A DNA stretch of 64,000 nt from an uncultured Planctomycetia bacterium (GTDB lineage: Bacteria; Planctomycetota; Planctomycetia; Pirellulales; S012-138). How positions within the stretch are numbered: position 1 is the first letter of the stretch; each line of letters opens with the position of its first letter. A program made the translations under genes and the position numbers. Below the pieces are notes generated by a model. That model was not told where the DNA came from. It was given only the letters and a program-made list of their open reading frames with translations, and did not search any database. This document shows positions 1 through 64,000 of this stretch, one piece after another. Location of the stretch: positions 59,004 through 123,003 of the forward strand of contig CAVSWR010000039.1 of NCBI GenBank assembly GCA_963731685.1. The letters are read 5' to 3'.

Positions 1-710
1 CTGGTGAACTCCAGCGGCAGGCGTTGGAGAATCTCCGACCATTTGAGCCCTGCCCGGTAAATCAGACGGTAAGCGAGCTTGAGTTGTGCGATGTCGTCGG
101 TCTTGAAGCCCGCGCGGCGCAGGCCGACCAGGTTCAGACCGACCACAAAGCTGCTGGCGCCGTCAACCGTGACATACGGCGGCACGTCTTTCACAATGTG
201 GGCCTGTCCGCCGACCATGGCCAGCCTTCCCACGCGGCAAAATTGGTGAATGCCCACGGCGCCGGAGATATACGCCCGATCATCGATGTGTACGTGCCCG
301 GCCAGCATGACGTTGTTGGCGACAATGACGCCCGAGCCCAGCCGGCAATCGTGGGCCACGTGGACATTGATCATCAGCAGATTGTTATCGCCGACGACGG
401 TCGCTTCATCGTCGCGTAACGGCCGGTGAATCGTGACATGCTCGCGGAGCACATTGTTCGAACCGATATCGACGCGCCCGGGCCGTTGGGGTGGGCGGGT
501 ATGTTGCGGGAAACCGCCGATCACGCACCCCTCGTAGATATGGTTGTTGTCGCCCAGGCGAACGCCCGACTTGAGAATCACGTGCGGTTCCAGCCGGCAG
601 CCCGCCCCGATGGCCACATCGTCTTCAACCACGCAGAACGGCCCCACGCTCACATCCGCGGCGATGCTGGCGGCGGGACTGACGAACGCCAAGGGGTGAA
701 TCATGGACAC
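1..710 (-). CDS. lpxA: Acyl-ACP--UDP-N-acetylglucosamine O-acyltransferase (LpxA), 3' end runs off window
   Basis: Not in the ORF track. Manual minus-strand translation from GTG710/ATG704 gives MIHPLAFVSPAASIAADVSVGPFCVVEDDVAIGAGCRLEPHV...IGGFPQH...IGSNNVLREHVTIHR...VGDNNLLMINVHVAHDC: hexapeptide repeats plus LpxA motifs. Confidence 0.9.
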   Translation of the reverse strand, partial: MSMIHPLAFVSPAASIAADVSVGPFCVVEDDVAIGAGCRLEPHVILKSGVRLGDNNHIYEGCVIGGFPQHTRPPQRPGRVDIGSNNVLREHVTIHRPLRDDEATVVGDNNLLMINVHVAHDCRLGSGVIVANNVMLAGHVHIDDRAYISGAVGIHQFCRVGRLAMVGGQAHIVKDVPPYVTVDGASSFVVGLNLVGLRRAGFKTDDIAQLKLAYRLIYRAGLKWSEILQRLPLEFT

Positions 711-1279
711 GCTGGCCCCCTTACTGTCCTATTAAAACCCGATAAGCAAACGGAAAGGCGCTGCCGGCACGTTGTGTCGGGATCGCTTTTTGGCACACTT
801 TCCACGGCTATCGAATGTATCGGCGTGAGGCTCCGCGGGAATTAACCAGTTGTGACGATTCTCCGGCGAAGGCGCCCTCGAGTCGCGGGCTCCTTCATTT
901 TTTTCTTGCGAGGCTTTGCGTCGCCGGCGCGCCCAATCCGTCATTGCCGCGCAGCCGGGAATCCAGCCGACGAACGTGGAATCTCCCGGGCAAATCCACA
1001 GATTTCCGCCCGCGCGGAAATGACTGGATGAGCAAGCGATCACCGGCCGCCGGCGCTTGACGCCGCCAGCAGGGGTTGTCATAACCGTGGCAGAGAATTT
1101 GGCTTTTTGCGTGCGATATCAGTCACCGCAACGAATCCCACACACGCTCTGCGCAAGCGAGCAACCGCGGCGGTTGTGGTTTTTTGCGCTGCTGGCGGCG
1201 TGCCCACAATTCGATCTCGGCAATTCGATCTCGGCCCGAGGCGCTAGAATTCGCGCGAAACCTAACGCAAGGAAACGGT

Positions 1280-1597
1280 ATGCCTACACAATATGAGCTA
1301 TACGACGAAGCCGACAAGCTCAAAGACGAGGGCAAACTCGACGAGGCGGTCGCCAAGTTGCAAGAAGCCTTGCAGGTCGACTCCGGCTATGCCTTGGCTC
1401 ACGCCGCCCTGGCGGTTGTGTATGGCCGCCTTGGGCAGCACGACAAGGCCGTCGAGCATGGCAAGAAAGTCTGCGAACTGGAACCGAACGACCCGTTCAG
1501 TTTCACCGCCCTCAGCGTGACTTGCCAGCGAGCCGGTTTGATTCCCGAGGCCGAAGACGCCATGGCCCGCGCACACGCGCTGCAACAGCACCGCTAG
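1280..1597 (+). CDS. Small tetratricopeptide-repeat protein
   Basis: MPTQYELYDEADKLKDEGKLDEAVAKLQEAL...AHAALAVVYGRLGQHDKAVEHGKKVCELEPND is TPR-like; AAGGA RBS upstream of ATG1280. Confidence 0.85.
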   Translation: MPTQYELYDEADKLKDEGKLDEAVAKLQEALQVDSGYALAHAALAVVYGRLGQHDKAVEHGKKVCELEPNDPFSFTALSVTCQRAGLIPEAEDAMARAHALQQHR

Positions 1598-1623
1598 GCC
1601 CGGTTTTTTTGAAAAACCCTGGC
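1597..1623 (+). terminator. Possible intrinsic terminator hairpin
   Basis: gcccggtttttt-tgaaaaaccctggc imperfect inverted repeat directly after the TPR gene stop. Confidence 0.4.
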
Positions 1624-2023
1624 GACGCACGTTTTCACGTTTTTCGCGAGGAAAACGCAAGCCCAAACCGCTGCCTCAGCGAGGCATGTTCGAGGGTCGT
1701 TTCGCTTGGAAGTCGGGCCGCCGGGCGTTGCGAACCAGGCGGCTTGAAATCAATTCCGCCCGGTTAAGGTTTGCCAGTTGCTTGAAACCCTCGCAGCGCG
1801 GCTCTATAGTAGCCTTTCTTCTCAATTTTTTCGAAAAGTTGCGATTGTGCGAACTTCGCCCATCGGTTCTGCGTAACGAAGTCAACCTCCCGCTACCGGC
1901 GCTTGCGCCGCTGGCGAGTGTTGCGTCGCCAAGTCTTGATGCAAATGAGACTTGGCGTATTGAGCCGATGAAAGCGTGTCGCGCCAAAGCCATTCACCCG
2001 CACCCCAACGTCGAACTTCCCCC

Positions 2024-3106
2024 ATGGTTTCATCCGCTGCTCAGGTCGTCATTCAGACTCGCAACCTGCAAAAGGTCTACCGCGATTTTTGGGGCCGGCA
2101 GAAAGTCCGCGCCCTCAAGTCGTTAGACCTCGAAGTCCACCAAGGCGAGATTTTCGGTCTGCTGGGCCCCAACGGTTCGGGCAAGACCACGACCATCAAA
2201 CTCATCCTGGGCCTGCTGTTTCCCACCGAGGGTGAAGTCAGCGTGCTGGGCAAGCCGGCTACCGACGTGGCCAAGAACGAGCGAATCGGCTATCTGCCCG
2301 AAGAGTCGTACCTCTACCGCTTTTTGAACGCCGAGGAAACGCTGCACTTTTACGGCCGGCTGTTCAATCTGCCCACCGACGTGCGGGTCAAACGCGTCAA
2401 CGACCTGATTGACCTCGTCGGCCTGGGCTGGGCGCGCAACCGGCAGTTGAAAGAATATTCCAAAGGCATGACGCGCCGCATTGGCCTGGCCCAAGCCTTG
2501 ATCAACGATCCGGACTTGATCATTCTCGACGAGCCGACGACGGGACTCGACCCCATCGGAACTCGCGAGATGAAAGACCTCATCCAAAAGTTGCGCGACG
2601 AGCAGGGAAAAACCGTGCTCATGTGCAGCCATCAACTGCCCGACGTGCAAGACGTCTGCGATCGCATCGCCATTTTGCACCAAGGTGAACTCAAGGACTT
2701 GGGTCGTGTTGACAGCCTGTTGCGGGTTGAAGACGTGACGGAGATTCGCGCCAGCGGACTCAGCGAGGAGGCCAAGGCCGAAATCAAGGAAGTCATCGAG
2801 CGGCGCCACGGCACGCTGGTGAAAATGGACAATCCCACCACGACCTTGGAGGAGTTGTTCTTGCGGATCGTCCGCGAGAGCGAAGCGCATCCGGGGCGGC
2901 GGATGGTCAGCGCCGATGGCGGCGGCGGTCCGGCGCAACATCCGGCGACGGCGGCCAATCGAAACCGGCGTCTGCCACGCCGCAGAAGAATGCGTAACGC
3001 AACACGACCTTTTTTGCACAACCGGGTTTTTTGCACAACGGACACGATCTTTCGCCGCGGCTCGGGCCAACCGCACAATCCATCGCTGAGTTCCGGGCGC
3101 CGCTGA
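2024..3106 (+). CDS. ABC transporter ATP-binding protein (ABC-2 exporter type); C-terminus probably frameshifted, true stop perhaps near 2997
   Basis: Walker A GPNGSGKT, signature YSKGM, Walker B IILDEPT, H-loop CSH. Confidence 0.93.
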
Positions 3107-3179
3107 GTTTTGGGTTTCGCTCAGTTCTGAGCGTTGCTGAATTCTGTGCGCACGCCGTGCGCCTTAGGGTAAACTGTCG

Positions 3180-5272
3180 ATGCCAATCGAACATGAGATT
3201 CCCCGCTGGTCTGAATGGATTGGCGGCGCCGCGCTCCAATGGGGCATCGTGCTGCTGGTCGTCGGCCTGCTAAGCGTCGGGCTGACCTTTCTCCTGGCCG
3301 CAGTCGGAAGAGGCCCCGGCGTGGCCTTGCGCATTGTCGGCGGGCGGCTGCTGGAGGCCACCAAGGACCTCATCGCCATTTCGCCGGGCCGCGTCGGCGC
3401 CTTGAGCATGCTGGCCATGCGCGAAGCGGTGCGTCGCCGCGTGCTGTACGCGGGGTTTGGCCTGTATGCGGTGATTTTGCTGTTTGGCGCCTGGTTCCTC
3501 ACGCCCTCGACCCAAGATCCGGCCAAGGTCTATCTCAGCTTCGTGCTCGGCTGGTCGAGCTTCCTGGTGCTGATTCTGGCCGTGTTCATGAGCGTCTTCA
3601 GCTTGCCCACGGACATCTCGCGCCACACCATCTACACCATTGTCACCAAACCGGTCCGTCCCAACGAGATCGTCCTGGGCCGCATCATCGGCTTTTCGGC
3701 CGTCGGCACGCTGTTGCTGGTCGTGATGGGCTTCAGCAGTTATTTCTTCGTGCTGCGCGGGCTCGATCACGGCCACGAGGTGCAAACCACCTCGTTGCAC
3801 CGCGTGCGGCAAACCTCCGATCGCGGCGACCGCACGCTCTTCAAGGGCCGCACCACCAGCAGCTACGATCACTTCCACGACGTGACGATCGACATCGACG
3901 CCGGCCTCGGCAGCGCCCTGGACTCCAACGGTCACGAACACAACGTCACCTTGGAGAACACCGGCGACAAGTCCGGCTCGGTGGAAAAGATCGCCGCCGC
4001 CGGCGAAACCGGCGGTGAGGCCAGCCCGTCGTCGCCGGAGGCCATCCGCGTCACCTCGCCGGAACATGGCCTGCGCGACGGCGACCTCGTGCGCATTACG
4101 GGCGTCGAGGGCGCCAAGGAGGCCAACAGCGTCTGGGTGGTCCGCAGGGTGGACGACAACAGTTTCGATCTGGCCGACAGTCAATATGTCTCGCCGTATG
4201 TCTCCGGGGGCAAATGGACCACGGTGCAATACGTGGTGGGCTCGCCGTTTGGCATGTTGACCGCGCGGGTGCCGATCTACGCCAAGACGCTCGGCTTCAT
4301 CGACCGCGACGGCGCCCCGGCCGAGAAAGGCGTCAACGTCGGCAACGAGTGGACCTATCGCAGTTTCATCGAAGGCGGCACCCCCAGCCGCGCCATGTGG
4401 ATGTTCGATGGGATCACGCCCGAAAACTTCCCGCGAGACCAAGATCAGTTCAAGAACGGCCTGCCGCTGCAGATGACCTTGCGTGTGTTTCGCACCCACA
4501 AAGGCGACATCAAGAAGCGCGTCCTCGGCGCCATCTACGTGCGGAATCCGAAGACGGGCCTGCGCTCCACGCCCATGAATTTTGTGTCAGACGAGTACCG
4601 CGTCTACCAGCACACGCTGCCTTACGCGCTGCAAGCCAAGGACGAGCAGGGCCGCTCGATCGAAAAGGATTTCTTCCACGACTTTGTCGATAACGGCCAG
4701 GTGGTCATCGAGGTCGCTTGCGTCGAAAGCGCGCAGTATTTCGGCATGGCCAAACCCGACTTGTACATCCTGGCCCGCGACGGCTCGTTCGCCGGCAATT
4801 TCGCCAAAGGCTACACCAGCATCTGGCTGCAGATGGTGTTGCTCACGTCGCTGGGCGTCATGTTCAGCACCTTCCTCAACGGACCCGTGGCCATGCTGGC
4901 GACTTCGGCCGCGGCCGTGGGAGGCGTCTTTTCCGGTTTCATCAGCAATGTGATTTCCGGCGAACTCCCCGGCGGGGGACCGTTCGAGTCGTTGTTGCGA
5001 TTGGTGACCAAAGCGCCCAGACCACGCCGTTGGATCCCGGCGTGACCGCCTCGGTGGTGCAAGGTCTGGATTTCTGCGTGCTCCAAGTGCTGCGCGTGGC
5101 GGTGGAAGTCGTGCCGCGGCTGCCGTCGATCAGCGACGAAGACTGGGTGACGCACGGTTACGACGTGCCTTGGAACAATCTCTTCGTGCAAGCGCTGACG
5201 GTGCTGGCGTTCGCCGTGCCGTTGTTTGTGCTCGGGCACTATATCCTTAAGGGTCGCGAGGTGGCCAAGTAA
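3180..5272 (+). CDS. ABC-2-type permease with a large extracytoplasmic insertion; frameshift near 5015 joins ORFs 3180-5045 and 4718-5272
   Basis: Several N-terminal TM helices, motif SLPTDISRHTIYTIVTKPVRPNEIVLGRIIG, and C-terminal TM helices ending ILKGREVAK whose stop overlaps the next ATG. Confidence 0.85.
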
Positions 5273-6870
5273 TGAACCATCAAAAGCGTTCCTTTGTCCG
5301 CAAAGTCGTGTATCTGGCCAGCATGGCCCTGTTGCTCGTGCCGCTCTCGCTGTTGAGCCGGCCGGCCACCACCGGCGCCGGGGGCGAATCCGGCGGCCAG
5401 GGAGGACTGCTCTCGCGGTTGCGAACCGAGCACCGGCTCACCCAAGCCAACCTCGGCAAGATCGACCCCACCAGCTCCGCCATGAAACTTTCCACGCTCG
5501 GCATGCGCGGCGTGGCGGCCAATATCTTGTGGGAGCGGGCCCACTACTTCCAAAAGACCGAAGACTGGGCCAGCCTGCAAACCACCCTCGACCAGATCTC
5601 CTACTTGCAGCCAAACTTCGTTTCGGTCTGGCGGTTCCAGGCTTGGAACATGTCGTTCAATGTATCGTCCGAATGGGACGACTACCGCGACCGCTACTAC
5701 TATGTGATCGAAGGCATCAAGTACCTCGACCGCGGCCAGGAGTACAACCAGCGCGACACGCGCTTGCTGTGGGACGAGGCTTGGTTCACCGGTTACAAGA
5801 TCGGCCGGTGCGACGAGTTCCGCCAGTTTCGCTTGTTGTTCCGCCTCGACCGCGTGAACTCCATCGATTCGTTCCTGCCCACGAACCTGGAACAGGGCGA
5901 GGCCCGCGACAACTGGCGCGTGGCGAAGCTCACGTTCAACGAGGCGATCCAACTCGTCGAAACGCGTGACGTGCCGGTGCGCGGCGCCTCGCCGGTGCTG
6001 TTCTTTTCCGAACCGGCCAAGTGTACCATCCGCTACGTGGCGGCCCGCGAATCCGACGACACCGTGGTGGAAGACGGCGTCGAGTTGTTGCGTCCCATGT
6101 TCGGCGACAAGGCGAAGCGTTGGTGGGACTTGGCCCTGGAAGAGTGGGGCAAGTTTGGCGAGCGGCCGTTTACGTCGTACTCGTTCGTAGGCCAAACCTA
6201 CCGCATGCACGACCTGGACAAGTACGACGCCCGGGCGAATGAGGCCCTGGAAAAACTCGACGCCTTGGCGCCGGGCTTGCGCGAGCAGTTGAAAGAAAAG
6301 AAGAAACAGGCGCTAACCAAGGTAGAACGGGATCTCCTGGAAAAGCCCGCCAAGGACCTTACCGATCCCGAACACCAGCGGCTGGCCAATTTGGAGGAAC
6401 GGCTGGCGGTTTCACATCTCGAGGTGGCCCAGGCCGTGCCCGAGGAAAAACGCGCCGCGGCCATCAAGTTGGCCCAAGAAGTCGAAACCGCCCAGCAGTG
6501 GGCCAACTCGATCCGAGCCCAATGGCGTGTCGTCAACTTCGAATACTGGCGCGACCGCTGCAAGGCCGAGGGCTCCGAACTTGGGCTGGAGGCCCGCGAG
6601 TTGACACACGACGCCCGCGAGGCCTATCGGCGCGACCCGTTCACGGCCAAGGAGCCATACGCTAAGGCCTTTGCCAAGTGGAACGATCTGTTCGAGCAAT
6701 ACCCCGTGCTGATGGGCGACGGCGACGTCGGCGAAGATTTGATCCTGGAGGTTCGCCGCTATGTCAAAGCCCTGCGGGCGCACGACCTGAAGTTCTCTGA
6801 GAACAACCCCTGGAAGAACATCCAGCAGTTGATCAAGGAGCGAGATCCCCAGCCGCCAATCGTCGATTAG
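5272..6870 (+). CDS. Planctomycete conserved membrane-anchored helical protein (often annotated 'IRE (iron responsive element)')
   Basis: N-terminal anchor, LGMRGVAANILW and LQPNFVSVWRFQAWNMSFNVS motifs; translationally coupled to the permease. Confidence 0.75.
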   Translation: MNHQKRSFVRKVVYLASMALLLVPLSLLSRPATTGAGGESGGQGGLLSRLRTEHRLTQANLGKIDPTSSAMKLSTLGMRGVAANILWERAHYFQKTEDWASLQTTLDQISYLQPNFVSVWRFQAWNMSFNVSSEWDDYRDRYYYVIEGIKYLDRGQEYNQRDTRLLWDEAWFTGYKIGRCDEFRQFRLLFRLDRVNSIDSFLPTNLEQGEARDNWRVAKLTFNEAIQLVETRDVPVRGASPVLFFSEPAKCTIRYVAARESDDTVVEDGVELLRPMFGDKAKRWWDLALEEWGKFGERPFTSYSFVGQTYRMHDLDKYDARANEALEKLDALAPGLREQLKEKKKQALTKVERDLLEKPAKDLTDPEHQRLANLEERLAVSHLEVAQAVPEEKRAAAIKLAQEVETAQQWANSIRAQWRVVNFEYWRDRCKAEGSELGLEARELTHDAREAYRRDPFTAKEPYAKAFAKWNDLFEQYPVLMGDGDVGEDLILEVRRYVKALRAHDLKFSENNPWKNIQQLIKERDPQPPIVD

Positions 6871-6983
6871 CGCTTCAGCAAACCTTACGCGCACGGGCTG
6901 CGATTGGCGCCGGCCAGTCGGATACTGTTAGCCGTTTTGGCGCTAGCGACGGTTCTTCTTACGCGACGGAACCGTGGCTAGCG

Positions 6984-7563
6984 CTGGGCTGTTAAAAATC
7001 TGGTATGGCGGCGATTTTCCGCTTGCGCAGGTTTTGTTCCGGGCGCCGTCGGGCGCCCGGGGTCGAACGCCGTGAGCCGCGACACGGCGCCGGGGAAAAG
7101 CGCGTCCGCGATATCGGGTTGCGGACGCACAGCAAGATACCACCGACGCAAGTCGGTGGAGCGTCATTCAACCGGCTACACCGACGGCGCCCCCTTCAAC
7201 TTCTCGCCGACGCCCGTCGGCGCGCTGCGGGAATTTGGCGCCGCACAAGAATCCTTCGGTCGCTGCCACGCAGCTTGGTTTCAGTTGTGGCCGTCTATCG
7301 TGGGACTGGCGTCCCACACGATAGCAATCGCTGCGCGTCGTCGCTCTGCGACTAAGACGGCGGCAGGCAAGTGGCGTGGAATTCATTCCACGCGAGCCGC
7401 CCACGCGGTCTGCCTTGAGCTTGTCCGTTGGACGGTTTCGCGTATTGCGATACGTCGTCCCTTCTGGGGGCTCGATGCGTTCGAGCCCAGGCGCCCAACG
7501 GCGCCCGGAACAAAACTTGCGCAAGCGGGAAATCGCCGCAACCCCAAATTCTTAACAGCCTAG
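6984..7563. mobile_element. Non-autonomous MITE-like element with long terminal inverted repeats and internal REP-like modules
   Basis: 6987-7069 (ggctgttaaaaatctgg...gcttgcgcaggttttgttccgggcgccg...tcgaacgc) is an imperfect reverse complement of 7477-7560. Flanks are ctgg/ctag; no transposase. Internal blocks recur inverted at 41283-41366 and 43016-43137. Confidence 0.8.
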
Positions 7564-7610
7564 ATGTAACGATGATTTTCAAGGGCGTCGCGCGTGATCG
7601 CCACAAGAGA

Positions 7611-7702
7611 AACGACTGAAACGAACCGTGGCCGTCGTCGTGGTTTTTCAAACTTCAACTTGCACTCGTCCGGCCTCGGCAGTTTAGCCTCGATCATTAG
7701 TC
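7611..7702 (+). repeat. Degenerate attC-like imperfect palindrome
   Basis: aacgactgaaac...gccg...cttcaac...cggcctcggcagtttagcc; arms pair imperfectly with bulged bases; similar to 8866-8957. Confidence 0.55.
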
Positions 7703-7740
7703 CAAAAGAGACCGGCCAGTTGTGTGCTGGGGAATAGTCG

Positions 7741-8124
7741 ATGTCGTTGATCCAGTGTGCGGGTTGTTTGGCCGTCCATGAGTCCACGGCGCCGGTCTGC
7801 CCCGTCTGTGGTCGATGCCCCGGCTGTGGCAAGCGTCGCGTATCGAAGCGGGAACTCCGCTCGCTCGGCGCCTGCGCTTGCTGCAACGCCCCCTATTGCT
7901 CCGGCTGCGGACGCTGTCACGGCTGCGGAGCGGTCCGCTTCGCCGAGATGGCCGGGTGCAGTTGTGGCTTTCCAACGGATTCGGACAAGGTCCGAAATGT
8001 CGAAGAGACATTCGGGCTACAAGAGCGGAGAGCAGGTTGTTTGGCGGCGTTATCCGTTGCTGGCTTAGGATTGGCTTTGGTCTCGAGCGGCATTTCATTA
8101 TTATGGTTATTCGTAGTTGTCTGA
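7741..8124 (+). CDS. Cys-rich (multiple CxxC zinc-ribbon-like) protein with C-terminal TM helix; cassette-like
   Basis: CAGC, CPVC, CPGC, CNAPYCSGCGRCHGC, CSC and a hydrophobic C-terminus. Confidence 0.6.
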   Translation: MSLIQCAGCLAVHESTAPVCPVCGRCPGCGKRRVSKRELRSLGACACCNAPYCSGCGRCHGCGAVRFAEMAGCSCGFPTDSDKVRNVEETFGLQERRAGCLAALSVAGLGLALVSSGISLLWLFVVV

Positions 8125-8207
8125 CACTCGGTTCCAGACGGAACCGCGGGGTGTGCGGCTGCTGAAATCCCGGTCGTTCGCCGCGGCCTCGTGAACTTCG
8201 CCGGTTT
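8125..8207 (+). repeat. Degenerate attC-like palindrome (second type)
   Basis: acggaaccgcgg...ccgcggcctcgt arms immediately after the stop of 7741-8124 and before the next gene. Confidence 0.4.
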
Positions 8208-8226
8208 GAATTTCAAGTTTGTGGCC

Positions 8227-8862
8227 ATGGTTGTTCGTGTCAAATGCGTCGAGTGCGACAACATGATCCTTCCGCAAACCGCCGCGAACAACGGCGGGCT
8301 TTGCGGACAGTGCGTTAAGATGTCACCGGAACTCCGTGCTGAGAAGCGTAAATACGAGCAAAGGCTTGCGGACAGGCTTGTTTTCATACCGAGCGATGAG
8401 GAAAGGGCAAGTTCAGCGACGCCGGATGAACTCACTAGCGGCGGATGGCAACTTCAGCCGGAGTATTACGCCGGCGGCAATGTTGCCTCTCCGATGGACG
8501 CAATCGCTGCGGCCAAGTTGCAATCGGAAGGCAACGTGTTTCTCGTCACTGACGCTGGCGGCGAACTGAACCTCGGTTTCACGGAGTGCTATGGCCTCTG
8601 CGAGTACCAGAATCCGCAATCCGGCGATTATCGCTATGCGTACACGGAATCCAATTTGTGCAAACAGGCGCCTCCAGAACTTCATGTCATCCAAGCGTGT
8701 TCGTGCTGCGGCGTTGGAATGCTTTGGTATCCGAGCCGATTTCACATGCCGCGAGACAAAGCCTTCTCCATTCTCGAAGACGCGGTCGCAAAGCGGGAGG
8801 CGCCAGGTGTGCAATGGCTGAAATGCGACGATTTCTCTTATACCGAACGTGGGCGTGGCTAA
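8227..8862 (+). CDS. Hypothetical protein with N-terminal CxxC...CxxC and C-terminal CxCC motif; cassette-like
   Basis: MVVRVKCVECDNMILPQTAANNGGLCGQC...QACSCCGVG; lower GC than flanking core genes. Confidence 0.7.
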   Translation: MVVRVKCVECDNMILPQTAANNGGLCGQCVKMSPELRAEKRKYEQRLADRLVFIPSDEERASSATPDELTSGGWQLQPEYYAGGNVASPMDAIAAAKLQSEGNVFLVTDAGGELNLGFTECYGLCEYQNPQSGDYRYAYTESNLCKQAPPELHVIQACSCCGVGMLWYPSRFHMPRDKAFSILEDAVAKREAPGVQWLKCDDFSYTERGRG

Positions 8863-8865
8863 GGG

Positions 8866-8957
8866 TAGAACCAACGGCTGAAACTGCCCCGAACCACCAT
8901 CCCGGTCCTTCGCGCTTCAACGTCGTTGCGGGCGGCCCCGGCGAGGTTAGCGTTACT
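8866..8957 (+). repeat. Degenerate attC-like site
   Basis: Starts 3 nt after a stop: tagaaccaacggctgaaactg...cttcaacgtc...ggcggccccggcgaggttagcgtta; shares blocks with 7611-7702. Confidence 0.6.
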
Positions 8958-8992
8958 CCACAACAGCAAAACAATACCGTTGAGGCGGAGTA

Positions 8993-9435
8993 GTGGAAAA
9001 CTTGACGGCAAACCCTTACCAATCGCCTACGACATCCACCCACGCGCCGCCGACGGCCCGCGGTGATCGCGGCTATCGCGGGCCGCAGGTGTACTTCGTA
9101 TTTGGTATTCTGACCGGTTCTGGAGCGGCGCTCTTTCTTCTCGCGGCAGATCGAGGCTTCTCCACGGTCCAAGTAGCGATGGCCTTCTTACTCGTCCTGC
9201 TTGGGGCGCCGATAAGCGGTGTCGTTTATCGTCTGCGATCGCGAGATTGGCCGATCGATTACACCGTTCGGCCCCGGCAAATTCGGGCGTCGCTCGCGAC
9301 ACTTTTACTTCCTGCGCGTACGCGGTTTCGACCGGAATGAAGCCGCCAAACGGCGCCACAATAACCTTGATGGCGGCGCTGCTGTCGGCATCGGCTGTGG
9401 TTGGTATATTTGCTTCTGGTCTGCGGCGCGGATAA
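8993..9435 (+). CDS. Small membrane protein with N-terminal NPYxSP motif (frameshift near 9315)
   Basis: MENLTANPYQSP followed by TM helices; the last helix continues in the frame of ORF 9247-9435. Confidence 0.6.
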
Positions 9436-9464
9436 AGGGCGCCGTAACATAAGGAAACGCGCTC

Positions 9465-10322
9465 ATGATCACTGTGTCCGCATCCCTCCTGTTGACTGCG
9501 GCGTGTGTCGCTGCGGTCGATCCGACCCACTACGCTGTCCGCGGCGATTTCCTGGTCTTTCATCGCCATGCGACCGATGACGACGTCGCCGTCTTGGACG
9601 CACATCCTGAAATTGGCGGCGTCGCTTTTGAGACCGGACCGTGGGATGGTCCCGTCGATCCGCGAGACGTGCCCATCGAAGTCACGAATCGCGGTTTTGC
9701 CTACCTGGCGCGTTGCAAGAAACTGCACACGCTCCGACTCAGCTTCATGCAACCCCTGCGGGTGACAGACGCCGGGCTCAAGTCCCTCGCCGGGCTCAAG
9801 GAACTTCGCGTGCTTCAACTCGGAGTTACGCCGTTCAGCAACCGCGGCCTCGCCCACATCGCGAAACTTCCGCAGCTCGAAGAGTTGTGGCTGGACTTCA
9901 ATTCTCAGTGTGACGACGGCGCGATGGAAACGATCGCCGATCTCAAAACGTTGCGCGTGCTCCGTTTCTACGGCGCCCCCCTCACCGACAAAGGCGTCGC
10001 CAAACTGGCGGGTCTGTCGAGGCTGGAAGACCTGCAACTCGGAAGGTCGCAGGTCGGCGACGCGGGGCTGAAGACGATTGCCAGTCTTGGCCGACTCAAG
10101 ACACTCGACCTGCAGCACACCCGTGTGACCGACGCCGGCATGCGGCGTTTAACCTCGCTGAGGAAACTTGAGTGGCTGTGCCTGAAAGGAACGGCCGTCA
10201 CCCGCAAGGGCCTTGCCCAACTAGTGGACCTGCCCAACCTGAAATCGCTTTATCTGGACGAATCTCAGGCGGAGAACCTGCCGGAAGAGTTAGCCGCGAA
10301 AGTCAAAGGGACCTCCCCATGA
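9465..10322 (+). CDS. Exported leucine-rich-repeat protein (24-aa LRRs)
   Basis: Repeats LxxLxxLxLxxTxVTDAGL; signal-peptide-like N-terminus; AAGGA RBS. Confidence 0.88.
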   Translation: MITVSASLLLTAACVAAVDPTHYAVRGDFLVFHRHATDDDVAVLDAHPEIGGVAFETGPWDGPVDPRDVPIEVTNRGFAYLARCKKLHTLRLSFMQPLRVTDAGLKSLAGLKELRVLQLGVTPFSNRGLAHIAKLPQLEELWLDFNSQCDDGAMETIADLKTLRVLRFYGAPLTDKGVAKLAGLSRLEDLQLGRSQVGDAGLKTIASLGRLKTLDLQHTRVTDAGMRRLTSLRKLEWLCLKGTAVTRKGLAQLVDLPNLKSLYLDESQAENLPEELAAKVKGTSP

Positions 10323-10368
10323 CCCGATTGAACGCGACTCGTCTGAATCTAATCCAAGCGAGCAGCGG

Positions 10369-10875
10369 GTGTCCGTGGAACGATCGGTGTCGAGCGGCCC
10401 CGCGACGCCGGAGGAGTTCGCTTTTGCGTCAGGTTGCAAGCTGGTGAACGAAGAGCGCGAAACCTTGCTGATGGAGCATCTCGCGGCAAGATCGCGTCTT
10501 TCGCTTCGCAGGTTCTGCGTCAAGGTCCGCTCAGCGCTGAACCTGCCGAAGTTCAGGTTCGGATCGGAGAACGAAACCGAGTGGGGCTTCGTGAGAATCG
10601 GCGCGGTCGAATACAACATCTCACGGCCTTACGAGGCTTCGACGCTTCGGGAGTGGGACGATACCGTTCCCGAGGGGTGCAATTTCGGAATCTCGCTGAT
10701 GGTCTACCGGGGACATCCGAATCCCGATCATCAGTGGGTCAGCGAGAATCTGGTCGAACCCGTCGCGCAGCGCCTCGCCAACGCCTTGGGTGTGACCATG
10801 CACTACCACCGCACTTGGGAAGGCCCCGGCCGGAATACGCCGAGATCCCGCACATTCCTGCCAGACGCGGGTTAG
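10369..10875 (+). CDS. Hypothetical protein (start uncertain, alternative ATG10471)
   Basis: Protein-like composition; same orientation as the cassette-like array; followed by a long hairpin at 10877-10970. Confidence 0.55.
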   Translation: MSVERSVSSGPATPEEFAFASGCKLVNEERETLLMEHLAARSRLSLRRFCVKVRSALNLPKFRFGSENETEWGFVRIGAVEYNISRPYEASTLREWDDTVPEGCNFGISLMVYRGHPNPDHQWVSENLVEPVAQRLANALGVTMHYHRTWEGPGRNTPRSRTFLPDAG

Positions 10876-11865
10876 AGAGTTGGCCCCAACGGCGCCGACA
10901 ATTGCAGCGTGGGCTCGGGTTGTCTTTCGGACCGTGGGCTTGCGGCGCAGGCAACGCGCGGCCCCAACTCCGCTTTGTCTACGGGGCGTATTCTGCCCAG
11001 CGTGCAAAGTCCGCCGGTTGTGCGCTGACGATCGGCGCCGCCAGGTCATTGCAAAGCCCCCCAGTCGATGAAAAATTCGCACACGGTCATATCACGCTAT
11101 CTTTTCTAATTTAACGGTAGCGTCGAATGCACCGGCGGCCGTTCTTCGAGCGATATTTTCCAGGATTTCAAGCATATTTTACTTGAAGATAGTGTGCCAC
11201 GAATGGGGAAATGCCGCATTTGGGCGCCAAGTGGGTCGTGGATGGGCCGCCATTGTCCCGCACATGGCCGCAAATGAACGCAGGTGCGTCAACTTGCACA
11301 TCCCTCAAAGGGACGAAAGTTTTCTTTTGGGGGGGGTGAGAGTCGCGTTTTTTACGCCCGCATGGGGGGAGATAGAAACCTGAGGCGGTTTGTGTATTGC
11401 GGCGAGGGCGCCCTGCCGCGTAGGATTGCCCGCGATTTGCCCACATTTTTCCCGCAACGGCGCCACGCGGAATCGCGCCACGCGGTTTTGTGGTTCGAGG
11501 CAGGCGCCTTGGGTGGTGGAACGGGCCGCGGCGACTCGGCGTCTTGCCCGCAGTGTCGCTGGTGTCGCTGGACACCAGCAGGGTGTTCGCCAGACGATGC
11601 GATACCGGAGCGGGGCCAGAGAGATGGCAAATCGCAAGGCCGTTGCTCGGACTTCGGCGATCGAATACGTCGGGGCAGGCGGCCAAGTCGCAGCAGGTTG
11701 GATTTTCCGGCAAAAATGGTTGGCATAATCCAAAACTAGGGGATACAATGGGCGGTATCCGCCGTGTGCGCACTTTCTCTGTGCGGGTTACAGATTTCCA
11801 CGCGACATGTCTGTCTTTGCGGAACAGAGTCGGGCGTCGCGTCAGCGCAAGTTGGAGCTCGAGCT

Positions 11866-14800
11866 ATGTTCAAATCACGTCTACTGTTGAGTGCGTCGCT
11901 TGTGCTTTGGTGGGTCGCTACCAACGCGATGCTTCAGGCCGCCGACCCGAATCCGGACGACGCGAGGCTGGAAACTTATGACAAATACTTCGCGTTAAGT
12001 TTGAAGCCGACGATCAAGGTACCCAGGGCCGCGGCCAACGACGTGGTGGTGCTGTTTGACACATCGGCCAGCCAGTCGGGCGCGTTTCGCGAGAAAGGTC
12101 TGGCGACGCTGCGTTCGATGCTGTCGGCCTTGGCGCCGGAAGACCGCGTGCGGCTGTTCGCCGTCGATGTCAACGCGGTGTCTTTGACCGACACATTCGT
12201 CTCTCCGCAAAGCGGTCAGATGAAGGCCGCCTTGAACAAGCTGGAGAAACGGGTTCCGTTGGGCTCGACCGACATGGAGGTGGCCTTGGACGCCGTGCTG
12301 GCGAGTTTGCCGGCGAAGGACGCCAAGCCGCACTCTGCCGTGTACATTGGCGACGGCGTGAACATGGCAGGCGGATTCGATCCGGCGAAGTATCAACAAT
12401 TGATGGGCGAATTGGTGGACCGGCAGACATCGGTCACCAGCTTCGCCATTGGCCCGCGCTACGACGGGTTTTTGCTGTCGACGCTGGCCAATCAAACCGG
12501 CGGCGACGTGATCATTGACGGTTCGGCGCTGTCGGCGGAGCAGGCGGGCCACACCTTGGCGAACGCCGCCACGGAAGTGGTCGTTTGGCCCACGTCGCTG
12601 CAGTTGCCGGCGAGCTTCAAGGAAGTGTATCCGCAGCGCATGCCTCCGCTGCGCGGTGATCGCGACACGGTTGTGGTCGGCGTCGGCGCGAGCTTGAAGC
12701 CGTTTGAAGTCAAAGTCGACGCCTTGGTCGACGGCGAGAAAACCCAACTCAACTGGACGGTGCGGCCCGGTTTGGCCAACGACGACAACGCCTATTTGGC
12801 GAAGCTGGTCGAGTCGGCGCAGCCAACCAAGGGGGCGTTTCTGCCGACGGTTGGCACGGCTGGTCTCAACAGCGTGCGGCAGATGGCCAACGCAACCGCG
12901 GAAGGTTTGGCCAAGCAGGCCCGCATGGCCTTGGCCATGAACAAGCCCGAGCAAGCCAAGCGATTGGCGCAAGGCGCCCGGGCGTTTGACAACAACCTGC
13001 CGCAGGCGCAGGCGATCGAGCGTTTGGCGCAAGCCCCGGGTGCCAAGAACGGCCTGAATAGCCCGTTGATTCTGGTCCAGAACCCGGCGAATCCCCATCC
13101 GCAACCGGCCACCCAAGAGTTGAACCTGGAACCCAGGCGGGTTGTGCCGTTCGACGCGCCCGGCGAAGGCGGCGTGATGCTGGAGGACTTCGATCGCGAG
13201 CGGCGCGTTCTAGCGGGCGCATCGAAGCCGAAGTGATGAACTCCATCAACACGGCCCGCAGTGTCATGGCCCGCGACCCGGACGCGGCCGCCGCCCTGTT
13301 GAAGCTGGTGCAGGAGAACGTCATCAAGGCGCCGGAATTGGACCCCGGGCTGCGCGAGCAACTTCGGCTGCGCATCGAGACGGCGTTGCAAGCTGTGGCG
13401 GCCCACAGGGTGGTTCGCGACCAACAAGTGGTGACTCGTGAGGAGCAAGCCGCCATTCAGGAAGACATTGCCCGCGTTCGCAAGGCGCTGCACAACCGGG
13501 AGTTGAAAACCGAGCAGTTGATGGCCCGCTTCAATTCGCTAATGTCGGAGAAGCGGTTCCACGAAGCGGAAAACATCGCCGACCTGGCCAGCGAATTGTC
13601 GCCCTACGATCCGGCCCTGACGGCGGCGGACATCACGGCCACCATGTCCGGCGCGGTGAGCGACGCCATGGCGATTCGCTCGGCTCGTGTGCGGGGAGTG
13701 TTGGCGACGTTGGGAACGGTGGAGTATGCCCATATTCCCACGCCCGACGAGCCGCCGATCGTCTATCCCGACGCTCAATGGTGGCGGGACATGACCGCGC
13801 GGCGCAAGAAATACGCTTCGGTCGACTTGGCAAACACCAGCCCCACCGAACTGAAAATTCGGGGGGAATTGGACAAGCCCACGCAGATGGAGTTCATCGA
13901 AACCCCGCTGCAAGACGTGGTGGATTTCCTCAAGGACTACCACCATATCGAGATCCAACTGGACCGCAAAGCCTTGGACGACGCGGCGATTGGCAGCGAC
14001 ACGCCCGTCACGCGCAACATCCACGGCGTTTCGTTGAAGAGCGCGCTGCGGCTGATGCTCGGCGAGATGGGCTTGACCTACGTCATCGACAACGAAGTGC
14101 TCCTCATCACCACGAGGGAAGTGGCCGATCAGAAGCTCGCCACCAAAGTTTACCCCGTGGCGGATCTGGTGTTGCCGATCCCCAACCCGATCATGTTCAG
14201 CATGATGGGCATGATGGCCAACATGATGGGCGGCATGGGCGGCGCCATGATGGGCGGCGGTATGGGCGGTGGCATGGGCGGCATGGGAGGTGGCATGGGC
14301 GGCATGGGCGGTGGCATGGGCGGCATGGGCGGTGGCATGGGCGGCATGGGCATGGGCGGCTTTAGCGTGCCGGCCAAGTCGTTTGTGGCGTTCGCCGTGA
14401 AGGATGGCCCAATCAAACTGGGGCCCAAACAGGACGCACAGGCCGCCCCGGCCAAGCAGGCGGATGAAGTCAAGGCAGGCCAAGCAGCCAAAGCAGGCAC
14501 AACAGCCAAAGCAGGCCCCGGGCCGCACGCCCCAAGCCATCGACGTGCCGCTGGCCGCGGGACAAGACGTCGACCAAGCCTGGGACGATTATTTGGCTAG
14601 CCACGTGGCGCCCGCAGCCGACCTCCGCGAAACCGTGCGGCGCCAGATGGGCCGCCAAAAGTTTACGGACGTCGTGGCCATTATCCGTGCGGCTCTGCGC
14701 AATCGTCAGGGGCAGCCCTGGATGTTCGAAGCCATGGCGCTGGCCATGTTCGCGAACAATGACGAGCCCGAACAAATCGAGCGGACCATCATGTCGGCGG

Positions 14801-16073
14801 CCGACTTTAGCACGAGCCCGGCCGATTTGATGTATCTCGCGCACTACTTGCTGCAGTCGACATCCTATTTCGACGGCGACGCGCAAAACCGCTTCCGCCG
14901 CCGGGCGTTGAAGCTGGCGCAGCAGGTGGCGAGAATGGCGCCGACGAGTCCCGAGCCGCTCGTCCTGGGTCTGAAGGCCGCAAAGGATATCGACGACGTC
15001 GAAGGCATCAAGTGGGCCGTAGTCGGCATTGTCAGCCAGGCTTGGCCCAAGGAAACCGGCGAGATTTTCCGCAATGGCTATCGCGAGGGCAAGGCGACCT
15101 ACGAACGCCTGCTCAAGGAGAAGCGAGTCAAAGAGGCCGAAGACTTCGAGGCGGCCGTTTCCAAAGCCTTGCAACGCGACTTGATTGTGGAAGTCATTTG
15201 GTCGGGCGACGCTGACATCGACATCATGGTTGAGGAACCGGCCGGCACCATTTGTTCGTTCCGCAATCCGCGCACCACCTCGGGCGGCATCATGATGGGC
15301 GACGCCGTCTCGGTATCGGCCAAGAAGATTGAAGGCGTGACACGCGAGACCTACGTCTGCCCGCAGGCCTTCGACGGACGCTACCGCGTGCGTCTGCGCC
15401 GCGTTTGGGGTAAACCCTCCGCCGGCAAGGTCACCATCAAGACGTATTCCAAGTTCAACACGAAAGACGTCAAGACGTTTTCGCGCACGATTGCGTTGGG
15501 CGACGAAGACGCGGTCGCCCTGGTCGACTTGGAAGGCGGCCGCCGCAAGCAGGCCTTGCAGGAGCATCAGGTTGTCAACGCGTTGGCGCAAGTGGCCAAT
15601 GGTCAGCAGATGATTGCCCGCCAGATTCAAGCGTTGGGCAATAACCAGGCCTCGCTCGGTTTTCTGGCAGCCCGGCAACGGGCCGCGGCCGGCGGCTTTG
15701 GACCCTTGGCCCTTCGACGGGCCGCCGTCGGCTATCAGCCTGTGATCGCCGTATTACCCGAAGGCGCCAGAATGTACGCCACCGCGGTGATTTCCGCGGA
15801 TCGCCGTTACGTGCGGGTTACCTCGACGCCGAATTTCTCCGGCATTGGGGAAGTGAATACCTTTAGCACGTCAACTGGCTCCGGCGGCTTGCAGCAGAAC
15901 GGCCAAGGCCAAGTGCAAGGCCAAGGCCAAGGCGGCCAGGGCTTCGCCGGCCAGGGTTTCGGCCAAGGAAATGGAAACGCTTTTGGCGGCGGTGGTGGCG
16001 GTGGTGGTGGGCTTGGCGGTGCGGTGGTGGTGGGCTTGGCGGCGGCGGCTTCGGCGGCGGCGGCGGTTTCTAG
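11866..16073 (+). CDS. Giant secreted protein: vWA domain, helical region, secretin N-domain (STN)-like segment, Gly-Met repeat, helical region, beta domain, secretin-like C-terminal motif and Gly-rich tail (reconstructed across frameshifts at about 13220, 14520 and 16020)
   Basis: Signal peptide; MIDAS DTSASQS...STD...IGDG; MEFIETPLQDVVDFLKDYHHIEIQLD; TKVYPVADLV; GGMGGGM repeats; VGYQPVIAVLPEGA...ISADRRYVRV. Single-base corrections join ORFs 11764-13236, 13233-14600 and 14404-16497, ending GGGGF-TAG at 16073. Confidence 0.75.
14226..14360 (+). repeat. Coding tandem repeat (ggcggcatg/ggcggtggcatg units) encoding Gly-Met low-complexity linker
   Basis: Directly visible; about 21-bp period ggcggcatgggcggtggcatg. 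Confidence 0.9.
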
Positions 16074-16125
16074 CCAACGCGCTTTTGCCAATGAAAATGA
16101 TGAAATGCCGAATCGAATCGCTTTC

Positions 16126-16162
16126 ACACCCTGGCGCATCGCTTCGCCAGGGTGTTTTTTTT
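16126..16162 (+). terminator. Intrinsic terminator
   Basis: acaccctggcg-catcgctt-cgccagggtgt followed by a T run; supports the true stop at 16073. Confidence 0.8.
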
Positions 16163-16493
16163 GCGCTGTGCGCAGAGCACGGCGCCGATGCATGCGGCGC
16201 CGGCCCTCTCATCGACCCACTGGACAGCCGATTGCCCGTCCGCGGTTCAAGTGTTCAGAGCTTCAACGCACAATCTCCGCGTCGAACATCTGGATTGCCA
16301 TGAGCGAACGAACAACGGCTGGAGCGTACACGCCTTTGTCAGGATGTTGCAGCGCGGCGGAGTCGCGTGCTTGGCGCAGGTCTTTGCGTTCTGGTAGCGC
16401 GGCAGCCTATAATGAGGGAAGTCGCCCCTTGGCCGGGCAAATCCCACCCAACGAATTCCCCCCGCTTTGCGCTGAAGAGGAGAATCGATACCG

Positions 16494-17168
16494 ATGAAGT
16501 TCACTGGTCTCATCGCGCCATGTTTGGCAGCCGTGTCCGTGTCCGTTGCCCACGCCGCCGAGTTCAAGGCCGAAGCCCTCAAGCAGCCGGCGCCCGCGGA
16601 TAGCGTGGCGGCCGACATCGCCAAGACACTGGCGCCCACCGCCGTCAAGGTGACCGAGGACGGCGCCGCGGTCTGCGAAATCTGGCTTTGCAAACAATGG
16701 AACGTCAAGGCGGGTTTCAAGCCGACGTTTCAAGTGCTGTACCCGTTTGAAGTCGGAGAGCTGATTGGCGTGGTCCGCTACGCTCAGCGGGAAGAAGACT
16801 TTCGCGAGCAGCGCATCCGCAGCGGCGTCTATACCTTGCGCTACGCCTACCAGCCGCAAGACGGCAATCACATTGGCACTTCCGACACTCGCGACTTCCT
16901 GGTGCTGCTGCCGGCCGCCGCAGACACCAAGCCGGCCCGCCTCGACCTGCAGAAGATGTACGATCTGAGTTCAAAGGTTTCCAAGAGTCCGCACCCGGCC
17001 ATCCTGAGCATGCTGGCGACGTTTGGCAAGGTCGATTCGCTTCCCGCCATGCGGCACGACGAAGATCGCAACTTGTGGAGTCTGCGGGTTCAAGGCCAGG
17101 CGAAAGCGGGCGAAAAGACCGAGAACCTGACCATCGAATTTGTGGTCGAAGGTCACGCCGCCGAGTAA
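16494..17168 (+). CDS. Conserved exported hypothetical protein
   Basis: Signal peptide; GVYTLRYAYQPQDGNHIG and HPAILSM motifs; GAGGAG RBS. Confidence 0.8.
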   Translation: MKFTGLIAPCLAAVSVSVAHAAEFKAEALKQPAPADSVAADIAKTLAPTAVKVTEDGAAVCEIWLCKQWNVKAGFKPTFQVLYPFEVGELIGVVRYAQREEDFREQRIRSGVYTLRYAYQPQDGNHIGTSDTRDFLVLLPAAADTKPARLDLQKMYDLSSKVSKSPHPAILSMLATFGKVDSLPAMRHDEDRNLWSLRVQGQAKAGEKTENLTIEFVVEGHAAE

Positions 17169-17256
17169 AAACAAGTAGATAACGAGCAAAAATACGAATG
17201 GACAACGAGTAGATAAAATGGCCAAGGCCAGTTGTTTTTCGTGAGGGACCGACGCC

Positions 17257-17790
17257 ATGCGTAGTTTTGCTATGGGTTTATTGGCGGCGGCGCTTTGTCT
17301 GTCGGCGTTTGCCGGAGGACGCTCCCAGGCCGGTAAAACGCCGGGCAAAACGTCCGGTAAGCGGCCCGCCGCACGCGAGACCTCGCCGGCGCCGGAGAAG
17401 CCGAAGTATCGCACGGTCTCCTTGCGGGGCAAGGTCGTTTGGACGGCCGACGCCATGAAGCGGCTGTTCGGCGTCGAGACAGACGCTGACGCGGCCCACA
17501 ACAGCGTTTCGCTGGAGACCGACGACGGCCGTCTTTATCCAATCGTGAAAGACGCCCGGGGCCGGGGATTTTGGAAAGACCCGCGGATCCGCGATATCGA
17601 CATGGAGTTGATGGTGCGCCAATACGATGGTTCGCCTTGGATTCAGGTGATTCGCGTGTTCGTCTTCAAGGAAGGCAAGAAGTACCAAATGGACTATTGG
17701 TGCGACATTTGCGCCATTCCAATGTTCGAACTCAAAGACTGCGAATGCTGCCAGGGGCCCATTCGTATTCGGTTGCGCCCCGTTCAGTAG
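17257..17790 (+). CDS. Exported hypothetical protein with C-terminal zinc-ribbon (CxxC...CxCC)
   Basis: Signal peptide; YWCDICAIPMFELKDCECCQGPI. Confidence 0.8.
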   Translation: MRSFAMGLLAAALCLSAFAGGRSQAGKTPGKTSGKRPAARETSPAPEKPKYRTVSLRGKVVWTADAMKRLFGVETDADAAHNSVSLETDDGRLYPIVKDARGRGFWKDPRIRDIDMELMVRQYDGSPWIQVIRVFVFKEGKKYQMDYWCDICAIPMFELKDCECCQGPIRIRLRPVQ

Positions 17791-17950
17791 CGGCGGCTTT
17801 TCCTCGGCGATCGCAGGCCAACCGCGGCGCGGATTCACTTGTTTTCCGGTTGCGGTCGTGCCGCGGCCGGCGCCTCGCGCCGCCCTCGTTGCGGTTTTTC
17901 CGTGGCCCGGCGCCGGCGGGGCGAAACTCACCCTTTCTCAAGAGGACGGC

Positions 17951-18280
17951 ATGTCGGATTTCTTCGTTCAGCGGAGCGACTGCTCCCGGCACAACATCTT
18001 CCCCGGCGTCGACATTTTCACAACGCACGGCGAGCGGCTCATGCTGTCGGTGGTGGAGATGCAGCCTCATGCCGTTGTGGAAGAACACAGCCATCCGCAC
18101 GAGCAAATGGGACTGATGCTGGAGGGAGAGGCCGAGTTTACCGTCGGTGGGGAAACGCGGCTGGTCCGGGCCGGCGAGATGTGGTGGATTCCCGGCGGCG
18201 TCGTCCACAAGGTCGTGGCGGGCGACCAACCCGTCCGCGCCCTCGACGTGTTTCATCCCATTCGGGACGATTATCGCTAA
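17951..18280 (+). CDS. Cupin-2 domain protein
   Basis: HSHPHEQMG and IPGGVVH metal-binding cupin motifs; AGAGGA RBS. Confidence 0.9.
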   Translation: MSDFFVQRSDCSRHNIFPGVDIFTTHGERLMLSVVEMQPHAVVEEHSHPHEQMGLMLEGEAEFTVGGETRLVRAGEMWWIPGGVVHKVVAGDQPVRALDVFHPIRDDYR

Positions 18281-18690
18281 ACGCCTCGGCGGAACCAAGT
18301 CTTGCGACGTTCCGGCAGCGCAGCCATGCGACGAGAGGCGCTGTCTTGCCTGGCGACCGCCATCCGCCAGCATGCGCGGACGCACTTGCTTTTCTTAAAG
18401 CCGCCAGGACTTCGACGCGGCGGCTCATGCTTTGGCGACCGTTTCTGCCAAGCCCTCCGCTCGACCCGCCAAGAGCTGCGGAATTTGCCCCGAAACGGCG
18501 CCTTGTCGGGGGCGATTGTTCAATTCGGCGGAGCAAGATCGCGCGGTGTGTAGCGGGGCGTAGCATTTTCACTTGACACTTCAAACGCCTCGCTGGCAAA
18601 TCACGAGCGAATAATTATCTACATAAGTCCATTGCTGTAAATGTCTTATGTCAATGTCTCGGGTTTTCATCCGGCTCGTGGTTCTCAAAT

Positions 18691-18706
18691 TGGTACAAAC
18701 TTTGCA
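18691..18706 (+). promoter_or_regulatory. Putative sigma-54 (-24/-12) promoter for the DUF1559 array
   Basis: TGGTACAAACTTTGCA: GG-N10-GC spacing, close to the TGGCAC-N5-TTGC consensus; in an AT-rich intergenic region about 190 nt upstream of ATG18896. Confidence 0.65.
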
Positions 18707-18895
18707 TTGTAAACGCGACAACACGTCGCTTGGGCGTGCCATCTTCGGCGGGTGACTATGGTTACAGCCCGTGGGGATTTTTTGAGTTTTCACCATTTTT
18801 CGCTTGAGTATCTGGCGGTTGGCCCCGCGAGTTGAGATAATCGTTGGTGGCCCCACATTTGCGGGCACGTTTTCCTTTATTGGAGTATCCATTTT

Positions 18896-19849
18896 ATGAA
18901 TCGCCGTATGTCTCGACTTGGTTTTACATTGGTCGAATTGCTCGTGGTGATCAGCATCATCGGCATGTTGATGGCCCTGCTGCTGCCTGCGGTGAACGCC
19001 GCCCGCGAGTCGGGCCGCGCCAACACGTGCCGCAACAACATGCGCAACCTGGCGTTGGCCATCATCAGCTACGAGAGCACCGCCGGGGCCTATCCGGGCT
19101 ACTACGACGGCATTCGCTCGAACAGTTCCAACACCTTCATCGGCCGCCCGCTGGCGTACATGGTCTTCCCGCAGTTGGAGCGCAACGACCTTTACGAAAC
19201 CTACGGCGCACAAACCACTTCCGGCGGAATCACGGTGGGCACGAATTCGAGCTTGACGGATACCAGCGTCCAAATCTTGATCGATTTCTTGCAGTGTCCG
19301 AGCAATCCACATCAGACGGCGGGCAGCATTAGCCCCACCGCGTTCGTTTACAACTGTGGCAGGGCCGGTACCAACGACAGCTTCAACAACGGCGTGTTCA
19401 CCTACCGCTACAATTCCACCTCACGAGGCGCGGGCAACAGCTCGGCCAATCTCACCAGCCACGACGGCACGACCAATACGCTCATGCTCTCGGAGAACAT
19501 CGGCTCGCAAAACCAGGCCCAAACTCTCGGCGGGTGGTGCAGCAATCTCGAGGCTCGTATCGGTTTCGTCTGGCAAGACCTCAACGATACGAATGGCGGC
19601 AAACCTCCATATTGCCTCAACGGGAACAAAGGCCAACGGACGAACTTCACCTCCAACGCCTGGGCGCATCCCTCCAGCAACCATCCGCAAACCGTCAACA
19701 CGGCATTTTGCGACGGCCACGTCCGGGTAGTCAACGAGAGCATCCGCTACACGGTCTGGACGCAACTGATGACCACTTGGGGCCGCCAGGCCGTTGCGAG
19801 CACCAACCAAGTGCGTAGTTACACGTTGAACGATTCGGACATCCCCTAA
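18896..19849 (+). CDS. DUF1559 (SBP_bac_10) prepilin-type protein, copy 1
   Basis: G|FTLVELLVVISII prepilin motif, PAVNAARE, CRNNMRNL, CPS, DGTTNTLMLSE, H-X9-DG (HPQTVNTAFCDGHV). Confidence 0.95.
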   Translation: MNRRMSRLGFTLVELLVVISIIGMLMALLLPAVNAARESGRANTCRNNMRNLALAIISYESTAGAYPGYYDGIRSNSSNTFIGRPLAYMVFPQLERNDLYETYGAQTTSGGITVGTNSSLTDTSVQILIDFLQCPSNPHQTAGSISPTAFVYNCGRAGTNDSFNNGVFTYRYNSTSRGAGNSSANLTSHDGTTNTLMLSENIGSQNQAQTLGGWCSNLEARIGFVWQDLNDTNGGKPPYCLNGNKGQRTNFTSNAWAHPSSNHPQTVNTAFCDGHVRVVNESIRYTVWTQLMTTWGRQAVASTNQVRSYTLNDSDIP

Positions 19850-19903
19850 AGCGCGTCTCATCGCCGGGCGGTTCCGTTCGGCGGCCTGTGCTCTGATACA
19901 ACC

Positions 19904-19937
19904 AAGCCCTTTCGAGACGGTCGAGAGGGCTTTTTTT
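19904..19937 (+). terminator. Intrinsic terminator after copy 1
   Basis: aagccctttcga-gacgg-tcgagagggctt followed by a T run. Confidence 0.8.
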
Positions 19938-20205
19938 GCGCCATCACAGCGATTTGCGGCCAACCAGGCGGCAGAAACTCGTTGCACCATAAGACACTTT
20001 AAGAGTCTTGTTTGCCGCGGCCCGGAACGCTTCTCCGGCGTCAATCGACCGCCGCGCGTGATAAGCCCAATTCGTGCGCTCCGTCCGCGCTCGCATCGGT
20101 GCTGCTCAAGGACGTCCCGTCAACCTCGCGGGCTCTTGCCAGAATCCGTTTGGCAGGATCGGTGGGGATCCATTCGTTTTCTCGTTTAACGTGGGAGGCC
20201 ATACC

Positions 20206-21159
20206 ATGGCTCGTCGAGCGTCGCGACTTGGTTTTACGTTGGTTGAATTGCTCGTGGTGATCAGCATCATCGGCATGTTGATGGCCTTGCTGCTGCCTGC
20301 GGTGAACTCCGCCCGCGAAGTTGCCAGGGGCAACACGTGCCGCAACAACATGCGCAACCTGGCCACAGCGATCATCAGCTACGAGAGCGCCGCCGGCGCC
20401 TATCCGGGCTACTACGACGGCATTCGCTCCAGCAGTTCCAGCACCTTCATCGGCCGCCCGCTGGTGTACATGGTCTTGCCGCAGTTGGAACGCAACGATC
20501 TTTACGAAGCCTACGGCGCGCGGACCACTTCCGGCGGCGTCACAGTCGGCGTGAATTCGAGCTTGACCGATACCAGCGTGCGGGTCTTGATCGATTTTTT
20601 GCAGTGTCCGAGCAATCCGCATCAGACGGCCGGCAGCATCAGCCCCACCGCGTTCGTTTACAACTGTGGCAGGGCCGGCGCCGCCGACAGCTTCAACAAC
20701 GGCGTGTTCACGTACCGCTTCAATTCCGCCACACGCCGCGCAGGCAACAGCTCCGCGAATCTCACCAGCCACGACGGCACGACCAATACGCTCATGCTCT
20801 CGGAGAACATCGGCTCGCAAAACCAGGCCCAGACCGTCGGCGGATGGTGCAGCAACAACGAGAATCGCGTCGGTTTCGTCTGGCAAGATATTAGCGATAC
20901 GAGCGGCGCCAAACCGCCGTATCGCATCAACGGGAACAAGGGCCAACGGACGAACTTCAATTCCTCAGCCTGGGCGCGTCCCTCCAGCAATCACCCGCAG
21001 AGCGTCAACGCGGCGTTTTGCGACGGCCACGTGCGGGTGATCAACGAGAGCATCCGCTACACGGTCTGGACGCAGTTGATGACCAGTTGGGGCCGCCAAG
21101 CCACGGCCAGCACCAACGGCGTGCGGAGGTACACGTTGAACGATTCGGACATCCCCTAA
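20206..21159 (+). CDS. DUF1559 prepilin-type protein, copy 2
   Basis: Same motifs as copy 1 and colinear with it; GGAGG RBS. Confidence 0.95.
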   Translation: MARRASRLGFTLVELLVVISIIGMLMALLLPAVNSAREVARGNTCRNNMRNLATAIISYESAAGAYPGYYDGIRSSSSSTFIGRPLVYMVLPQLERNDLYEAYGARTTSGGVTVGVNSSLTDTSVRVLIDFLQCPSNPHQTAGSISPTAFVYNCGRAGAADSFNNGVFTYRFNSATRRAGNSSANLTSHDGTTNTLMLSENIGSQNQAQTVGGWCSNNENRVGFVWQDISDTSGAKPPYRINGNKGQRTNFNSSAWARPSSNHPQSVNAAFCDGHVRVINESIRYTVWTQLMTSWGRQATASTNGVRRYTLNDSDIP

Positions 21160-21230
21160 AACCGTGTCTCATCGCCGGGCGCGTCGCTTCCGTTGGGACG
21201 CCAACCACTCTATGTGGAGGACCATATCTC

Positions 21231-22181
21231 ATGTCGCGCAAAACTTCTCGATCCGCGTTTACGATTCGCGACCTGCTCGTGCTGATGACAGTCGTTGGCC
21301 TGTCGCTTAGTTGCTTGCTGCCCGGGATGAATTCGCCACGCCAAGACGGCAACGCTAACGGCTGCCGCAATAACATGCGCAATCTTGCCCTTTCGATCAT
21401 CTCCTACGAAGTCACCACCGGCGCCTATCCCGGCTATGTGGACGCCATGCCGTCGGCCACCGGCGGCGCGAACGTCGCCCGGCCGCTCGTGTACATGATT
21501 TCTCCCCAGTTGGAGCGGCGCGATATCTATGAATCCTTTCTCCCCTGGAATTTTCCGGGAAACTTGATGGAGAATGTCGGGCCGACGTGCCACTTCGCTC
21601 TCCTCCAATGCCCCAGCAACCCGCAAACGCGCCCCGACGCCACTGCGTATGTGTTCAACTGCGGGTTTCCCGGCCCAACAGACAGTTTCAACAACGGCGT
21701 CTTCACGCATCGCTGCCGTCCGACTCGCCGAGCCCCCGGAAACACGTCGGCCTTTATCACACGCCACGACGGCACGACGAACACCGTGATGATTTCCGAA
21801 AGTCTCGACGCCCACGACGCGGCGGGCCTCCACGGCGGCTGGAAGAGCTTGAGTGAAAACTGGGTTGGCTTCCTTTGGCACGACCTGTCCGACGCCCAAG
21901 CGACGCCGCCTTACAACATCAACGGCCGTCGCGGCGAGCGCGGCGATTCGGCCTCGCCGGCCTGGGCGCGTCCCTCCAGCAACCATTACCAGGTCGTGAA
22001 TGTCGCCTTCTGCGACGGCCATGTTCGGGTGATCAACGAGAAGATCAGCTACACCGTCTGGACCCAACTCATGACACCCAACGGCGCCGGCGCCGTGGCT
22101 AGCTCCGATCCTTCCTCAACCGCCGGACCCCGCAACAACGGCGTGCATGGCTACCGGCTCAAGGACGGCGACATTCCCTAG
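21231..22181 (+). CDS. DUF1559 prepilin-type protein, copy 3 (divergent; A|FTIRD instead of G|FTLVE)
   Basis: CRNNMRNL, CPSN, DGTTNTVMISE, HYQVVNVAFCDGHV; degenerate N-terminal motif. Confidence 0.9.
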   Translation: MSRKTSRSAFTIRDLLVLMTVVGLSLSCLLPGMNSPRQDGNANGCRNNMRNLALSIISYEVTTGAYPGYVDAMPSATGGANVARPLVYMISPQLERRDIYESFLPWNFPGNLMENVGPTCHFALLQCPSNPQTRPDATAYVFNCGFPGPTDSFNNGVFTHRCRPTRRAPGNTSAFITRHDGTTNTVMISESLDAHDAAGLHGGWKSLSENWVGFLWHDLSDAQATPPYNINGRRGERGDSASPAWARPSSNHYQVVNVAFCDGHVRVINEKISYTVWTQLMTPNGAGAVASSDPSSTAGPRNNGVHGYRLKDGDIP

Positions 22182-22438
22182 CCGCCACGAATTCCCTCGC
22201 TGTGGCAAGGTGGGCGGCAGGAAGTTTGTCGCGAAAGTCGAGTTTTTTGGGCGCCGAGCAGCACGCTTTGGCGACGTTTATCAGCGGCCGCCGGCGATGA
22301 ATCCGTTTGATGCGCTTCTAAGGGGTAAAGATATTTTTCGCCAAAAAGGTGGCGTCAAAACGCGATTTATGGCACAATCGGTGTTTGGGGGTCGGTTGGG
22401 ATCAATTCTTTTACTCGTTTAAGGTGGGGGACCATCTC

Positions 22439-23392
22439 ATGGCTCGCCGAGCGTCGCGAATTGGTTTTACGTTGGTTGAATTGCTCGTGGTGATCAGCAT
22501 CATCGGCATGTTGATGGCCCTGCTGCTCCCTGCGGTGAACGCCGCCCGCGAATCGGGTCGCGCCAACACGTGCCGTAATAACATGCGCAACTTGGCGTTG
22601 GCTGTCATCAGCTACGAGAGCACCTCCGGCGCCTATCCGGGCTACTACGACGGCATTCGATCCACCAGTTCTAACAGGTTCATCGGCCGCCCGCTGGTGT
22701 ACATGGTCTTCCCGCAGTTGGAGCGCAACGACCTTTACGAGACCTACGGCGCACCCACCACTTCCGGCGGAATCACGGTTGGCACGAATTCGAACTTGAG
22801 CGATACAAGCGTCAAAATCTTGATCGACTTCCTTCAGTGTCCGAGCAATCCGCACCAGACCGCAGGCAGCATTAGCCCCACCGCGTTCGTTTACAACTGT
22901 GGCAGGGCCGGCGCCACCGATAGTTTCAACAACGGCGTGTTTACCTACCGCTACAATTCCACCTCACGTCGCGCGGGCAACAGTTCGGCGAATCTCACCA
23001 GCCACGACGGCACGACCAATACGCTCATGCTCTCGGAGAACATCGGCTCGCAAAACCAAAACCAGACGACCGGCGGATGGTGCAGCGCCACGGAGGCTCG
23101 TATCGGTTTCGTCTGGCAAGACCTCAACGATACGAATGGCGGAAAGCCTCCGTATCGCATCAACGGGAACAAAGGCCAACGCACGAATTTTGGTTCTACC
23201 GCCTCGGCGCATCCCTCCAGCAACCATCCGCAAACCGTCAACACGGCGTTTTGCGATGGCCACGTGCGCGTAATCAACGAGAGCATCCGCTACACGGTCT
23301 GGACGCAACTGATGACCACATGGGGCCGCCAAGCCACCGCGAGCACCAACCAGGTGCGTAAGTACACGCTGAACGATTCGGACATCCCCTAG
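22439..23392 (+). CDS. DUF1559 prepilin-type protein, copy 4
   Basis: Same motifs; highly similar to copies 1 and 2. Confidence 0.95.
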   Translation: MARRASRIGFTLVELLVVISIIGMLMALLLPAVNAARESGRANTCRNNMRNLALAVISYESTSGAYPGYYDGIRSTSSNRFIGRPLVYMVFPQLERNDLYETYGAPTTSGGITVGTNSNLSDTSVKILIDFLQCPSNPHQTAGSISPTAFVYNCGRAGATDSFNNGVFTYRYNSTSRRAGNSSANLTSHDGTTNTLMLSENIGSQNQNQTTGGWCSATEARIGFVWQDLNDTNGGKPPYRINGNKGQRTNFGSTASAHPSSNHPQTVNTAFCDGHVRVINESIRYTVWTQLMTTWGRQATASTNQVRKYTLNDSDIP

Positions 23393-23448
23393 ACTGCTTG
23401 AAGCGGCAAGTCGCCAGACAGCACACCCCCACAAAATTGACGCGAATG

Positions 23449-23480
23449 AAACCCTGCCGCCACAGCGGCGGGGTTTTTTT
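23449..23480 (+). terminator. Intrinsic terminator after the DUF1559 array
   Basis: aaaccctgccgc-caca-gcggcggggttt followed by a T run. Confidence 0.8.
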
Positions 23481-23679
23481 GTCGCCGCTCGTTTCGCGCA
23501 CTCCCTGCGGATCGCGGTTGAGCTACGACCCCACACGGAACCGAGGAGCAGTTTATCCTGGCCGTTCGCTGACCGCGCCGGCCAATCCAGAGTTTTTCCG
23601 GCGCCGGAGCGGAACCTATCGAATATGATGAAGTGTGGGGGCAAGGCGATGAATTGGCAGTGTACCCGACGGAGATAGC

Positions 23680-25068
23680 GTGATGCGAACCCGGCGTTTT
23701 GGAATGGCGGCCGCGCTGTTGGCGATTATAGTTTTGCCGGCGGCGGCCGGAGCTGACGACAACGCAAGCGCGGACAGCAGCCCTGGTCAGGCGTTGAAAA
23801 ACTATGTCGGCAAGGCCGATGGCAGTTTTCGGTGGGTCAAACGCCGCGAGGGCCAACTGGGCTCCGCCTCGTTCGCCGAGTTGACGCTGACCTCGCAGAC
23901 CTGGAAGGGGATTCCCTGGAAGCATCAACTCTTCATCATCAAGCCGCAGAACGTCGACAACCACAAGCAAGGCGTGCTGTTGATCGCCGGCGGCCGGTGG
24001 CGGCCCGAGTACTCAGGACCGGCCGATCCGGCCAAAGACCGCTTGCCAAAGGAAGCCGTGCTGTTGGCTAATGCGGCCAACCTGATGAAATCGCCCGTCG
24101 CCGTGTTGCTGCAGGTACCGCAGCAGCCGATCTTCGACGGCAAGGTGGAAGACCAGATCATCGCCTACACGTTCGAACAATTCCTGCGGACGCGCGACTC
24201 CGAGTGGCCGCTGCTATTGCCGATGGTCAAAAGCGCCGTCCGCGGCATGGACGCCACGCAGCAGTTTGTCGAGCAGGAATGGAAACTGCGAATCCAGAAT
24301 TTCACGGTCACCGGCGCCAGCAAACGCGGCTGGACCACCTGGCTGACCGGCGCCGTCGAGCCGCGGGCGACCGCCATCGCCCCCATGGTCATCGACGTCT
24401 TGAACATGCCGGCCCAAATGAAGCACCAACTCAAGGCCTGGGGCAAATACTCCGATCAAATCGACGACTACACGCGCCGCGGCATCCAGAAGCACATGCA
24501 AACCGCGGCCGGAGAGGCGTTGAATGCGATCGTCGATCCGTTCTCCTACCGTACTGCGCTCACGCAGCCCAAACTGTTGCTGATCGGCACGAACGACCGG
24601 TACTGGCCGTTGGACGCTTTGAACCTGTATTGGAAGGACCTCTCCGGCGACAAGTACGTGACCTATGTGCCGAACAACGGCCACGGCCTGAACGACATTT
24701 CACGAGTTGTGGGAAGTGTGATGGCCTTGCACCGCGCCGCGGCGGGCGAGATCAAACTGCCCAAGCTCGACTGGAAGCTCGACGACGCCAACGACGCCTT
24801 GCGGGTGAGCGTCTCGTCGGATCAGCCGCCCAACGACGTGGTCGTCTGGGTCGCCACTTCGCCGACCCGCGACTTCCGCGACGCGAGTTGGCGGTCGCAA
24901 CGCGCCGCGAAGCGCGACGGTGTGTGGCGTTTCGAGATGCCGCATCCCGCCTCGGGTTTTGCCGGAGTGTTTGGCGAAGCGGTGTTCGGCGAAGGCGCCA
25001 ACCGGTATTTTCTTTCGACCAACGTGATGATCGGCGCCGCGCGGCCGGCTCCCGGCGGCGGCTCCTAA
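23680..25068 (+). CDS. pqaA: PhoPQ-activated pathogenicity-related (PqaA-family) exported alpha/beta hydrolase
   Basis: LTSQTWKGIPWKH, EDQIIAYT, LLLPMVKSAVRGMD, GASKRGWTTWL nucleophile region, VPNNGH. Confidence 0.88.
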   Translation: MMRTRRFGMAAALLAIIVLPAAAGADDNASADSSPGQALKNYVGKADGSFRWVKRREGQLGSASFAELTLTSQTWKGIPWKHQLFIIKPQNVDNHKQGVLLIAGGRWRPEYSGPADPAKDRLPKEAVLLANAANLMKSPVAVLLQVPQQPIFDGKVEDQIIAYTFEQFLRTRDSEWPLLLPMVKSAVRGMDATQQFVEQEWKLRIQNFTVTGASKRGWTTWLTGAVEPRATAIAPMVIDVLNMPAQMKHQLKAWGKYSDQIDDYTRRGIQKHMQTAAGEALNAIVDPFSYRTALTQPKLLLIGTNDRYWPLDALNLYWKDLSGDKYVTYVPNNGHGLNDISRVVGSVMALHRAAAGEIKLPKLDWKLDDANDALRVSVSSDQPPNDVVVWVATSPTRDFRDASWRSQRAAKRDGVWRFEMPHPASGFAGVFGEAVFGEGANRYFLSTNVMIGAARPAPGGGS

Positions 25069-25487
25069 TCGGACAGCGCCCCTTTGCACGGTTGGGCGGC
25101 GGAAAGAATCAGCCGTTTTGGCGCGGTTTCCCGGAACGCGACGAAACCGGCGCTAATTATCCAACCCCTGGCTCGCTACGGCGCACTCGGCCGCGCTGCG
25201 TGCTTGTGTCATAGCCGAAAGTGGCGCTGTCCGAGTAAAGCTCCGCAAAGCCGAAAGCCAACGAAGCGCGGCGGCCGCCCCGAATGAAATCCCGCGCGGC
25301 CAAGCGGCTCGAAGCTCGCGTTTCTCCCAGCACACCCGTACAGGCGGGAATCCAGGCGTTTGCCTGGAAGGCGCCGTCGGCTAGAATGTCGCTTTGCCGG
25401 GCATCTGCTCCAGGTGTGGCGGAACGCTCGGCCCGCTAGCATATTCTACAGACCGTATTCACTCGATTGAAAAGGAGGCTTTTTCCC

Positions 25488-25677
25488 ATGGGCATTAGCG
25501 AGCGTCAAAAGGAAATTCGGCGGCGGCGGCAACGCAAGAAGAAACTGGCCAAGCTCGAAGTGAAGCTCAAGAAGGGCAACCCCGCCGAGCGGGCCAGCAT
25601 CGCCGAAAAGGTGCGCAGCGTTGACGCCCGGCGCTGAAAAGGTAATTGAGAACTGGGGCTTGGAGGAAGTCGTCTAA
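25488..25677 (+). CDS. Small basic DUF6800-like protein (frameshift near 25620)
   Basis: Not in the ORF track. AAGGAGG RBS; MGISERQKEIRRRRQRKKKLAKL...IAEKVRS/LTPGAEKVIENWGLEEVV-TAA. Confidence 0.7.
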
Positions 25678-25730
25678 TTGGAAAGCGCTTTCAGCGCTTG
25701 GGTCGCGGCGCGTTCGAGGAGAATTTCCGC

Positions 25731-26996
25731 ATGAGTTCGGTGCAGATTCGGCTATCGGTCATGATGTTCCTGCAGTACTTCGTGTGGGGCGCATGGTTCG
25801 TGCCGTTGGCGACATACTTGGGCACACTGGGATTCTCCAATCCCGAGATCGGCTTCTCGTTCAGCACGGCCGCTATCGCGGCCATGATCTCTCCCTTCTT
25901 CGTGGGCATGGTGGCCGACCGCTTCTTTTCCACGCAGCGCATTTTGGCCGTGTTGCACCTGGTCGGCGGAGGGCTGTTGTTTTACGTCGCCACGATTGGC
26001 GAATTCAAGTTGTTTTGGCCCGTGCTGTTGGCCTACTTTCTCTGTTACATGCCCACGCTGGCGCTCACGAACTCGCTGTCGTTTCACCATTTGGAAGACC
26101 CGCAACGGCAGTTCCCCCTGGTTCGCGTGCTGGGCACCATCGGTTGGATCGTGGCCGGCCTGCTGATTGGCGGACTTGGCTTGGCGGAGACAAACATCGC
26201 GATGCAAATCGCCGCGGGCAGTTCGATTGTGCTGGGGTTATACTGCCTGATGTTGCCCCACACACCGCCGGGCAATCGCGGGGGGGCGGTCAGCGTCCGT
26301 TCCGTTCTCGGGCTCGACGCGCTGGGCCTGATGAAACAGTTCCCCTTCGCCATCTTTGTCATCGGGTCGTTCTTGATTTGCATTCCATTGCAGTTCTACT
26401 ACCTTTGGACCAATCCGTTTCTGACCGAGGCCGGCGCGACCAACGCGACGGGTCTGATGACCATCGGGCAAATGTCCGAGATTTTCTTCATGCTGCTCAT
26501 GCCGTTCTTCTTTGCGCGGCTGGGCGTCAAATACATGCTGCTGGTTGGCATGTTCGCCTGGACCGCGCGCTACCTGCTGTTCGCCTACGGTGGCATCGAG
26601 GGCATCGGTTACATCATGTTGCTGGGAGGCCTGGTCCTGCACGGCATTTGCTACGATTTCTTTTTCGTCACCGGTCAGATTTATGTTGACACCAAGGCCA
26701 ACCCACAAATCCGCGGGGCCGCGCAGGGGTTTATCGCCTTTGTCACCCTCGGCGTGGGCGGCTTTATTGGGGCGAACATTTCCGGTTATGTCGTGGAACA
26801 CTATACGACAAATGAAGTGCATCAATGGCAGGCAATCTGGCTTTGGCCGGCCATGGGCGCCGGCATGGTGATGATCTTGTTCGCGTTCTTATTCTTTGAC
26901 CGCGAAGCCGAAATCGCCGCCGCGCACGACCCCGAGGCGTTCGAGCACGTGGGTGGCGAGCCGCTGGCGCCGGAGTCGGCTTCCAGCCCACTGTAA
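25731..26996 (+). CDS. MFS nucleoside:H+ symporter (NupG/XapB family)
   Basis: RLSVMMFLQYFVWGAW, ADRFFS, YMPTLAL, RVLGTIGW, GQMSE, LHGICYDFFFV. Confidence 0.93.
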   Translation: MSSVQIRLSVMMFLQYFVWGAWFVPLATYLGTLGFSNPEIGFSFSTAAIAAMISPFFVGMVADRFFSTQRILAVLHLVGGGLLFYVATIGEFKLFWPVLLAYFLCYMPTLALTNSLSFHHLEDPQRQFPLVRVLGTIGWIVAGLLIGGLGLAETNIAMQIAAGSSIVLGLYCLMLPHTPPGNRGGAVSVRSVLGLDALGLMKQFPFAIFVIGSFLICIPLQFYYLWTNPFLTEAGATNATGLMTIGQMSEIFFMLLMPFFFARLGVKYMLLVGMFAWTARYLLFAYGGIEGIGYIMLLGGLVLHGICYDFFFVTGQIYVDTKANPQIRGAAQGFIAFVTLGVGGFIGANISGYVVEHYTTNEVHQWQAIWLWPAMGAGMVMILFAFLFFDREAEIAAAHDPEAFEHVGGEPLAPESASSPL

Positions 26997-27024
26997 CCCA
27001 TCGGCCCCAAACGGAGGCGTTGCC

Positions 27025-27595
27025 ATGAGCCGAGCCTACCGCATCCGCGTGCGAGAGACCTTGCGGCGCATGATCCGCGCCGGCGACTCGGTCACCTCGC
27101 AGCTCGAATTGCTGCAGATTCTGCCGGCGGCTGACATGGCCGAATTGCTGGCCGCGGAACTGCGCCGCCGCGGGTTCCAAGGCGATGACGGAGGCGCTGT
27201 CGCGCGAGCAAGACGGCGTTCGCATCACCATCGACGCCGGCAATGGCGCCGTCACGGTGCGCACGGTCGCCGATAAAGAGGTCGATCTGGCCAGCGAGCG
27301 AGAGGCCCGCGTCTACGACGATTCCGGCCCCCACCGCGAGGAGGCCAAAGAAAACCTGCGCAAACTGGCTCAAGACGACCTGGAGAATCAGGCCGCCGAA
27401 ATCCAACGGCGACTGCGGCAGGAGGCCACCGACCAACTCGAAGCGGCACTGGCTGACGTGCGGCGAGAACTCGATCAGGCCGTCAACCGCACCACGGCCG
27501 AAGCCTTGAAACGCAAGGCCGCGCAGCTTGGCCAAATCAAGGAGATGACCGACGATCCTCAAACCGGCTCGCTGACGATTGTGTTGGAGGTTTAG
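27025..27595 (+). CDS. Hypothetical partner protein of the AAA/M41 protease (frameshift near 27188)
   Basis: GGAGG RBS; MSRAYRIRVRETLRR...LLAAELRRRGF joins ORF 27185-27595; coiled-coil middle; C-terminus QLGQIKEMTDDPQTGSLTIVLEV. Confidence 0.75.
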
Positions 27596-27622
27596 CTTGG
27601 CCGCTAACGAGGCAGGTTCACG

Positions 27623-29721
27623 ATGTCCGCGCTCATTCCCGAATCGCAACTGCCGCGGGAGCTTTCGCCCGAGGCCTCGGTCGAGGCCGCCTATGTGTCG
27701 GAACTCGCGGAGATCGCCGGCGATTTGACGCGCGGTTTGCCGGCCCTGGTCGAGTGCGACAAGGACCTGGCCCCGTTCGTGTTCTTGAACGTTCGCGCCC
27801 GGCTCAAACAGGCGAACCTGCGCTGCCTGTATCTGGATGGCCGGCCGCGCGAAGGGCAAGCCGACGCCTCCCTGGGATTCGTCGGTTCGATGCTCGTCCA
27901 ACTTCGCGATGCGGTGCGCGGCGCGGTCGAGCAGCGCGTCGTCGTGCTCCCGCACCTCGACTTGCTCACCACCAGCCAAGGCGCCCTCACGGCCGAAGCC
28001 CGCGAGGTGATTCCGCTGTTGTATGAGAACCCCGATCTGGTGTGGCTTGGTTTCAAAGACCCGTCGTTTCCGCTGCCGCGCGTGATCGAGAACCTCTTTC
28101 CGCGGCGATATTCGCTGCTGGGGGTTCCCCGGCAGAGGCTGCAATATCTCATCACGCAAGCCGAAGCGCGAAGTTCGGGCGCGAGTTCAATCCTTGGGCT
28201 CTGTATAAATTCGTCTCCGGCGTGAACGCCGTGCGTTTGCGGCGGCTGCTCGATTCGTTGCAAGGCGAAGACTTTCCGGCCGACCCGCAACGGGCCTACC
28301 AGCAAATCCGCCAAGCCACGATGGGCGGTAGCCTGGAAGTTCCACACGTCGATTTGCACCGCGACATCGGCGGATACGAAAAAGTGAAACGCCGGCTCGA
28401 CGCCGAAATCCTCGATTGCCTCCGCCGCAAAGACCAACTCACCGACCCCGGGCAAATCCGCCGGCTGGAGGAACTCATTCCCAAGGGCATGATCTTCTGG
28501 GGCCCGCCCGGCACGGGCAAGACCCTGTTCGCCAAGGCCCTGGCTACGGCCATCGGCGCCGCCATCACGGTGGTCTCCGGGCCGGAACTCAAGAGCCGCT
28601 GGGTGGGCGAAAGCGAAGAAAACCTGCGGCAGATATTCCACCGCGCGCGGCAGTCGGCGCCTGCCATCATCGTGTTCGACGAGTTGGACTCCTTCGCCAC
28701 GGCCCGGGGAACCTACACCGGCTCGGGCGTCGAACACTCGATGGTCAACCAACTGCTGACCGAGATGGACGGATTCCACAGCGAGGAGTTGGTATTCGTC
28801 GTCGGCACGACAAACTTCGTAGAAAGCCTCGACCCGGCGCTACTGCGGCCCGGCCGGTTTGAATTCCTGTTGCACATTCCGCACCCCGCGGCCGACGATC
28901 GTCGCGAGATCCTCCGCATCTACAATCAGAAGATGGACCTGCGTCTGACGGAGGACGCCTTGGAATACGCCGTCCGCCGCACGGGCGAATGGGTCGAAGG
29001 CGCGGCGGCGGGCACGCGCTTCAGCGGCGACCACATCAACGCTTTGTGCCGGGCCATCGCCCGCATCCGGCTGCGCGAAGACGCGCTGGAGGAGGCGACC
29101 GTCGAAGCCGGCGTAGACCGGGCGATGACCGAGTGGATCGATCGCCCTGTAATGACCGCCAGCGAGGAGCGCGTGGTGGCCACGCACGAAGCCGGGCACG
29201 CGGTTTGCGCGCTGTTCTGCCCGCACTCGCCGCCGATCGACCGCATTTCGATCCGGGCCGACGTCGCGGGCGCCTTGGGATTCGTGCGATATCAAGACCC
29301 GGCCCATCGCTACGTGGTGACCCAAGGCGAGTTGCTGGACGACATCTGTGTTTTGCTGGGCGGGCGCGAGGCCGAGGCGTTGTTGCTCGACGATATGTCG
29401 ATCGGCGCCAGCGCCGACTTGCAGCGGGCCTCGGAGATCGCCAGGGCGCTGGTCGAGGAATTCGGCCTGGGGGGCGACGCTGTGGGCGTTTGCCGGTTCC
29501 TCTCCGACGCCGGCGACGGCCAGCGCCGCACCGGGCTTTCGCCCCAGCAGCTTGAAACGCTCGACTCGCGGGTGCGCGAAATCCTGGAGGAGCAGCGTCT
29601 TCGCGCCGCCGGGATCCTGCGGGAGCAGCAGACGGTCGTCGAGTGTCTGCGAGATTTGCTGTTGGAGAAGAAAGTCATCAACGCGCAGACGCTAGGCGCC
29701 TTGGTCGGACGCGGCTCGTAG
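27623..29721 (+). CDS. Soluble FtsH-like AAA+ ATPase/M41 zinc metalloprotease (frameshift near 28170)
   Basis: Walker A GPPGTGKT, pore loop SRWVGESE, Walker B IVFDELD, SRH LDPALLRPGRF, HEAGH, LLGGREAE, GASADL; no TM segments. Confidence 0.88.
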
Positions 29722-29933
29722 CGAATCTGCCATAGCGGCGCACCTCAGAATCAACCCGATCCCGCCGACGCGGGTTCGAACCCTCTGGCGCACCATTGGC
29801 AATGGCGCAACGCGCGCGGTATAAACTACGCCGACCGCCGTTCGGCCTCGGTCGGCAATCGACGAGGCTTCCTTCCGGAGCGCGGTCCGTGGTCCACGGT
29901 TGGATTCTGTACTTTTCAATGGGATGGGAACAC

Positions 29934-30410
29934 ATGAAACGCAATGAGTTAAACCGTCGAGATTTTGCCAAGCTCACCACAGCGGCCTTGGGCGGCATGA
30001 TGGCGGGCAGTCTCGTCGGCTGCGGTGGCGAGAAACCGGCGCCCGAGGCGGGCGGGGGCGGCGGCGAACAAGCAGCCGAGGCCGACGAACAACTGCTGCT
30101 GGTCGAACCGCACGTGTGCCGTGGGTTGAATACCTGCAAGAACAAAGGCGCCAGCAAAGAGAACGAGTGCGCCGGCCAAGGAACCTGCGCGACCGCCAAG
30201 CATCACGACTGCGACGGCCTCAACGAGTGCAAGGGCCAAGGCGGCTGCCACGGAGACCTACAAGGCATGAACTCCTGCAAAGAACACGGCGGTTGCGATG
30301 TGCCGCTCTCGGAAAACGCTTGGAAGGCGGCCAGGACCAAGTTCGAAGAACTGATGAAAGCCAAAGGCAACGAAGTTGGCGCCGCGCCGCCCAAACCGGC
30401 CGAGAGTTAG
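29934..30410 (+). CDS. Tat/lipoprotein with repeated CxGxNxCKxxGxC motifs (BufA2/bufferin-precursor-like)
   Basis: LNRRDF Tat motif, LVGC lipobox, CRGLNTCK, CDGLNECKGQGGC, GMNSCKEHGGC. Confidence 0.8.
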   Translation: MKRNELNRRDFAKLTTAALGGMMAGSLVGCGGEKPAPEAGGGGGEQAAEADEQLLLVEPHVCRGLNTCKNKGASKENECAGQGTCATAKHHDCDGLNECKGQGGCHGDLQGMNSCKEHGGCDVPLSENAWKAARTKFEELMKAKGNEVGAAPPKPAES

Positions 30411-30467
30411 CCGCCGGCGGTGGGCCTTCGTTCGCCGGGCGAAGGCGAACCTATCGTAGAGCAAACG

Positions 30468-30507
30468 GAAACGCCGCCGGAGGGAACTTCCCCCCGGCGG
30501 CGTTTTT
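30468..30507. terminator. Bidirectional terminator between convergent genes
   Basis: gaaacgccgccgg-agggaacttccc-ccggcggcgtttttc. Confidence 0.75.
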
Positions 30508-30585
30508 CGCGCGCGGGCAGTCTCGCAAGCGAAACTGCCAACGGTCGGCGAGTCCCCCAACCCGCCGGAGAAGCGTGTTCGACGA

Positions 30586-30804
30586 CTACCAGCAGCCGTA
30601 GCCGTAGTAGTACGTGTAAACCGGCGTGTAGCAACTGCGGTAGTACACAGGGCGGTAGTAGCAGCGGTAAACCGGGCGGTAGCACGGCGTGTAATACGAG
30701 GTGTAGCAGCCCCAACCGGCCTTGGCTTCGGCGCCGGCGTTCATCGCAAACAAAGCGGCCACGAACAGACAAGACAACAGCGTCAGCTTCTTCACACGTG
30801 TCAT
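30586..30804 (-). CDS. Small secreted Tyr/Cys/Arg/Pro-rich peptide
   Basis: Signal peptide ending AKA, then GWGCYTSYYTPCYRPVYRCYYRPVYYRSCYTPVYTYYYGYGCW; GGGGGA RBS; terminator downstream. Confidence 0.75.
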   Translation of the reverse strand: MTRVKKLTLLSCLFVAALFAMNAGAEAKAGWGCYTSYYTPCYRPVYRCYYRPVYYRSCYTPVYTYYYGYGCW

Positions 30805-31130
30805 CGCTCAATCCCCCAAGATTATAAAAATGAAACGTTGCGTGCGGTTTGGCTCCTTCGCCCGACCGCTTCTACTGAGGGAATTCGATTCAGGATGAAA
30901 CAGCGGTCAGCGCCAGCGGAGTTTTTTGTTGAATTCTCGAAAAGATGAGCCGATAAATCGACGTAACCTGTGGCGTCGGCTGCGATTGCCGACGTTGCCG
31001 GCGTCGCGATTTTTTCTCAAGCCGCGCATAAAACACGCCCGACGCTGGCTCGCGACCGGGCCTGAGTGCTTCAAAATCGGCGCCCGCTCAAGCGGTTGGC
31101 GCCCGCAATTCGCCGAACCCTGATGGACTG

Positions 31131-31261
31131 CTAGTGCTTTGTTCCACCTTGATTTTAGGGTAGCCGAACTCGTGAGAGTTCGGGAATTCGTTACTGCGAT
31201 TGAACTTCCAGAAGTCTCACGACTTCTGCTACCGGAATTCTTAGCGTTGACGGAGCACTAG
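31131..31261. mobile_element. CTAG-bounded MITE carrying an inverted GTAG-REP pair; its terminal CTAG supplies the aroE stop
   Basis: Ends ctagtgctttgt.../...ttgacggagcactag. Internal GTAGCCGAACTCGTGAGAGTTCGG and inverted GTAGCAGAAGTCGTGAGACTTCTGG. Confidence 0.65.
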
Positions 31262-32229
31262 ATCCCCAGGTACTCCTCCAGGGCGTCTCGCATCACCGCC
31301 GTGTCGGGCTCGATGCCGGTCCAAATCTTGAAGGAAATCACGCCCTGGTTGACGAGCATGCCCAAACCGTCCAGCACCACGCAGCCGCGCCCCGCGGCTT
31401 CCTGAAGAAACCGCGTTTCGGGCGGATTGAAAACCACGTCGGCCGCCACCAGGCCCTCGCGCAAGGTGTCCACATCGACCGGCACGCGGGCTTGCAGATC
31501 GAACAACCCGATCGACGTGGCGTTGATCACCACGTCGGCCTCCTCGGGCACGTGAAACGCCCCCTGCCAAGGGGCGAATGCCGCCTCCGCGTCAGTCTTC
31601 TCGTTGAGCAACGCGACGAGTTCTTGGCCGCGCTGCTCGCTGCGATTGACAATCGTGAACGGACCGGCCCCGGCCAGCGCCAACTCCACGGCGATGGCCC
31701 GCGCCGCGCCGCCGGCGCCGAGGATCACGATATTCTTCCCCCGCGGATCGGTTACGCCGCCCAGCGATTGGCAGAAACCTTTGCCGTCGGTGTTCTCGCC
31801 GATGAGCCGGTCGCCCTGCCGGTTGACGCAGTTCACCGCGCCCATCAGCCCCGCCGCCTCGCTGGTTCCGTCGAGATACTCGATCACCGCGACCTTATGG
31901 GGCTTGGTGAAGTTCGCGCCGCGGAACCCCAAAGCCCGGATTCCCCGCACGGCGTCGCCCAGCTTCTCCGGCGGCACTTCCAGCGTGAGATACCGCCAAT
32001 CGAGTTCGTGATGGGTGAAGGCGCGCTCCATCATGTACTGCGTGGGATTGCCGGCCACCGGCTGACCCAAGCAGGCGCAAATCTGTTGGAGATCGTTGGG
32101 TTCAGACAACGTAATGCTCAGGCTTTCGAGGCCTAGGGATTCGACGCTCAGGGTTTCGATGCCCAGGGTTTCTACGCTCAGGGTTTCTACGCTCAGGGTC
32201 GCCACGCTCCAGGACACCGCCCCCAACAT
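31258..32229 (-). CDS. aroE: Shikimate dehydrogenase (true start may be TTG at 32109)
   Basis: GANFTKPHK, GAVNC, GENTDGKGF, LGAGGAARA, INATSIG, DVVFNP, DGLGMLVNQG. Confidence 0.93.
   Translation of the reverse strand: MLGAVSWSVATLSVETLSVETLGIETLSVESLGLESLSITLSEPNDLQQICACLGQPVAGNPTQYMMERAFTHHELDWRYLTLEVPPEKLGDAVRGIRALGFRGANFTKPHKVAVIEYLDGTSEAAGLMGAVNCVNRQGDRLIGENTDGKGFCQSLGGVTDPRGKNIVILGAGGAARAIAVELALAGAGPFTIVNRSEQRGQELVALLNEKTDAEAAFAPWQGAFHVPEEADVVINATSIGLFDLQARVPVDVDTLREGLVAADVVFNPPETRFLQEAAGRGCVVLDGLGMLVNQGVISFKIWTGIEPDTAVMRDALEEYLGI
32115..32212. repeat. 15-bp tandem repeat (about 6 copies, consensus cagggtttctacgct) upstream of or within the aroE N-terminus
   Basis: Visible repeats; in the aroE frame they read LSVAT LSVET LSVET LGIET LSVES LGLES. 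Confidence 0.8.
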
Positions 32230-33195
32230 GTCACTGCCGGCTGACTGGCGAACGGCCCGGCGCGACGGCGCCCCACGCGGTGGCAGCCATCTTCGCCCAA
32301 AAGGCGGCCGAATGCAATTGGACTCATCGGCCGCGATCGTACTGCGCCAGCCTGTTCCCTCAGCAATACATAAACCAGATCAATCCGCGCGCGGCCTCCC
32401 GAAGTGGCCGATATCAGCCAACGGAAACCCCCCAAAAGAAAATTTTCGTACCTTTGGGGGATGCACAACTTGGACCATTTGCGCCCAGACGGGCTCCACT
32501 TGTGGACCACCCATGACCCATTCACGACCCGTTTGGCGCCCACATGCGCCCAAGCCAATTCTCGCCCCCATTTTTCAAGCAAAACATGCCAACAATCCAG
32601 AAAAACACCATTTGACCAGCCCTCGCCGATGCATGCCCCGCTAGCGTCAATCTAGTAAATACACACAATATGCGACGAATAAGATTTCTCAGTTGTCTGC
32701 AAGTTGTGCGTATACCAGTAAGCCCCGCTTGCCAAACACCCCAATCGCCGACCCCTTCCAATCCAAACCCATACTGCCGAACCAATCGCCACATTCTCAT
32801 CCCCCCACATATCGCATTCCCGTGCCGCCTCCCACTTGCTGCGTGCCCGCTGGTAAACGGGTTTGACTTTCATTCGTGCCCCGGCTCCGCCTGCCAGTTG
32901 AAAATGTGGGGTGGCGCCAAACCGACCTCTTCCCACTTTCATGCCACGCGGATTCCAACGGAAACGACGCGTTGGCGCCTTGAATTCATTCGTAAGCGGC
33001 GCGTGCCAGTCGCAAAGCGACAACGCGCAGCGACTGTTGGCGTGGGACGCCAGTCCCACGTAACACGACAGCAGGCAAACACAAAGCGGCGGAGCATGGG
33101 AGCGTCGGCGGATTGCGCGCTGCGGCGTGTCGCAGATTCCCCGCGGCGTTCCTTCTTCCTTACGGTCGCGCCTACTGCGTTGGCGGCTTTGCCGT

Positions 33196-35013
33196 TTAGC
33201 CGCGGGCTTCTAGTTCTTCCCAACGAGCGTAGGATTCTTGCAGGGTCGCTTCGAGGGTTGCCAACTCCGCGTGCGCGGCTGTGATCGCGGCTTTGTCTTG
33301 TTTGAAGAACGAGGGGTCGGCCATCGCGTCGTGTAGGGCGGCGCGATGGCTTTCCAACCCCTCGATGCGTTCGGGCAATGCTTCCAACTCGCGCTGCTCG
33401 CGGAAGCTCAGCTTGGCCGGCTTGCCGGTTGCGGCCGAGGTAGTTTCGCGGGACTTGGTTGGGCGTTGCTGCGGCGCGGGTTCACGGTCGGAAGCCGTTG
33501 CGGCGTCGCGTTGGCGAACGTAGTCGTCGTAGCCGCCGTCATAGGTCTTCATGCGCCCCCGGCCCTCGAAGACCAGCGTGCTGGTCACCACGTTGTTGAG
33601 AAAGGCGCGGTCGTGGCTCACCAGCAGCAGCGTGCCGGCGTAGCTCGACACCAGTTCCTCGAGCAGCTCGAGCGTTTCCGCGTCGAGATCGTTGGTCGGT
33701 TCGTCCAGCACCATCACGTTGGACGGGTGTTTGAAGAGCCGCGCCAGCAACAAGCGGTTGCGTTCGCCGCCGGAGAGGAACTTGGCCTGTTGGCGGGCGC
33801 GCTCGGGCGTAAACAGGAAGTCCTGCAGGTAGCCGTAAATGTGCCGGCGCTGGCCGTCGATCAGCAGCGTGTCGCTGCCTTCGCCGACGTTTTCCAACAC
33901 GGTCGCTTCGTCGTCGATTTGCTGGCGAAGTTGATCGAAGTAGATCACCTCCAGCCGGGCGCCGTGCCGCAGTTCGCCTGAGGTGGGTTGCAATTCGCCC
34001 AGCAGCAGTTTCAAGAGCGTCGTCTTGCCGGAGCCGTTCGGGCCGATGACGCCGATCTTGTCGCCGCGCGTGATCAGGATGGAGAAATCGTCGACGATCG
34101 GCTCCGCGCCGTAAGAAAAGCAGAGATGCTTGGCTTCGATCACCAGGCGGCCGGAACGTTCGGCCTCGACCGCTTGCATGCTGACGTTGCCGAGTTGTTC
34201 CCGCCGCCGCCGCCGCTCTTCGCGCAGCTTTTTGAGCGCGCGGACGCGGCCTTCGTTGCGCGTGCGGCGGGCCTTGATGCCTTGGCGAATCCAGGCTTCC
34301 TCCTGCGCCAGCTTCTTGTCGAACAGCGCCTTCTGCTTCTCTTCGGCTTCCAAGGCGGCGGCTTTCCGGCTCAAGAACGTGGCGTAGTCGCAGGCCCAGT
34401 CGAACAGCCGGCCGCGGTCGATTTCGACGATGCGGGTGGCCAGGTTCTGCAGGAACGCGCGGTCGTGCGTGACGAAGACCAGGGCCCCGTCGAAGGACTT
34501 GAGAAACCCTTCCAGCCAGGTGATCGATTCGATGTCGAGATGGTTGGTCGGCTCGTCCAGCAGCAAGATGTTCGGCTCCGCCACCAGCGCCTGGGCCAGC
34601 AACGCGCGGCGTTTCATGCCGGACGACAACGTCGCGAAATCGGCCTGGCCGTCGAGGCTCATGCGGGCCAAGACGCGTTCGACGGTGCGCGTCGTTTTCC
34701 ACTCGGCGGCGTGGCCGTCGTCCGCCTCGCCCGCCTGGAGGTAGCCTTCGGTGACGATCTCGGCCACCGACCGCGAGTGCCCGGCGGGAACCTCTTGCAC
34801 CAGCCGCGCGACGCGCAGGCCGCTGGCGCGCTTGATTTCACCGTGGTCGGGCTCGACTTCGCCGGCGACGATTTTCATCAGCGTCGATTTGCCGGCGCCG
34901 TTGCGCCCGAGCAGGCCAATGCGCTGGCCGAGGTCGATGTCCAGATCGACCCCATCCAGCAGTTGGGGACCGCCCCAGGTGAAAACCAAATTGCGCAAAC
35001 TCAACAATGACAT
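33196..35013 (-). CDS. uup: ABC-F family ATPase (Uup-like)
   Basis: Two NBDs ([18 protein letters not shown]), linker EEAWIRQGIKARRTRNEGRVRALK, C-terminal KLSFREQRELEALP coiled-coil. Confidence 0.93.
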   Translation of the reverse strand: MSLLSLRNLVFTWGGPQLLDGVDLDIDLGQRIGLLGRNGAGKSTLMKIVAGEVEPDHGEIKRASGLRVARLVQEVPAGHSRSVAEIVTEGYLQAGEADDGHAAEWKTTRTVERVLARMSLDGQADFATLSSGMKRRALLAQALVAEPNILLLDEPTNHLDIESITWLEGFLKSFDGALVFVTHDRAFLQNLATRIVEIDRGRLFDWACDYATFLSRKAAALEAEEKQKALFDKKLAQEEAWIRQGIKARRTRNEGRVRALKKLREERRRRREQLGNVSMQAVEAERSGRLVIEAKHLCFSYGAEPIVDDFSILITRGDKIGVIGPNGSGKTTLLKLLLGELQPTSGELRHGARLEVIYFDQLRQQIDDEATVLENVGEGSDTLLIDGQRRHIYGYLQDFLFTPERARQQAKFLSGGERNRLLLARLFKHPSNVMVLDEPTNDLDAETLELLEELVSSYAGTLLLVSHDRAFLNNVVTSTLVFEGRGRMKTYDGGYDDYVRQRDAATASDREPAPQQRPTKSRETTSAATGKPAKLSFREQRELEALPERIEGLESHRAALHDAMADPSFFKQDKAAITAAHAELATLEATLQESYARWEELEARG

Positions 35014-35081
35014 TCCGCGAATTTCCTCGTTTGACCGCAGCCGAAAGTTGCACAGCGCCACTTTTACATTTTTCACCGGGA

Positions 35082-35164
35082 ATACAAGCACGACGCGCTA
35101 GCGAGTGCGTGCGTGCGTGAGTTCCGACGTCACCGACTCACTTGCTTGCGCTGCGTGCTTGTAT
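35082..35164. repeat. Inverted REP-like pair
   Basis: atacaagcacgacgcgctagcgagtg ... cacttgcttgcgctgcgtgcttgtat; a half-copy occurs near 25182-25209. Confidence 0.6.
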
Positions 35165-35188
35165 CGAGGCCGAAAAGCGCCAAGACGT

Positions 35189-36703
35189 CTAATCTCTCGC
35201 CCGCGGCGCCAAATCCGCGACGCTGGCCAGCGGATCCAAAGGATAGATCGGGCGGCGCAGTTTGCGGTAATCGAAACAGGCAAAGTCGGGCCGATGCACG
35301 CCGGGCGTGTCGGCGTCGAAAATATGACTGGCCAACGGCCCCAAGTCGGCGCGAAAGTGTACCGCGCTCTTCACGACCAACAGCCGCTGCCTTTCGGGCG
35401 AGACTCCCACAATGCGCAGCATCTCGGCGTCGAGGAGTTGCGTCCGCCGCGTGCTCACAGCCACCTGAACACCGCCGACGACGAGTAGCGCCATGCGGCC
35501 CAGGTCGCCGGGCAGCCCGCGCCGCATCGGCCCCCGATGGACAAACCGTCCATCGCTGAGGCAGCGGACGTAAGCGTCGGCCTCAATGGGGGCGCCGTGC
35601 CGGTCGTCGGTCTTGCCGCCGAGGCGGACGCGGATGGTCTTCCCCACGCCGGCCTCATGCGCCTGGGCCGCGGTTTCGGGATCGACAATCAGCCCCACCA
35701 CGGCGTCCGGCAGGCCGGCTTCGATCAACGCCCGCAAGACGACCGTGCCGTCGCTGGGCGCGCCTCCGCCGGGGTTGTCCGATCCATCGGCATAGATGAT
35801 GAGTCCCTCGCTTTGCCGTTTGACGAACTCGATCAGTTCGTTGACTGGCGTCAAGTTTGGCTGCAGCGCGTCGCGCAGCTCCCACACCATGGCGGCCAGT
35901 TCTTCCGCCGCGCGGTCCGCTAGAGCGGCGTCGCCGTCGGTTGTCACGAGCACACTGCAGCCGGCGTCGGCGATATCCGCGAAGGGGAAGCCCATGGCGA
36001 TGGTCGCGGTCAACACGCCAGGCCGCCGCTTGAGTTCGTGCAGCCGCGCGATGAGGCTTTGCATCGGTTCGCGGAGCGTGCATTGCATCGGCGGCAGCGT
36101 GATCAGCGGCAGTTGGCGGTAGGCCATGCGGGCGCGAACTCGCCCGCGCGGTCCGTGTCAACAGTTCGACCGCCTCGCGGCCCCGCTCCCGCATATCGAC
36201 GTGGGGGTACGTGTCGAAACCGATGATCGCGTCGGCGGCCGCGGCCATTTGCGGCGTGATGTTGGCGTGCAGGTCGAGCGTGACGACCAGCGGCGTGTCA
36301 GGTCGGAGCGTCTCGCGGACGGCCGAAATGAAGGCGCCTTCCGCGTCGTCGTGGGCCTCGGTCACCATCGCGCCGTGCAGGTCGAGCGCCACGCCGTCCA
36401 CGGGGCCCAGTTCGCGCAGGCGGCGCAGAAAGATTTCCAGCAGATGATCGAACGCCTCCTGCCGGACGACGCCGGCGGGCTGCGCGGTGCGCAGAGCAAC
36501 GGCGCGATTTCGACGCCGGCTCCGGCGGCGGCTTCGAGGTATCCGCCGTGGATGGTGCCCGTGCCCTGGTAAAGGCGGCGGATTGTGTCTCCGCCGGCGA
36601 AATCGGGCCCACACTCGCTATCGCGTTGGAAGTCGGCCAGGGTGGTGGGAGTTTGGGCGAAGGTATTGGTTTCGTGTTGTACGCCGCCGGTGGCGATCCG
36701 CAT
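35189..36703 (-). CDS. M81 family metallopeptidase (MlrC-like), frameshifts near 36480 and 36135
   Basis: MRIATGGVQHETNTF, LDLHGAM, TLDLHANI, YPHVD, DNPGGG, VVKSAVHFRAD. Confidence 0.9.
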
Positions 36704-37131
36704 GGTAAACGCTCTCGCTGGACGATTCTTTGCGTGTTGCCCGCTCTTTGCGTGTTGCCCGCATCGTCAAGCAGCATAGCGTTTCCAGCAGTTTCGCACA
36801 CGAGCCAAACAAGGTGCCGGCTTGGTTCACGATTTCGTGTGCTGTCGTTGTTTGATCGTGAGCCGCAGGTGATCGCGGTGGCGGTGCGCTCGTACGCCTG
36901 CGGCTGACGGTTCAACGAGGGAATTGTTCTTCCGCCGAGGATTGAAGGGAATGAAACGCCAATTGCCGCGGCGAAGATGTTGAAAAGATGGCCCGTTGAA
37001 GCATACCATTAGGGGTTCATTCGCTCGCTCATGTCTGGCGGCGGGGCGTTTTCCTTTATTTTGCACTCGAACGCACAACTCGGGCGCACAACTCGGGCGT
37101 GGTTCGCGCCTTTCGAGCATCAGGAGCCAAT

Positions 37132-38959
37132 ATGACGACCGACCATAAATTCCAGGTCAATTTGCGCGGCGTGATCGACCTGCTCTCAAATCACCTTTAC
37201 AGCGGGCCGCAGGTTTACGTGCGGGAGTTGTTGCAGAACGCGGTCGATGCGATTGTGGCCCGCAGGCGCCACGAGCCGGATCACCATGGCGACATATCGT
37301 TGGAGGTGATCCAAGGCGCCGACGGGGCGGCCACGCTCATCGCCCGCGACAACGGCGTGGGGCTCGCCGAGGAGGAGATTCACCAGTTCTTGGCCACCAT
37401 CGGGCAGTCGTCCAAGCGAGAATCGCTCTCTCGCGACGACTTCATCGGGCAATTCGGCGTGGGGCTCTTGTCGTGCTTCGTGGTCTGCAACGAGATCGTG
37501 GTGATTACCCGCTCGGTCAAGGAACCCGGCGCCATCGAGTGGCGGGGCCGCTCCGACGGCACGTACGGCCTGCGGAAGCTCGAGCAGGATTTTGAGCCGG
37601 GCACGCAAGTCTATCTGCGCGCCAAACCCGGCTGCGAGGAGTTCTTCGAGCCGGAGTTCGTGCGTTCGACCGCGGCGCACTTTGGAGGGCTGCTGCCGCA
37701 CCCGATCGTCGTTTCGGCCGGCGACGAGCGCTGGCGGATCAACGAGCCGGCGCCGTGGCGCGTCCGACTACGAAAGCGAAGAGCAGCGCCGCGACGCGCT
37801 GCTGGCCTACGGCCGCGAGCTGTTTGGAGTCGAGTTCTTTGACGCCATTTTATTGAAGTCGCAGGCCGGCGGCGTGGAAGGCGTGGCGTTTGTGCAACCC
37901 ACTTCGGCCGGCCTGGCCGTCAAGAACACGCACCGCGTTTATCTGAAGAACATGCTGCTCTCCGAGCAAAGCGAGAATCTGCTGCCCGACTGGGCGTTCT
38001 TCGTGAAGTGCGTGGTCAACGCCACCGACTTGCGGCCCACCGCGTCGCGCGAGTCGTTCTATGAGGACGACAGCCTGCAAGCGGCGCGCGACTCGCTCGG
38101 CCAGTGTCTGCGCCGCTACTTCTTGGACCTGGCCCGGCGCGACCCCGCACGGCTCAATCACTTGATCGCTGTGCATCACGTGGCGATGAAGGCGTTGGCC
38201 CTGGACGACGACGAATTCTTTGACATGTTCATCGACTTGTTACCGTTTGAAACCTCGCTGGGCGAGATGACCCTCGGCGAGATCACCGCGCAGCAACCGG
38301 TGGTGCGCTACGTCGCCTCGCGGGACCAGTTCCGGCAGGTTTCGGGCGTGGCCTCGGCGCAGTCGATGCTAGTCGTCAACGCCGGCTACATCTACGACAG
38401 CGACCTGCTGGAAAAGCTGTCCTACACTCGCCCGGACCAGCAGGTCGAAGAAGTCGACGTGGCGGAACTGTCGCAGAGCTTCGAGGATCTCAGCCTGCGT
38501 GAACGCGAGCGCGTGTTTGAGTTTGTCAAATTGGCCGACCTGGTGCTGCAGCCGTTCAAGTGTTCGGTCGAAATCAAGAAGTTCGCGCCCGAGCCGCTGC
38601 CCGCGCTGTACACGGCCAACGACTCCGCGGCCTTTTTGCGCTCGGTGGACCAATCAAAAGACGTGGCCGACGAGTTCTGGTCGGGCGTGCTGGACCGGGT
38701 CGCCGGCGATCCTGCCTCCGACGCCTATTCGCAGTTGTGTCTGAACTATCGCAACCCGCTCATCCGCAAGATCGCCGAATTGCAGGACCGGCGGCTGATT
38801 CGGCGCAGCGTCGAGATGCTCTATGTGCAGGCGCTGCTGCTGGGCCACTATCCGTTGAAAGCGCAAGAAATGAAACTGCTCAACGAGGGGCTCTTAGCCC
38901 TGATCGAGTACGGCGTCGACGCCCGGCAGGGGGACGCACAATCCGGAGAGGGCGCATGA
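37132..38959 (+). CDS. HSP90-family (short HtpG-like) GHKL ATPase, frameshift near 37765
   Basis: FQVNLRGVIDLLSNHLYS, RELLQNAVDA, DNGVG, IGQFGVGLLSCF, LLPDWAFFV, LRPTASRE, LNYRNPLI. Confidence 0.92.
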
Positions 38960-40084
38960 GCACGGCCGACTTTCAGCAACTTATCTGGCAAGCGCGCGGC
39001 GCTGAGTCACGGCGACGCGAAGGTGGCGCTGCTCGAGGAAGCCGTGCGCATGGCCGACAGCCTGGGCGACGTCGACGCCGGTTATCGAGGGCGCATCGAC
39101 GTTGGCCGAAGCGGCCACGTTTGCTGGCCATGACGAACGCGCGCTGGTCGCGTTCGCCTGGTGCCTGGCCTTGAGCGACGACAATCCCGGACGGTTTGAC
39201 GCCAGGGATCTCATGTGGCGATACAAGTGGATTGTGGGAGGCCTGTCGAGTTTTCCTCAAATTAGCTTGTCCAAGATGCACGAAGCGCTGGAGGACTTTC
39301 ATCGGCGCTGTCGGGACCACGGTTATGGAGAGCGTTCGTACTTATCCTTGCGTTGGTACACTGAGTGGAATACCGGCAAGATTCAAGAGGCCAAACAGGC
39401 GTATCGCAAAATGCGCCAAACCTCGCACGACTCGCTCACCGATTGCGCCGCCGGCGAGCGAGACCGCGAAGTGGAGTGGTTCGCCGCGCTGCGCGAAGAC
39501 GAGAAGGCCCTCGAGTCGGCGGCGCCCATCGTTCGCGGGCGTTTCTCATGCAACAACGTGCCTGCACTCACGTTCGCGCGATTGCTCGAGGTGCATTACC
39601 GGCTGGGCGATTTGGACGCCGCGCTGGCATGCCATCGCTCGGGCTATCGCCTCGTCGCGCGTAATCGCGCGTATTTGGAGTCCGCCGCCAAGCACCTCAG
39701 CTATTTGGCCGAAACGGGCGAGTTGGCCAAGGGCCTCAAACTCGTGGAACGCCACCTGCCTTGGGCGTTGGACAGTTTCGATCTCGAAGCGCGTCTTGAC
39801 TTCTACGGCGCGTGCTGCCGGTTGACGCGGCTGCTGAGCCGCGCAAACGCCCCCGGCGGAAGCTCCGTCTGCCAAAGACGTTTCCGGTCTACCGCGACGA
39901 CGACACTTACGACACCGGCGAGTTGGCCGAATGGTTTCAACGCGAGGCGGAAGAACTGGCCCGGCGGTTCGACGAGCGCAATGGGAACGACTATCGATCG
40001 AGCCTGCTGGAGGAGCGCATCTCCGGCGCTTTAATGCGGCCGCCCGGCGCCGAGCGAATTGACGCGCAGTCGGAACGATCTTGA
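38956..40084 (+). CDS. HSP90-associated alpha-helical (TPR-like) protein, copy 1 (frameshifted)
   Basis: ATGA overlap with the HSP90 stop; MSTADFQQLIWQAR...ERALVAFAWCL...LMWRYKW...DCAAGE...ARRFDERNGN. Confidence 0.8.
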
Positions 40085-40150
40085 TGGCATGGCTGTGAGC
40101 ACGACGCGCGAGCGAGTGGGGTTTGACGGCGCATAACCAGGAGAAGACGT

Positions 40151-41251
40151 ATGAGCACGGCCGACTTTCAGCAACTTATCTGGCAGGCGCGCGCCCTGAG
40201 TCACGGCGACGCGAAGGTGGCGCTGCTCGAAGAAGCCGTGCGCATGGCCGACAGCCTGGGCGATGTCGACGCCGGTTATCGAGGGCGGATAAAGCTGGTT
40301 GAGGCGGCCACGTTTGCCGGCCATCAGGAACGCGCGCTGGTCGCCTTCGCCTGGTGCCTGGCCCAGAGTGACGCCAATCCCGGCCGGTTTAACGCTTGGC
40401 AACTTATGTGGCGCTACAAGTGGATGGTGGGTAATTTGCCGAGTTTCCCTCAGATTGCTTTGTCAAAGATGCATGCCATGTTGGAGGACTTTCATCGGCG
40501 CTGCCGGGAACACGGTTACGGAGAGCGTCCGTATTTGACCCTGCGCTGGACCAATGCGTGGGAATCCGGCGATTTTCAAGAGGCAAAACAGGCGTATCGC
40601 GAAATGCGGGACACCTCGCGCGAGGCGCTCACGGATTGCGCCGCGTGTGAGCGAAACCGCGAAGTGCAGTGGTTTGCCGCGCTACGCGAAGACGAGAAGG
40701 CGCTGAAACTGTCCGAGCCGATCGTTCGCGGGCGCTTGTCCTGCGACAGAAGTGCCCGAAATCACGTTTGCGCATTTACTTGAGGTGTTTTGCCGGCTAG
40801 GCGATTTAGACGGGGCGCAGCTCAGCCATCGCTCGGGCTATCGCCGCATCGCGCCAATCGCGCGTATTTGACTTCCACCGCCAAGCACCTCAGCTATTTG
40901 GCCGAAACGGGCGACTTGGCGAAGGGTCTCAAGCTCGTGGAACGTCATCTGCCTTGGGCGCTGGACAGTTTCGATCTCGAAGCGCGTCTTGACTTCTACG
41001 GCGCGTGCTGCCGGTTGACGCGGCTGTTGAGCCAGCGCAAACGCCCCCGGCGGAAGCTCCGCCTGCCAAAGACGTTTCCGGGTTATCGCGATGACGACAC
41101 CTACGACACCGGCGAGTTAGCCGCCTGGTTCCAACGCGAGGCGGAGCAACTGGCCCGGCGGTTCGACGAGCGCAATGGGAACGGCTATCGATCGAGCCTG
41201 CTGGAGGAGCGCATCTCCGGCGCTTTAATGCGGCCGCCCGGCGCCGAGTGA
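40151..41251 (+). CDS. HSP90-associated alpha-helical (TPR-like) protein, copy 2 (frameshifted)
   Basis: AGGAG RBS; near-identical termini to copy 1; DCAACE motif. Confidence 0.8.
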
Positions 41252-41478
41252 ATTGAAGGGTGGCGTGACGCACGATCCGGCTCGCGTGGGCGGCTCGCGT
41301 GGAATGAATTCCACGCTACTGGTCTGCCGGCGTCTTAGTCGCAGAGCGACGACGCGCAGCGATTGCTAGTGGTCCGTCAAGGTTGAATCTACCAGTTCGA
41401 TCGGGAGGGCGAGGCCACTGCCGAGCCGGTGCAAGTAATGGCGTCCAATCTTATTCCGGCTCAGCAGGAGCCTCGCCC

Positions 41479-42962
41479 CACTGCGTTAAACATCTTTGGG
41501 AACCTTCTGCTTGGCCGCGCGGAGGATGCGATAGATCGATGTGTGACCGCCTTCGATTCGTTTCTTGGGCGCCGTGGATTTCGGCTTCTTCTTCTTCGGC
41601 GATTTCACCCAACGGTCTTCCCACACCGGAGCAAACAGTTCTTGAAGATACGCCTTGAGATCATTCGCCGTGGCAAAGGGTTGAAAGTGATCGACGACCG
41701 TCTGCTGGTCGATCAACGTGGAAAGCGAGACCAGTTCGCGATGGACGTCGTAAAACAGTTCTTCAACGGAGATCGTCTCGGCGGCCCGGCGCTGCGCGTT
41801 GGCGATGTAGGCGCGGACGACTTGAATCAGGTTGTAAAGCAACATGCAGAAGCCCAGTTGGAAGATCGTGCCCTCGGGCGAACTGCTGATCAACTGCTGC
41901 AGATGAAAGACTTCGGTCACTTGCTGAAAGACCCGTTCAATGCCCCACCGCGCCAGATAGCCAGCCAGCAGATCGGCGGCCGGGTATTTATCCGCATCCA
42001 ACAGGTTGGTGATCAGAATGATGTCTTCTTCCCCATCACGATACAGCGTGATGCGCCGCACGTAGAGCCGTTTGTTTTTCGCCTTACCGAGATAGCCCCA
42101 CTCCTCCGTGTAACGCCGGCCCTGCTGGTCCACGCCTTCCCGGACCGGCACGTCCTCCGCCCGTTCGAAGCTGTTTTTGGGGTGAAAACGGATCAAGTAC
42201 GCATCGTTGCCCTCGGAAAACAGGACGGGTTGCCGCAGATCGCAGAACTGGCTGTCTGCAATCCACAGTCGCCGTCGCGTCGAGCGTTCCCGCACCTGCG
42301 ACAAGAGTCCTGGAATCAGCGGCGCGTCGTTCGTTTCACCGTCGGGATGTGCGTTGAACGCGATGATCATCCCTTTCCGCAGGTCCAGCGCGGCCAGGCC
42401 TTTTCCGCCCAGCGGCGTTCCGGCAAACTCACGAGCCGGCTTCAGCCGTTTGGCCGCGCGTTTGATCTTCTTGCCATCGACGGCAAACACGTCGAACGCC
42501 CGAAAGCTCGCCGGCAGCGAAATACCGGCGCCGTTGGGAAAGACCTCCCGCAGGCGATCGGTGGCGCTGGCGAAGAACCCCAGACTCAACGAAATCGGGA
42601 GGCGTCTGAGCTTGCCGTAGGCGGCCTGGACCGACACCGTCATATTGTCCAAGCACTTCATCGCCTGATGGGCGCTTCCGGCGTGTTCGAGCAATGCGTC
42701 TTGAATCAACGACACCATGTTGGAAAACGACAGCTCCGATTCATACGAGCGACCGCGATATTTTTCGAAGACCTCGCCCAGGAACCCCGGTTCCAAGACC
42801 CACGACAACAACGACAACGTGCCATCCGCCAAAGGCAACCGCGCGAGAATTTTCTTCGAAAAGCCGTCCATGGCTCGCTCCAATGAGAGAAATCTGATTC
42901 CATGAACCGTAAATCATTCTCATTTCACGGGTTTGTGTAAATAGAACATGTTTAACGCAGTG
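41479..42962 (-). mobile_element. IS4-family insertion sequence with 15-bp perfect TIRs and 9-bp target duplication
   Basis: CACTGCGTTAAACAT (41479-41493) and ATGTTTAACGCAGTG (42948-42962); direct repeat GCCTCGCCC at 41470-41478 and 42963-42971. Confidence 0.93.
41486..42883 (-). CDS. IS4-family DDE transposase (intact ORF)
   Basis: AVDGK (D1), WIADSQF (D2), YLARWGIERVF (IS4 Y-2-R-3-E motif); stop codon lies within the TIR. Confidence 0.92.
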   Translation of the reverse strand: MERAMDGFSKKILARLPLADGTLSLLSWVLEPGFLGEVFEKYRGRSYESELSFSNMVSLIQDALLEHAGSAHQAMKCLDNMTVSVQAAYGKLRRLPISLSLGFFASATDRLREVFPNGAGISLPASFRAFDVFAVDGKKIKRAAKRLKPAREFAGTPLGGKGLAALDLRKGMIIAFNAHPDGETNDAPLIPGLLSQVRERSTRRRLWIADSQFCDLRQPVLFSEGNDAYLIRFHPKNSFERAEDVPVREGVDQQGRRYTEEWGYLGKAKNKRLYVRRITLYRDGEEDIILITNLLDADKYPAADLLAGYLARWGIERVFQQVTEVFHLQQLISSSPEGTIFQLGFCMLLYNLIQVVRAYIANAQRRAAETISVEELFYDVHRELVSLSTLIDQQTVVDHFQPFATANDLKAYLQELFAPVWEDRWVKSPKKKKPKSTAPKKRIEGGHTSIYRILRAAKQKVPKDV

Positions 42963-43683
42963 GCCTCGCCCTCCCATGACTTGAACCCGCAAGTTCATGA
43001 TTGACAGAGCACTAGCTGGGAGGCCAGCCCCACGATAGACGGCAGCAACTGAAACCATGGTGTAGCCGGTTGAATGACGCTCCACCGACTTGCGTCGGTG
43101 GTATCTTGCCGTGCGTCCGCAACCCGATATCGCGGGCGCGTTAATCCTTGCAGTGTGGGAACTTGAGCGGTCGTTGGCGGCGGATTATGATGCCAGAGGC
43201 GCCGTTGGGAGCGGCGTCATCAAGGAATGTTGGGGCATGCAGGCAATGAACGAGAGATACGAAGCTCTTTGGTTTCTTGGGAATGTTCGCAAACAGGGTA
43301 ACGGCGCTGAGCGGCCGCCGATGGGGCGGCTGATGGGACTCGGCGATGGTTTAACTTGCGTCGGTTTCGCGCTTGTGTTGGTTTCTTAATTCACTGTAAG
43401 GCGACTTGCGCCGGCGGATTCGCTTGAAACACCTATAGGCGTTTCGGCGCGTCGTCGTACAATAGGCGTTTTAGGCCGCGCGTGCGGAAGCGGGATGCGG
43501 CCCGACAGCGCCCTGAAGCGCTTGAATCGCACGCCGGCGCCTTTGCCGGGTCGTGGCGGAAACGCCGTTATACGCATGCGCTCGTTCACGCTTAGAACCC
43601 CGGGGCGCCGTTGACCGCCGCAACTCGTTAGGTTGAAAACATCATTCACCGCTGGTGGCCCAGCCGCCCGGGGAGCCGCTGCG

Positions 43684-44919
43684 ATGCAAGCTTTTGAAGC
43701 CACTCGATACTACTTCGACCGAGCCGCCGACCATCTGGACTTGAGTCATAACATTCGCACGTTGTTGCTGACGCCGAAGCGCGAAATCCAAGTGCAGGTG
43801 TCCATCGAGCGCGACAACGGCGAGGTGGTGACCTACATCGGCTACCGGGTGCAGCACGACAATTCACGCGGTCCGATGAAAGGCGGCTTGCGGTTCCATC
43901 AAGAAGTCGATCTGGACGAAGTGCGTTCGCTGGCCGCGCTGATGACCTGGAAAACGGCCGTCGTCGACATTCCCTACGGCGGCGCCAAGGGCGGCATCGC
44001 GGTCGATACGCGCCACCTCAGTCGCCGCGAACTGGAACGCATCACGCGCAAGTTCGTCGACGAACTGCACGACCTGGTCGGCCCGGACAGCGACATCCCC
44101 GCGCCGGACATGGGCACCAACGCCGACGTCATGGCGTGGTTCATGAACCAGTATTCCAAATACCACGGCTTCGGCCCCGCCTGCGTGACCGGCAAACCCG
44201 TCGAGTTGTACGGCCTGCCCGGCCGCGAAGAGGCCACCGGCCGCGGCGTGGGCATCCTGACCTTCAAGTTGCTCAGCCGGCTGGGACGCAAGCCCAACAA
44301 CACGCGGGTGGCCATCCAAGGGTTTGGCAACGTGGGATCGCACGCCGCGAAGTTTTTGAGCGAGGCCGACTTCAAGGTGGTGGCCATCAGCGACGTCAGC
44401 GGCGCCTACTACCGGCCCGAAGGCCTCGACGTTCACGACGCCTTGCGCTACGCCTTCAAGCACAACTACAGCCTGTCGGGCTATGAAAAGGCGCAGCCGA
44501 TTTCCAACGAGCAGCTATTGACGTTGGACGTCGACGTGCTGATCCCCGCGGCCCTGGGCGGAGTGTTGACCGAAAAAAACGCGCGGGACGTCAAGGCGGA
44601 GATTATCATCGAAGCAGCCAATGGTCCCACCTGGCCGGAGGCCGACGCCATTTTCGAGGAACACGGCATCACGGTGCTGCCCGACATTTTAGCCAACGCC
44701 GGCGGCGTGACCGCCAGCTATTTCGAGTGGGTGCAGAATCGCCAGTATTACCGATGGGGCATCGATCGCGTGCGGCAAGAGTTGGACCGGGTGCTCAGCC
44801 AAAGTTTTGAGAGCGTGTGGGAACTGTCGGTCGAGAGAAACGTGAGCCTTCGAACCGCGGCGTACATTCTGGGTATCGGCCGCGTAGGCCGAGCTACCAT
44901 TTTGGGAGGAAGCGTATGA
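43684..44919 (+). CDS. gdhA: Glu/Leu/Phe/Val dehydrogenase (glutamate dehydrogenase)
   Basis: [59 protein letters not shown]. Confidence 0.95.
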
Positions 44920-45452
44920 GCCTTGCCGAACTGCCGCTGGAGACCTTGCGAAAGGTCCCGCTGTTCGAGAACCTCAACGACGAGGAGTTGCGGCACGTCA
45001 CCGAAGCCGCCGCGCTGGCCACATATTCGCCCGGCGAACTGGTGCTCTGTCAAGGAAAACGCAGCCAGAACTTGTGGATCGTGTTGGAAGGCGTTTGCGA
45101 GGTCATCAAGCAGCCCGACGGCGAAACCGGCGAGTTGGTGTTGGCCACTCTCGAAGCTTTTGACAATTTCGGCGAAATGTCGTTTTTCAATAGCGCCCCG
45201 CACTCGGCCGGAGTGCGGGCGAAAACACACATCAAGCTGCTGCGGATTTCGCGCGAGGCCTACGACGAACTGATCCAAAACGGGCGCTGGGCGGCCTACA
45301 AGCTGGCGTACAACAGCGTCGAAAGCCTGGCGATTCGTTTGCGGCGCATGGACGAATGGGTGGCCCGCCTCACCCGCGACGCCGCCCAAAGCAGCCGCGT
45401 ACAGGAGTGGAGCAGCTTTCGGGACAAGCTGTTCACGGAATGGAATCTCTGA
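44916..45452 (+). CDS. Cyclic-nucleotide-binding domain protein
   Basis: [28 protein letters not shown] phosphate-binding cassette; ATGA overlap with gdh. Confidence 0.88.
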
Positions 45453-45496
45453 GACCGGCCGGTTCCCTCATTCCCTTCCGCAACACGGATATCCTC

Positions 45497-48400
45497 GTGA
45501 AATCTCTCGTCACTTCGTGCGGGCGGCTGTCCGCATTTGCCGCGCTGTTGATTTGCGGCGCCTCGGCGAGCGCCGAAGAGCGCGTCATCCATCGCTTCGC
45601 CCGGCAAAGCCTGACCGATACGTACTATTCCGAAGGCGTCGCGGTCGGCGACATCAACCGGGACGGCGCGGCCGACGTGGTGCATGGCCCTTATTGGTTC
45701 GCCGGGCCCGACTTCAAATCGCCGCGTGAAATCTACGCCGCCAAGCCCCAGCCGCGCGAGAAATACGCCGACAACTTCTTCTCCTGGGTCTACGATTTCG
45801 ACGGCGACGGTTGGAACGACGTCTTGACCGCCGGCTTTCCCGGCACGCCGGCCTATGTGTATCAGAACCCGGCGCGGGCCGATTTCCAAGGCCATTGGAT
45901 CAAGCACGAAGTGTTCGATTGGGTTTCCAACGAATCGCCGCAGTTCGTCGACCTGGTCGGCGACGAGCGGCCGGAGCTGGTCTGCACGCGCGACGGTTAC
46001 TTTGGCTACGCCACGGTCGATTGGGAGCGGCCCTGGCGCCGTTGGACATTTCATCGCATTTCGCCACAGTTGGCGCCCAAGCGGTTCGGCCACGGCCTGG
46101 GCGTCGGCGACATCGACGGCGATCAGCGGGCCGACGTCCTCTTCCAGAGCGGTTGGTTCCAACAGCCCGAGTCGCTTGCCGACGATCCGCCCTGGCAGTT
46201 GCACGAGTATTCCTTCACCAAGGCCGGCGGCGCCGAAATGTACGCCTACGACGTTGACGGCGACGGCGACAAGGACGTCATCACCAGCCTGGCCGCGCAC
46301 TCGTTTGGCTTGGCTTGGTTCGAACAAATCAAGGAAGGCGGCAAAATCACGTTCCGCCAGCACTTGATCATGGGCCAAAAGCCCGACGAAAATCGCTATG
46401 GCCTGGTGTTCAGCGAATTGCACACGCGTGCAACCTGGCCGACATCGACGGCGACGGCCTCCAAGACATCGTGACCGGCAAGACCTACTGGTCGCACCAC
46501 CGGCAGAGCGCCACATGTGGGACGCCGGCGCCGTGGTCTATTGGTTCAAACTGGTGCGCGGCGCCGAAGGCGTCGACTGGATTCCCTACCAGGCCGACGA
46601 CCGGGCCGGCATCGGGCGGCAGGTGATCGTCGCCGATGTGAACGGCGACAAACTGCCGGATATTGTGACCGGCGGCATGAAAGGCTGCCACGTCCTGACG
46701 CAGCACCGCGAGGCGGTCGACGAGCAGACCTGGCGCAACGCGCAGCCGCAGCCTCCGCTACCGCCCAAGCCGCTGCTGGCCGGTCTCGCGCCGGAGGAGG
46801 CCGCCAAGAACATGACGGTCCCGCCAGGTTTTCACGTCACGCTGGCCGCCGGCGAACCGATGGTGCATCAGCCCATCGCCATGACGTTCGACCATCGCGG
46901 GCGTTTGTGGATCGCCGAGGCGTACACCTATCCCATCCGCGCTCCCGAGGGCGAAGGCAAGGACCGCATCATCATCCTCGACGACACCGACCACGACGGC
47001 GTATTCGACAACCGGCGAGGTCTTCGCCGAGGGACTGAATCTCGTCAGCGGCTTGGAAGTTGGCTTCGGCGGCGTCTGGGTGGGGGCCGCGCCCTACTTG
47101 CTGTTCATTCCCGACGCCGACGGCGACGACCAACCTGACGGCGAGCCGCAAAGTCCTGCTCGACGGGTTCGGCTACCAGGACACGCACGAGACGCTCAAC
47201 TCGTTCATCTGGGGGCCCGACGGCTGGTTGTACGGCTGCCACGGCGTGTTCACGCATTCGCGCGTCGGCAAGCCGGGGACGCGCCGACGACGAGCGCACG
47301 CCGCTCAACGCCGGCGTGTGGCGCTACCATCCCACGCGGCACGAGTTCGAGGTCTTCGCCTACGGCACGAGCAATCCTTGGGGAGTCGATTTCAACGACC
47401 ACGGCCACGCCTTCATTACGGCCTGCGTGATTCCGCATCTTTGGCACATGGTGCAAGGCGGCCGCTACCACCGGCAAGGCGGGCAGCACTTCAATCCGCA
47501 CGTTTACGACGACATCAAGACCATCGCCGACCACGCGCACTATGTCGGCAACATCCGCGATCACGCCTGGTGGGGACACGAGCCGCAGGCCCCGCAAGGC
47601 ACACTGGCCGCCGGCGGTGGACACGCCCATTGCGGGGCGATGATCTACCTGGCAGACAACTGGCCGGCCCGCTATCGCAACCAGATTTTCATGAACAACA
47701 TTCACGGCAACCGGGTGAACAACGATCGCCTGGAGCGGGCAGGCTCCGGTTACGTCGGCCGCCACTCGCCCGATTTGCTGTTGGCCAACGATCAATGGTT
47801 CCGCGGCATCAACCTCAAGTACGGACCCGACGGCTCGGTCTACCTCATCGATTGGTACGACCGCAACGCCTGCCATCGCCGCACGCCGGAAATCTGGGAC
47901 CGCACCAACGGCCGCGTGTACAACATCCGCTATGGCGCCGTGGCCCGCGAAGCGGTTGACGAAAGCAAGTTGAGCGACGGCGAGCTCGTGGCCCTGCAAA
48001 CCCACGCCAATGAATGGCGCGTCCGCATGGCCCGCCGCTTGTTGCAGGAACGAGCCGCCGCCGGCCGGCTCGACGCGAAAACGCCCGGCCAACTGTGGGA
48101 TCTGGCGGCCAACCACCCCGACGTCACGCGAAAACTCCGCGCGCTTTGGACCCTGCACGCAGTCGGCGGTCTGGACAACACCCGCTTGCGCTCGCTGTTG
48201 AAAGACCCCAGCGAACACCTTAGGGCTTGGGCCATCCAACTCGAAATGGAAGATCGCGCGGCCGACGACGAGACGCTGGCCGATTTCGAGCGTCTAGCCC
48301 GCGAAGACCCCTCGCCGCTGGTGCGCTTGTACCTGGCGTCGGCCTTGCAGCGATTGCCGGTCGAGCGGCGTTGGAAAATCGCCGAGGCGCTGATCGCGCA

Positions 48401-50150
48401 CGCCGAGGACGCGGCCGATCACAACTTGCCGCTGATGATTTGGTACGGTGTCGAGCCGATGGTCGCGGCCGATCCGGCCCGTGCTCTACAGCTCTCGCAC
48501 AAGGCCGGCTTGCCGCTGTTGCGAAGTTACATCCTGCGCCGTGCGGCGTCGGACAACGACTCGCTCAATCTCGTGGTGGAAGAGCTGACGCGGGCCAAGA
48601 CGCCAGAGGAAGAGCAACTCATCCTCGACGAGATGACGGGCGCCTTCGAGGGCCGCGTGAATATCCCGCTGCCGCGCGCCTGGTCGGCCGCCTACGAGAA
48701 GCTGCAAAACAGCAAGAGCGCCGAGGTGCGCCAGCGGGCCGACCGCGTGGCCGTGATGCTGGGTGACCGCCGCATCTTTCCGCGCATGCGCGAAGTGTTG
48801 GCCGACAACCGGGCGAACCTCCAGCAGCGGCAGTTGGCCTTGGACATTCTCGTCCGCGGACGCGACGCCGAGGCCGCCGGCGCTTTGCAAGCGGCGGTCA
48901 AGGCGCCGGCGCTGCGGGCCGCGGCCATTCGGGCCTTGGCCTCGTTGAGCGATCCGCAAACGCCCGCCGCCGTGCTGGCCGAGTATGCCCGGCTGAGCGA
49001 AAGCCAGCGGCGCGACGCCGTGAACACGCTGGTGTCGCGTCCTTCGTACGCATTGGAACTGCTCGCGGCGATGGAAAGCGGCGCCGTGCCGCGCACCGAC
49101 CTGCACGCTTTCAACGTGCGGCAACTGCTCCGCTTCAAAAACCAGGACCTCAACAAGCGCATCAAAGACGTGTGGGGCGAATTCCGTGAGGCCTCCGGCG
49201 ACAAGAGACAAGAGATCGCCCGCTATAAGGCGGCGCTGACGGCCGCCCGGCTCAAGTCCGGCGACGTCGCCAACGGCCGGCGGCTGTTCGCCAAGACCTG
49301 CGCCGCCTGCCATCGCCTGTTTGGCGAAGGCGGCAAGGTGGGCCCGGAGCTTACCGGCTCGAACCGCGCGAATCTCGATTACGTGTTGGAAAACATCCTC
49401 GACCCCAGCGCCGTGCTGGGCAAGGACTACCGCTTGACCGTGCTCGCCACCGACGATGGCCGCGTGGTGTCGGGCATTGTGCAGCGCGAGACCGACAGCG
49501 CCCTGACCGTCCGCACGATCAACGACACCGTCGTCGTGCCCAAGCAGTCCATCGAGGCCCGGCAGCTTTCCGATAAGTCGATGATGCCCGACGGGCTGCT
49601 GCAACCGCTGAAGCCCGACGAAGTTCGCGATCTGATCGCCTACCTCGGCAGCCCCACGCAAGTCGCGCTCGAAGGGCCGCGGGCGCCGATCGACGGCAAG
49701 TCAGGCCGTGTGCCCGGCGCCATCGAAGGCGAAAGCCTGAAGGTCCTCGCCAAGTCGGCCGGCTCGGCGGGCGGCCAGCAGATGGGCGTCTTTCGCAAGG
49801 ACCGCTGGAGCGCCGCCAATCATCTCTGGTGGACCGGCGCCAAGCCCGGCGCGCGGCTGGAACTGGCCGTGCCGGTGGCCAAGGCCGGCCAATACACGGT
49901 CGAACTGGTGCTCACCCGAGCGCGCGATTACGGCATCGTGAAGCTATCGCTCGACGGCCAGGCGCTCGGCGGTCCCATCGACCTGTTCCACGCCCCGGAC
50001 GTGGTGACCACCGGCGTCTTGAACTTTTCCGCCCGCGAGCTCACCGCCGGCGTTCACAAGCTCAGCGTCGAGATTCTCGGCGCCAACCCCAAGGCCGTCA
50101 AATCGTACATGTTCGGTCTAGACTACGTTCGCCTTCAGCCGGTCGAATAG
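45497..50150 (+). CDS. FG-GAP/VCBS repeats fused to a PVC-type membrane-bound dehydrogenase with CxxCH haem-binding domain and C-terminal beta-sandwich (several frameshifts 46425-47285)
   Basis: GDINRDG/DIDGDG repeats, MTVPPGFHVTLAAGEP, GTSNPWG, GPDGSVYLIDWYD, HEAT-like repeats, CAACH, GPELTG, SMMPDGL. Confidence 0.85.
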
Positions 50151-50170
50151 AAGTGGCTGGCGTCTTTCCC

Positions 50171-50194
50171 GTAGCCGAAGTCGCCAGACTTTGG
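50171..50194 (+). repeat. GTAG-type REP hairpin
   Basis: GTAG-CCGAAGTC-GCCA-GACTTTGG, similar to the REP at 31160. Confidence 0.6.
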
Positions 50195-50585
50195 CGACGA
50201 CGTGGACAGCTCCCGCCGCGCGTTGAGGCCAACTCTTGGTCAACCAATTCAGTGAGTTTGCCGCATCACCACAAAGCGGCAACGTGGTAAAACTGCCGGA
50301 AATTGACGGCGAAGTTCTCTGTGCGCCGTTTAGCGAATTCCGTCTGTGTGTATTGGACGCTCTGGACATGGCGTTGGTAACCTACGGGATTGTGCGGTTG
50401 AACTACTTACTCGACTGACCACCACATGGCTCGACATCGCAGCCGCCCCGCCGCTTGCTCCCGATCTCGATGCCCGGTTCAATGGCTGAATTCCTCAGAC
50501 GCTGGCGAGGCGGACGCATGATTCCACGACACCAGAGTCAGCAAGTATCCAGAGGTCCGTTACCGGAACCGAAGGGAATGACCCC

Positions 50586-51748
50586 ATGACCGCCTTTGAA
50601 GGGATACACGTCCACGGCTTCCGGCGTCTGTACGACGTCAACCTGAGGCTCAAACCGCTCAACGTCATGATCGGCGCCAACAGCAGCGGCAAGACGACGA
50701 TCCTGGACGTCTTCACGCTGCTGGCTGCGTCCGCCTCGGGCGACCTTGCCGAGACAATCAGCCACTTCGGCGGCGTGGATGGCAATTTGACAAACCTGTC
50801 GATTGCCAACGCCGGCAAGGCCCGATTCATGTCGTTTGAACTGGGTATGCCGGTCTCCGAACAAAACCCGATCGACTACCGCATAACCTTGTCGCAACAG
50901 GGCGCCGGTTACGAAATCTCCGATGAGACGTTGAGCCAACAGCGGACGCCGAGCCCGCCGCCCTTCAAGCACATCGAATCGCACCGCGGCAACGTCCGCT
51001 ACTTCGTGCCGCAAGATGGGCTCCAGCCTCCCACTTGGGATTACAACCAAGGTGAGTCCGCTCTTTCGCAGGTTCCCAAGATGTTTCAGGAGCCCGAGGA
51101 TTTCCGGAAGCGGCTGGCGTCGTCCACTCATTCCACATGCTGGACGTATCACAGCGAGCGCCCGTGCGACTCCCTCAACCGATGCGGGACGCAAAGCTGC
51201 CCGGTCACGACGGAGAAGACCTCGTGTCGTGTCTGTACACGCTGCGCGAGACTGATCCCGATGCGTTCGAGGCCATTGGGGATAGCTTGCGGGCCGGATT
51301 CCCGAGCTTTGAGCGGCTGAGTTTCCCGCCTGTGGCGGCCGGCACGCTGGCGATGACCTGGAAGGATACGACCAGCAAGAACCCCTTCTTCATGCACCAG
51401 CTTTCGGAGGGGACGCTGCGGTTTCTCTGGCTGGTGACATTACTTCAAAGTCCGGGTCTGACGGCCATCACCTTGATTGACGAACCGGAGGTAAGCCTGC
51501 ACCCGGAACTCTTGTCGCTTCTGGCCGACTTGATGCGAGAAGCGTCGCGGCGGACTCAGTTGATCGTTGCGACGCACGCGGATCGACTCGTTCGTTACCT
51601 CAAGCCGGAAGAAGTGGTAACGATGAACCTCAACGACGACGGCGCAGCCGAGATGATCTGGGCAGATGAACTCGACCTGGATCAGTGGCTAGATGAATAC
51701 ACGCTGGATGAGGTGTGGCGACTCGGCCGCCTGGGAGGCCGATCGTGA
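50586..51748 (+). CDS. AAA_21/AbiEii-like ABC-type ATPase (frameshift near 51135)
   Basis: Walker A GANSSGKT, signature LSEGTLRF, Walker B LIDEPEVSLHP, ATH. Confidence 0.88.
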
Positions 51749-52356
51749 GAATTGCCATCCTCGTCGAAGGCAAGACCGAGCGGGCCTTCAAGCCGCACCT
51801 CCAAGCGTTTCTCAAAAGACACCTCGAAGGAAAAATGCCGAAGCTGGACATTGTTCCGTTTGATGGTCGGCTGCCGATAGAAAAGAAACTCCAGCGGATT
51901 GTCCAGCGCCTGCTGAATGACAAGAAGCGCCCGGCGGACGCCGTCATCGCCCTGACCGATGTCTACCCGGACTACACGACTGCGCAAGACGCTAAGACAA
52001 AAATCAAGGCATGGGTTGGTGATGAAGAACGCTTCTATGTTCACGTGGCCCTGCACGACTTCGAGGCTTGGTTGCTTCCTTACTGGCAGAAGATTCAGAA
52101 GCTAACCGGGAGCAATCGCAAGCCGCCTGGAAAAGACCCGGAGAAGGTGAATCATGAGAATTCACCAGCGAACCGATTGGCCGAAGTCTACCGAACGGGC
52201 GCCAAAACCAAGAGCTATAAGAAAGCGATTGACGCGGGCGCCATTCTTCGCGGCGAGGATTTGTCGGTTGCAATCGACGCGTGCCCTGAACTAATGGGGT
52301 TTATCAACTACATCCTCAAACTGTGCGGTATCAAAGCCAGAAATCTGCTCAAGTGA
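51745..52356 (+). CDS. DUF4276-like TOPRIM-fold protein, partner of the ATPase
   Basis: ILVEGKTE, ALTDVYP, HDFEAWLL, PEKVNH, YKKAID, ACPE; GTGA overlap with the ATPase stop. Confidence 0.8.
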   Translation: MRIAILVEGKTERAFKPHLQAFLKRHLEGKMPKLDIVPFDGRLPIEKKLQRIVQRLLNDKKRPADAVIALTDVYPDYTTAQDAKTKIKAWVGDEERFYVHVALHDFEAWLLPYWQKIQKLTGSNRKPPGKDPEKVNHENSPANRLAEVYRTGAKTKSYKKAIDAGAILRGEDLSVAIDACPELMGFINYILKLCGIKARNLLK

Positions 52357-52514
52357 ACCCAGCACTGCAACCCTCCAGCGATCGTCCGCGCGACCCCAGC
52401 GAGGTTATACCCCGTTCGGGGCTATGAACGGCATTTTGCCCGTTATGCAGGGGTAAAGAAAGCGGCGCGGTTGGCGGCGGCTCGGCGGGATCCTCGCCCT
52501 CCGGGGGGCGCAGC

Positions 52515-53597
52515 TCAGCGGGCAATTAGCAGGACTTCTTTGGAGGCGGCGTTGCGGGATAGGACGTACTGATATTGCCCGTAGTACACGCACTCGACGC
52601 GCGGCTTGACCGCGCGTAGCAGGGCGGCCAGTTCGTCGATCGTCGGCGTGCCGTCGTCGCGGTAGGAGACGACCAGCGTCGACCGCTCAAACCGCCGGAA
52701 CAGCGAGGCGAAGGCCTCCCGGCATTGCCGCGGATCGGACCAGGCGGAGGGCCGATTTTGCAGCGGCCGGTGCTTGCGGCGGTAGTCGACGCGGGCCGGC
52801 CAGTTGCGATAGTCGACCAAGCCTTCCAAGAAATGATAGAAGCCGTGATAGTCGACGCCCGACCCGCGGCCGTTGATATACGGCGGATCGATATACACCA
52901 GGTCGAACTTGCCCGGCACATCGGCGGCGCCGCCGCACCGCGCACGGCACGGCGCCCCCGAGTCGAACGCGGCGGCGTTGGCCTCCCGCACAAAGCGGCG
53001 GAAGTGCTCCTCAAAGGGACGGTCCCAAGCGGTCTTGTTGCCAAACCCGCGCTGGACGTCGGCCTCGCGCAGGTAGAGGTTCTTTCTGTGGAACAAGTTG
53101 TAGGGGCGTTTGATGACACACGCCTGGAACAGGGCGTAATACGCCAACGCGCGGCGATAGCGGCCTGGCAAACGCGGAATGTTCTGGGCGACAACATCCA
53201 GCCAGCGGTTTTCCTCGTCGGTGAAGTAGACGCCGGGAAAGGTCCTGGCGATGAAGTCGTCGTACCGCCGGCCGCGGCGCGGGTTCAGCACGAGCTCGAC
53301 GTCCCGTTCCTCCAGTCTTTGGCCGGGGTTCTCGATGAGGGCTTGGCCGATTGTATGGTTGAACCGCAAGTAGTCGTTGTAGGTGACCTGCTTGCCGTGG
53401 CTCTTGAACAGATAGGCGACTGAGCCCGTACCGCCGAAGGCGTCCAACGCCGTGTGAAATGGGCAATCGCCGACATGGTCCCAAATCCACGAGAGCAGCT
53501 TGAGTTTGCTGCCTTGATAGCGAGTGGAAGGCGGCTTGCGCGGCAAGCCGGCTCTAGTGCATGTTGGCTGCGGCGCGCCTCCGGCTGGACCTTCCAA
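52515..53597 (-). CDS. N6-adenine DNA methyltransferase (D12/FokI-like), orphan
   Basis: RYQGSK, DAFGGTGSV motif I, DLVYIDPPY motif IV. Confidence 0.9.
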   Translation of the reverse strand: MEGPAGGAPQPTCTRAGLPRKPPSTRYQGSKLKLLSWIWDHVGDCPFHTALDAFGGTGSVAYLFKSHGKQVTYNDYLRFNHTIGQALIENPGQRLEERDVELVLNPRRGRRYDDFIARTFPGVYFTDEENRWLDVVAQNIPRLPGRYRRALAYYALFQACVIKRPYNLFHRKNLYLREADVQRGFGNKTAWDRPFEEHFRRFVREANAAAFDSGAPCRARCGGAADVPGKFDLVYIDPPYINGRGSGVDYHGFYHFLEGLVDYRNWPARVDYRRKHRPLQNRPSAWSDPRQCREAFASLFRRFERSTLVVSYRDDGTPTIDELAALLRAVKPRVECVYYGQYQYVLSRNAASKEVLLIAR

Positions 53598-53654
53598 GCG
53601 TCTGGCTCCCGAAGAGGAAAACGGCGAAACAAGCCGAACATGCGACCCGGACCG

Positions 53655-54986
53655 CTACGTCTCATACGCGCGGGCGAGCAGCTCCATCGGATGAGCGACT
53701 TCGAGTTTGTGGCCCTGGCGCCGGGCTTCGCGCATGATCTGCAGCAGGCAGCCGGCGTTGCCGGTCACCACGACGTCGGCGCCGGTGCTGAGGATGTTGT
53801 CGAGCTTCCGCCGACTGAGGCGGCCGGCCATCTCCGGTTCGGTGAGGTTGTACGTGCCGGCGGCGCCGCAACAGAGGTCGCTTTCGGGCAGGTCGAACAA
53901 CTGCAATCCGCGAATCTGCCGCAACAGCCGCCGCGGCGCCTCGCGCACGCGTTGGGCGTGGGCCAGATGGCAGGCGTCGTGATAGGTCGCCTTGAGCGGC
54001 GTCTCGCGCGGAGGCGTCACGAGGCCCAGCTCGTCGAGAAACTCGCTGACGTCGCGGACCTTGGCGGCGAACTTTTCACGCCGTTCGGCCTGCTCGTCGC
54101 TCCAGTGATGGCCGTAGTCTTTCAACATCGAGCCGCAGCCGGCGACATTGACAATCACGGCGTCGACGTCGTCGATATCGAACGCTTCGACGTTCTTGTT
54201 GGAAAGCTCGCGGGCCGGCTGGCTGGCGCCGGCGTGGAAGTGAATCGCGCCGCAGCAGGCCTGGCCGCGCGGAACCAGCACGTCGCAGCCGTTGTGCCGC
54301 AGGACTTGCAGGGTGTCCCAATGCGTGTGGCGGAACATCACGTCGCCCACGCAGCCGGTGAACAAGGCCACCTTCGCGCGGCGGCGGCCGATGGCGGGCG
54401 ACACCTCCGGCAAGGCCGGTTGACGTTTGCGCGGCGGCGGCAGCATGGCGACCAACTGCCGCAACCGCGAGGGGAGCAACTTCGTCAGGCCGAGCGATTC
54501 GGACAACCGCATTAGGCCCAGCCGCTGGGCGACGCGGGCCGGCCAGAGCAGTTTGCGCATGCGGCCAGGGTTGGGAAACACGCCGAACAGAATCCAGCGA
54601 TGAAACCAGTCGCCGGTTTTGCGGTCGGCGTCGGCGGAGTTCTCTTCCATGGCCACGCGGAACGGCTCGATGAGCTTGCCGTATTGCACGCCCGAGGGGC
54701 AGGCCGTCTCGCAGGCCCGGCAGTCGAGGCAAAGCTCCAGATGCCGGCGGACTTCGTGGTTGAGCGCCAAGCGGCCGTCGGTGACGGCGCGCATCAAATA
54801 AATGCGGCCGCGCGGGCTATCGTTTTCGTTGCCCAACTCGACGTAGGTCGGGCACGACGCGGTACACAGGCCGCAATGCACACAGTCGAGAAACAGGTTG
54901 TAGTCGATCCCGGCGCCGGGGTTGGCCGGGCGTTTCTCCGGCTGAACACCGGGTGGCGGAATCGAGATGGGATTCGTTTCGCTCAT
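53655..54986 (-). CDS. glcF: Glycolate oxidase Fe-S subunit GlcF
   Basis: CVHCGLCTASCPT, CLDCRACETACPSG and two CCG domains. Confidence 0.92.
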   Translation of the reverse strand: MSETNPISIPPPGVQPEKRPANPGAGIDYNLFLDCVHCGLCTASCPTYVELGNENDSPRGRIYLMRAVTDGRLALNHEVRRHLELCLDCRACETACPSGVQYGKLIEPFRVAMEENSADADRKTGDWFHRWILFGVFPNPGRMRKLLWPARVAQRLGLMRLSESLGLTKLLPSRLRQLVAMLPPPRKRQPALPEVSPAIGRRRAKVALFTGCVGDVMFRHTHWDTLQVLRHNGCDVLVPRGQACCGAIHFHAGASQPARELSNKNVEAFDIDDVDAVIVNVAGCGSMLKDYGHHWSDEQAERREKFAAKVRDVSEFLDELGLVTPPRETPLKATYHDACHLAHAQRVREAPRRLLRQIRGLQLFDLPESDLCCGAAGTYNLTEPEMAGRLSRRKLDNILSTGADVVVTGNAGCLLQIMREARRQGHKLEVAHPMELLARAYET

Positions 54987-55097
54987 GAAACTGTTGGTCT
55001 TGTCCTTCTCGTGGCGAAATCGTGCCGGCGCCTGACGGCTGCCGTGGGCAACCCCGCGTTGTGCGGACGGAAAGGCGCCGCCGAAGCGCGGGCCACG

Positions 55098-56341
55098 TTA
55101 ATCATAGACGAAGCGGCCCGGGTTCAGCAGTCCTTTTGGATCGAACTGCCGCTTCACGGCCCGCATGATCGGCGCCGAGGGACTGGCCGGTCCCCAAACG
55201 ACCGCCCGGGTCAGTTCCGCGCCGTCGGGATAGGAGAGCACGACCACCGAGCCATCGGCCGCCCGCGCCGAGGGCTGAAGTTCGCGGATCAGGGCCTTCG
55301 AAAAGTCGCCCGCGGCCTGGTCGTTGAACCGGGCGATGACGACGCCGGCGCCTGCGTGCGCCTGAATCGAACAGCCCGGATCGACCGATTGCAAGCGGGC
55401 GACAAAGGCCGTCACGCCGCTGGGCCGCATGGCGGCTTTGATCACCTGGGCCTGCTCGCCGGCCTCGGGAAACTCGGCCAGCCGCTCCCACAGCGGCGCG
55501 ACGTCGCCGGGCTCGACGCGCCCGACGGATCGCCTTGCGACCGCCACCCGGCTTCGAGTTGTTCGGCCATCCAACGCACTTCGTCCTCGGCGCCCTCCAG
55601 GCCGACGAGCAAACAGGCGGCGCTCTCTTCGGCCCCATCGGCCAGCGCCGGGTCTTCGCGCCACTGCGGGCCGGTCAACAGTTCGACGGCCGAAGGCGTA
55701 ACCTTGGAGTGGACCAGATCGCCCAACAGCCGCTCGGCCTCGTCCAGGTCGGTCACATGGCAATACAGGAACGACGAGGCCGCCGGCTGCGGACGCACCT
55801 TCAAGGTGGCCTGCGTCACGACGGCCAGCGTTCCCAGCGAACCGATGAGCAACTTGCAGAAATCGTAGCCGGCCACGTTCTTCACGACACGCCCGCCGCC
55901 GTGGAAGGGAACGCCGCGGCCATCGACCGCGCTGACGCCGATCAGGTAGTCGCGCATCGTGCCGGCGCCATGACGCCGCGGGCCGCTGAAGTTGGTGGCG
56001 ATTACGCCGCCCAAGGTCGCCTGGTGCGGCTGGGGAACGTCGATCGGCAATCGCTGGCCTTGGGCGGCCAACTCGCGGGCCAGCTCGGCCATCGTCACGC
56101 CGGCTTCGACCGTAATGGTCATATCCCTCGCCGGATAGTCGACCACGCGATTCAACTTGGCCAACGAAAGCGCCAGACCGGGCTTGGCGCCGGGCAAGCC
56201 GTATCGCGGGTTGACGCCGCCGCCCAAGGGGTAAATCGGCGTTTCGTCGGCGTACGCCTGGCGAACAATCTCGGCCAGTTCCGCCTGGTCGGCCGGCGTA
56301 ACGGTGTCAGTAATCGGCAGGATTTCGGTTGTGGCGGCCAC
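55098..56341 (-). CDS. glcE: Glycolate oxidase FAD subunit GlcE (frameshifted near 55500-55560)
   Basis: ATLGGVIA, GGRVVKNVAGYDFCKL, GSLGTL, KRQFDPKGLLNPGRF. Confidence 0.88.
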
Positions 56342-56398
56342 GGTGTGTTGCGGTGGTTCCAGAGCGTTGCGAATGCGGGATGAAGCGGGGGGCCATGT

Positions 56399-57838
56399 TT
56401 ACAGCGCGGCGCGGCGGCCGGGCGCCTTTTGTTCCAGCCCGCAGGCGCCGGCCGTGGGCAGCATCTTGCGCGGACTCAGCCGGCCGGTCGGATTGAAGGC
56501 CGTCCGCAGGCGGTCCATCACTTCCAGATCCTCGGGCGTAAACATCTTGTGCATGAACTCGATCTTTTCCACGCCAATGCCGTGTTCGCCGGTCACGCTG
56601 CCGCCGCAGGCCAGGCACTCATCGAGAATCTCGCCGCTGGCCTTGAGCACGCGCTGCACCTGTTCCTGGTCGCGCTCGTCGAACAGCAAGATGGGATGAA
56701 TGTTTCCGTCGCCGGCGTGGAAGACGTTCACGACGCGCACTTCGTATTTCTCGGCGATCGCGTAGATGCGACGCAGAATATGAGGCAACTTCGTGCGGGG
56801 CACGACGCCGTCTTGCGTGCAATAGCTGGGGCTCAGCCGCCCGACGGCGCCGAAGGCCTGTTTGCGGCACTTCCACAGCTTTTGGCGTTCTTCCGCGTCG
56901 CGAGCCTGTCGAACCTCGCGGGCGCCCGAGGCGTTGCAAAGCTCGACGATGCGGTCGCGCTGGGCGTCGAGGCCCGCCTCCAGGCCGTCGACCTCGATCA
57001 GCAAAATGGCCTTGGCGTCCAGCGGAAAGCCGAAGTGAAAGGCGTCTTCCAGAGCGACCAGAATGCCTTGATCGAGCATTTCGAGCGCCGCGGGCACGAT
57101 GCCGGCGCCGATGATCTCGCTGATGGCGTTGGTGGCGTCGTCGACGGAATCGAACACGCCGAGCATGGTGCGATAGCCTTCGGGATTTCGCGTGAGGCGC
57201 ACCCAGACCTTGGTGGCGATGGCCAAGGTGCCCTCGCTGCCGACGATGACGCCGGTGAGGTCCAAACCGGGTTGATCCTCGGCGGGCCCGCCGAATTGCA
57301 CGATCGAGCCGTCGGCCATGACGGCCTCGACGCCGAGCACGTGGTTCACGGTCACGCCGTATTTCAGCGTGTGCGGTCCGCCGGAGTTGGTGGCCACGTT
57401 GCCGCCGATGGTGCAGGCGCCTTGGCTGGAAGGGTCGGGAGCGTAGTGGTAGCCGGTTCCGCGCAAGGCGTTGGTCAGCCAGATGTTCACGACGCCCGGC
57501 TGCACCACGGCATAACCGTCGCGGAGATTGATTTCGAGAATCTCCTTCATGCGCGTCAACACGATCATCACGCCGCCATCGACGGGCAGGCATCCGCCAG
57601 CGAGGCTGGTGCCGGCGCCGCGGGGCAAGAACGACACGCCGCGCTGGTTGCAAAGCCGCACGACTTGGGCCACTTGCTCGGCGCTGCGCGGAAAAACCGC
57701 CACGTCGGGGCGGTTCTTCTCGATCACGAAGCCATCGCACTCGTAAACCAGCAGGTCGGAGCGGGCCGACAGCACGTTTTCAGGCCCCAACAGGCCCTCG
57801 AGCTCCCCAATCAGGGACGAGATGGTGGAGGTTAGCAT
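56399..57838 (-). CDS. glcD: Glycolate oxidase subunit GlcD (FAD-linked oxidase)
   Basis: PRGAGTSLAGG, YAPDPSSQ, NSGGPHTLKYG, GSEGTL, FHAGDGNIHP, TGEHGIG. Confidence 0.92.
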   Translation of the reverse strand: MLTSTISSLIGELEGLLGPENVLSARSDLLVYECDGFVIEKNRPDVAVFPRSAEQVAQVVRLCNQRGVSFLPRGAGTSLAGGCLPVDGGVMIVLTRMKEILEINLRDGYAVVQPGVVNIWLTNALRGTGYHYAPDPSSQGACTIGGNVATNSGGPHTLKYGVTVNHVLGVEAVMADGSIVQFGGPAEDQPGLDLTGVIVGSEGTLAIATKVWVRLTRNPEGYRTMLGVFDSVDDATNAISEIIGAGIVPAALEMLDQGILVALEDAFHFGFPLDAKAILLIEVDGLEAGLDAQRDRIVELCNASGAREVRQARDAEERQKLWKCRKQAFGAVGRLSPSYCTQDGVVPRTKLPHILRRIYAIAEKYEVRVVNVFHAGDGNIHPILLFDERDQEQVQRVLKASGEILDECLACGGSVTGEHGIGVEKIEFMHKMFTPEDLEVMDRLRTAFNPTGRLSPRKMLPTAGACGLEQKAPGRRAAL

Positions 57839-58008
57839 GGCAAGCCGGACAATCCAGGGGCAGCGTTTCCCTCGAAGTATACCGGACGCCGGGAGCAATC
57901 GTAAGGCGCGGCTTGCGAAAGCGGCACGGGCGCAAGACGCTCCCCGCCACAGAGTCCGCCGAGGGGCGCCGTCTGCGAAAGCGGATCGCCGCCGGCCGCG
58001 GCAAGCGC

Positions 58009-58449
58009 CTATGTCGCCGCGGCTTCGTGCGGATGTCGCACGGTTACGACCGGGCACTGAGCGTGACGCATCACGTCCTCGGCCACGCTGCCCATCAGCA
58101 AACGCGAAAACCCGGTGCGGCCGTGTGTGCCCATCACGATCATGTCGGCGTCTTCTTCCTTGGCCAGATCGCAAATGGCAGTGGCGGGCGAACCGGTGAT
58201 CAGGCGCCGTTCGCAAGGCACGTTGGCGTCAGCGGGTCCCAGGCGTTCGAGCATCTGCTTCAGACCCTCGGTGTCGGGCTCGGGCAGTCCGTAATACATT
58301 TCGCCGCCGCCGTAGGCCAAAGGCGGTTCTTCCACGTGGACAATCACCAGCGTATCGCCCCGTTCACGGGCCAGCGAAGTGGCCTGACTGAGCGCGGCGT
58401 CACTGCACTTGGAAAAGTCGGTGGGAAAGATAATCTTGTGCGAGGACAT
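58009..58449 (-). CDS. Universal stress protein (UspA family)
   Basis: KIIFPTDFS, DMIVMGTHGRTGFSRLLMGSVAEDVMRHAQCPVVTV; AAGGAG RBS. Confidence 0.93.
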   Translation of the reverse strand: MSSHKIIFPTDFSKCSDAALSQATSLARERGDTLVIVHVEEPPLAYGGGEMYYGLPEPDTEGLKQMLERLGPADANVPCERRLITGSPATAICDLAKEEDADMIVMGTHGRTGFSRLLMGSVAEDVMRHAQCPVVTVRHPHEAAAT

Positions 58450-58727
58450 TTCAAGCTCCTTTCGACGAACAACGACCGAGTGAGACGAGCCGAGTCGAGA
58501 CGCCGTGGCGCCAAAGGAGATCGTATTGCGCCGCGGAAAAAAACGCCAGCCTGGGAAGGTCACGTCCCGGCAAGGGACGGGGGAAGGGATGGGTGTGTGC
58601 CAGGTCCATGACGCTCCCCAAGCCGGCCTCCTCGTTTGGTTCCTTTCGTTGCAACTTTTTCCAATGTCGCTCGCGGGCGGCGAAGGCCCGGGGTTGTCAA
58701 AGCTTGCTCTGGTGTGACAACTCCGGC

Positions 58728-58968
58728 TCAATTCCTCCGCACGAAGGCATACGCCTCGCTCTCGATCGTCAGTTTGACCCGTTGCGCAGCCGGCCTCCTC
58801 GGGCATTTCCTCCAAGAGTCGCAACAACAACTCCTGCGGCAGCCGCCACTCGGCCTGCTCGAAGGTTACTTTGAGCAGGCGCCTGTTTTCGGGATGAAAC
58901 TCATCGTCTTCCACTTGCATCGCGCCGGCGCCGACGCGAATCAAATGGGCTTGAATATCTTCCAACAT
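58728..58968 (-). CDS. Small hypothetical protein (probable frameshift near 58787)
   Basis: GGAGGT RBS before ATG58968; MLEDIQAHLIRVG...; the alternative frame ends QRVKLTIESEAYAFVRRN-TGA. Confidence 0.5.
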
Positions 58969-59081
58969 CGCACACCTCCCGGCCCGACCGGCGGGCCGTT
59001 GCAGCCAAGCCGGCGCCATGTGGCGCGGCTCGCTTGCTTCATTGCTTCCGGGGCTTCGCCCGGGGCCACACAGGGACGCCG

Positions 59082-59838
59082 CTACTGTTTCGGCGGCGCT
59101 GACTCTTTCGGCGGCGTTTCGACCTCTTGGGCCGACCGGGCGAAGCTAATGTTTTGCTGCTCCTCGTCTCGGTCGGACATTAACAGCCGCACCGAGGGGT
59201 CGATTAGTTCTTCCAGCCAGGCGCCAAAGTCCACGCTGGGCGACCGTTGATCGAAGCGTTCAAAGGCGTTCAAAAACACCTCTTCCACCACGTCGGCCAG
59301 CGTGAACTGACGATCCAACTGTCGCTGGGCCTCCGGATAGCGGTTGATCCAGCGTCCGGCCCGCATGCGCAACGACTCTTCATACACGTAGGTCTCGGCG
59401 CGGAAGGCCGCGTAGTCGCCCGCGGCGACCGCGGCTTTGATGGCTTCGGCGTCCGGCTCGCGCAGTCGGCGTCACGTCGTGCCGTGTGCCCTCTTCGTAT
59501 TTCGCAGTCTCGCCGGTGTGCGACATGCGGTACTTGTAGGCTTCGACTTTCTTGATCAGCTTTCGCACGCACCGCCGGAAGGCCACCGAGGGCCGCTCGT
59601 CCAAGTCGCCCGTGGCAAGCGTCTTTCCCGGTAAAACCAACGAAACCTTCACGCGGTATTGGTGGCTGCGTGGGTGCCGGATGAAGGAAAGGAAAAGGTC
59701 GGAGATGGGGAAATCGCGAACGGGCTCGCGGAGCGGATCAAGATCGGATTCCAGCCGTTGGATGTCCTCCGCGTTGAATTCGCAGTTTTCGGTGTCTAGT
59801 TTGATTCGCAGGTTGTAGCTTTCATCAGAGAAGCGCAT
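59082..59838 (-). CDS. HPF/RaiA-like domain fused to a sigma-70 region-2-like domain (frameshift near 59465)
   Basis: N-half ...YRVKVSLVLPGKTLATGD...AFRRCVRKLIKKVEAYK; C-half DVVEEVFLNAFERFD...FGAWL. Confidence 0.7.
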
Positions 59839-60708
59839 CTTCGGTTCCCCCCTTTGTTTTCAATCTGAACCGCCAGCGGGAGCACACTCCCGAATTTTTC
59901 CAACGCCTCCGCGGGACAGCGTCGTTTTTGCTCGCCTGATAAAGCGTAGCTCAAACACCCGGCGTCTCGCACTCTTCCTCTTCCCAAAGCGGCTGATGCT
60001 TCGGCGTCCGCCAGCGACGTCCTCTGTGGGAGCGCTTTGTGTGGCGGCGCCCGTCGCACACGCCGCACAGCACATTTACGCTGCCATTACGCTTGACCTA
60101 CGAGTTCTCCCTCGCACTCGCGCGGGTTGGAACCCTTCAACAACAACTCGCCGCAACGGTTAACAGCCAGCACAGGGGGATCGCCGCAACCAGCATTCCG
60201 CCCACCAGCGCTTGGGGAGACGATTCGAACAAGTGGTAGCTGCCCACGCTCTGCACCACAAACAGAGAGACTTCGGCGCCAAGACGCATCATGGTTTACC
60301 TCTCGTAGTTCGGTGTTAGGTTGCACATGGTGTGCGAAAGCCGTCTCTTGGTTAGCGACCTTTCGCATGGAAGCCCTGCGATCTGGAAGTGGGTTTGCTC
60401 ATGGCGTTTCAGTTGCTTGGCTGAAACACAGACAGCACTTGCTGGAATGTGCAGCAGATCGTGTGCCAATTTGCTGGCAATCGCCGACATTCGGCAAACA
60501 CCGCATGCTCAGGCTGCTTTGGGGACAGATTTCACCAATGACTTGGCTACTTTCGCGAACGACTTGGCTACGAACCGATCAGTTTGGTCGAATTACAACC
60601 CACCCCAGGCCGCCTGGGCCCGTCATTGCGTCGCGGTGATAGGTAAAGTGTGCGAAACGGCTCGCAAATGTGTCATTCCTGTAAGGCCGGGAGCCCGCCA
60701 TTCTGTCA

Positions 60709-60724
60709 CGGCATGAAATGTGCA
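60709..60724 (+). promoter_or_regulatory. Putative sigma-54 promoter
   Basis: CGGCATGAAATGTGCA with GG-N10-GC spacing, about 90 nt upstream of ATG60815. Confidence 0.5.
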
Positions 60725-60814
60725 TTGAAATAGATAAGTGGACGGCGGGAGGCGAACACGAGCGCACGCAATCGCCCCCATCCGCGAGAACTTACCACAG
60801 GAAAGGCGATTACC

Positions 60815-61348
60815 ATGAAGACACCTAGTAAAACCAAGGTCCACGACAAGCCGATTCGGTTGGGCGTTTTCACGTCGATGCCGGCGGCCGATCAGGCGGT
60901 GCATGGCCTGTTGAAGGCCGGTTTCAGCAAAGAGCAGATTAGCGTTCTCTGCTCCGATAAGGCGATCGAACACTACTTTCACCAGTTCGAGCATCAGGAT
61001 CCCGCCGGCGAGCACGAAACGCACAACGTCGTGACCGGCGGCGCCATCGGAATGGTGCTCGGGGGCTTTGGCGCGGCGGCGGTGACGGTGGCCACGGGCG
61101 GCGTCGCGGTGTTCATCACAGCCGCGCTGGGCGCTTTGTCGGGCATTGTCGTCGGCGGGTTGACCGGCGCGATGGTCACGCGGGGTGTGGAAAGTGAACT
61201 GGCCGACTACTACGACCAGTCGCTGCAACATGGCAAGATTCTCGTCGCCGCCGAAGCGCACGGCGACCGCGAGGAAGAAAGCCTTGCCAAAGCCGCGCAT
61301 GTGTTTGAACAAGCTGGGGCGGAACCTGTCGCCTTAGACGAGAGCTAA
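60815..61348 (+). CDS. General stress protein-like membrane protein (YflT-like with glycine zipper)
   Basis: GVF...ADQAVHGLLKAGFSKEQISVL, GGAIG...GG glycine zipper, YDQSLQHGKILVA. Confidence 0.85.
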   Translation: MKTPSKTKVHDKPIRLGVFTSMPAADQAVHGLLKAGFSKEQISVLCSDKAIEHYFHQFEHQDPAGEHETHNVVTGGAIGMVLGGFGAAAVTVATGGVAVFITAALGALSGIVVGGLTGAMVTRGVESELADYYDQSLQHGKILVAAEAHGDREEESLAKAAHVFEQAGAEPVALDES

Positions 61349-61403
61349 GGCTCCCACGCTCCGGGGACGAGTCGGAACGAGGTCATCTATTTGAGGCGAA
61401 ATC

Positions 61404-61869
61404 ATGTCTATCGCATTTGAATCCAAACAACAACTGCACGACGCGCTGGAAGCGCTGGAGAACCGCCTGGAAGCCCCCATTGTGCCGGGCGAGTTGGAGA
61501 ATTGGGCCGTTGAGGCGCAGGAGGCGTTCATTGAAATGGGAATCATCTTGCGGCGGCACATCGACACCGGCCACGCCGGCGAGTTCACGGCGATCGTCGA
61601 GCAAGATCCGGAGTTGGACTCGCGCAGTCGTACAGATGCGGCAGCAAGACAAGGAGATCGTACGGCAATTCGACGCCTTGCGCACGGAGTCGGCCCACTT
61701 GACCCAAAAGGCCAAACGCAGCGAGCCCGATGAAGCGCTGGCGGACCACCAATTAGCGCACTTTACCAAGCGCGCGTTGGACCTCATCATCAATATCCGC
61801 AAGCAGGAGTCGGCGGTAACGACGTGGTATCAGGAGGCGTTCCAACGCGACCGCGGCAACGTCGATTAA
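61404..61869 (+). CDS. Helical (hemerythrin-like) hypothetical protein, frameshift near 61622
   Basis: GAGG RBS; ETP-like LEAPIVPGELENW start; C-terminus IRKQESAVTTWYQEAFQRDRGNVD. Confidence 0.65.
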
Positions 61870-62325
61870 GCGAAAACCGCACGGCCTGCGCGCGGATTTG
61901 ACGCAATCGGTTCCTCGGAGCGCGTCCAGCGGTTCCAAGGGCGACACACACTGCCGCCGATACGAAAGCGAAACACAAGCGCCCACGCCTGAACGCTTGC
62001 GTTGCGGCGGCAGTGCATCAGGCGGTTGAGCCAAGTCGCTTGACCACATCCAGCGGCGAAAGCGGCCAAACCTTCGTAACACGTTTTCATCTCTCGGCTT
62101 ACGGCGAACAGCCGTCGTTTCTCGAGCAATTCCGGCCGCGATTCAAGCCGGCGCCCGGTCCGGCCGCCGCATAGGTTGTCGTTTGCGCAACTGCGGGGGC
62201 GAAGTTTGCGCAACTGAGGATTGCCAAACACCGGCACAATCCTTTACAATTCCTTGTTTCGGCCTAAAATCGTTCTCTTCGCACTGAGCACTAGACTCTG
62301 GGCACCCGACTCTCTCGAGCGACCG

Positions 62326-63798
62326 ATGTTTGAATCACTTCAGGACAACCTGAGCCAGGCTTGGCGTACGCTGCGCGGGACGGCGCGGCTGACCGAGTCG
62401 AACATGCGCGAAGGCCTGGGGTTGGTGCGTCAGGCGCTGTTGGAAGCCGACGTAAGTTTCAGCGTCGTCAAAGATTTCATGCAGCGTGTGACCGATCAGG
62501 CGGTCGGTGAACAAGTGCTGAAATCGCTACGGCCCGACGAGGTCGTGGCCAGCATCGTGCATCGCGAGTTGGTGCAGTTGATGGGCGAGGGCGATTCTTC
62601 GCTGCACCTGCACGATTTTACCAAGATCATGCTCTGCGGCCTGCAAGGCTCGGGCAAGACGACCACCTGCGCCAAGTTGGCGCGGCTGCTCAAGCAAAAC
62701 GGCCGCAAGCCGGCCCTGGTGGCCGCTGACTTGCAGCGTCCCGCGGCCATTCGCCAGTTGCAGGTGCTCGGGGAACAGTTGGAAGTCCCCTGCTTTGCCG
62801 ATCTGGAGGCGACCGACCCGGTGGCGCTTTGCCAGCGGGCCGTTAAAGACGCCCAACAGCAAGGCGCCGACGTGGTCATTCTCGACACGGCCGGTCGGCT
62901 GCACATCGACGAGGAGTTGATGCAGCAACTGCGCCGCATCGACAACAAAGTCAGCCCCGACCAGGTTTATCTGGTCGTCGACGGCATGACCGGCCAAGAC
63001 GCCGTCAACAGCGCCAAAGCCTTCAACGACGCCTTGGAGCTCAACGGCGTCATCATGACCAAGCTGGACGGCGACGCCCGCGGCGGCGCCGTGTTGAGCG
63101 TGCGGGCGGTGACCGGCGTGCCGCTGAAGTTTATCGGTACCGGCGAACACATCCAAGACTTGGAGCCGTTTCGCCCCGAGGGCATGGCCGACCGCATCCT
63201 GGGCCAAGGCGACTTGGCCGAAATCGCCCGCCGCGCCCAGGCCGAGATCGACGAGGACGCGCAAAAGAAGATCGAGGAGGATCTCGCCAAAGGCGAGTTC
63301 ACCTTGGAACAGTTCCGCGACATGATGATGCAGACCCGCAAGCTCGGGCCGCTCAACAAGCTGATGAGCTTGATGCCGGGCATGGGCGCCATGCGCGACG
63401 CGATGAAAGAGGTCGACGCCGACAAAGACATGAACCGGCTCAAAGGCATCATCGATTCGATGACGCAGGACGAGCGCCGCAATCCCCGCCGGGTGATCGA
63501 CCAGGGCCGGCGCCGACGCATCGCCGCGGGGGCCGGGGTCGAGCCGCACGAAGTCAACGAACTGGTCAAACAGTTCGACGTGATGGCCGACATGATGAAG
63601 CGGATGGCCGGCATGGGCATGCGCGAGCGCATGGGCTTGGTGCGCGAAATGCAACAGCAGGCCACCAGCCCGGGCGGCTTCAGCAAACAGAAACAGAGCA
63701 CCGGCAAGCGGCTCTCGAAGAAAGAACGCGACAAGCTCAAGAAACAAAAAGAGAAGGAAGCCCGGCGCCGCAGACGCGAAACCCGCGGCAAGTCGTAA
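62326..63798 (+). CDS. ffh: Signal recognition particle protein Ffh
   Basis: ALLEADV, GLQGSGKTTT, DLQRPAA, DTAGR, TKLDGDARGG, Met-rich M domain. Confidence 0.97.
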   Translation: MFESLQDNLSQAWRTLRGTARLTESNMREGLGLVRQALLEADVSFSVVKDFMQRVTDQAVGEQVLKSLRPDEVVASIVHRELVQLMGEGDSSLHLHDFTKIMLCGLQGSGKTTTCAKLARLLKQNGRKPALVAADLQRPAAIRQLQVLGEQLEVPCFADLEATDPVALCQRAVKDAQQQGADVVILDTAGRLHIDEELMQQLRRIDNKVSPDQVYLVVDGMTGQDAVNSAKAFNDALELNGVIMTKLDGDARGGAVLSVRAVTGVPLKFIGTGEHIQDLEPFRPEGMADRILGQGDLAEIARRAQAEIDEDAQKKIEEDLAKGEFTLEQFRDMMMQTRKLGPLNKLMSLMPGMGAMRDAMKEVDADKDMNRLKGIIDSMTQDERRNPRRVIDQGRRRRIAAGAGVEPHEVNELVKQFDVMADMMKRMAGMGMRERMGLVREMQQQATSPGGFSKQKQSTGKRLSKKERDKLKKQKEKEARRRRRETRGKS

Positions 63799-63867
63799 CC
63801 ACCGCACTGGCGCCCAATATCCCGTACCCACTTGCATTGTTAGCAGACAGAAACCCAGGAGAAACAC

Positions 63868-64000
63868 GTGGCGGTAAGAATTCGGATGAAGAAGTTTGGC
63901 CGGCGGCACCGGCCGTATTTTCGGATTTGCGTGATGGACAGCCGCAAGCCGCGCGACGGCCGCGCGTTGGAAGAGGTCGGCGCGTACGACCCGTTGCTCC
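63868..64000 (+). CDS. rpsP: 30S ribosomal protein S16 (partial)
   Basis: GTG start, MAVRIRMKKFGRRHRPYFRICVMDSRKPRDGRALEEVGAYDP; usual position after ffh. Confidence 0.95.
   Translation, partial: MAVRIRMKKFGRRHRPYFRICVMDSRKPRDGRALEEVGAYDPLL

Follow-up and report, generated by a model that had tools for sequence, protein, structure and literature searches.

A predicted two-gene chaperone operon of an Hsp90 paralog and a tandemly duplicated partner in an uncultured Planctomycetia bacterium

Solved eukaryotic structures include TPR proteins bound to the C-terminal regions of Hsp90, and the EEVD tail of eukaryotic Hsp90 is bound by the TPR clamp of co-chaperones. HtpG and TRAP1 are regarded as operating without co-chaperones in the available part of PMC9312948. 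Beside group A, Chen et al. 2006 (PMC1525184) distinguish HTPG groups B and C, and Press et al. 2013 (PMC3708813) distinguish hsp90B and hsp90C; in the available portions of both papers these are ancient, long-branching bacterial Hsp90 paralogs, which are classified and then set aside ("ignored throughout the analysis"), with no partner gene mentioned there. A literature search returned no paper on an Hsp90 paralog paired with the partner described here. The minor Hsp90 lineages have been classified, not studied; one of them is encoded here with a conserved, translationally coupled partner that is predicted to bind it.

The Hsp90 paralog and its surroundings

The window (the whole stretch of DNA that was analysed, 64,000 nt) is positions 59,004-123,003 of contig CAVSWR010000039.1 in assembly GCA_963731685.1 of an uncultured Planctomycetia bacterium (Pirellulales; S012-138). 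Its features, in window positions, are as follows.

37132..37764, + strand: Hsp90 paralog, N-terminal GHKL ATPase part, frame 1 (Pfam HATPase_c_3, 1.4e-09; HATPase_c, 2.2e-06)
37759..37766 (near 37763), + strand: frame break of the Hsp90 paralog, frame 1 to frame 2, 2 nt from GCGC
37766..38959, + strand: Hsp90 paralog, middle and C-terminal domains, frame 2 (Pfam HSP90, 2.5e-07, match 37592-38959)
38956..38959, + strand: ATGA overlap, the Hsp90 stop TGA (38957-38959) sharing bases with the ATG of partner copy 1 (38956-38958)
38956..40084, + strand: partner copy 1, 376 aa read through, single-base breaks at 38998, 39097 and 39840
39441..39458, + strand: DCAAGE of copy 1, Gly (GGC versus TGT) in place of the second Cys of the motif
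40140..40143, + strand: GGAG, ribosome-binding-like, 7 nt 5' of the copy 2 ATG, repeat family D6
40151..41251, + strand: partner copy 2, 366 aa read through, breaks at 40749 (+1) and 40854 (-1)
40634..40651, + strand: DCAACE of copy 2, intact Cys-x2-Cys, as read from the sequence
41264..43140, no strand assigned: nested mobile elements (blastn against the genome; Pfam DDE_Tnp_1, 2.6e-13)

The Hsp90 paralog is carried not by one uninterrupted frame but by two overlapping ORFs in different frames (37099-37842 and 37592-38959), whose matches to the NCBIfam model NF010683 ("HSP90 family protein", 604 positions) abut at positions 211 and 215. The N-terminal piece matches positions 4-211 with 292 bits and the C-terminal piece positions 215-602 with 486.4 bits, the latter alone exceeding the curated cut-off of this equivalog (455 bits); an intact relative, L012, scores 736 bits. 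The window ATPase thus matches over its full length the model of the non-HtpG bacterial Hsp90 paralogs (NF010683 / PRK14083; groups B and C collectively). Such genes are sporadic in the phylum, with 7 of 201 genomes over the cut-off. Housekeeping HtpG (NF003555, cut-off 371 bits) was ruled out, the window pieces scoring 122.3 and 45.7 bits and intact L012 161.5 bits; the preliminary description, made from the sequence alone, had also set this HtpG-like GHKL ATPase apart from housekeeping HtpG.

The motifs RELLQNAVDA, DNGVGL, GQFGVGLL and TASRESF of the window occupy columns that are invariant in 31 aligned family members, and the family-invariant residues E32, N36, D74-G76-G78, G107-G110-G112 and R308 are all kept. 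These we take to be the catalytic Glu and Asn, the DxGxG and GxxGxG motifs, and the catalytic Arg of the middle domain, the last (in TASRESF) being encoded within 37766..38959 together with a predicted partner-docking helix (by homology to L012 residues 502-527). Judged jointly with the operon reading set out below, the window gene probably codes for an Hsp90 of a minor and ancient lineage, competent as an ATPase. Among solved structures, the best sequence matches are E. coli HtpG and TRAP1 (2iop, 4ipe and others; E 1e-52, profile positions 4-383), with which the paralog has the ATPase motifs in common and which it matches in the N-terminal and middle domains, whereas its C-terminal ~220 residues have no sequence match among solved Hsp90s.

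A scan of 36600-41500 for promoters and terminators gave results near chance (one promoter-like site, 0.8 expected; eight terminator-like sites, 5.5 expected). The CIRCE heat-shock operator, in the form of the motif that we assumed, was found upstream of the Hsp90 paralog at 0 of 70 loci and in 0 of 77 controls, an absence that presumably says little outside HrcA-using taxa.

Among the neighbouring genes, those for ABC-F (33196-35091) and GDH (43633-44919) and the transposase are intact, and the adjacent M81/MlrC peptidase gene (35192-36703) is spread over three frames by two breaks. The window also encodes FtsH-ternary-system and AAA_21/DUF4276 genes. The nest of an IS and MITEs that had been noticed directly downstream is borne out: a 1.49-kb IS (41478-42963; 5-6 near-identical genome copies), with an IS4-type DDE transposase gene (41486-42883, - strand; seven matches across the genome), splits the MITE-like short repeat B (41365-41478 and 42957-43015; ~30 genome copies by blastn), which in turn splits short repeat A, also MITE-like (41264-41369 and 43012-43140; >60 genome copies by blastn).

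The partner family and its linkage to the Hsp90 paralog

A survey with the partner alone as query found 80 loci, of which 77 were assessable and three lay at a contig edge. The Hsp90 paralog is directly upstream on the same strand in 73 of the 77 and absent from four; the loci belong to Planctomycetota, Myxococcota, Acidobacteriota, Bacillota, Deinococcota and Chloroflexota. From the Hsp90 side, the partner is adjacent in four of five relatives and in four of six genomes of the phylum sample. Gene overlaps of 4 nt or 1 nt occur in 53 of the 68 loci with both genes called, by a heuristic choice of starts. The ATGA overlap of the window and this adjacency bear out two proposals of the preliminary description, that the ATPase is translationally coupled to a helical protein of ~370 aa and that the two form a dedicated module; the predicted complex (below) agrees with the second. 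Pairing is not obligate in cis, as three unlinked partner genes in one genome (G002) and Hsp90 paralogs with other neighbours in two more (G061 and G216) illustrate, and next to a distant NF010683 member (L105) lies a 751-aa protein that hhalign separates from the ~370-aa partner family (probability 0.1).

The tree mixes phyla (quick IQ-TREE with SH-aLRT support), and synteny is kept through Myxococcaceae and Archangiaceae. Clustering of flanking ORFs, which is confounded by shadow ORFs in GC-rich DNA, indicated no third conserved gene, only the synteny within Myxococcota (at most 29 loci). Around 22 diverse loci, housekeeping genes predominate in the flanks, and defence- or toxin-antitoxin-like genes occur in three.

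The partner family comprises ~2,000-3,000 sequence clusters of all-helical proteins of ~370 aa, and 96 homologs match it with E 2.3e-163 to 1e-19. It is without a Pfam or NCBIfam model: three pieces of the window partner matched no Pfam family at E <= 0.01, and three intact relatives matched no NCBIfam family. The AF2 model (pLDDT 94.2, pTM 0.91) has 19 helices, and the predicted fold is a TPR-like superhelix nearest to MalT domain III (1hz4_A, Z 21.7, rmsd 4.6, 322 of 366 residues aligned), three Z units above the next match; further matches are APPBP2 (Z 18.7), NprR (17.8), Rap (16.0) and AimR (13.2), in a comparison in which repeat proteins gain high Z through their common arrangement. The predicted superhelical fold is that of MalT domain III, with the RRNPP-type sensors (NprR, Rap, AimR) among the best structural matches, but identity is 9-12%, the partner has no attached NTPase or DNA-binding domain, and Pfam TPR_MalT (PF17874) does not match it at E <= 0.01, whereas a true TPR_MalT protein in L038 was matched at 2e-36. 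Foldseek against the PDB gave generic TPR/PPR matches only (TM 0.3-0.5), and the partner profile, searched against PDB sequences, matched only designed PPR proteins, at the level of the repeat. The earlier label "TPR-like" consequently holds for the fold and not for the sequence, which matches no Pfam TPR model.

Residues D36, R48 and W70 and a C-terminal F-D-x-R-N motif (L012 numbering) are invariant in the partner family, and both window copies keep D, R, W and FDERNGN. A Cys-x2-Cys...Cys triad (C169, C172 and C204, L012 numbering) is kept in 52 of 54 family rows, and the two exceptions lose all three together. In the window the triad reads C-C-C in copy 2 and C-G-C in copy 1, this Cys being the only family-invariant residue not kept in the window genes. 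Of the earlier proposal of a metal or redox site altered in one copy, the conserved Cys site and its alteration in copy 1 stand; a metal or redox role is a conjecture.

Predicted docking of the partner

A model of the Hsp90 paralog with its partner, a step that the preliminary description had suggested, scored ipSAE 0.81, 0.79 and 0.81, compared with 0.00 in three controls; of 157 solved complexes, 116 attain the mark used for this score, as do 2 of 215 mismatched pairs. The runs have at least 82% of contacts in common, and partner pLDDT is at least 83. The predicted interface joins Hsp90 residues 502-527 and 573-575 to partner residues 33-37, 62-76 and 102-119 (L012 numbering), taking in the family-invariant D36 and W70, and on this model the C-terminal domain of the paralog is probably where the partner docks. 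The score expresses the confidence of a model and was obtained with alignments built for this analysis; some recall from solved eukaryotic TPR-Hsp90 complexes may contribute to it, but such recall is made less likely by the lack of any sequence match between the C-terminal 220 residues of the paralog and solved Hsp90s. Conservation specific to the interface was not seen between the window copies (19 of 23 interface positions versus 85 of 96 neighbouring positions).

The predicted arrangement resembles that of the eukaryotic TPR co-chaperones (Hop/Sti1, PP5, FKBP51/52) in placing a helical-repeat protein on the C-terminal region of Hsp90, but the partner lacks the canonical TPR motifs of Hop, PP5 and FKBP51/52 (no Pfam TPR match). 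The window paralog, unlike EEVD-type Hsp90s, ends in ...GDAQSGEGA, with no conserved C-terminal tail in 31 aligned members, and where Hop-type proteins bind EEVD, the predicted contact here is a helix inside the C-terminal domain (residues 502-527).

The reading that we favour, and hold to be probable, is a two-gene chaperone operon, the second gene of which was recently duplicated, with a partner that assists the ATPase cycle as an adaptor or co-chaperone. The most conserved N-terminal repeats of the partner would dock on the conserved amphipathic helix that lies in the paralog's divergent C-terminal domain, as modelled; the remainder of the superhelix, its most variable part and the seat of the Cys-x2-Cys...Cys site, may bind a client, peptide or signal; and the partner may in this way serve the ATPase cycle of the Hsp90 paralog. 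A bolder version, offered tentatively, is that the partner is the first genuine bacterial Hsp90 co-chaperone family, in which a variable, metal- or redox-switched Cys3 groove presents clients and repeated duplication, tandem or dispersed, supplies one ATPase with several interchangeable adaptors of different client ranges, copy 1 here and copy 1 of L036 being independent of the Cys switch.

Alternatively, the partner may be a dedicated client or regulator, either a sensor of metal or redox state that depends on the Hsp90 paralog to load its Cys3 site, keep it reduced or switch it, or an on/off switch of the ATPase. The loss of the triad as a unit in two family rows fits such a role, and translational coupling predicts near-equal amounts of the two proteins, as is typical of stable complexes; a 1:1 client is, however, hard to square with ATPase genes that have two or three partner paralogs each. 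Fur-family regulators adjoin the operon in L029 and L011 (in L011 a 147-aa ORF, identified by reading only), and OsmC/MarR, DJ-1 and Usp neighbours occur in single loci, but neighbours are inconsistent between loci. With the predicted interface in the N-terminal repeats and not in the Cys region, this explanation is unlikely.

Duplication, frame breaks and alternative explanations

The partner gene is present twice in tandem, the repeats (direct-repeat families D1-D6) being offset by 1193-1195 nt. In pairwise alignment A1 the copies have a mean column identity of 92%, and identity is mosaic: 96% in 38999-39096, 81% in 39103-39402, 79% in 39558-39660 and 93-94% in 39663-40062. The copies differ in the middle (YLSLRWYTEWNTGKIQ versus YLTLRWTNAWESGDFQ), where copy 1 has DCAAGE and copy 2 has DCAACE and a later SC, and the preliminary description of a tandem duplicate near-identical at the 5' end and over the 3' third is accurate. 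Read through, the copies are stop-free and 84% identical, and with dN/dS 0.27 both are under purifying selection. The phrase "centrally diversified" applied to them earlier is correct in that the middle differs, but positive selection there was rejected: dN/dS is 0.32 in the middle, the highest 40-codon window reaches 0.84, and no window exceeds 1. At the near-identical ends dS is 0.17-0.20, versus 0.50, and therefore the likeness of the ends is attributed to gene conversion, not selection. The tandem duplication is recent, with gene conversion homogenising the 5' 140 nt and the 3' third while the middle diverged and copy 1 lost one Cys of the triad.

The 13% nucleotide divergence, the distinct junction of copy 2, and tandem partner pairs in eight other genomes argue against the duplication being an artefact of assembly. 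Copy 2 has its own GGAG before the second ATG, which came with the 3' end of the Hsp90 gene when this was duplicated (family D6). Tandem pairs occur in 6 of 80 loci as well as in G008, G126 and the window, and three dispersed copies occur in G002; duplication of the partner recurs independently in at least six lineages, so that the theme of partner paralogs noticed earlier in this one locus is a recurrent one. A tblastn search of the genome (E 1e-5) found neither the partner nor the Hsp90 paralog elsewhere.

Six single-base indels interrupt the three genes, one in the Hsp90 paralog, three in copy 1 and two in copy 2, the last two (40749 and 40854) bracketing 35 codons that are out of frame and include a stop (40781-40783). 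Frame breaks also occur in rpoB, rpoC, dnaE (two), gyrA, secA and ileS of the same assembly, and uvrA-like genes on contigs C8 and C29 have three breaks each in ~2.8 kb (about 1 per kb). The sequence GCGC, which was noticed at the local breaks first and then tested on other genes, lies within 3 nt of five of the six local breaks (versus 18.9% of positions) and within 10 nt of 8 of 10 narrowly placed breaks elsewhere (versus 27.5% of random windows). Because essential genes are likewise broken and the GCGC context is common to the breaks, the six almost certainly arose as errors in the assembly consensus and not by decay of the genes, and other frameshifts of this assembly, which cluster at GCGC, should be treated in the same way. 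Reads from one run (5% of sampled words, 85% likeness) covered nine short pieces of the contig and no indel site or copy junction.

Were the frameshifts real, the locus would be a decaying remnant, with the Hsp90 paralog and both partner copies as pseudogenes in a plastic region invaded by IS and MITE elements. The six breaks in 4.1 kb are about four times as dense as those of the six essential genes (7 in ~20 kb, ~0.35 per kb), and two more lie in the adjacent M81/MlrC gene, but the uvrA-like genes and the essential single-copy genes are broken as well, the assembly has a completeness of 87.6% over 48 contigs, and the GCGC context of the breaks is genome-wide. Several neighbours (ABC-F, GDH, transposase) are intact and the IS/MITE nest is directly downstream, as decay would have it, and the sporadic occurrence of the NF010683 type is as expected of a dispensable gene; nevertheless, no nonsense codon interrupts the partner and Hsp90 sequence when it is read through (3.0 kb), the dN/dS of the copies is that of constrained genes, and the catalytic and family-invariant residues are all kept apart from one Cys. 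Decay is accordingly an improbable explanation, somewhat more so than the client or regulator.

Least probable by a further step is an anti-phage or conflict system, with the TPR-like protein as sensor of an invader protein, in the manner of STAND/Avs, and the GHKL ATPase as signal transducer: the partner folds most like the sensor domain of MalT, a STAND ATPase, and the peptide-sensing NprR, Rap and AimR come after it, the distribution is patchy, the tree mixes phyla, the putative sensor is recurrently duplicated, and FtsH-ternary-system and AAA_21/DUF4276 genes are present in the window, but neither protein has an effector domain (nuclease, NADase, pore or protease), the match of the ATPase to PADLOC TmtA models (2.1e-12) spans only residues 10-126 (~117) of the shared GHKL fold, the partner pieces and the C-terminal part of the ATPase match no PADLOC-DB 2.0 family at E <= 0.1, no third gene is conserved, the 22 diverse flanks are mostly housekeeping, synteny in Myxococcaceae and Archangiaceae suggests vertical inheritance there, and no dN/dS window exceeds 1. 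A role in defence, raised as a possibility in the preliminary description, is not borne out by these results.

In the favoured reading of a chaperone operon, it is the partner and not the ATPase that is recurrently duplicated, a pattern expected of specificity-defining adaptors, and the partner, as modelled, is a candidate for the kind of helper that bacterial Hsp90 is generally described as lacking. The question of whether Hsp90 helpers existed before eukaryotes becomes directly testable, and intact operons are present in the culturable Myxococcus xanthus and Paenibacillus.

The Hsp90-family operon in the window

An Hsp90-family gene of this genome (G000; 48 contigs, 9.05 Mb, completeness 87.6%; window at C39:59004-123003) is followed by two tandem genes for a TPR-like helical protein, here called the partner, and on their 3' side by an IS nested in a repeat of about 165 nt that is itself nested in a repeat of about 320 nt (41264-43140). 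All elements named in the preliminary description (the Hsp90 gene, the ATGA overlap, the tandem copies and the nest of IS and repeats) are present in the window sequence:

37132-38959, plus strand: Hsp90-family gene
38956-40084, plus strand: partner copy 1, about 370 codons, starting inside the Hsp90 stop codon (ATGA at 38956-38959)
40151-41251, plus strand: partner copy 2, 66 nt after the end of copy 1
41264-41369 and 43012-43140: outer repeat of about 320 nt, holding the repeat of about 165 nt; over 60 genomic copies
41365-41478 and 42957-43015: short repeat of about 165 nt, split by the IS; about 30 copies in the genome
41478-42963: IS of 1.49 kb, with a DDE transposase gene at 41486-42883 on the minus strand

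A repeat search of the window found six families of direct repeats in co-linear order, offset by 1193-1195 nt, across the two partner copies, which have a mean column identity of 92% in pairwise alignment.

The ATPase belongs to a family that is already known and named. Its two pieces match positions 4-211 (292 bits) and 215-602 (486 bits) of the 604 positions of NF010683, the NCBIfam model 'HSP90 family protein' (cut-off 455), and score only 122 and 46 bits with the model of the housekeeping HtpG, far under the cut-off of 371. Of the ATP-binding and catalytic motifs, every one that is invariant among 31 aligned family members is kept. The ATPase also has an invariant cysteine, Cys478. The closest solved structures by sequence are E. 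coli HtpG and TRAP1 (E 1e-52), matched over the N-terminal and middle domains only; the last ~220 residues have no sequence match among solved structures. Hsp90 genes of this type are sporadic: 7 of 201 genomes in a phylum-wide sample, G000 among them, exceed the cut-off, and 5 of 40 nearer relatives give strong matches. G000 has a single copy. Ancient bacterial Hsp90 paralogs, groups B and C, are described by Chen et al. (2006; PMC1525184) and by Press et al. (2013; PMC3708813); in the latter paper they were 'ignored throughout the analysis'.

Several other genes of the window may be recorded here. An M81/MlrC-type metallopeptidase gene (35192-36703, minus strand) adjoins the operon upstream and is divided among three frames (profile positions 1-71, 67-209 and 182-286 plus MlrC_C). 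An fvmX5 domain (7.1e-33; 'FtsH ternary system domain X5') and, after it, a gene for an FtsH-like AAA and M41 peptidase (27074-29718, plus strand) are both parts of a predicted FtsH ternary conflict system. A candidate defence islet (50490-53654) consists of an AAA_21/AAA_15 ATPase gene broken into two frames (50490-51317 and 51056-51745), a DUF4276 gene (51712-52353), and, on the opposite strand, a D12-class adenine methyltransferase gene (52518-53654). Four successive DUF1559 genes (18836-23389, plus strand), three with a prepilin-type methylation motif at the N-terminus, form a run typical of Planctomycetota.

The partner family and its predicted complex with Hsp90

The partner matches no model in Pfam, NCBIfam or PADLOC, and its family is to date without a name: 96 homologs of 223-404 aa found by word-indexed search are all unnamed or 'hypothetical', and a profile search of 1.84 billion representatives gave 3,029 proteins at E up to 1e-3, 2,630 at 1e-10 and 2,001 at 1e-30, nearly all of 355-390 aa. 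Longer forms (791-1161 aa) have extra canonical TPRs, and those that are named come from Actinomycetota.

At 73 of the 80 loci that were retrieved by partner alignment alone, the Hsp90 paralog is directly upstream on the same strand; the partner is at a contig edge in three and beside unrelated neighbours in four (L036, L047, L082 and L097). These loci span Planctomycetota, Myxococcota (including Myxococcus xanthus, Corallococcus and Archangium), Acidobacteriota, Bacillota (Paenibacillus and Thermoactinomycetaceae), Deinococcota and Chloroflexota. Culturable carriers of the intact pair include M. xanthus, Corallococcus and Paenibacillus methanolicus. With heuristic start calls, 53 of 68 loci show a gene overlap of 4 or 1 nt, and the gap never exceeds 41 nt. 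Four of the five nearer relatives that carry the Hsp90 paralog have the partner downstream; the fifth and nearest (G002) has none beside its Hsp90 gene. Its three partner genes (L098, L099 and L100, on G002:C143, C78 and C222), whose flanks were covered to 1.5 kb, are intact, encode 372-377 aa and are unlinked. Among six other carriers in the phylum-wide sample, the partner is adjacent in four and not adjacent in two. G126 has two partner copies, and in G140 the order is reversed, with the partner upstream (L106, 6293-7366, minus strand; hhalign 99.95%). In G216, one of the two without it, a distant Hsp90-family member is followed by an unrelated 751-aa protein (L105, 1734-3992, minus strand).

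The AlphaFold model of the partner from an intact relative (L012, which supplies the residue numbering; pLDDT 94.2, pTM 0.91) has 19 helices arranged in hairpins. Foldseek returned only generic TPR/PPR solenoids (TM 0.3-0.5), and in an exhaustive VIA search MalT domain III came top, at Z 21.7 and rmsd 4.6 over 322 residues, ahead of APPBP2, NprR, Rap and AimR, superhelices that bind ligands or peptides. D36, R48 and W70 are invariant in the family. Near-invariance extends to the tryptophans W93 and W97, to K96, to a V-A-F-x-W block and the F-D-x-R-N-G motif of the C-terminus, and to three cysteines, the pair C169-x2-C172 and C204. In the secondary structure of the model the cysteines cap helices 9 and 11 at their N-terminal ends, and the triad is retained in 52 of 54 family rows. 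The exceptions, L036 copy 1 (2430-3602) and the protein P0093, are sisters in a small clade and lack all three, a joint loss suggesting that the cysteines may form one site.

The complex of the L012 Hsp90 paralog with its own partner, predicted from alignments of our own, gave ipSAE values of 0.81, 0.79 and 0.81, versus 0.00 in three controls; on benchmarking, the ipSAE mark was attained by 116 of 157 solved complexes and by 2 of 215 mismatched pairs. The runs agree in at least 82% of their contacts, and partner pLDDT was at least 83. The predicted interface joins partner residues 33-37, 62-76 and 102-119, which lie within the most conserved region of the family and have D36 and W70 among them, to Hsp90 residues 502-527 and 573-575, which comprise a conserved F-x-R-S-x-E-x-x-K-E-x-x-D-x-L-W-x-G-V-L-D segment, a helix that includes R504, and a G-H-x-P loop. 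Since solved structures of eukaryotic TPR proteins with Hsp90 exist, some recall by the model is possible, a concern tempered by a paralog C-terminal domain unlike in sequence to any Hsp90 in those structures. The model thus supports, short of proof, binding of the partner to the Hsp90 paralog, and together with the gene linkage it bears out the dedicated Hsp90-partner module proposed in the preliminary description.

The best-supported reading is that a specialised Hsp90 works with a dedicated helical-repeat partner that docks onto its C-terminal domain; the variable, cysteine-bearing superhelix of the partner would bind the substrate of the machine, and duplicated partners could serve as alternative adaptors. 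Observation covers how the locus is built, the family to which the ATPase belongs, gene linkage, fold, conserved residues and how the copies arose; binding, an adaptor role and the character of the cysteine site are inferred. That the partner is instead a client or regulator of the Hsp90 appears unlikely.

Frame breaks and the history of the two copies

The operon contains six frame breaks: a frame change near 37763 in the Hsp90 gene, surplus bases at 38998 and 39097 and a missing base at 39840 in copy 1, and a surplus base at 40749 and a missing base at 40854 in copy 2. The M81/MlrC peptidase gene, the AAA_21 ATPase gene (50490-51745) and an interrupted DUF7133 gene of the window are also broken. 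Essential genes of the assembly are affected as well, with seven breaks per about 20 kb in six genes: two in dnaE and one each in rpoC (G000:C42:58378-58390), rpoB, gyrA (C30:2179-2182), secA and ileS (C29:248131-248137). Two uvrA-like genes have three breaks each within about 2.8 kb; a double uvrA frame of 7 kb is break-free. The latter (G000:C28:280717-286509, minus strand) holds two complete uvrA-like units in a single 2332-aa open frame, a fused or tandem double UvrA.

GCGC occurs within 3 nt of five of the six local breaks, versus 18.9% of positions in the region. Because this motif was spotted post hoc, it was tested on other genes, where it lies within 10 nt of 8 of the 10 breaks that profile matches place within about 20 nt, against a background of 27.5% in random windows of matched length. 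A sequence context common to breaks in essential and non-essential genes points to systematic errors in the consensus, with methylation of GCGC as a possible cause, rather than independent mutations, so that pseudogene calls in this assembly need reads. The six local breaks are almost certainly assembly errors. Once three bases are taken out and N is placed at two positions, each copy is open throughout, giving 376 aa for copy 1 and 366 aa for copy 2. Breaks at the locus are about four times as dense as in the essential genes, and for this reason a slim chance is retained for real gene decay there.

The read-through copies are 83.6% identical (306/366), unevenly distributed over residues 1-125 (104/119), 126-250 (86/124) and 251-365 (106/111). 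Nei-Gojobori estimates between them are as follows.

Divergence of partner copy 1 from copy 2
Whole gene: dS 0.34, dN 0.092, ratio 0.27
Codons 1-46: dS 0.17, dN 0
Codons 47-245: dS 0.50, dN 0.16, ratio 0.32
Codons 246-366: dS 0.20, dN 0.02, ratio 0.10

These values indicate purifying selection on both copies; positive selection was not seen, the highest dN/dS among 40-codon windows being 0.84, and the earlier idea that selection had diversified the centre was not upheld. The ends are also younger than the middle at silent sites, and the C-terminal third is not specially conserved in the family (mean pairwise identity 0.29-0.30, versus 0.42 at residues 61-125). Gene conversion between the tandem copies, sparing the middle, is thus the best explanation for their near-identity at the ends. 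This middle contains the cysteine site, which is altered in copy 1 (DCAAGE), as had been proposed; a consensus error is unlikely there, since GGC in copy 1 against TGT in copy 2 is a two-base difference.

The proposed paralogous partners recur as tandem pairs at six of the 80 loci (L019, L022, L036, L040, L043 and L084) and in G008 and G126. No cultured carrier encountered in this analysis has two copies. In a quick maximum-likelihood tree, copies are sisters in the window, G008, L019 and L040 (starred support 99-100) and in L084 (support 89); the duplication shared by L022 and L043 is older, and in L036 the two copies do not pair as sisters. Thus, the partner has been duplicated independently at least six times, and the ATPase not at all.

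Gene neighbourhoods of the pair

A literature search found no paper on the pair of Hsp90 paralog and partner. New findings are the tandem duplication and the fact that it recurs independently, the mosaic attributed to gene conversion, the loss of a cysteine in one copy, the predicted docking site, and the assembly's pattern of errors linked to GCGC. No third conserved gene was found beside the pair in the flanks of 22 diverse loci. A defence role, raised in the preliminary description, is very improbable: defence- or toxin-like genes occur in only three of these flanks, which are mostly housekeeping, and PADLOC offered no match for the partner. At one of the 22 loci, in a member of the Chloroflexia (L093, 7192-10839), dnaK (Hsp70) and hrcA lie directly beside the operon, the sole proteostasis neighbours among them.
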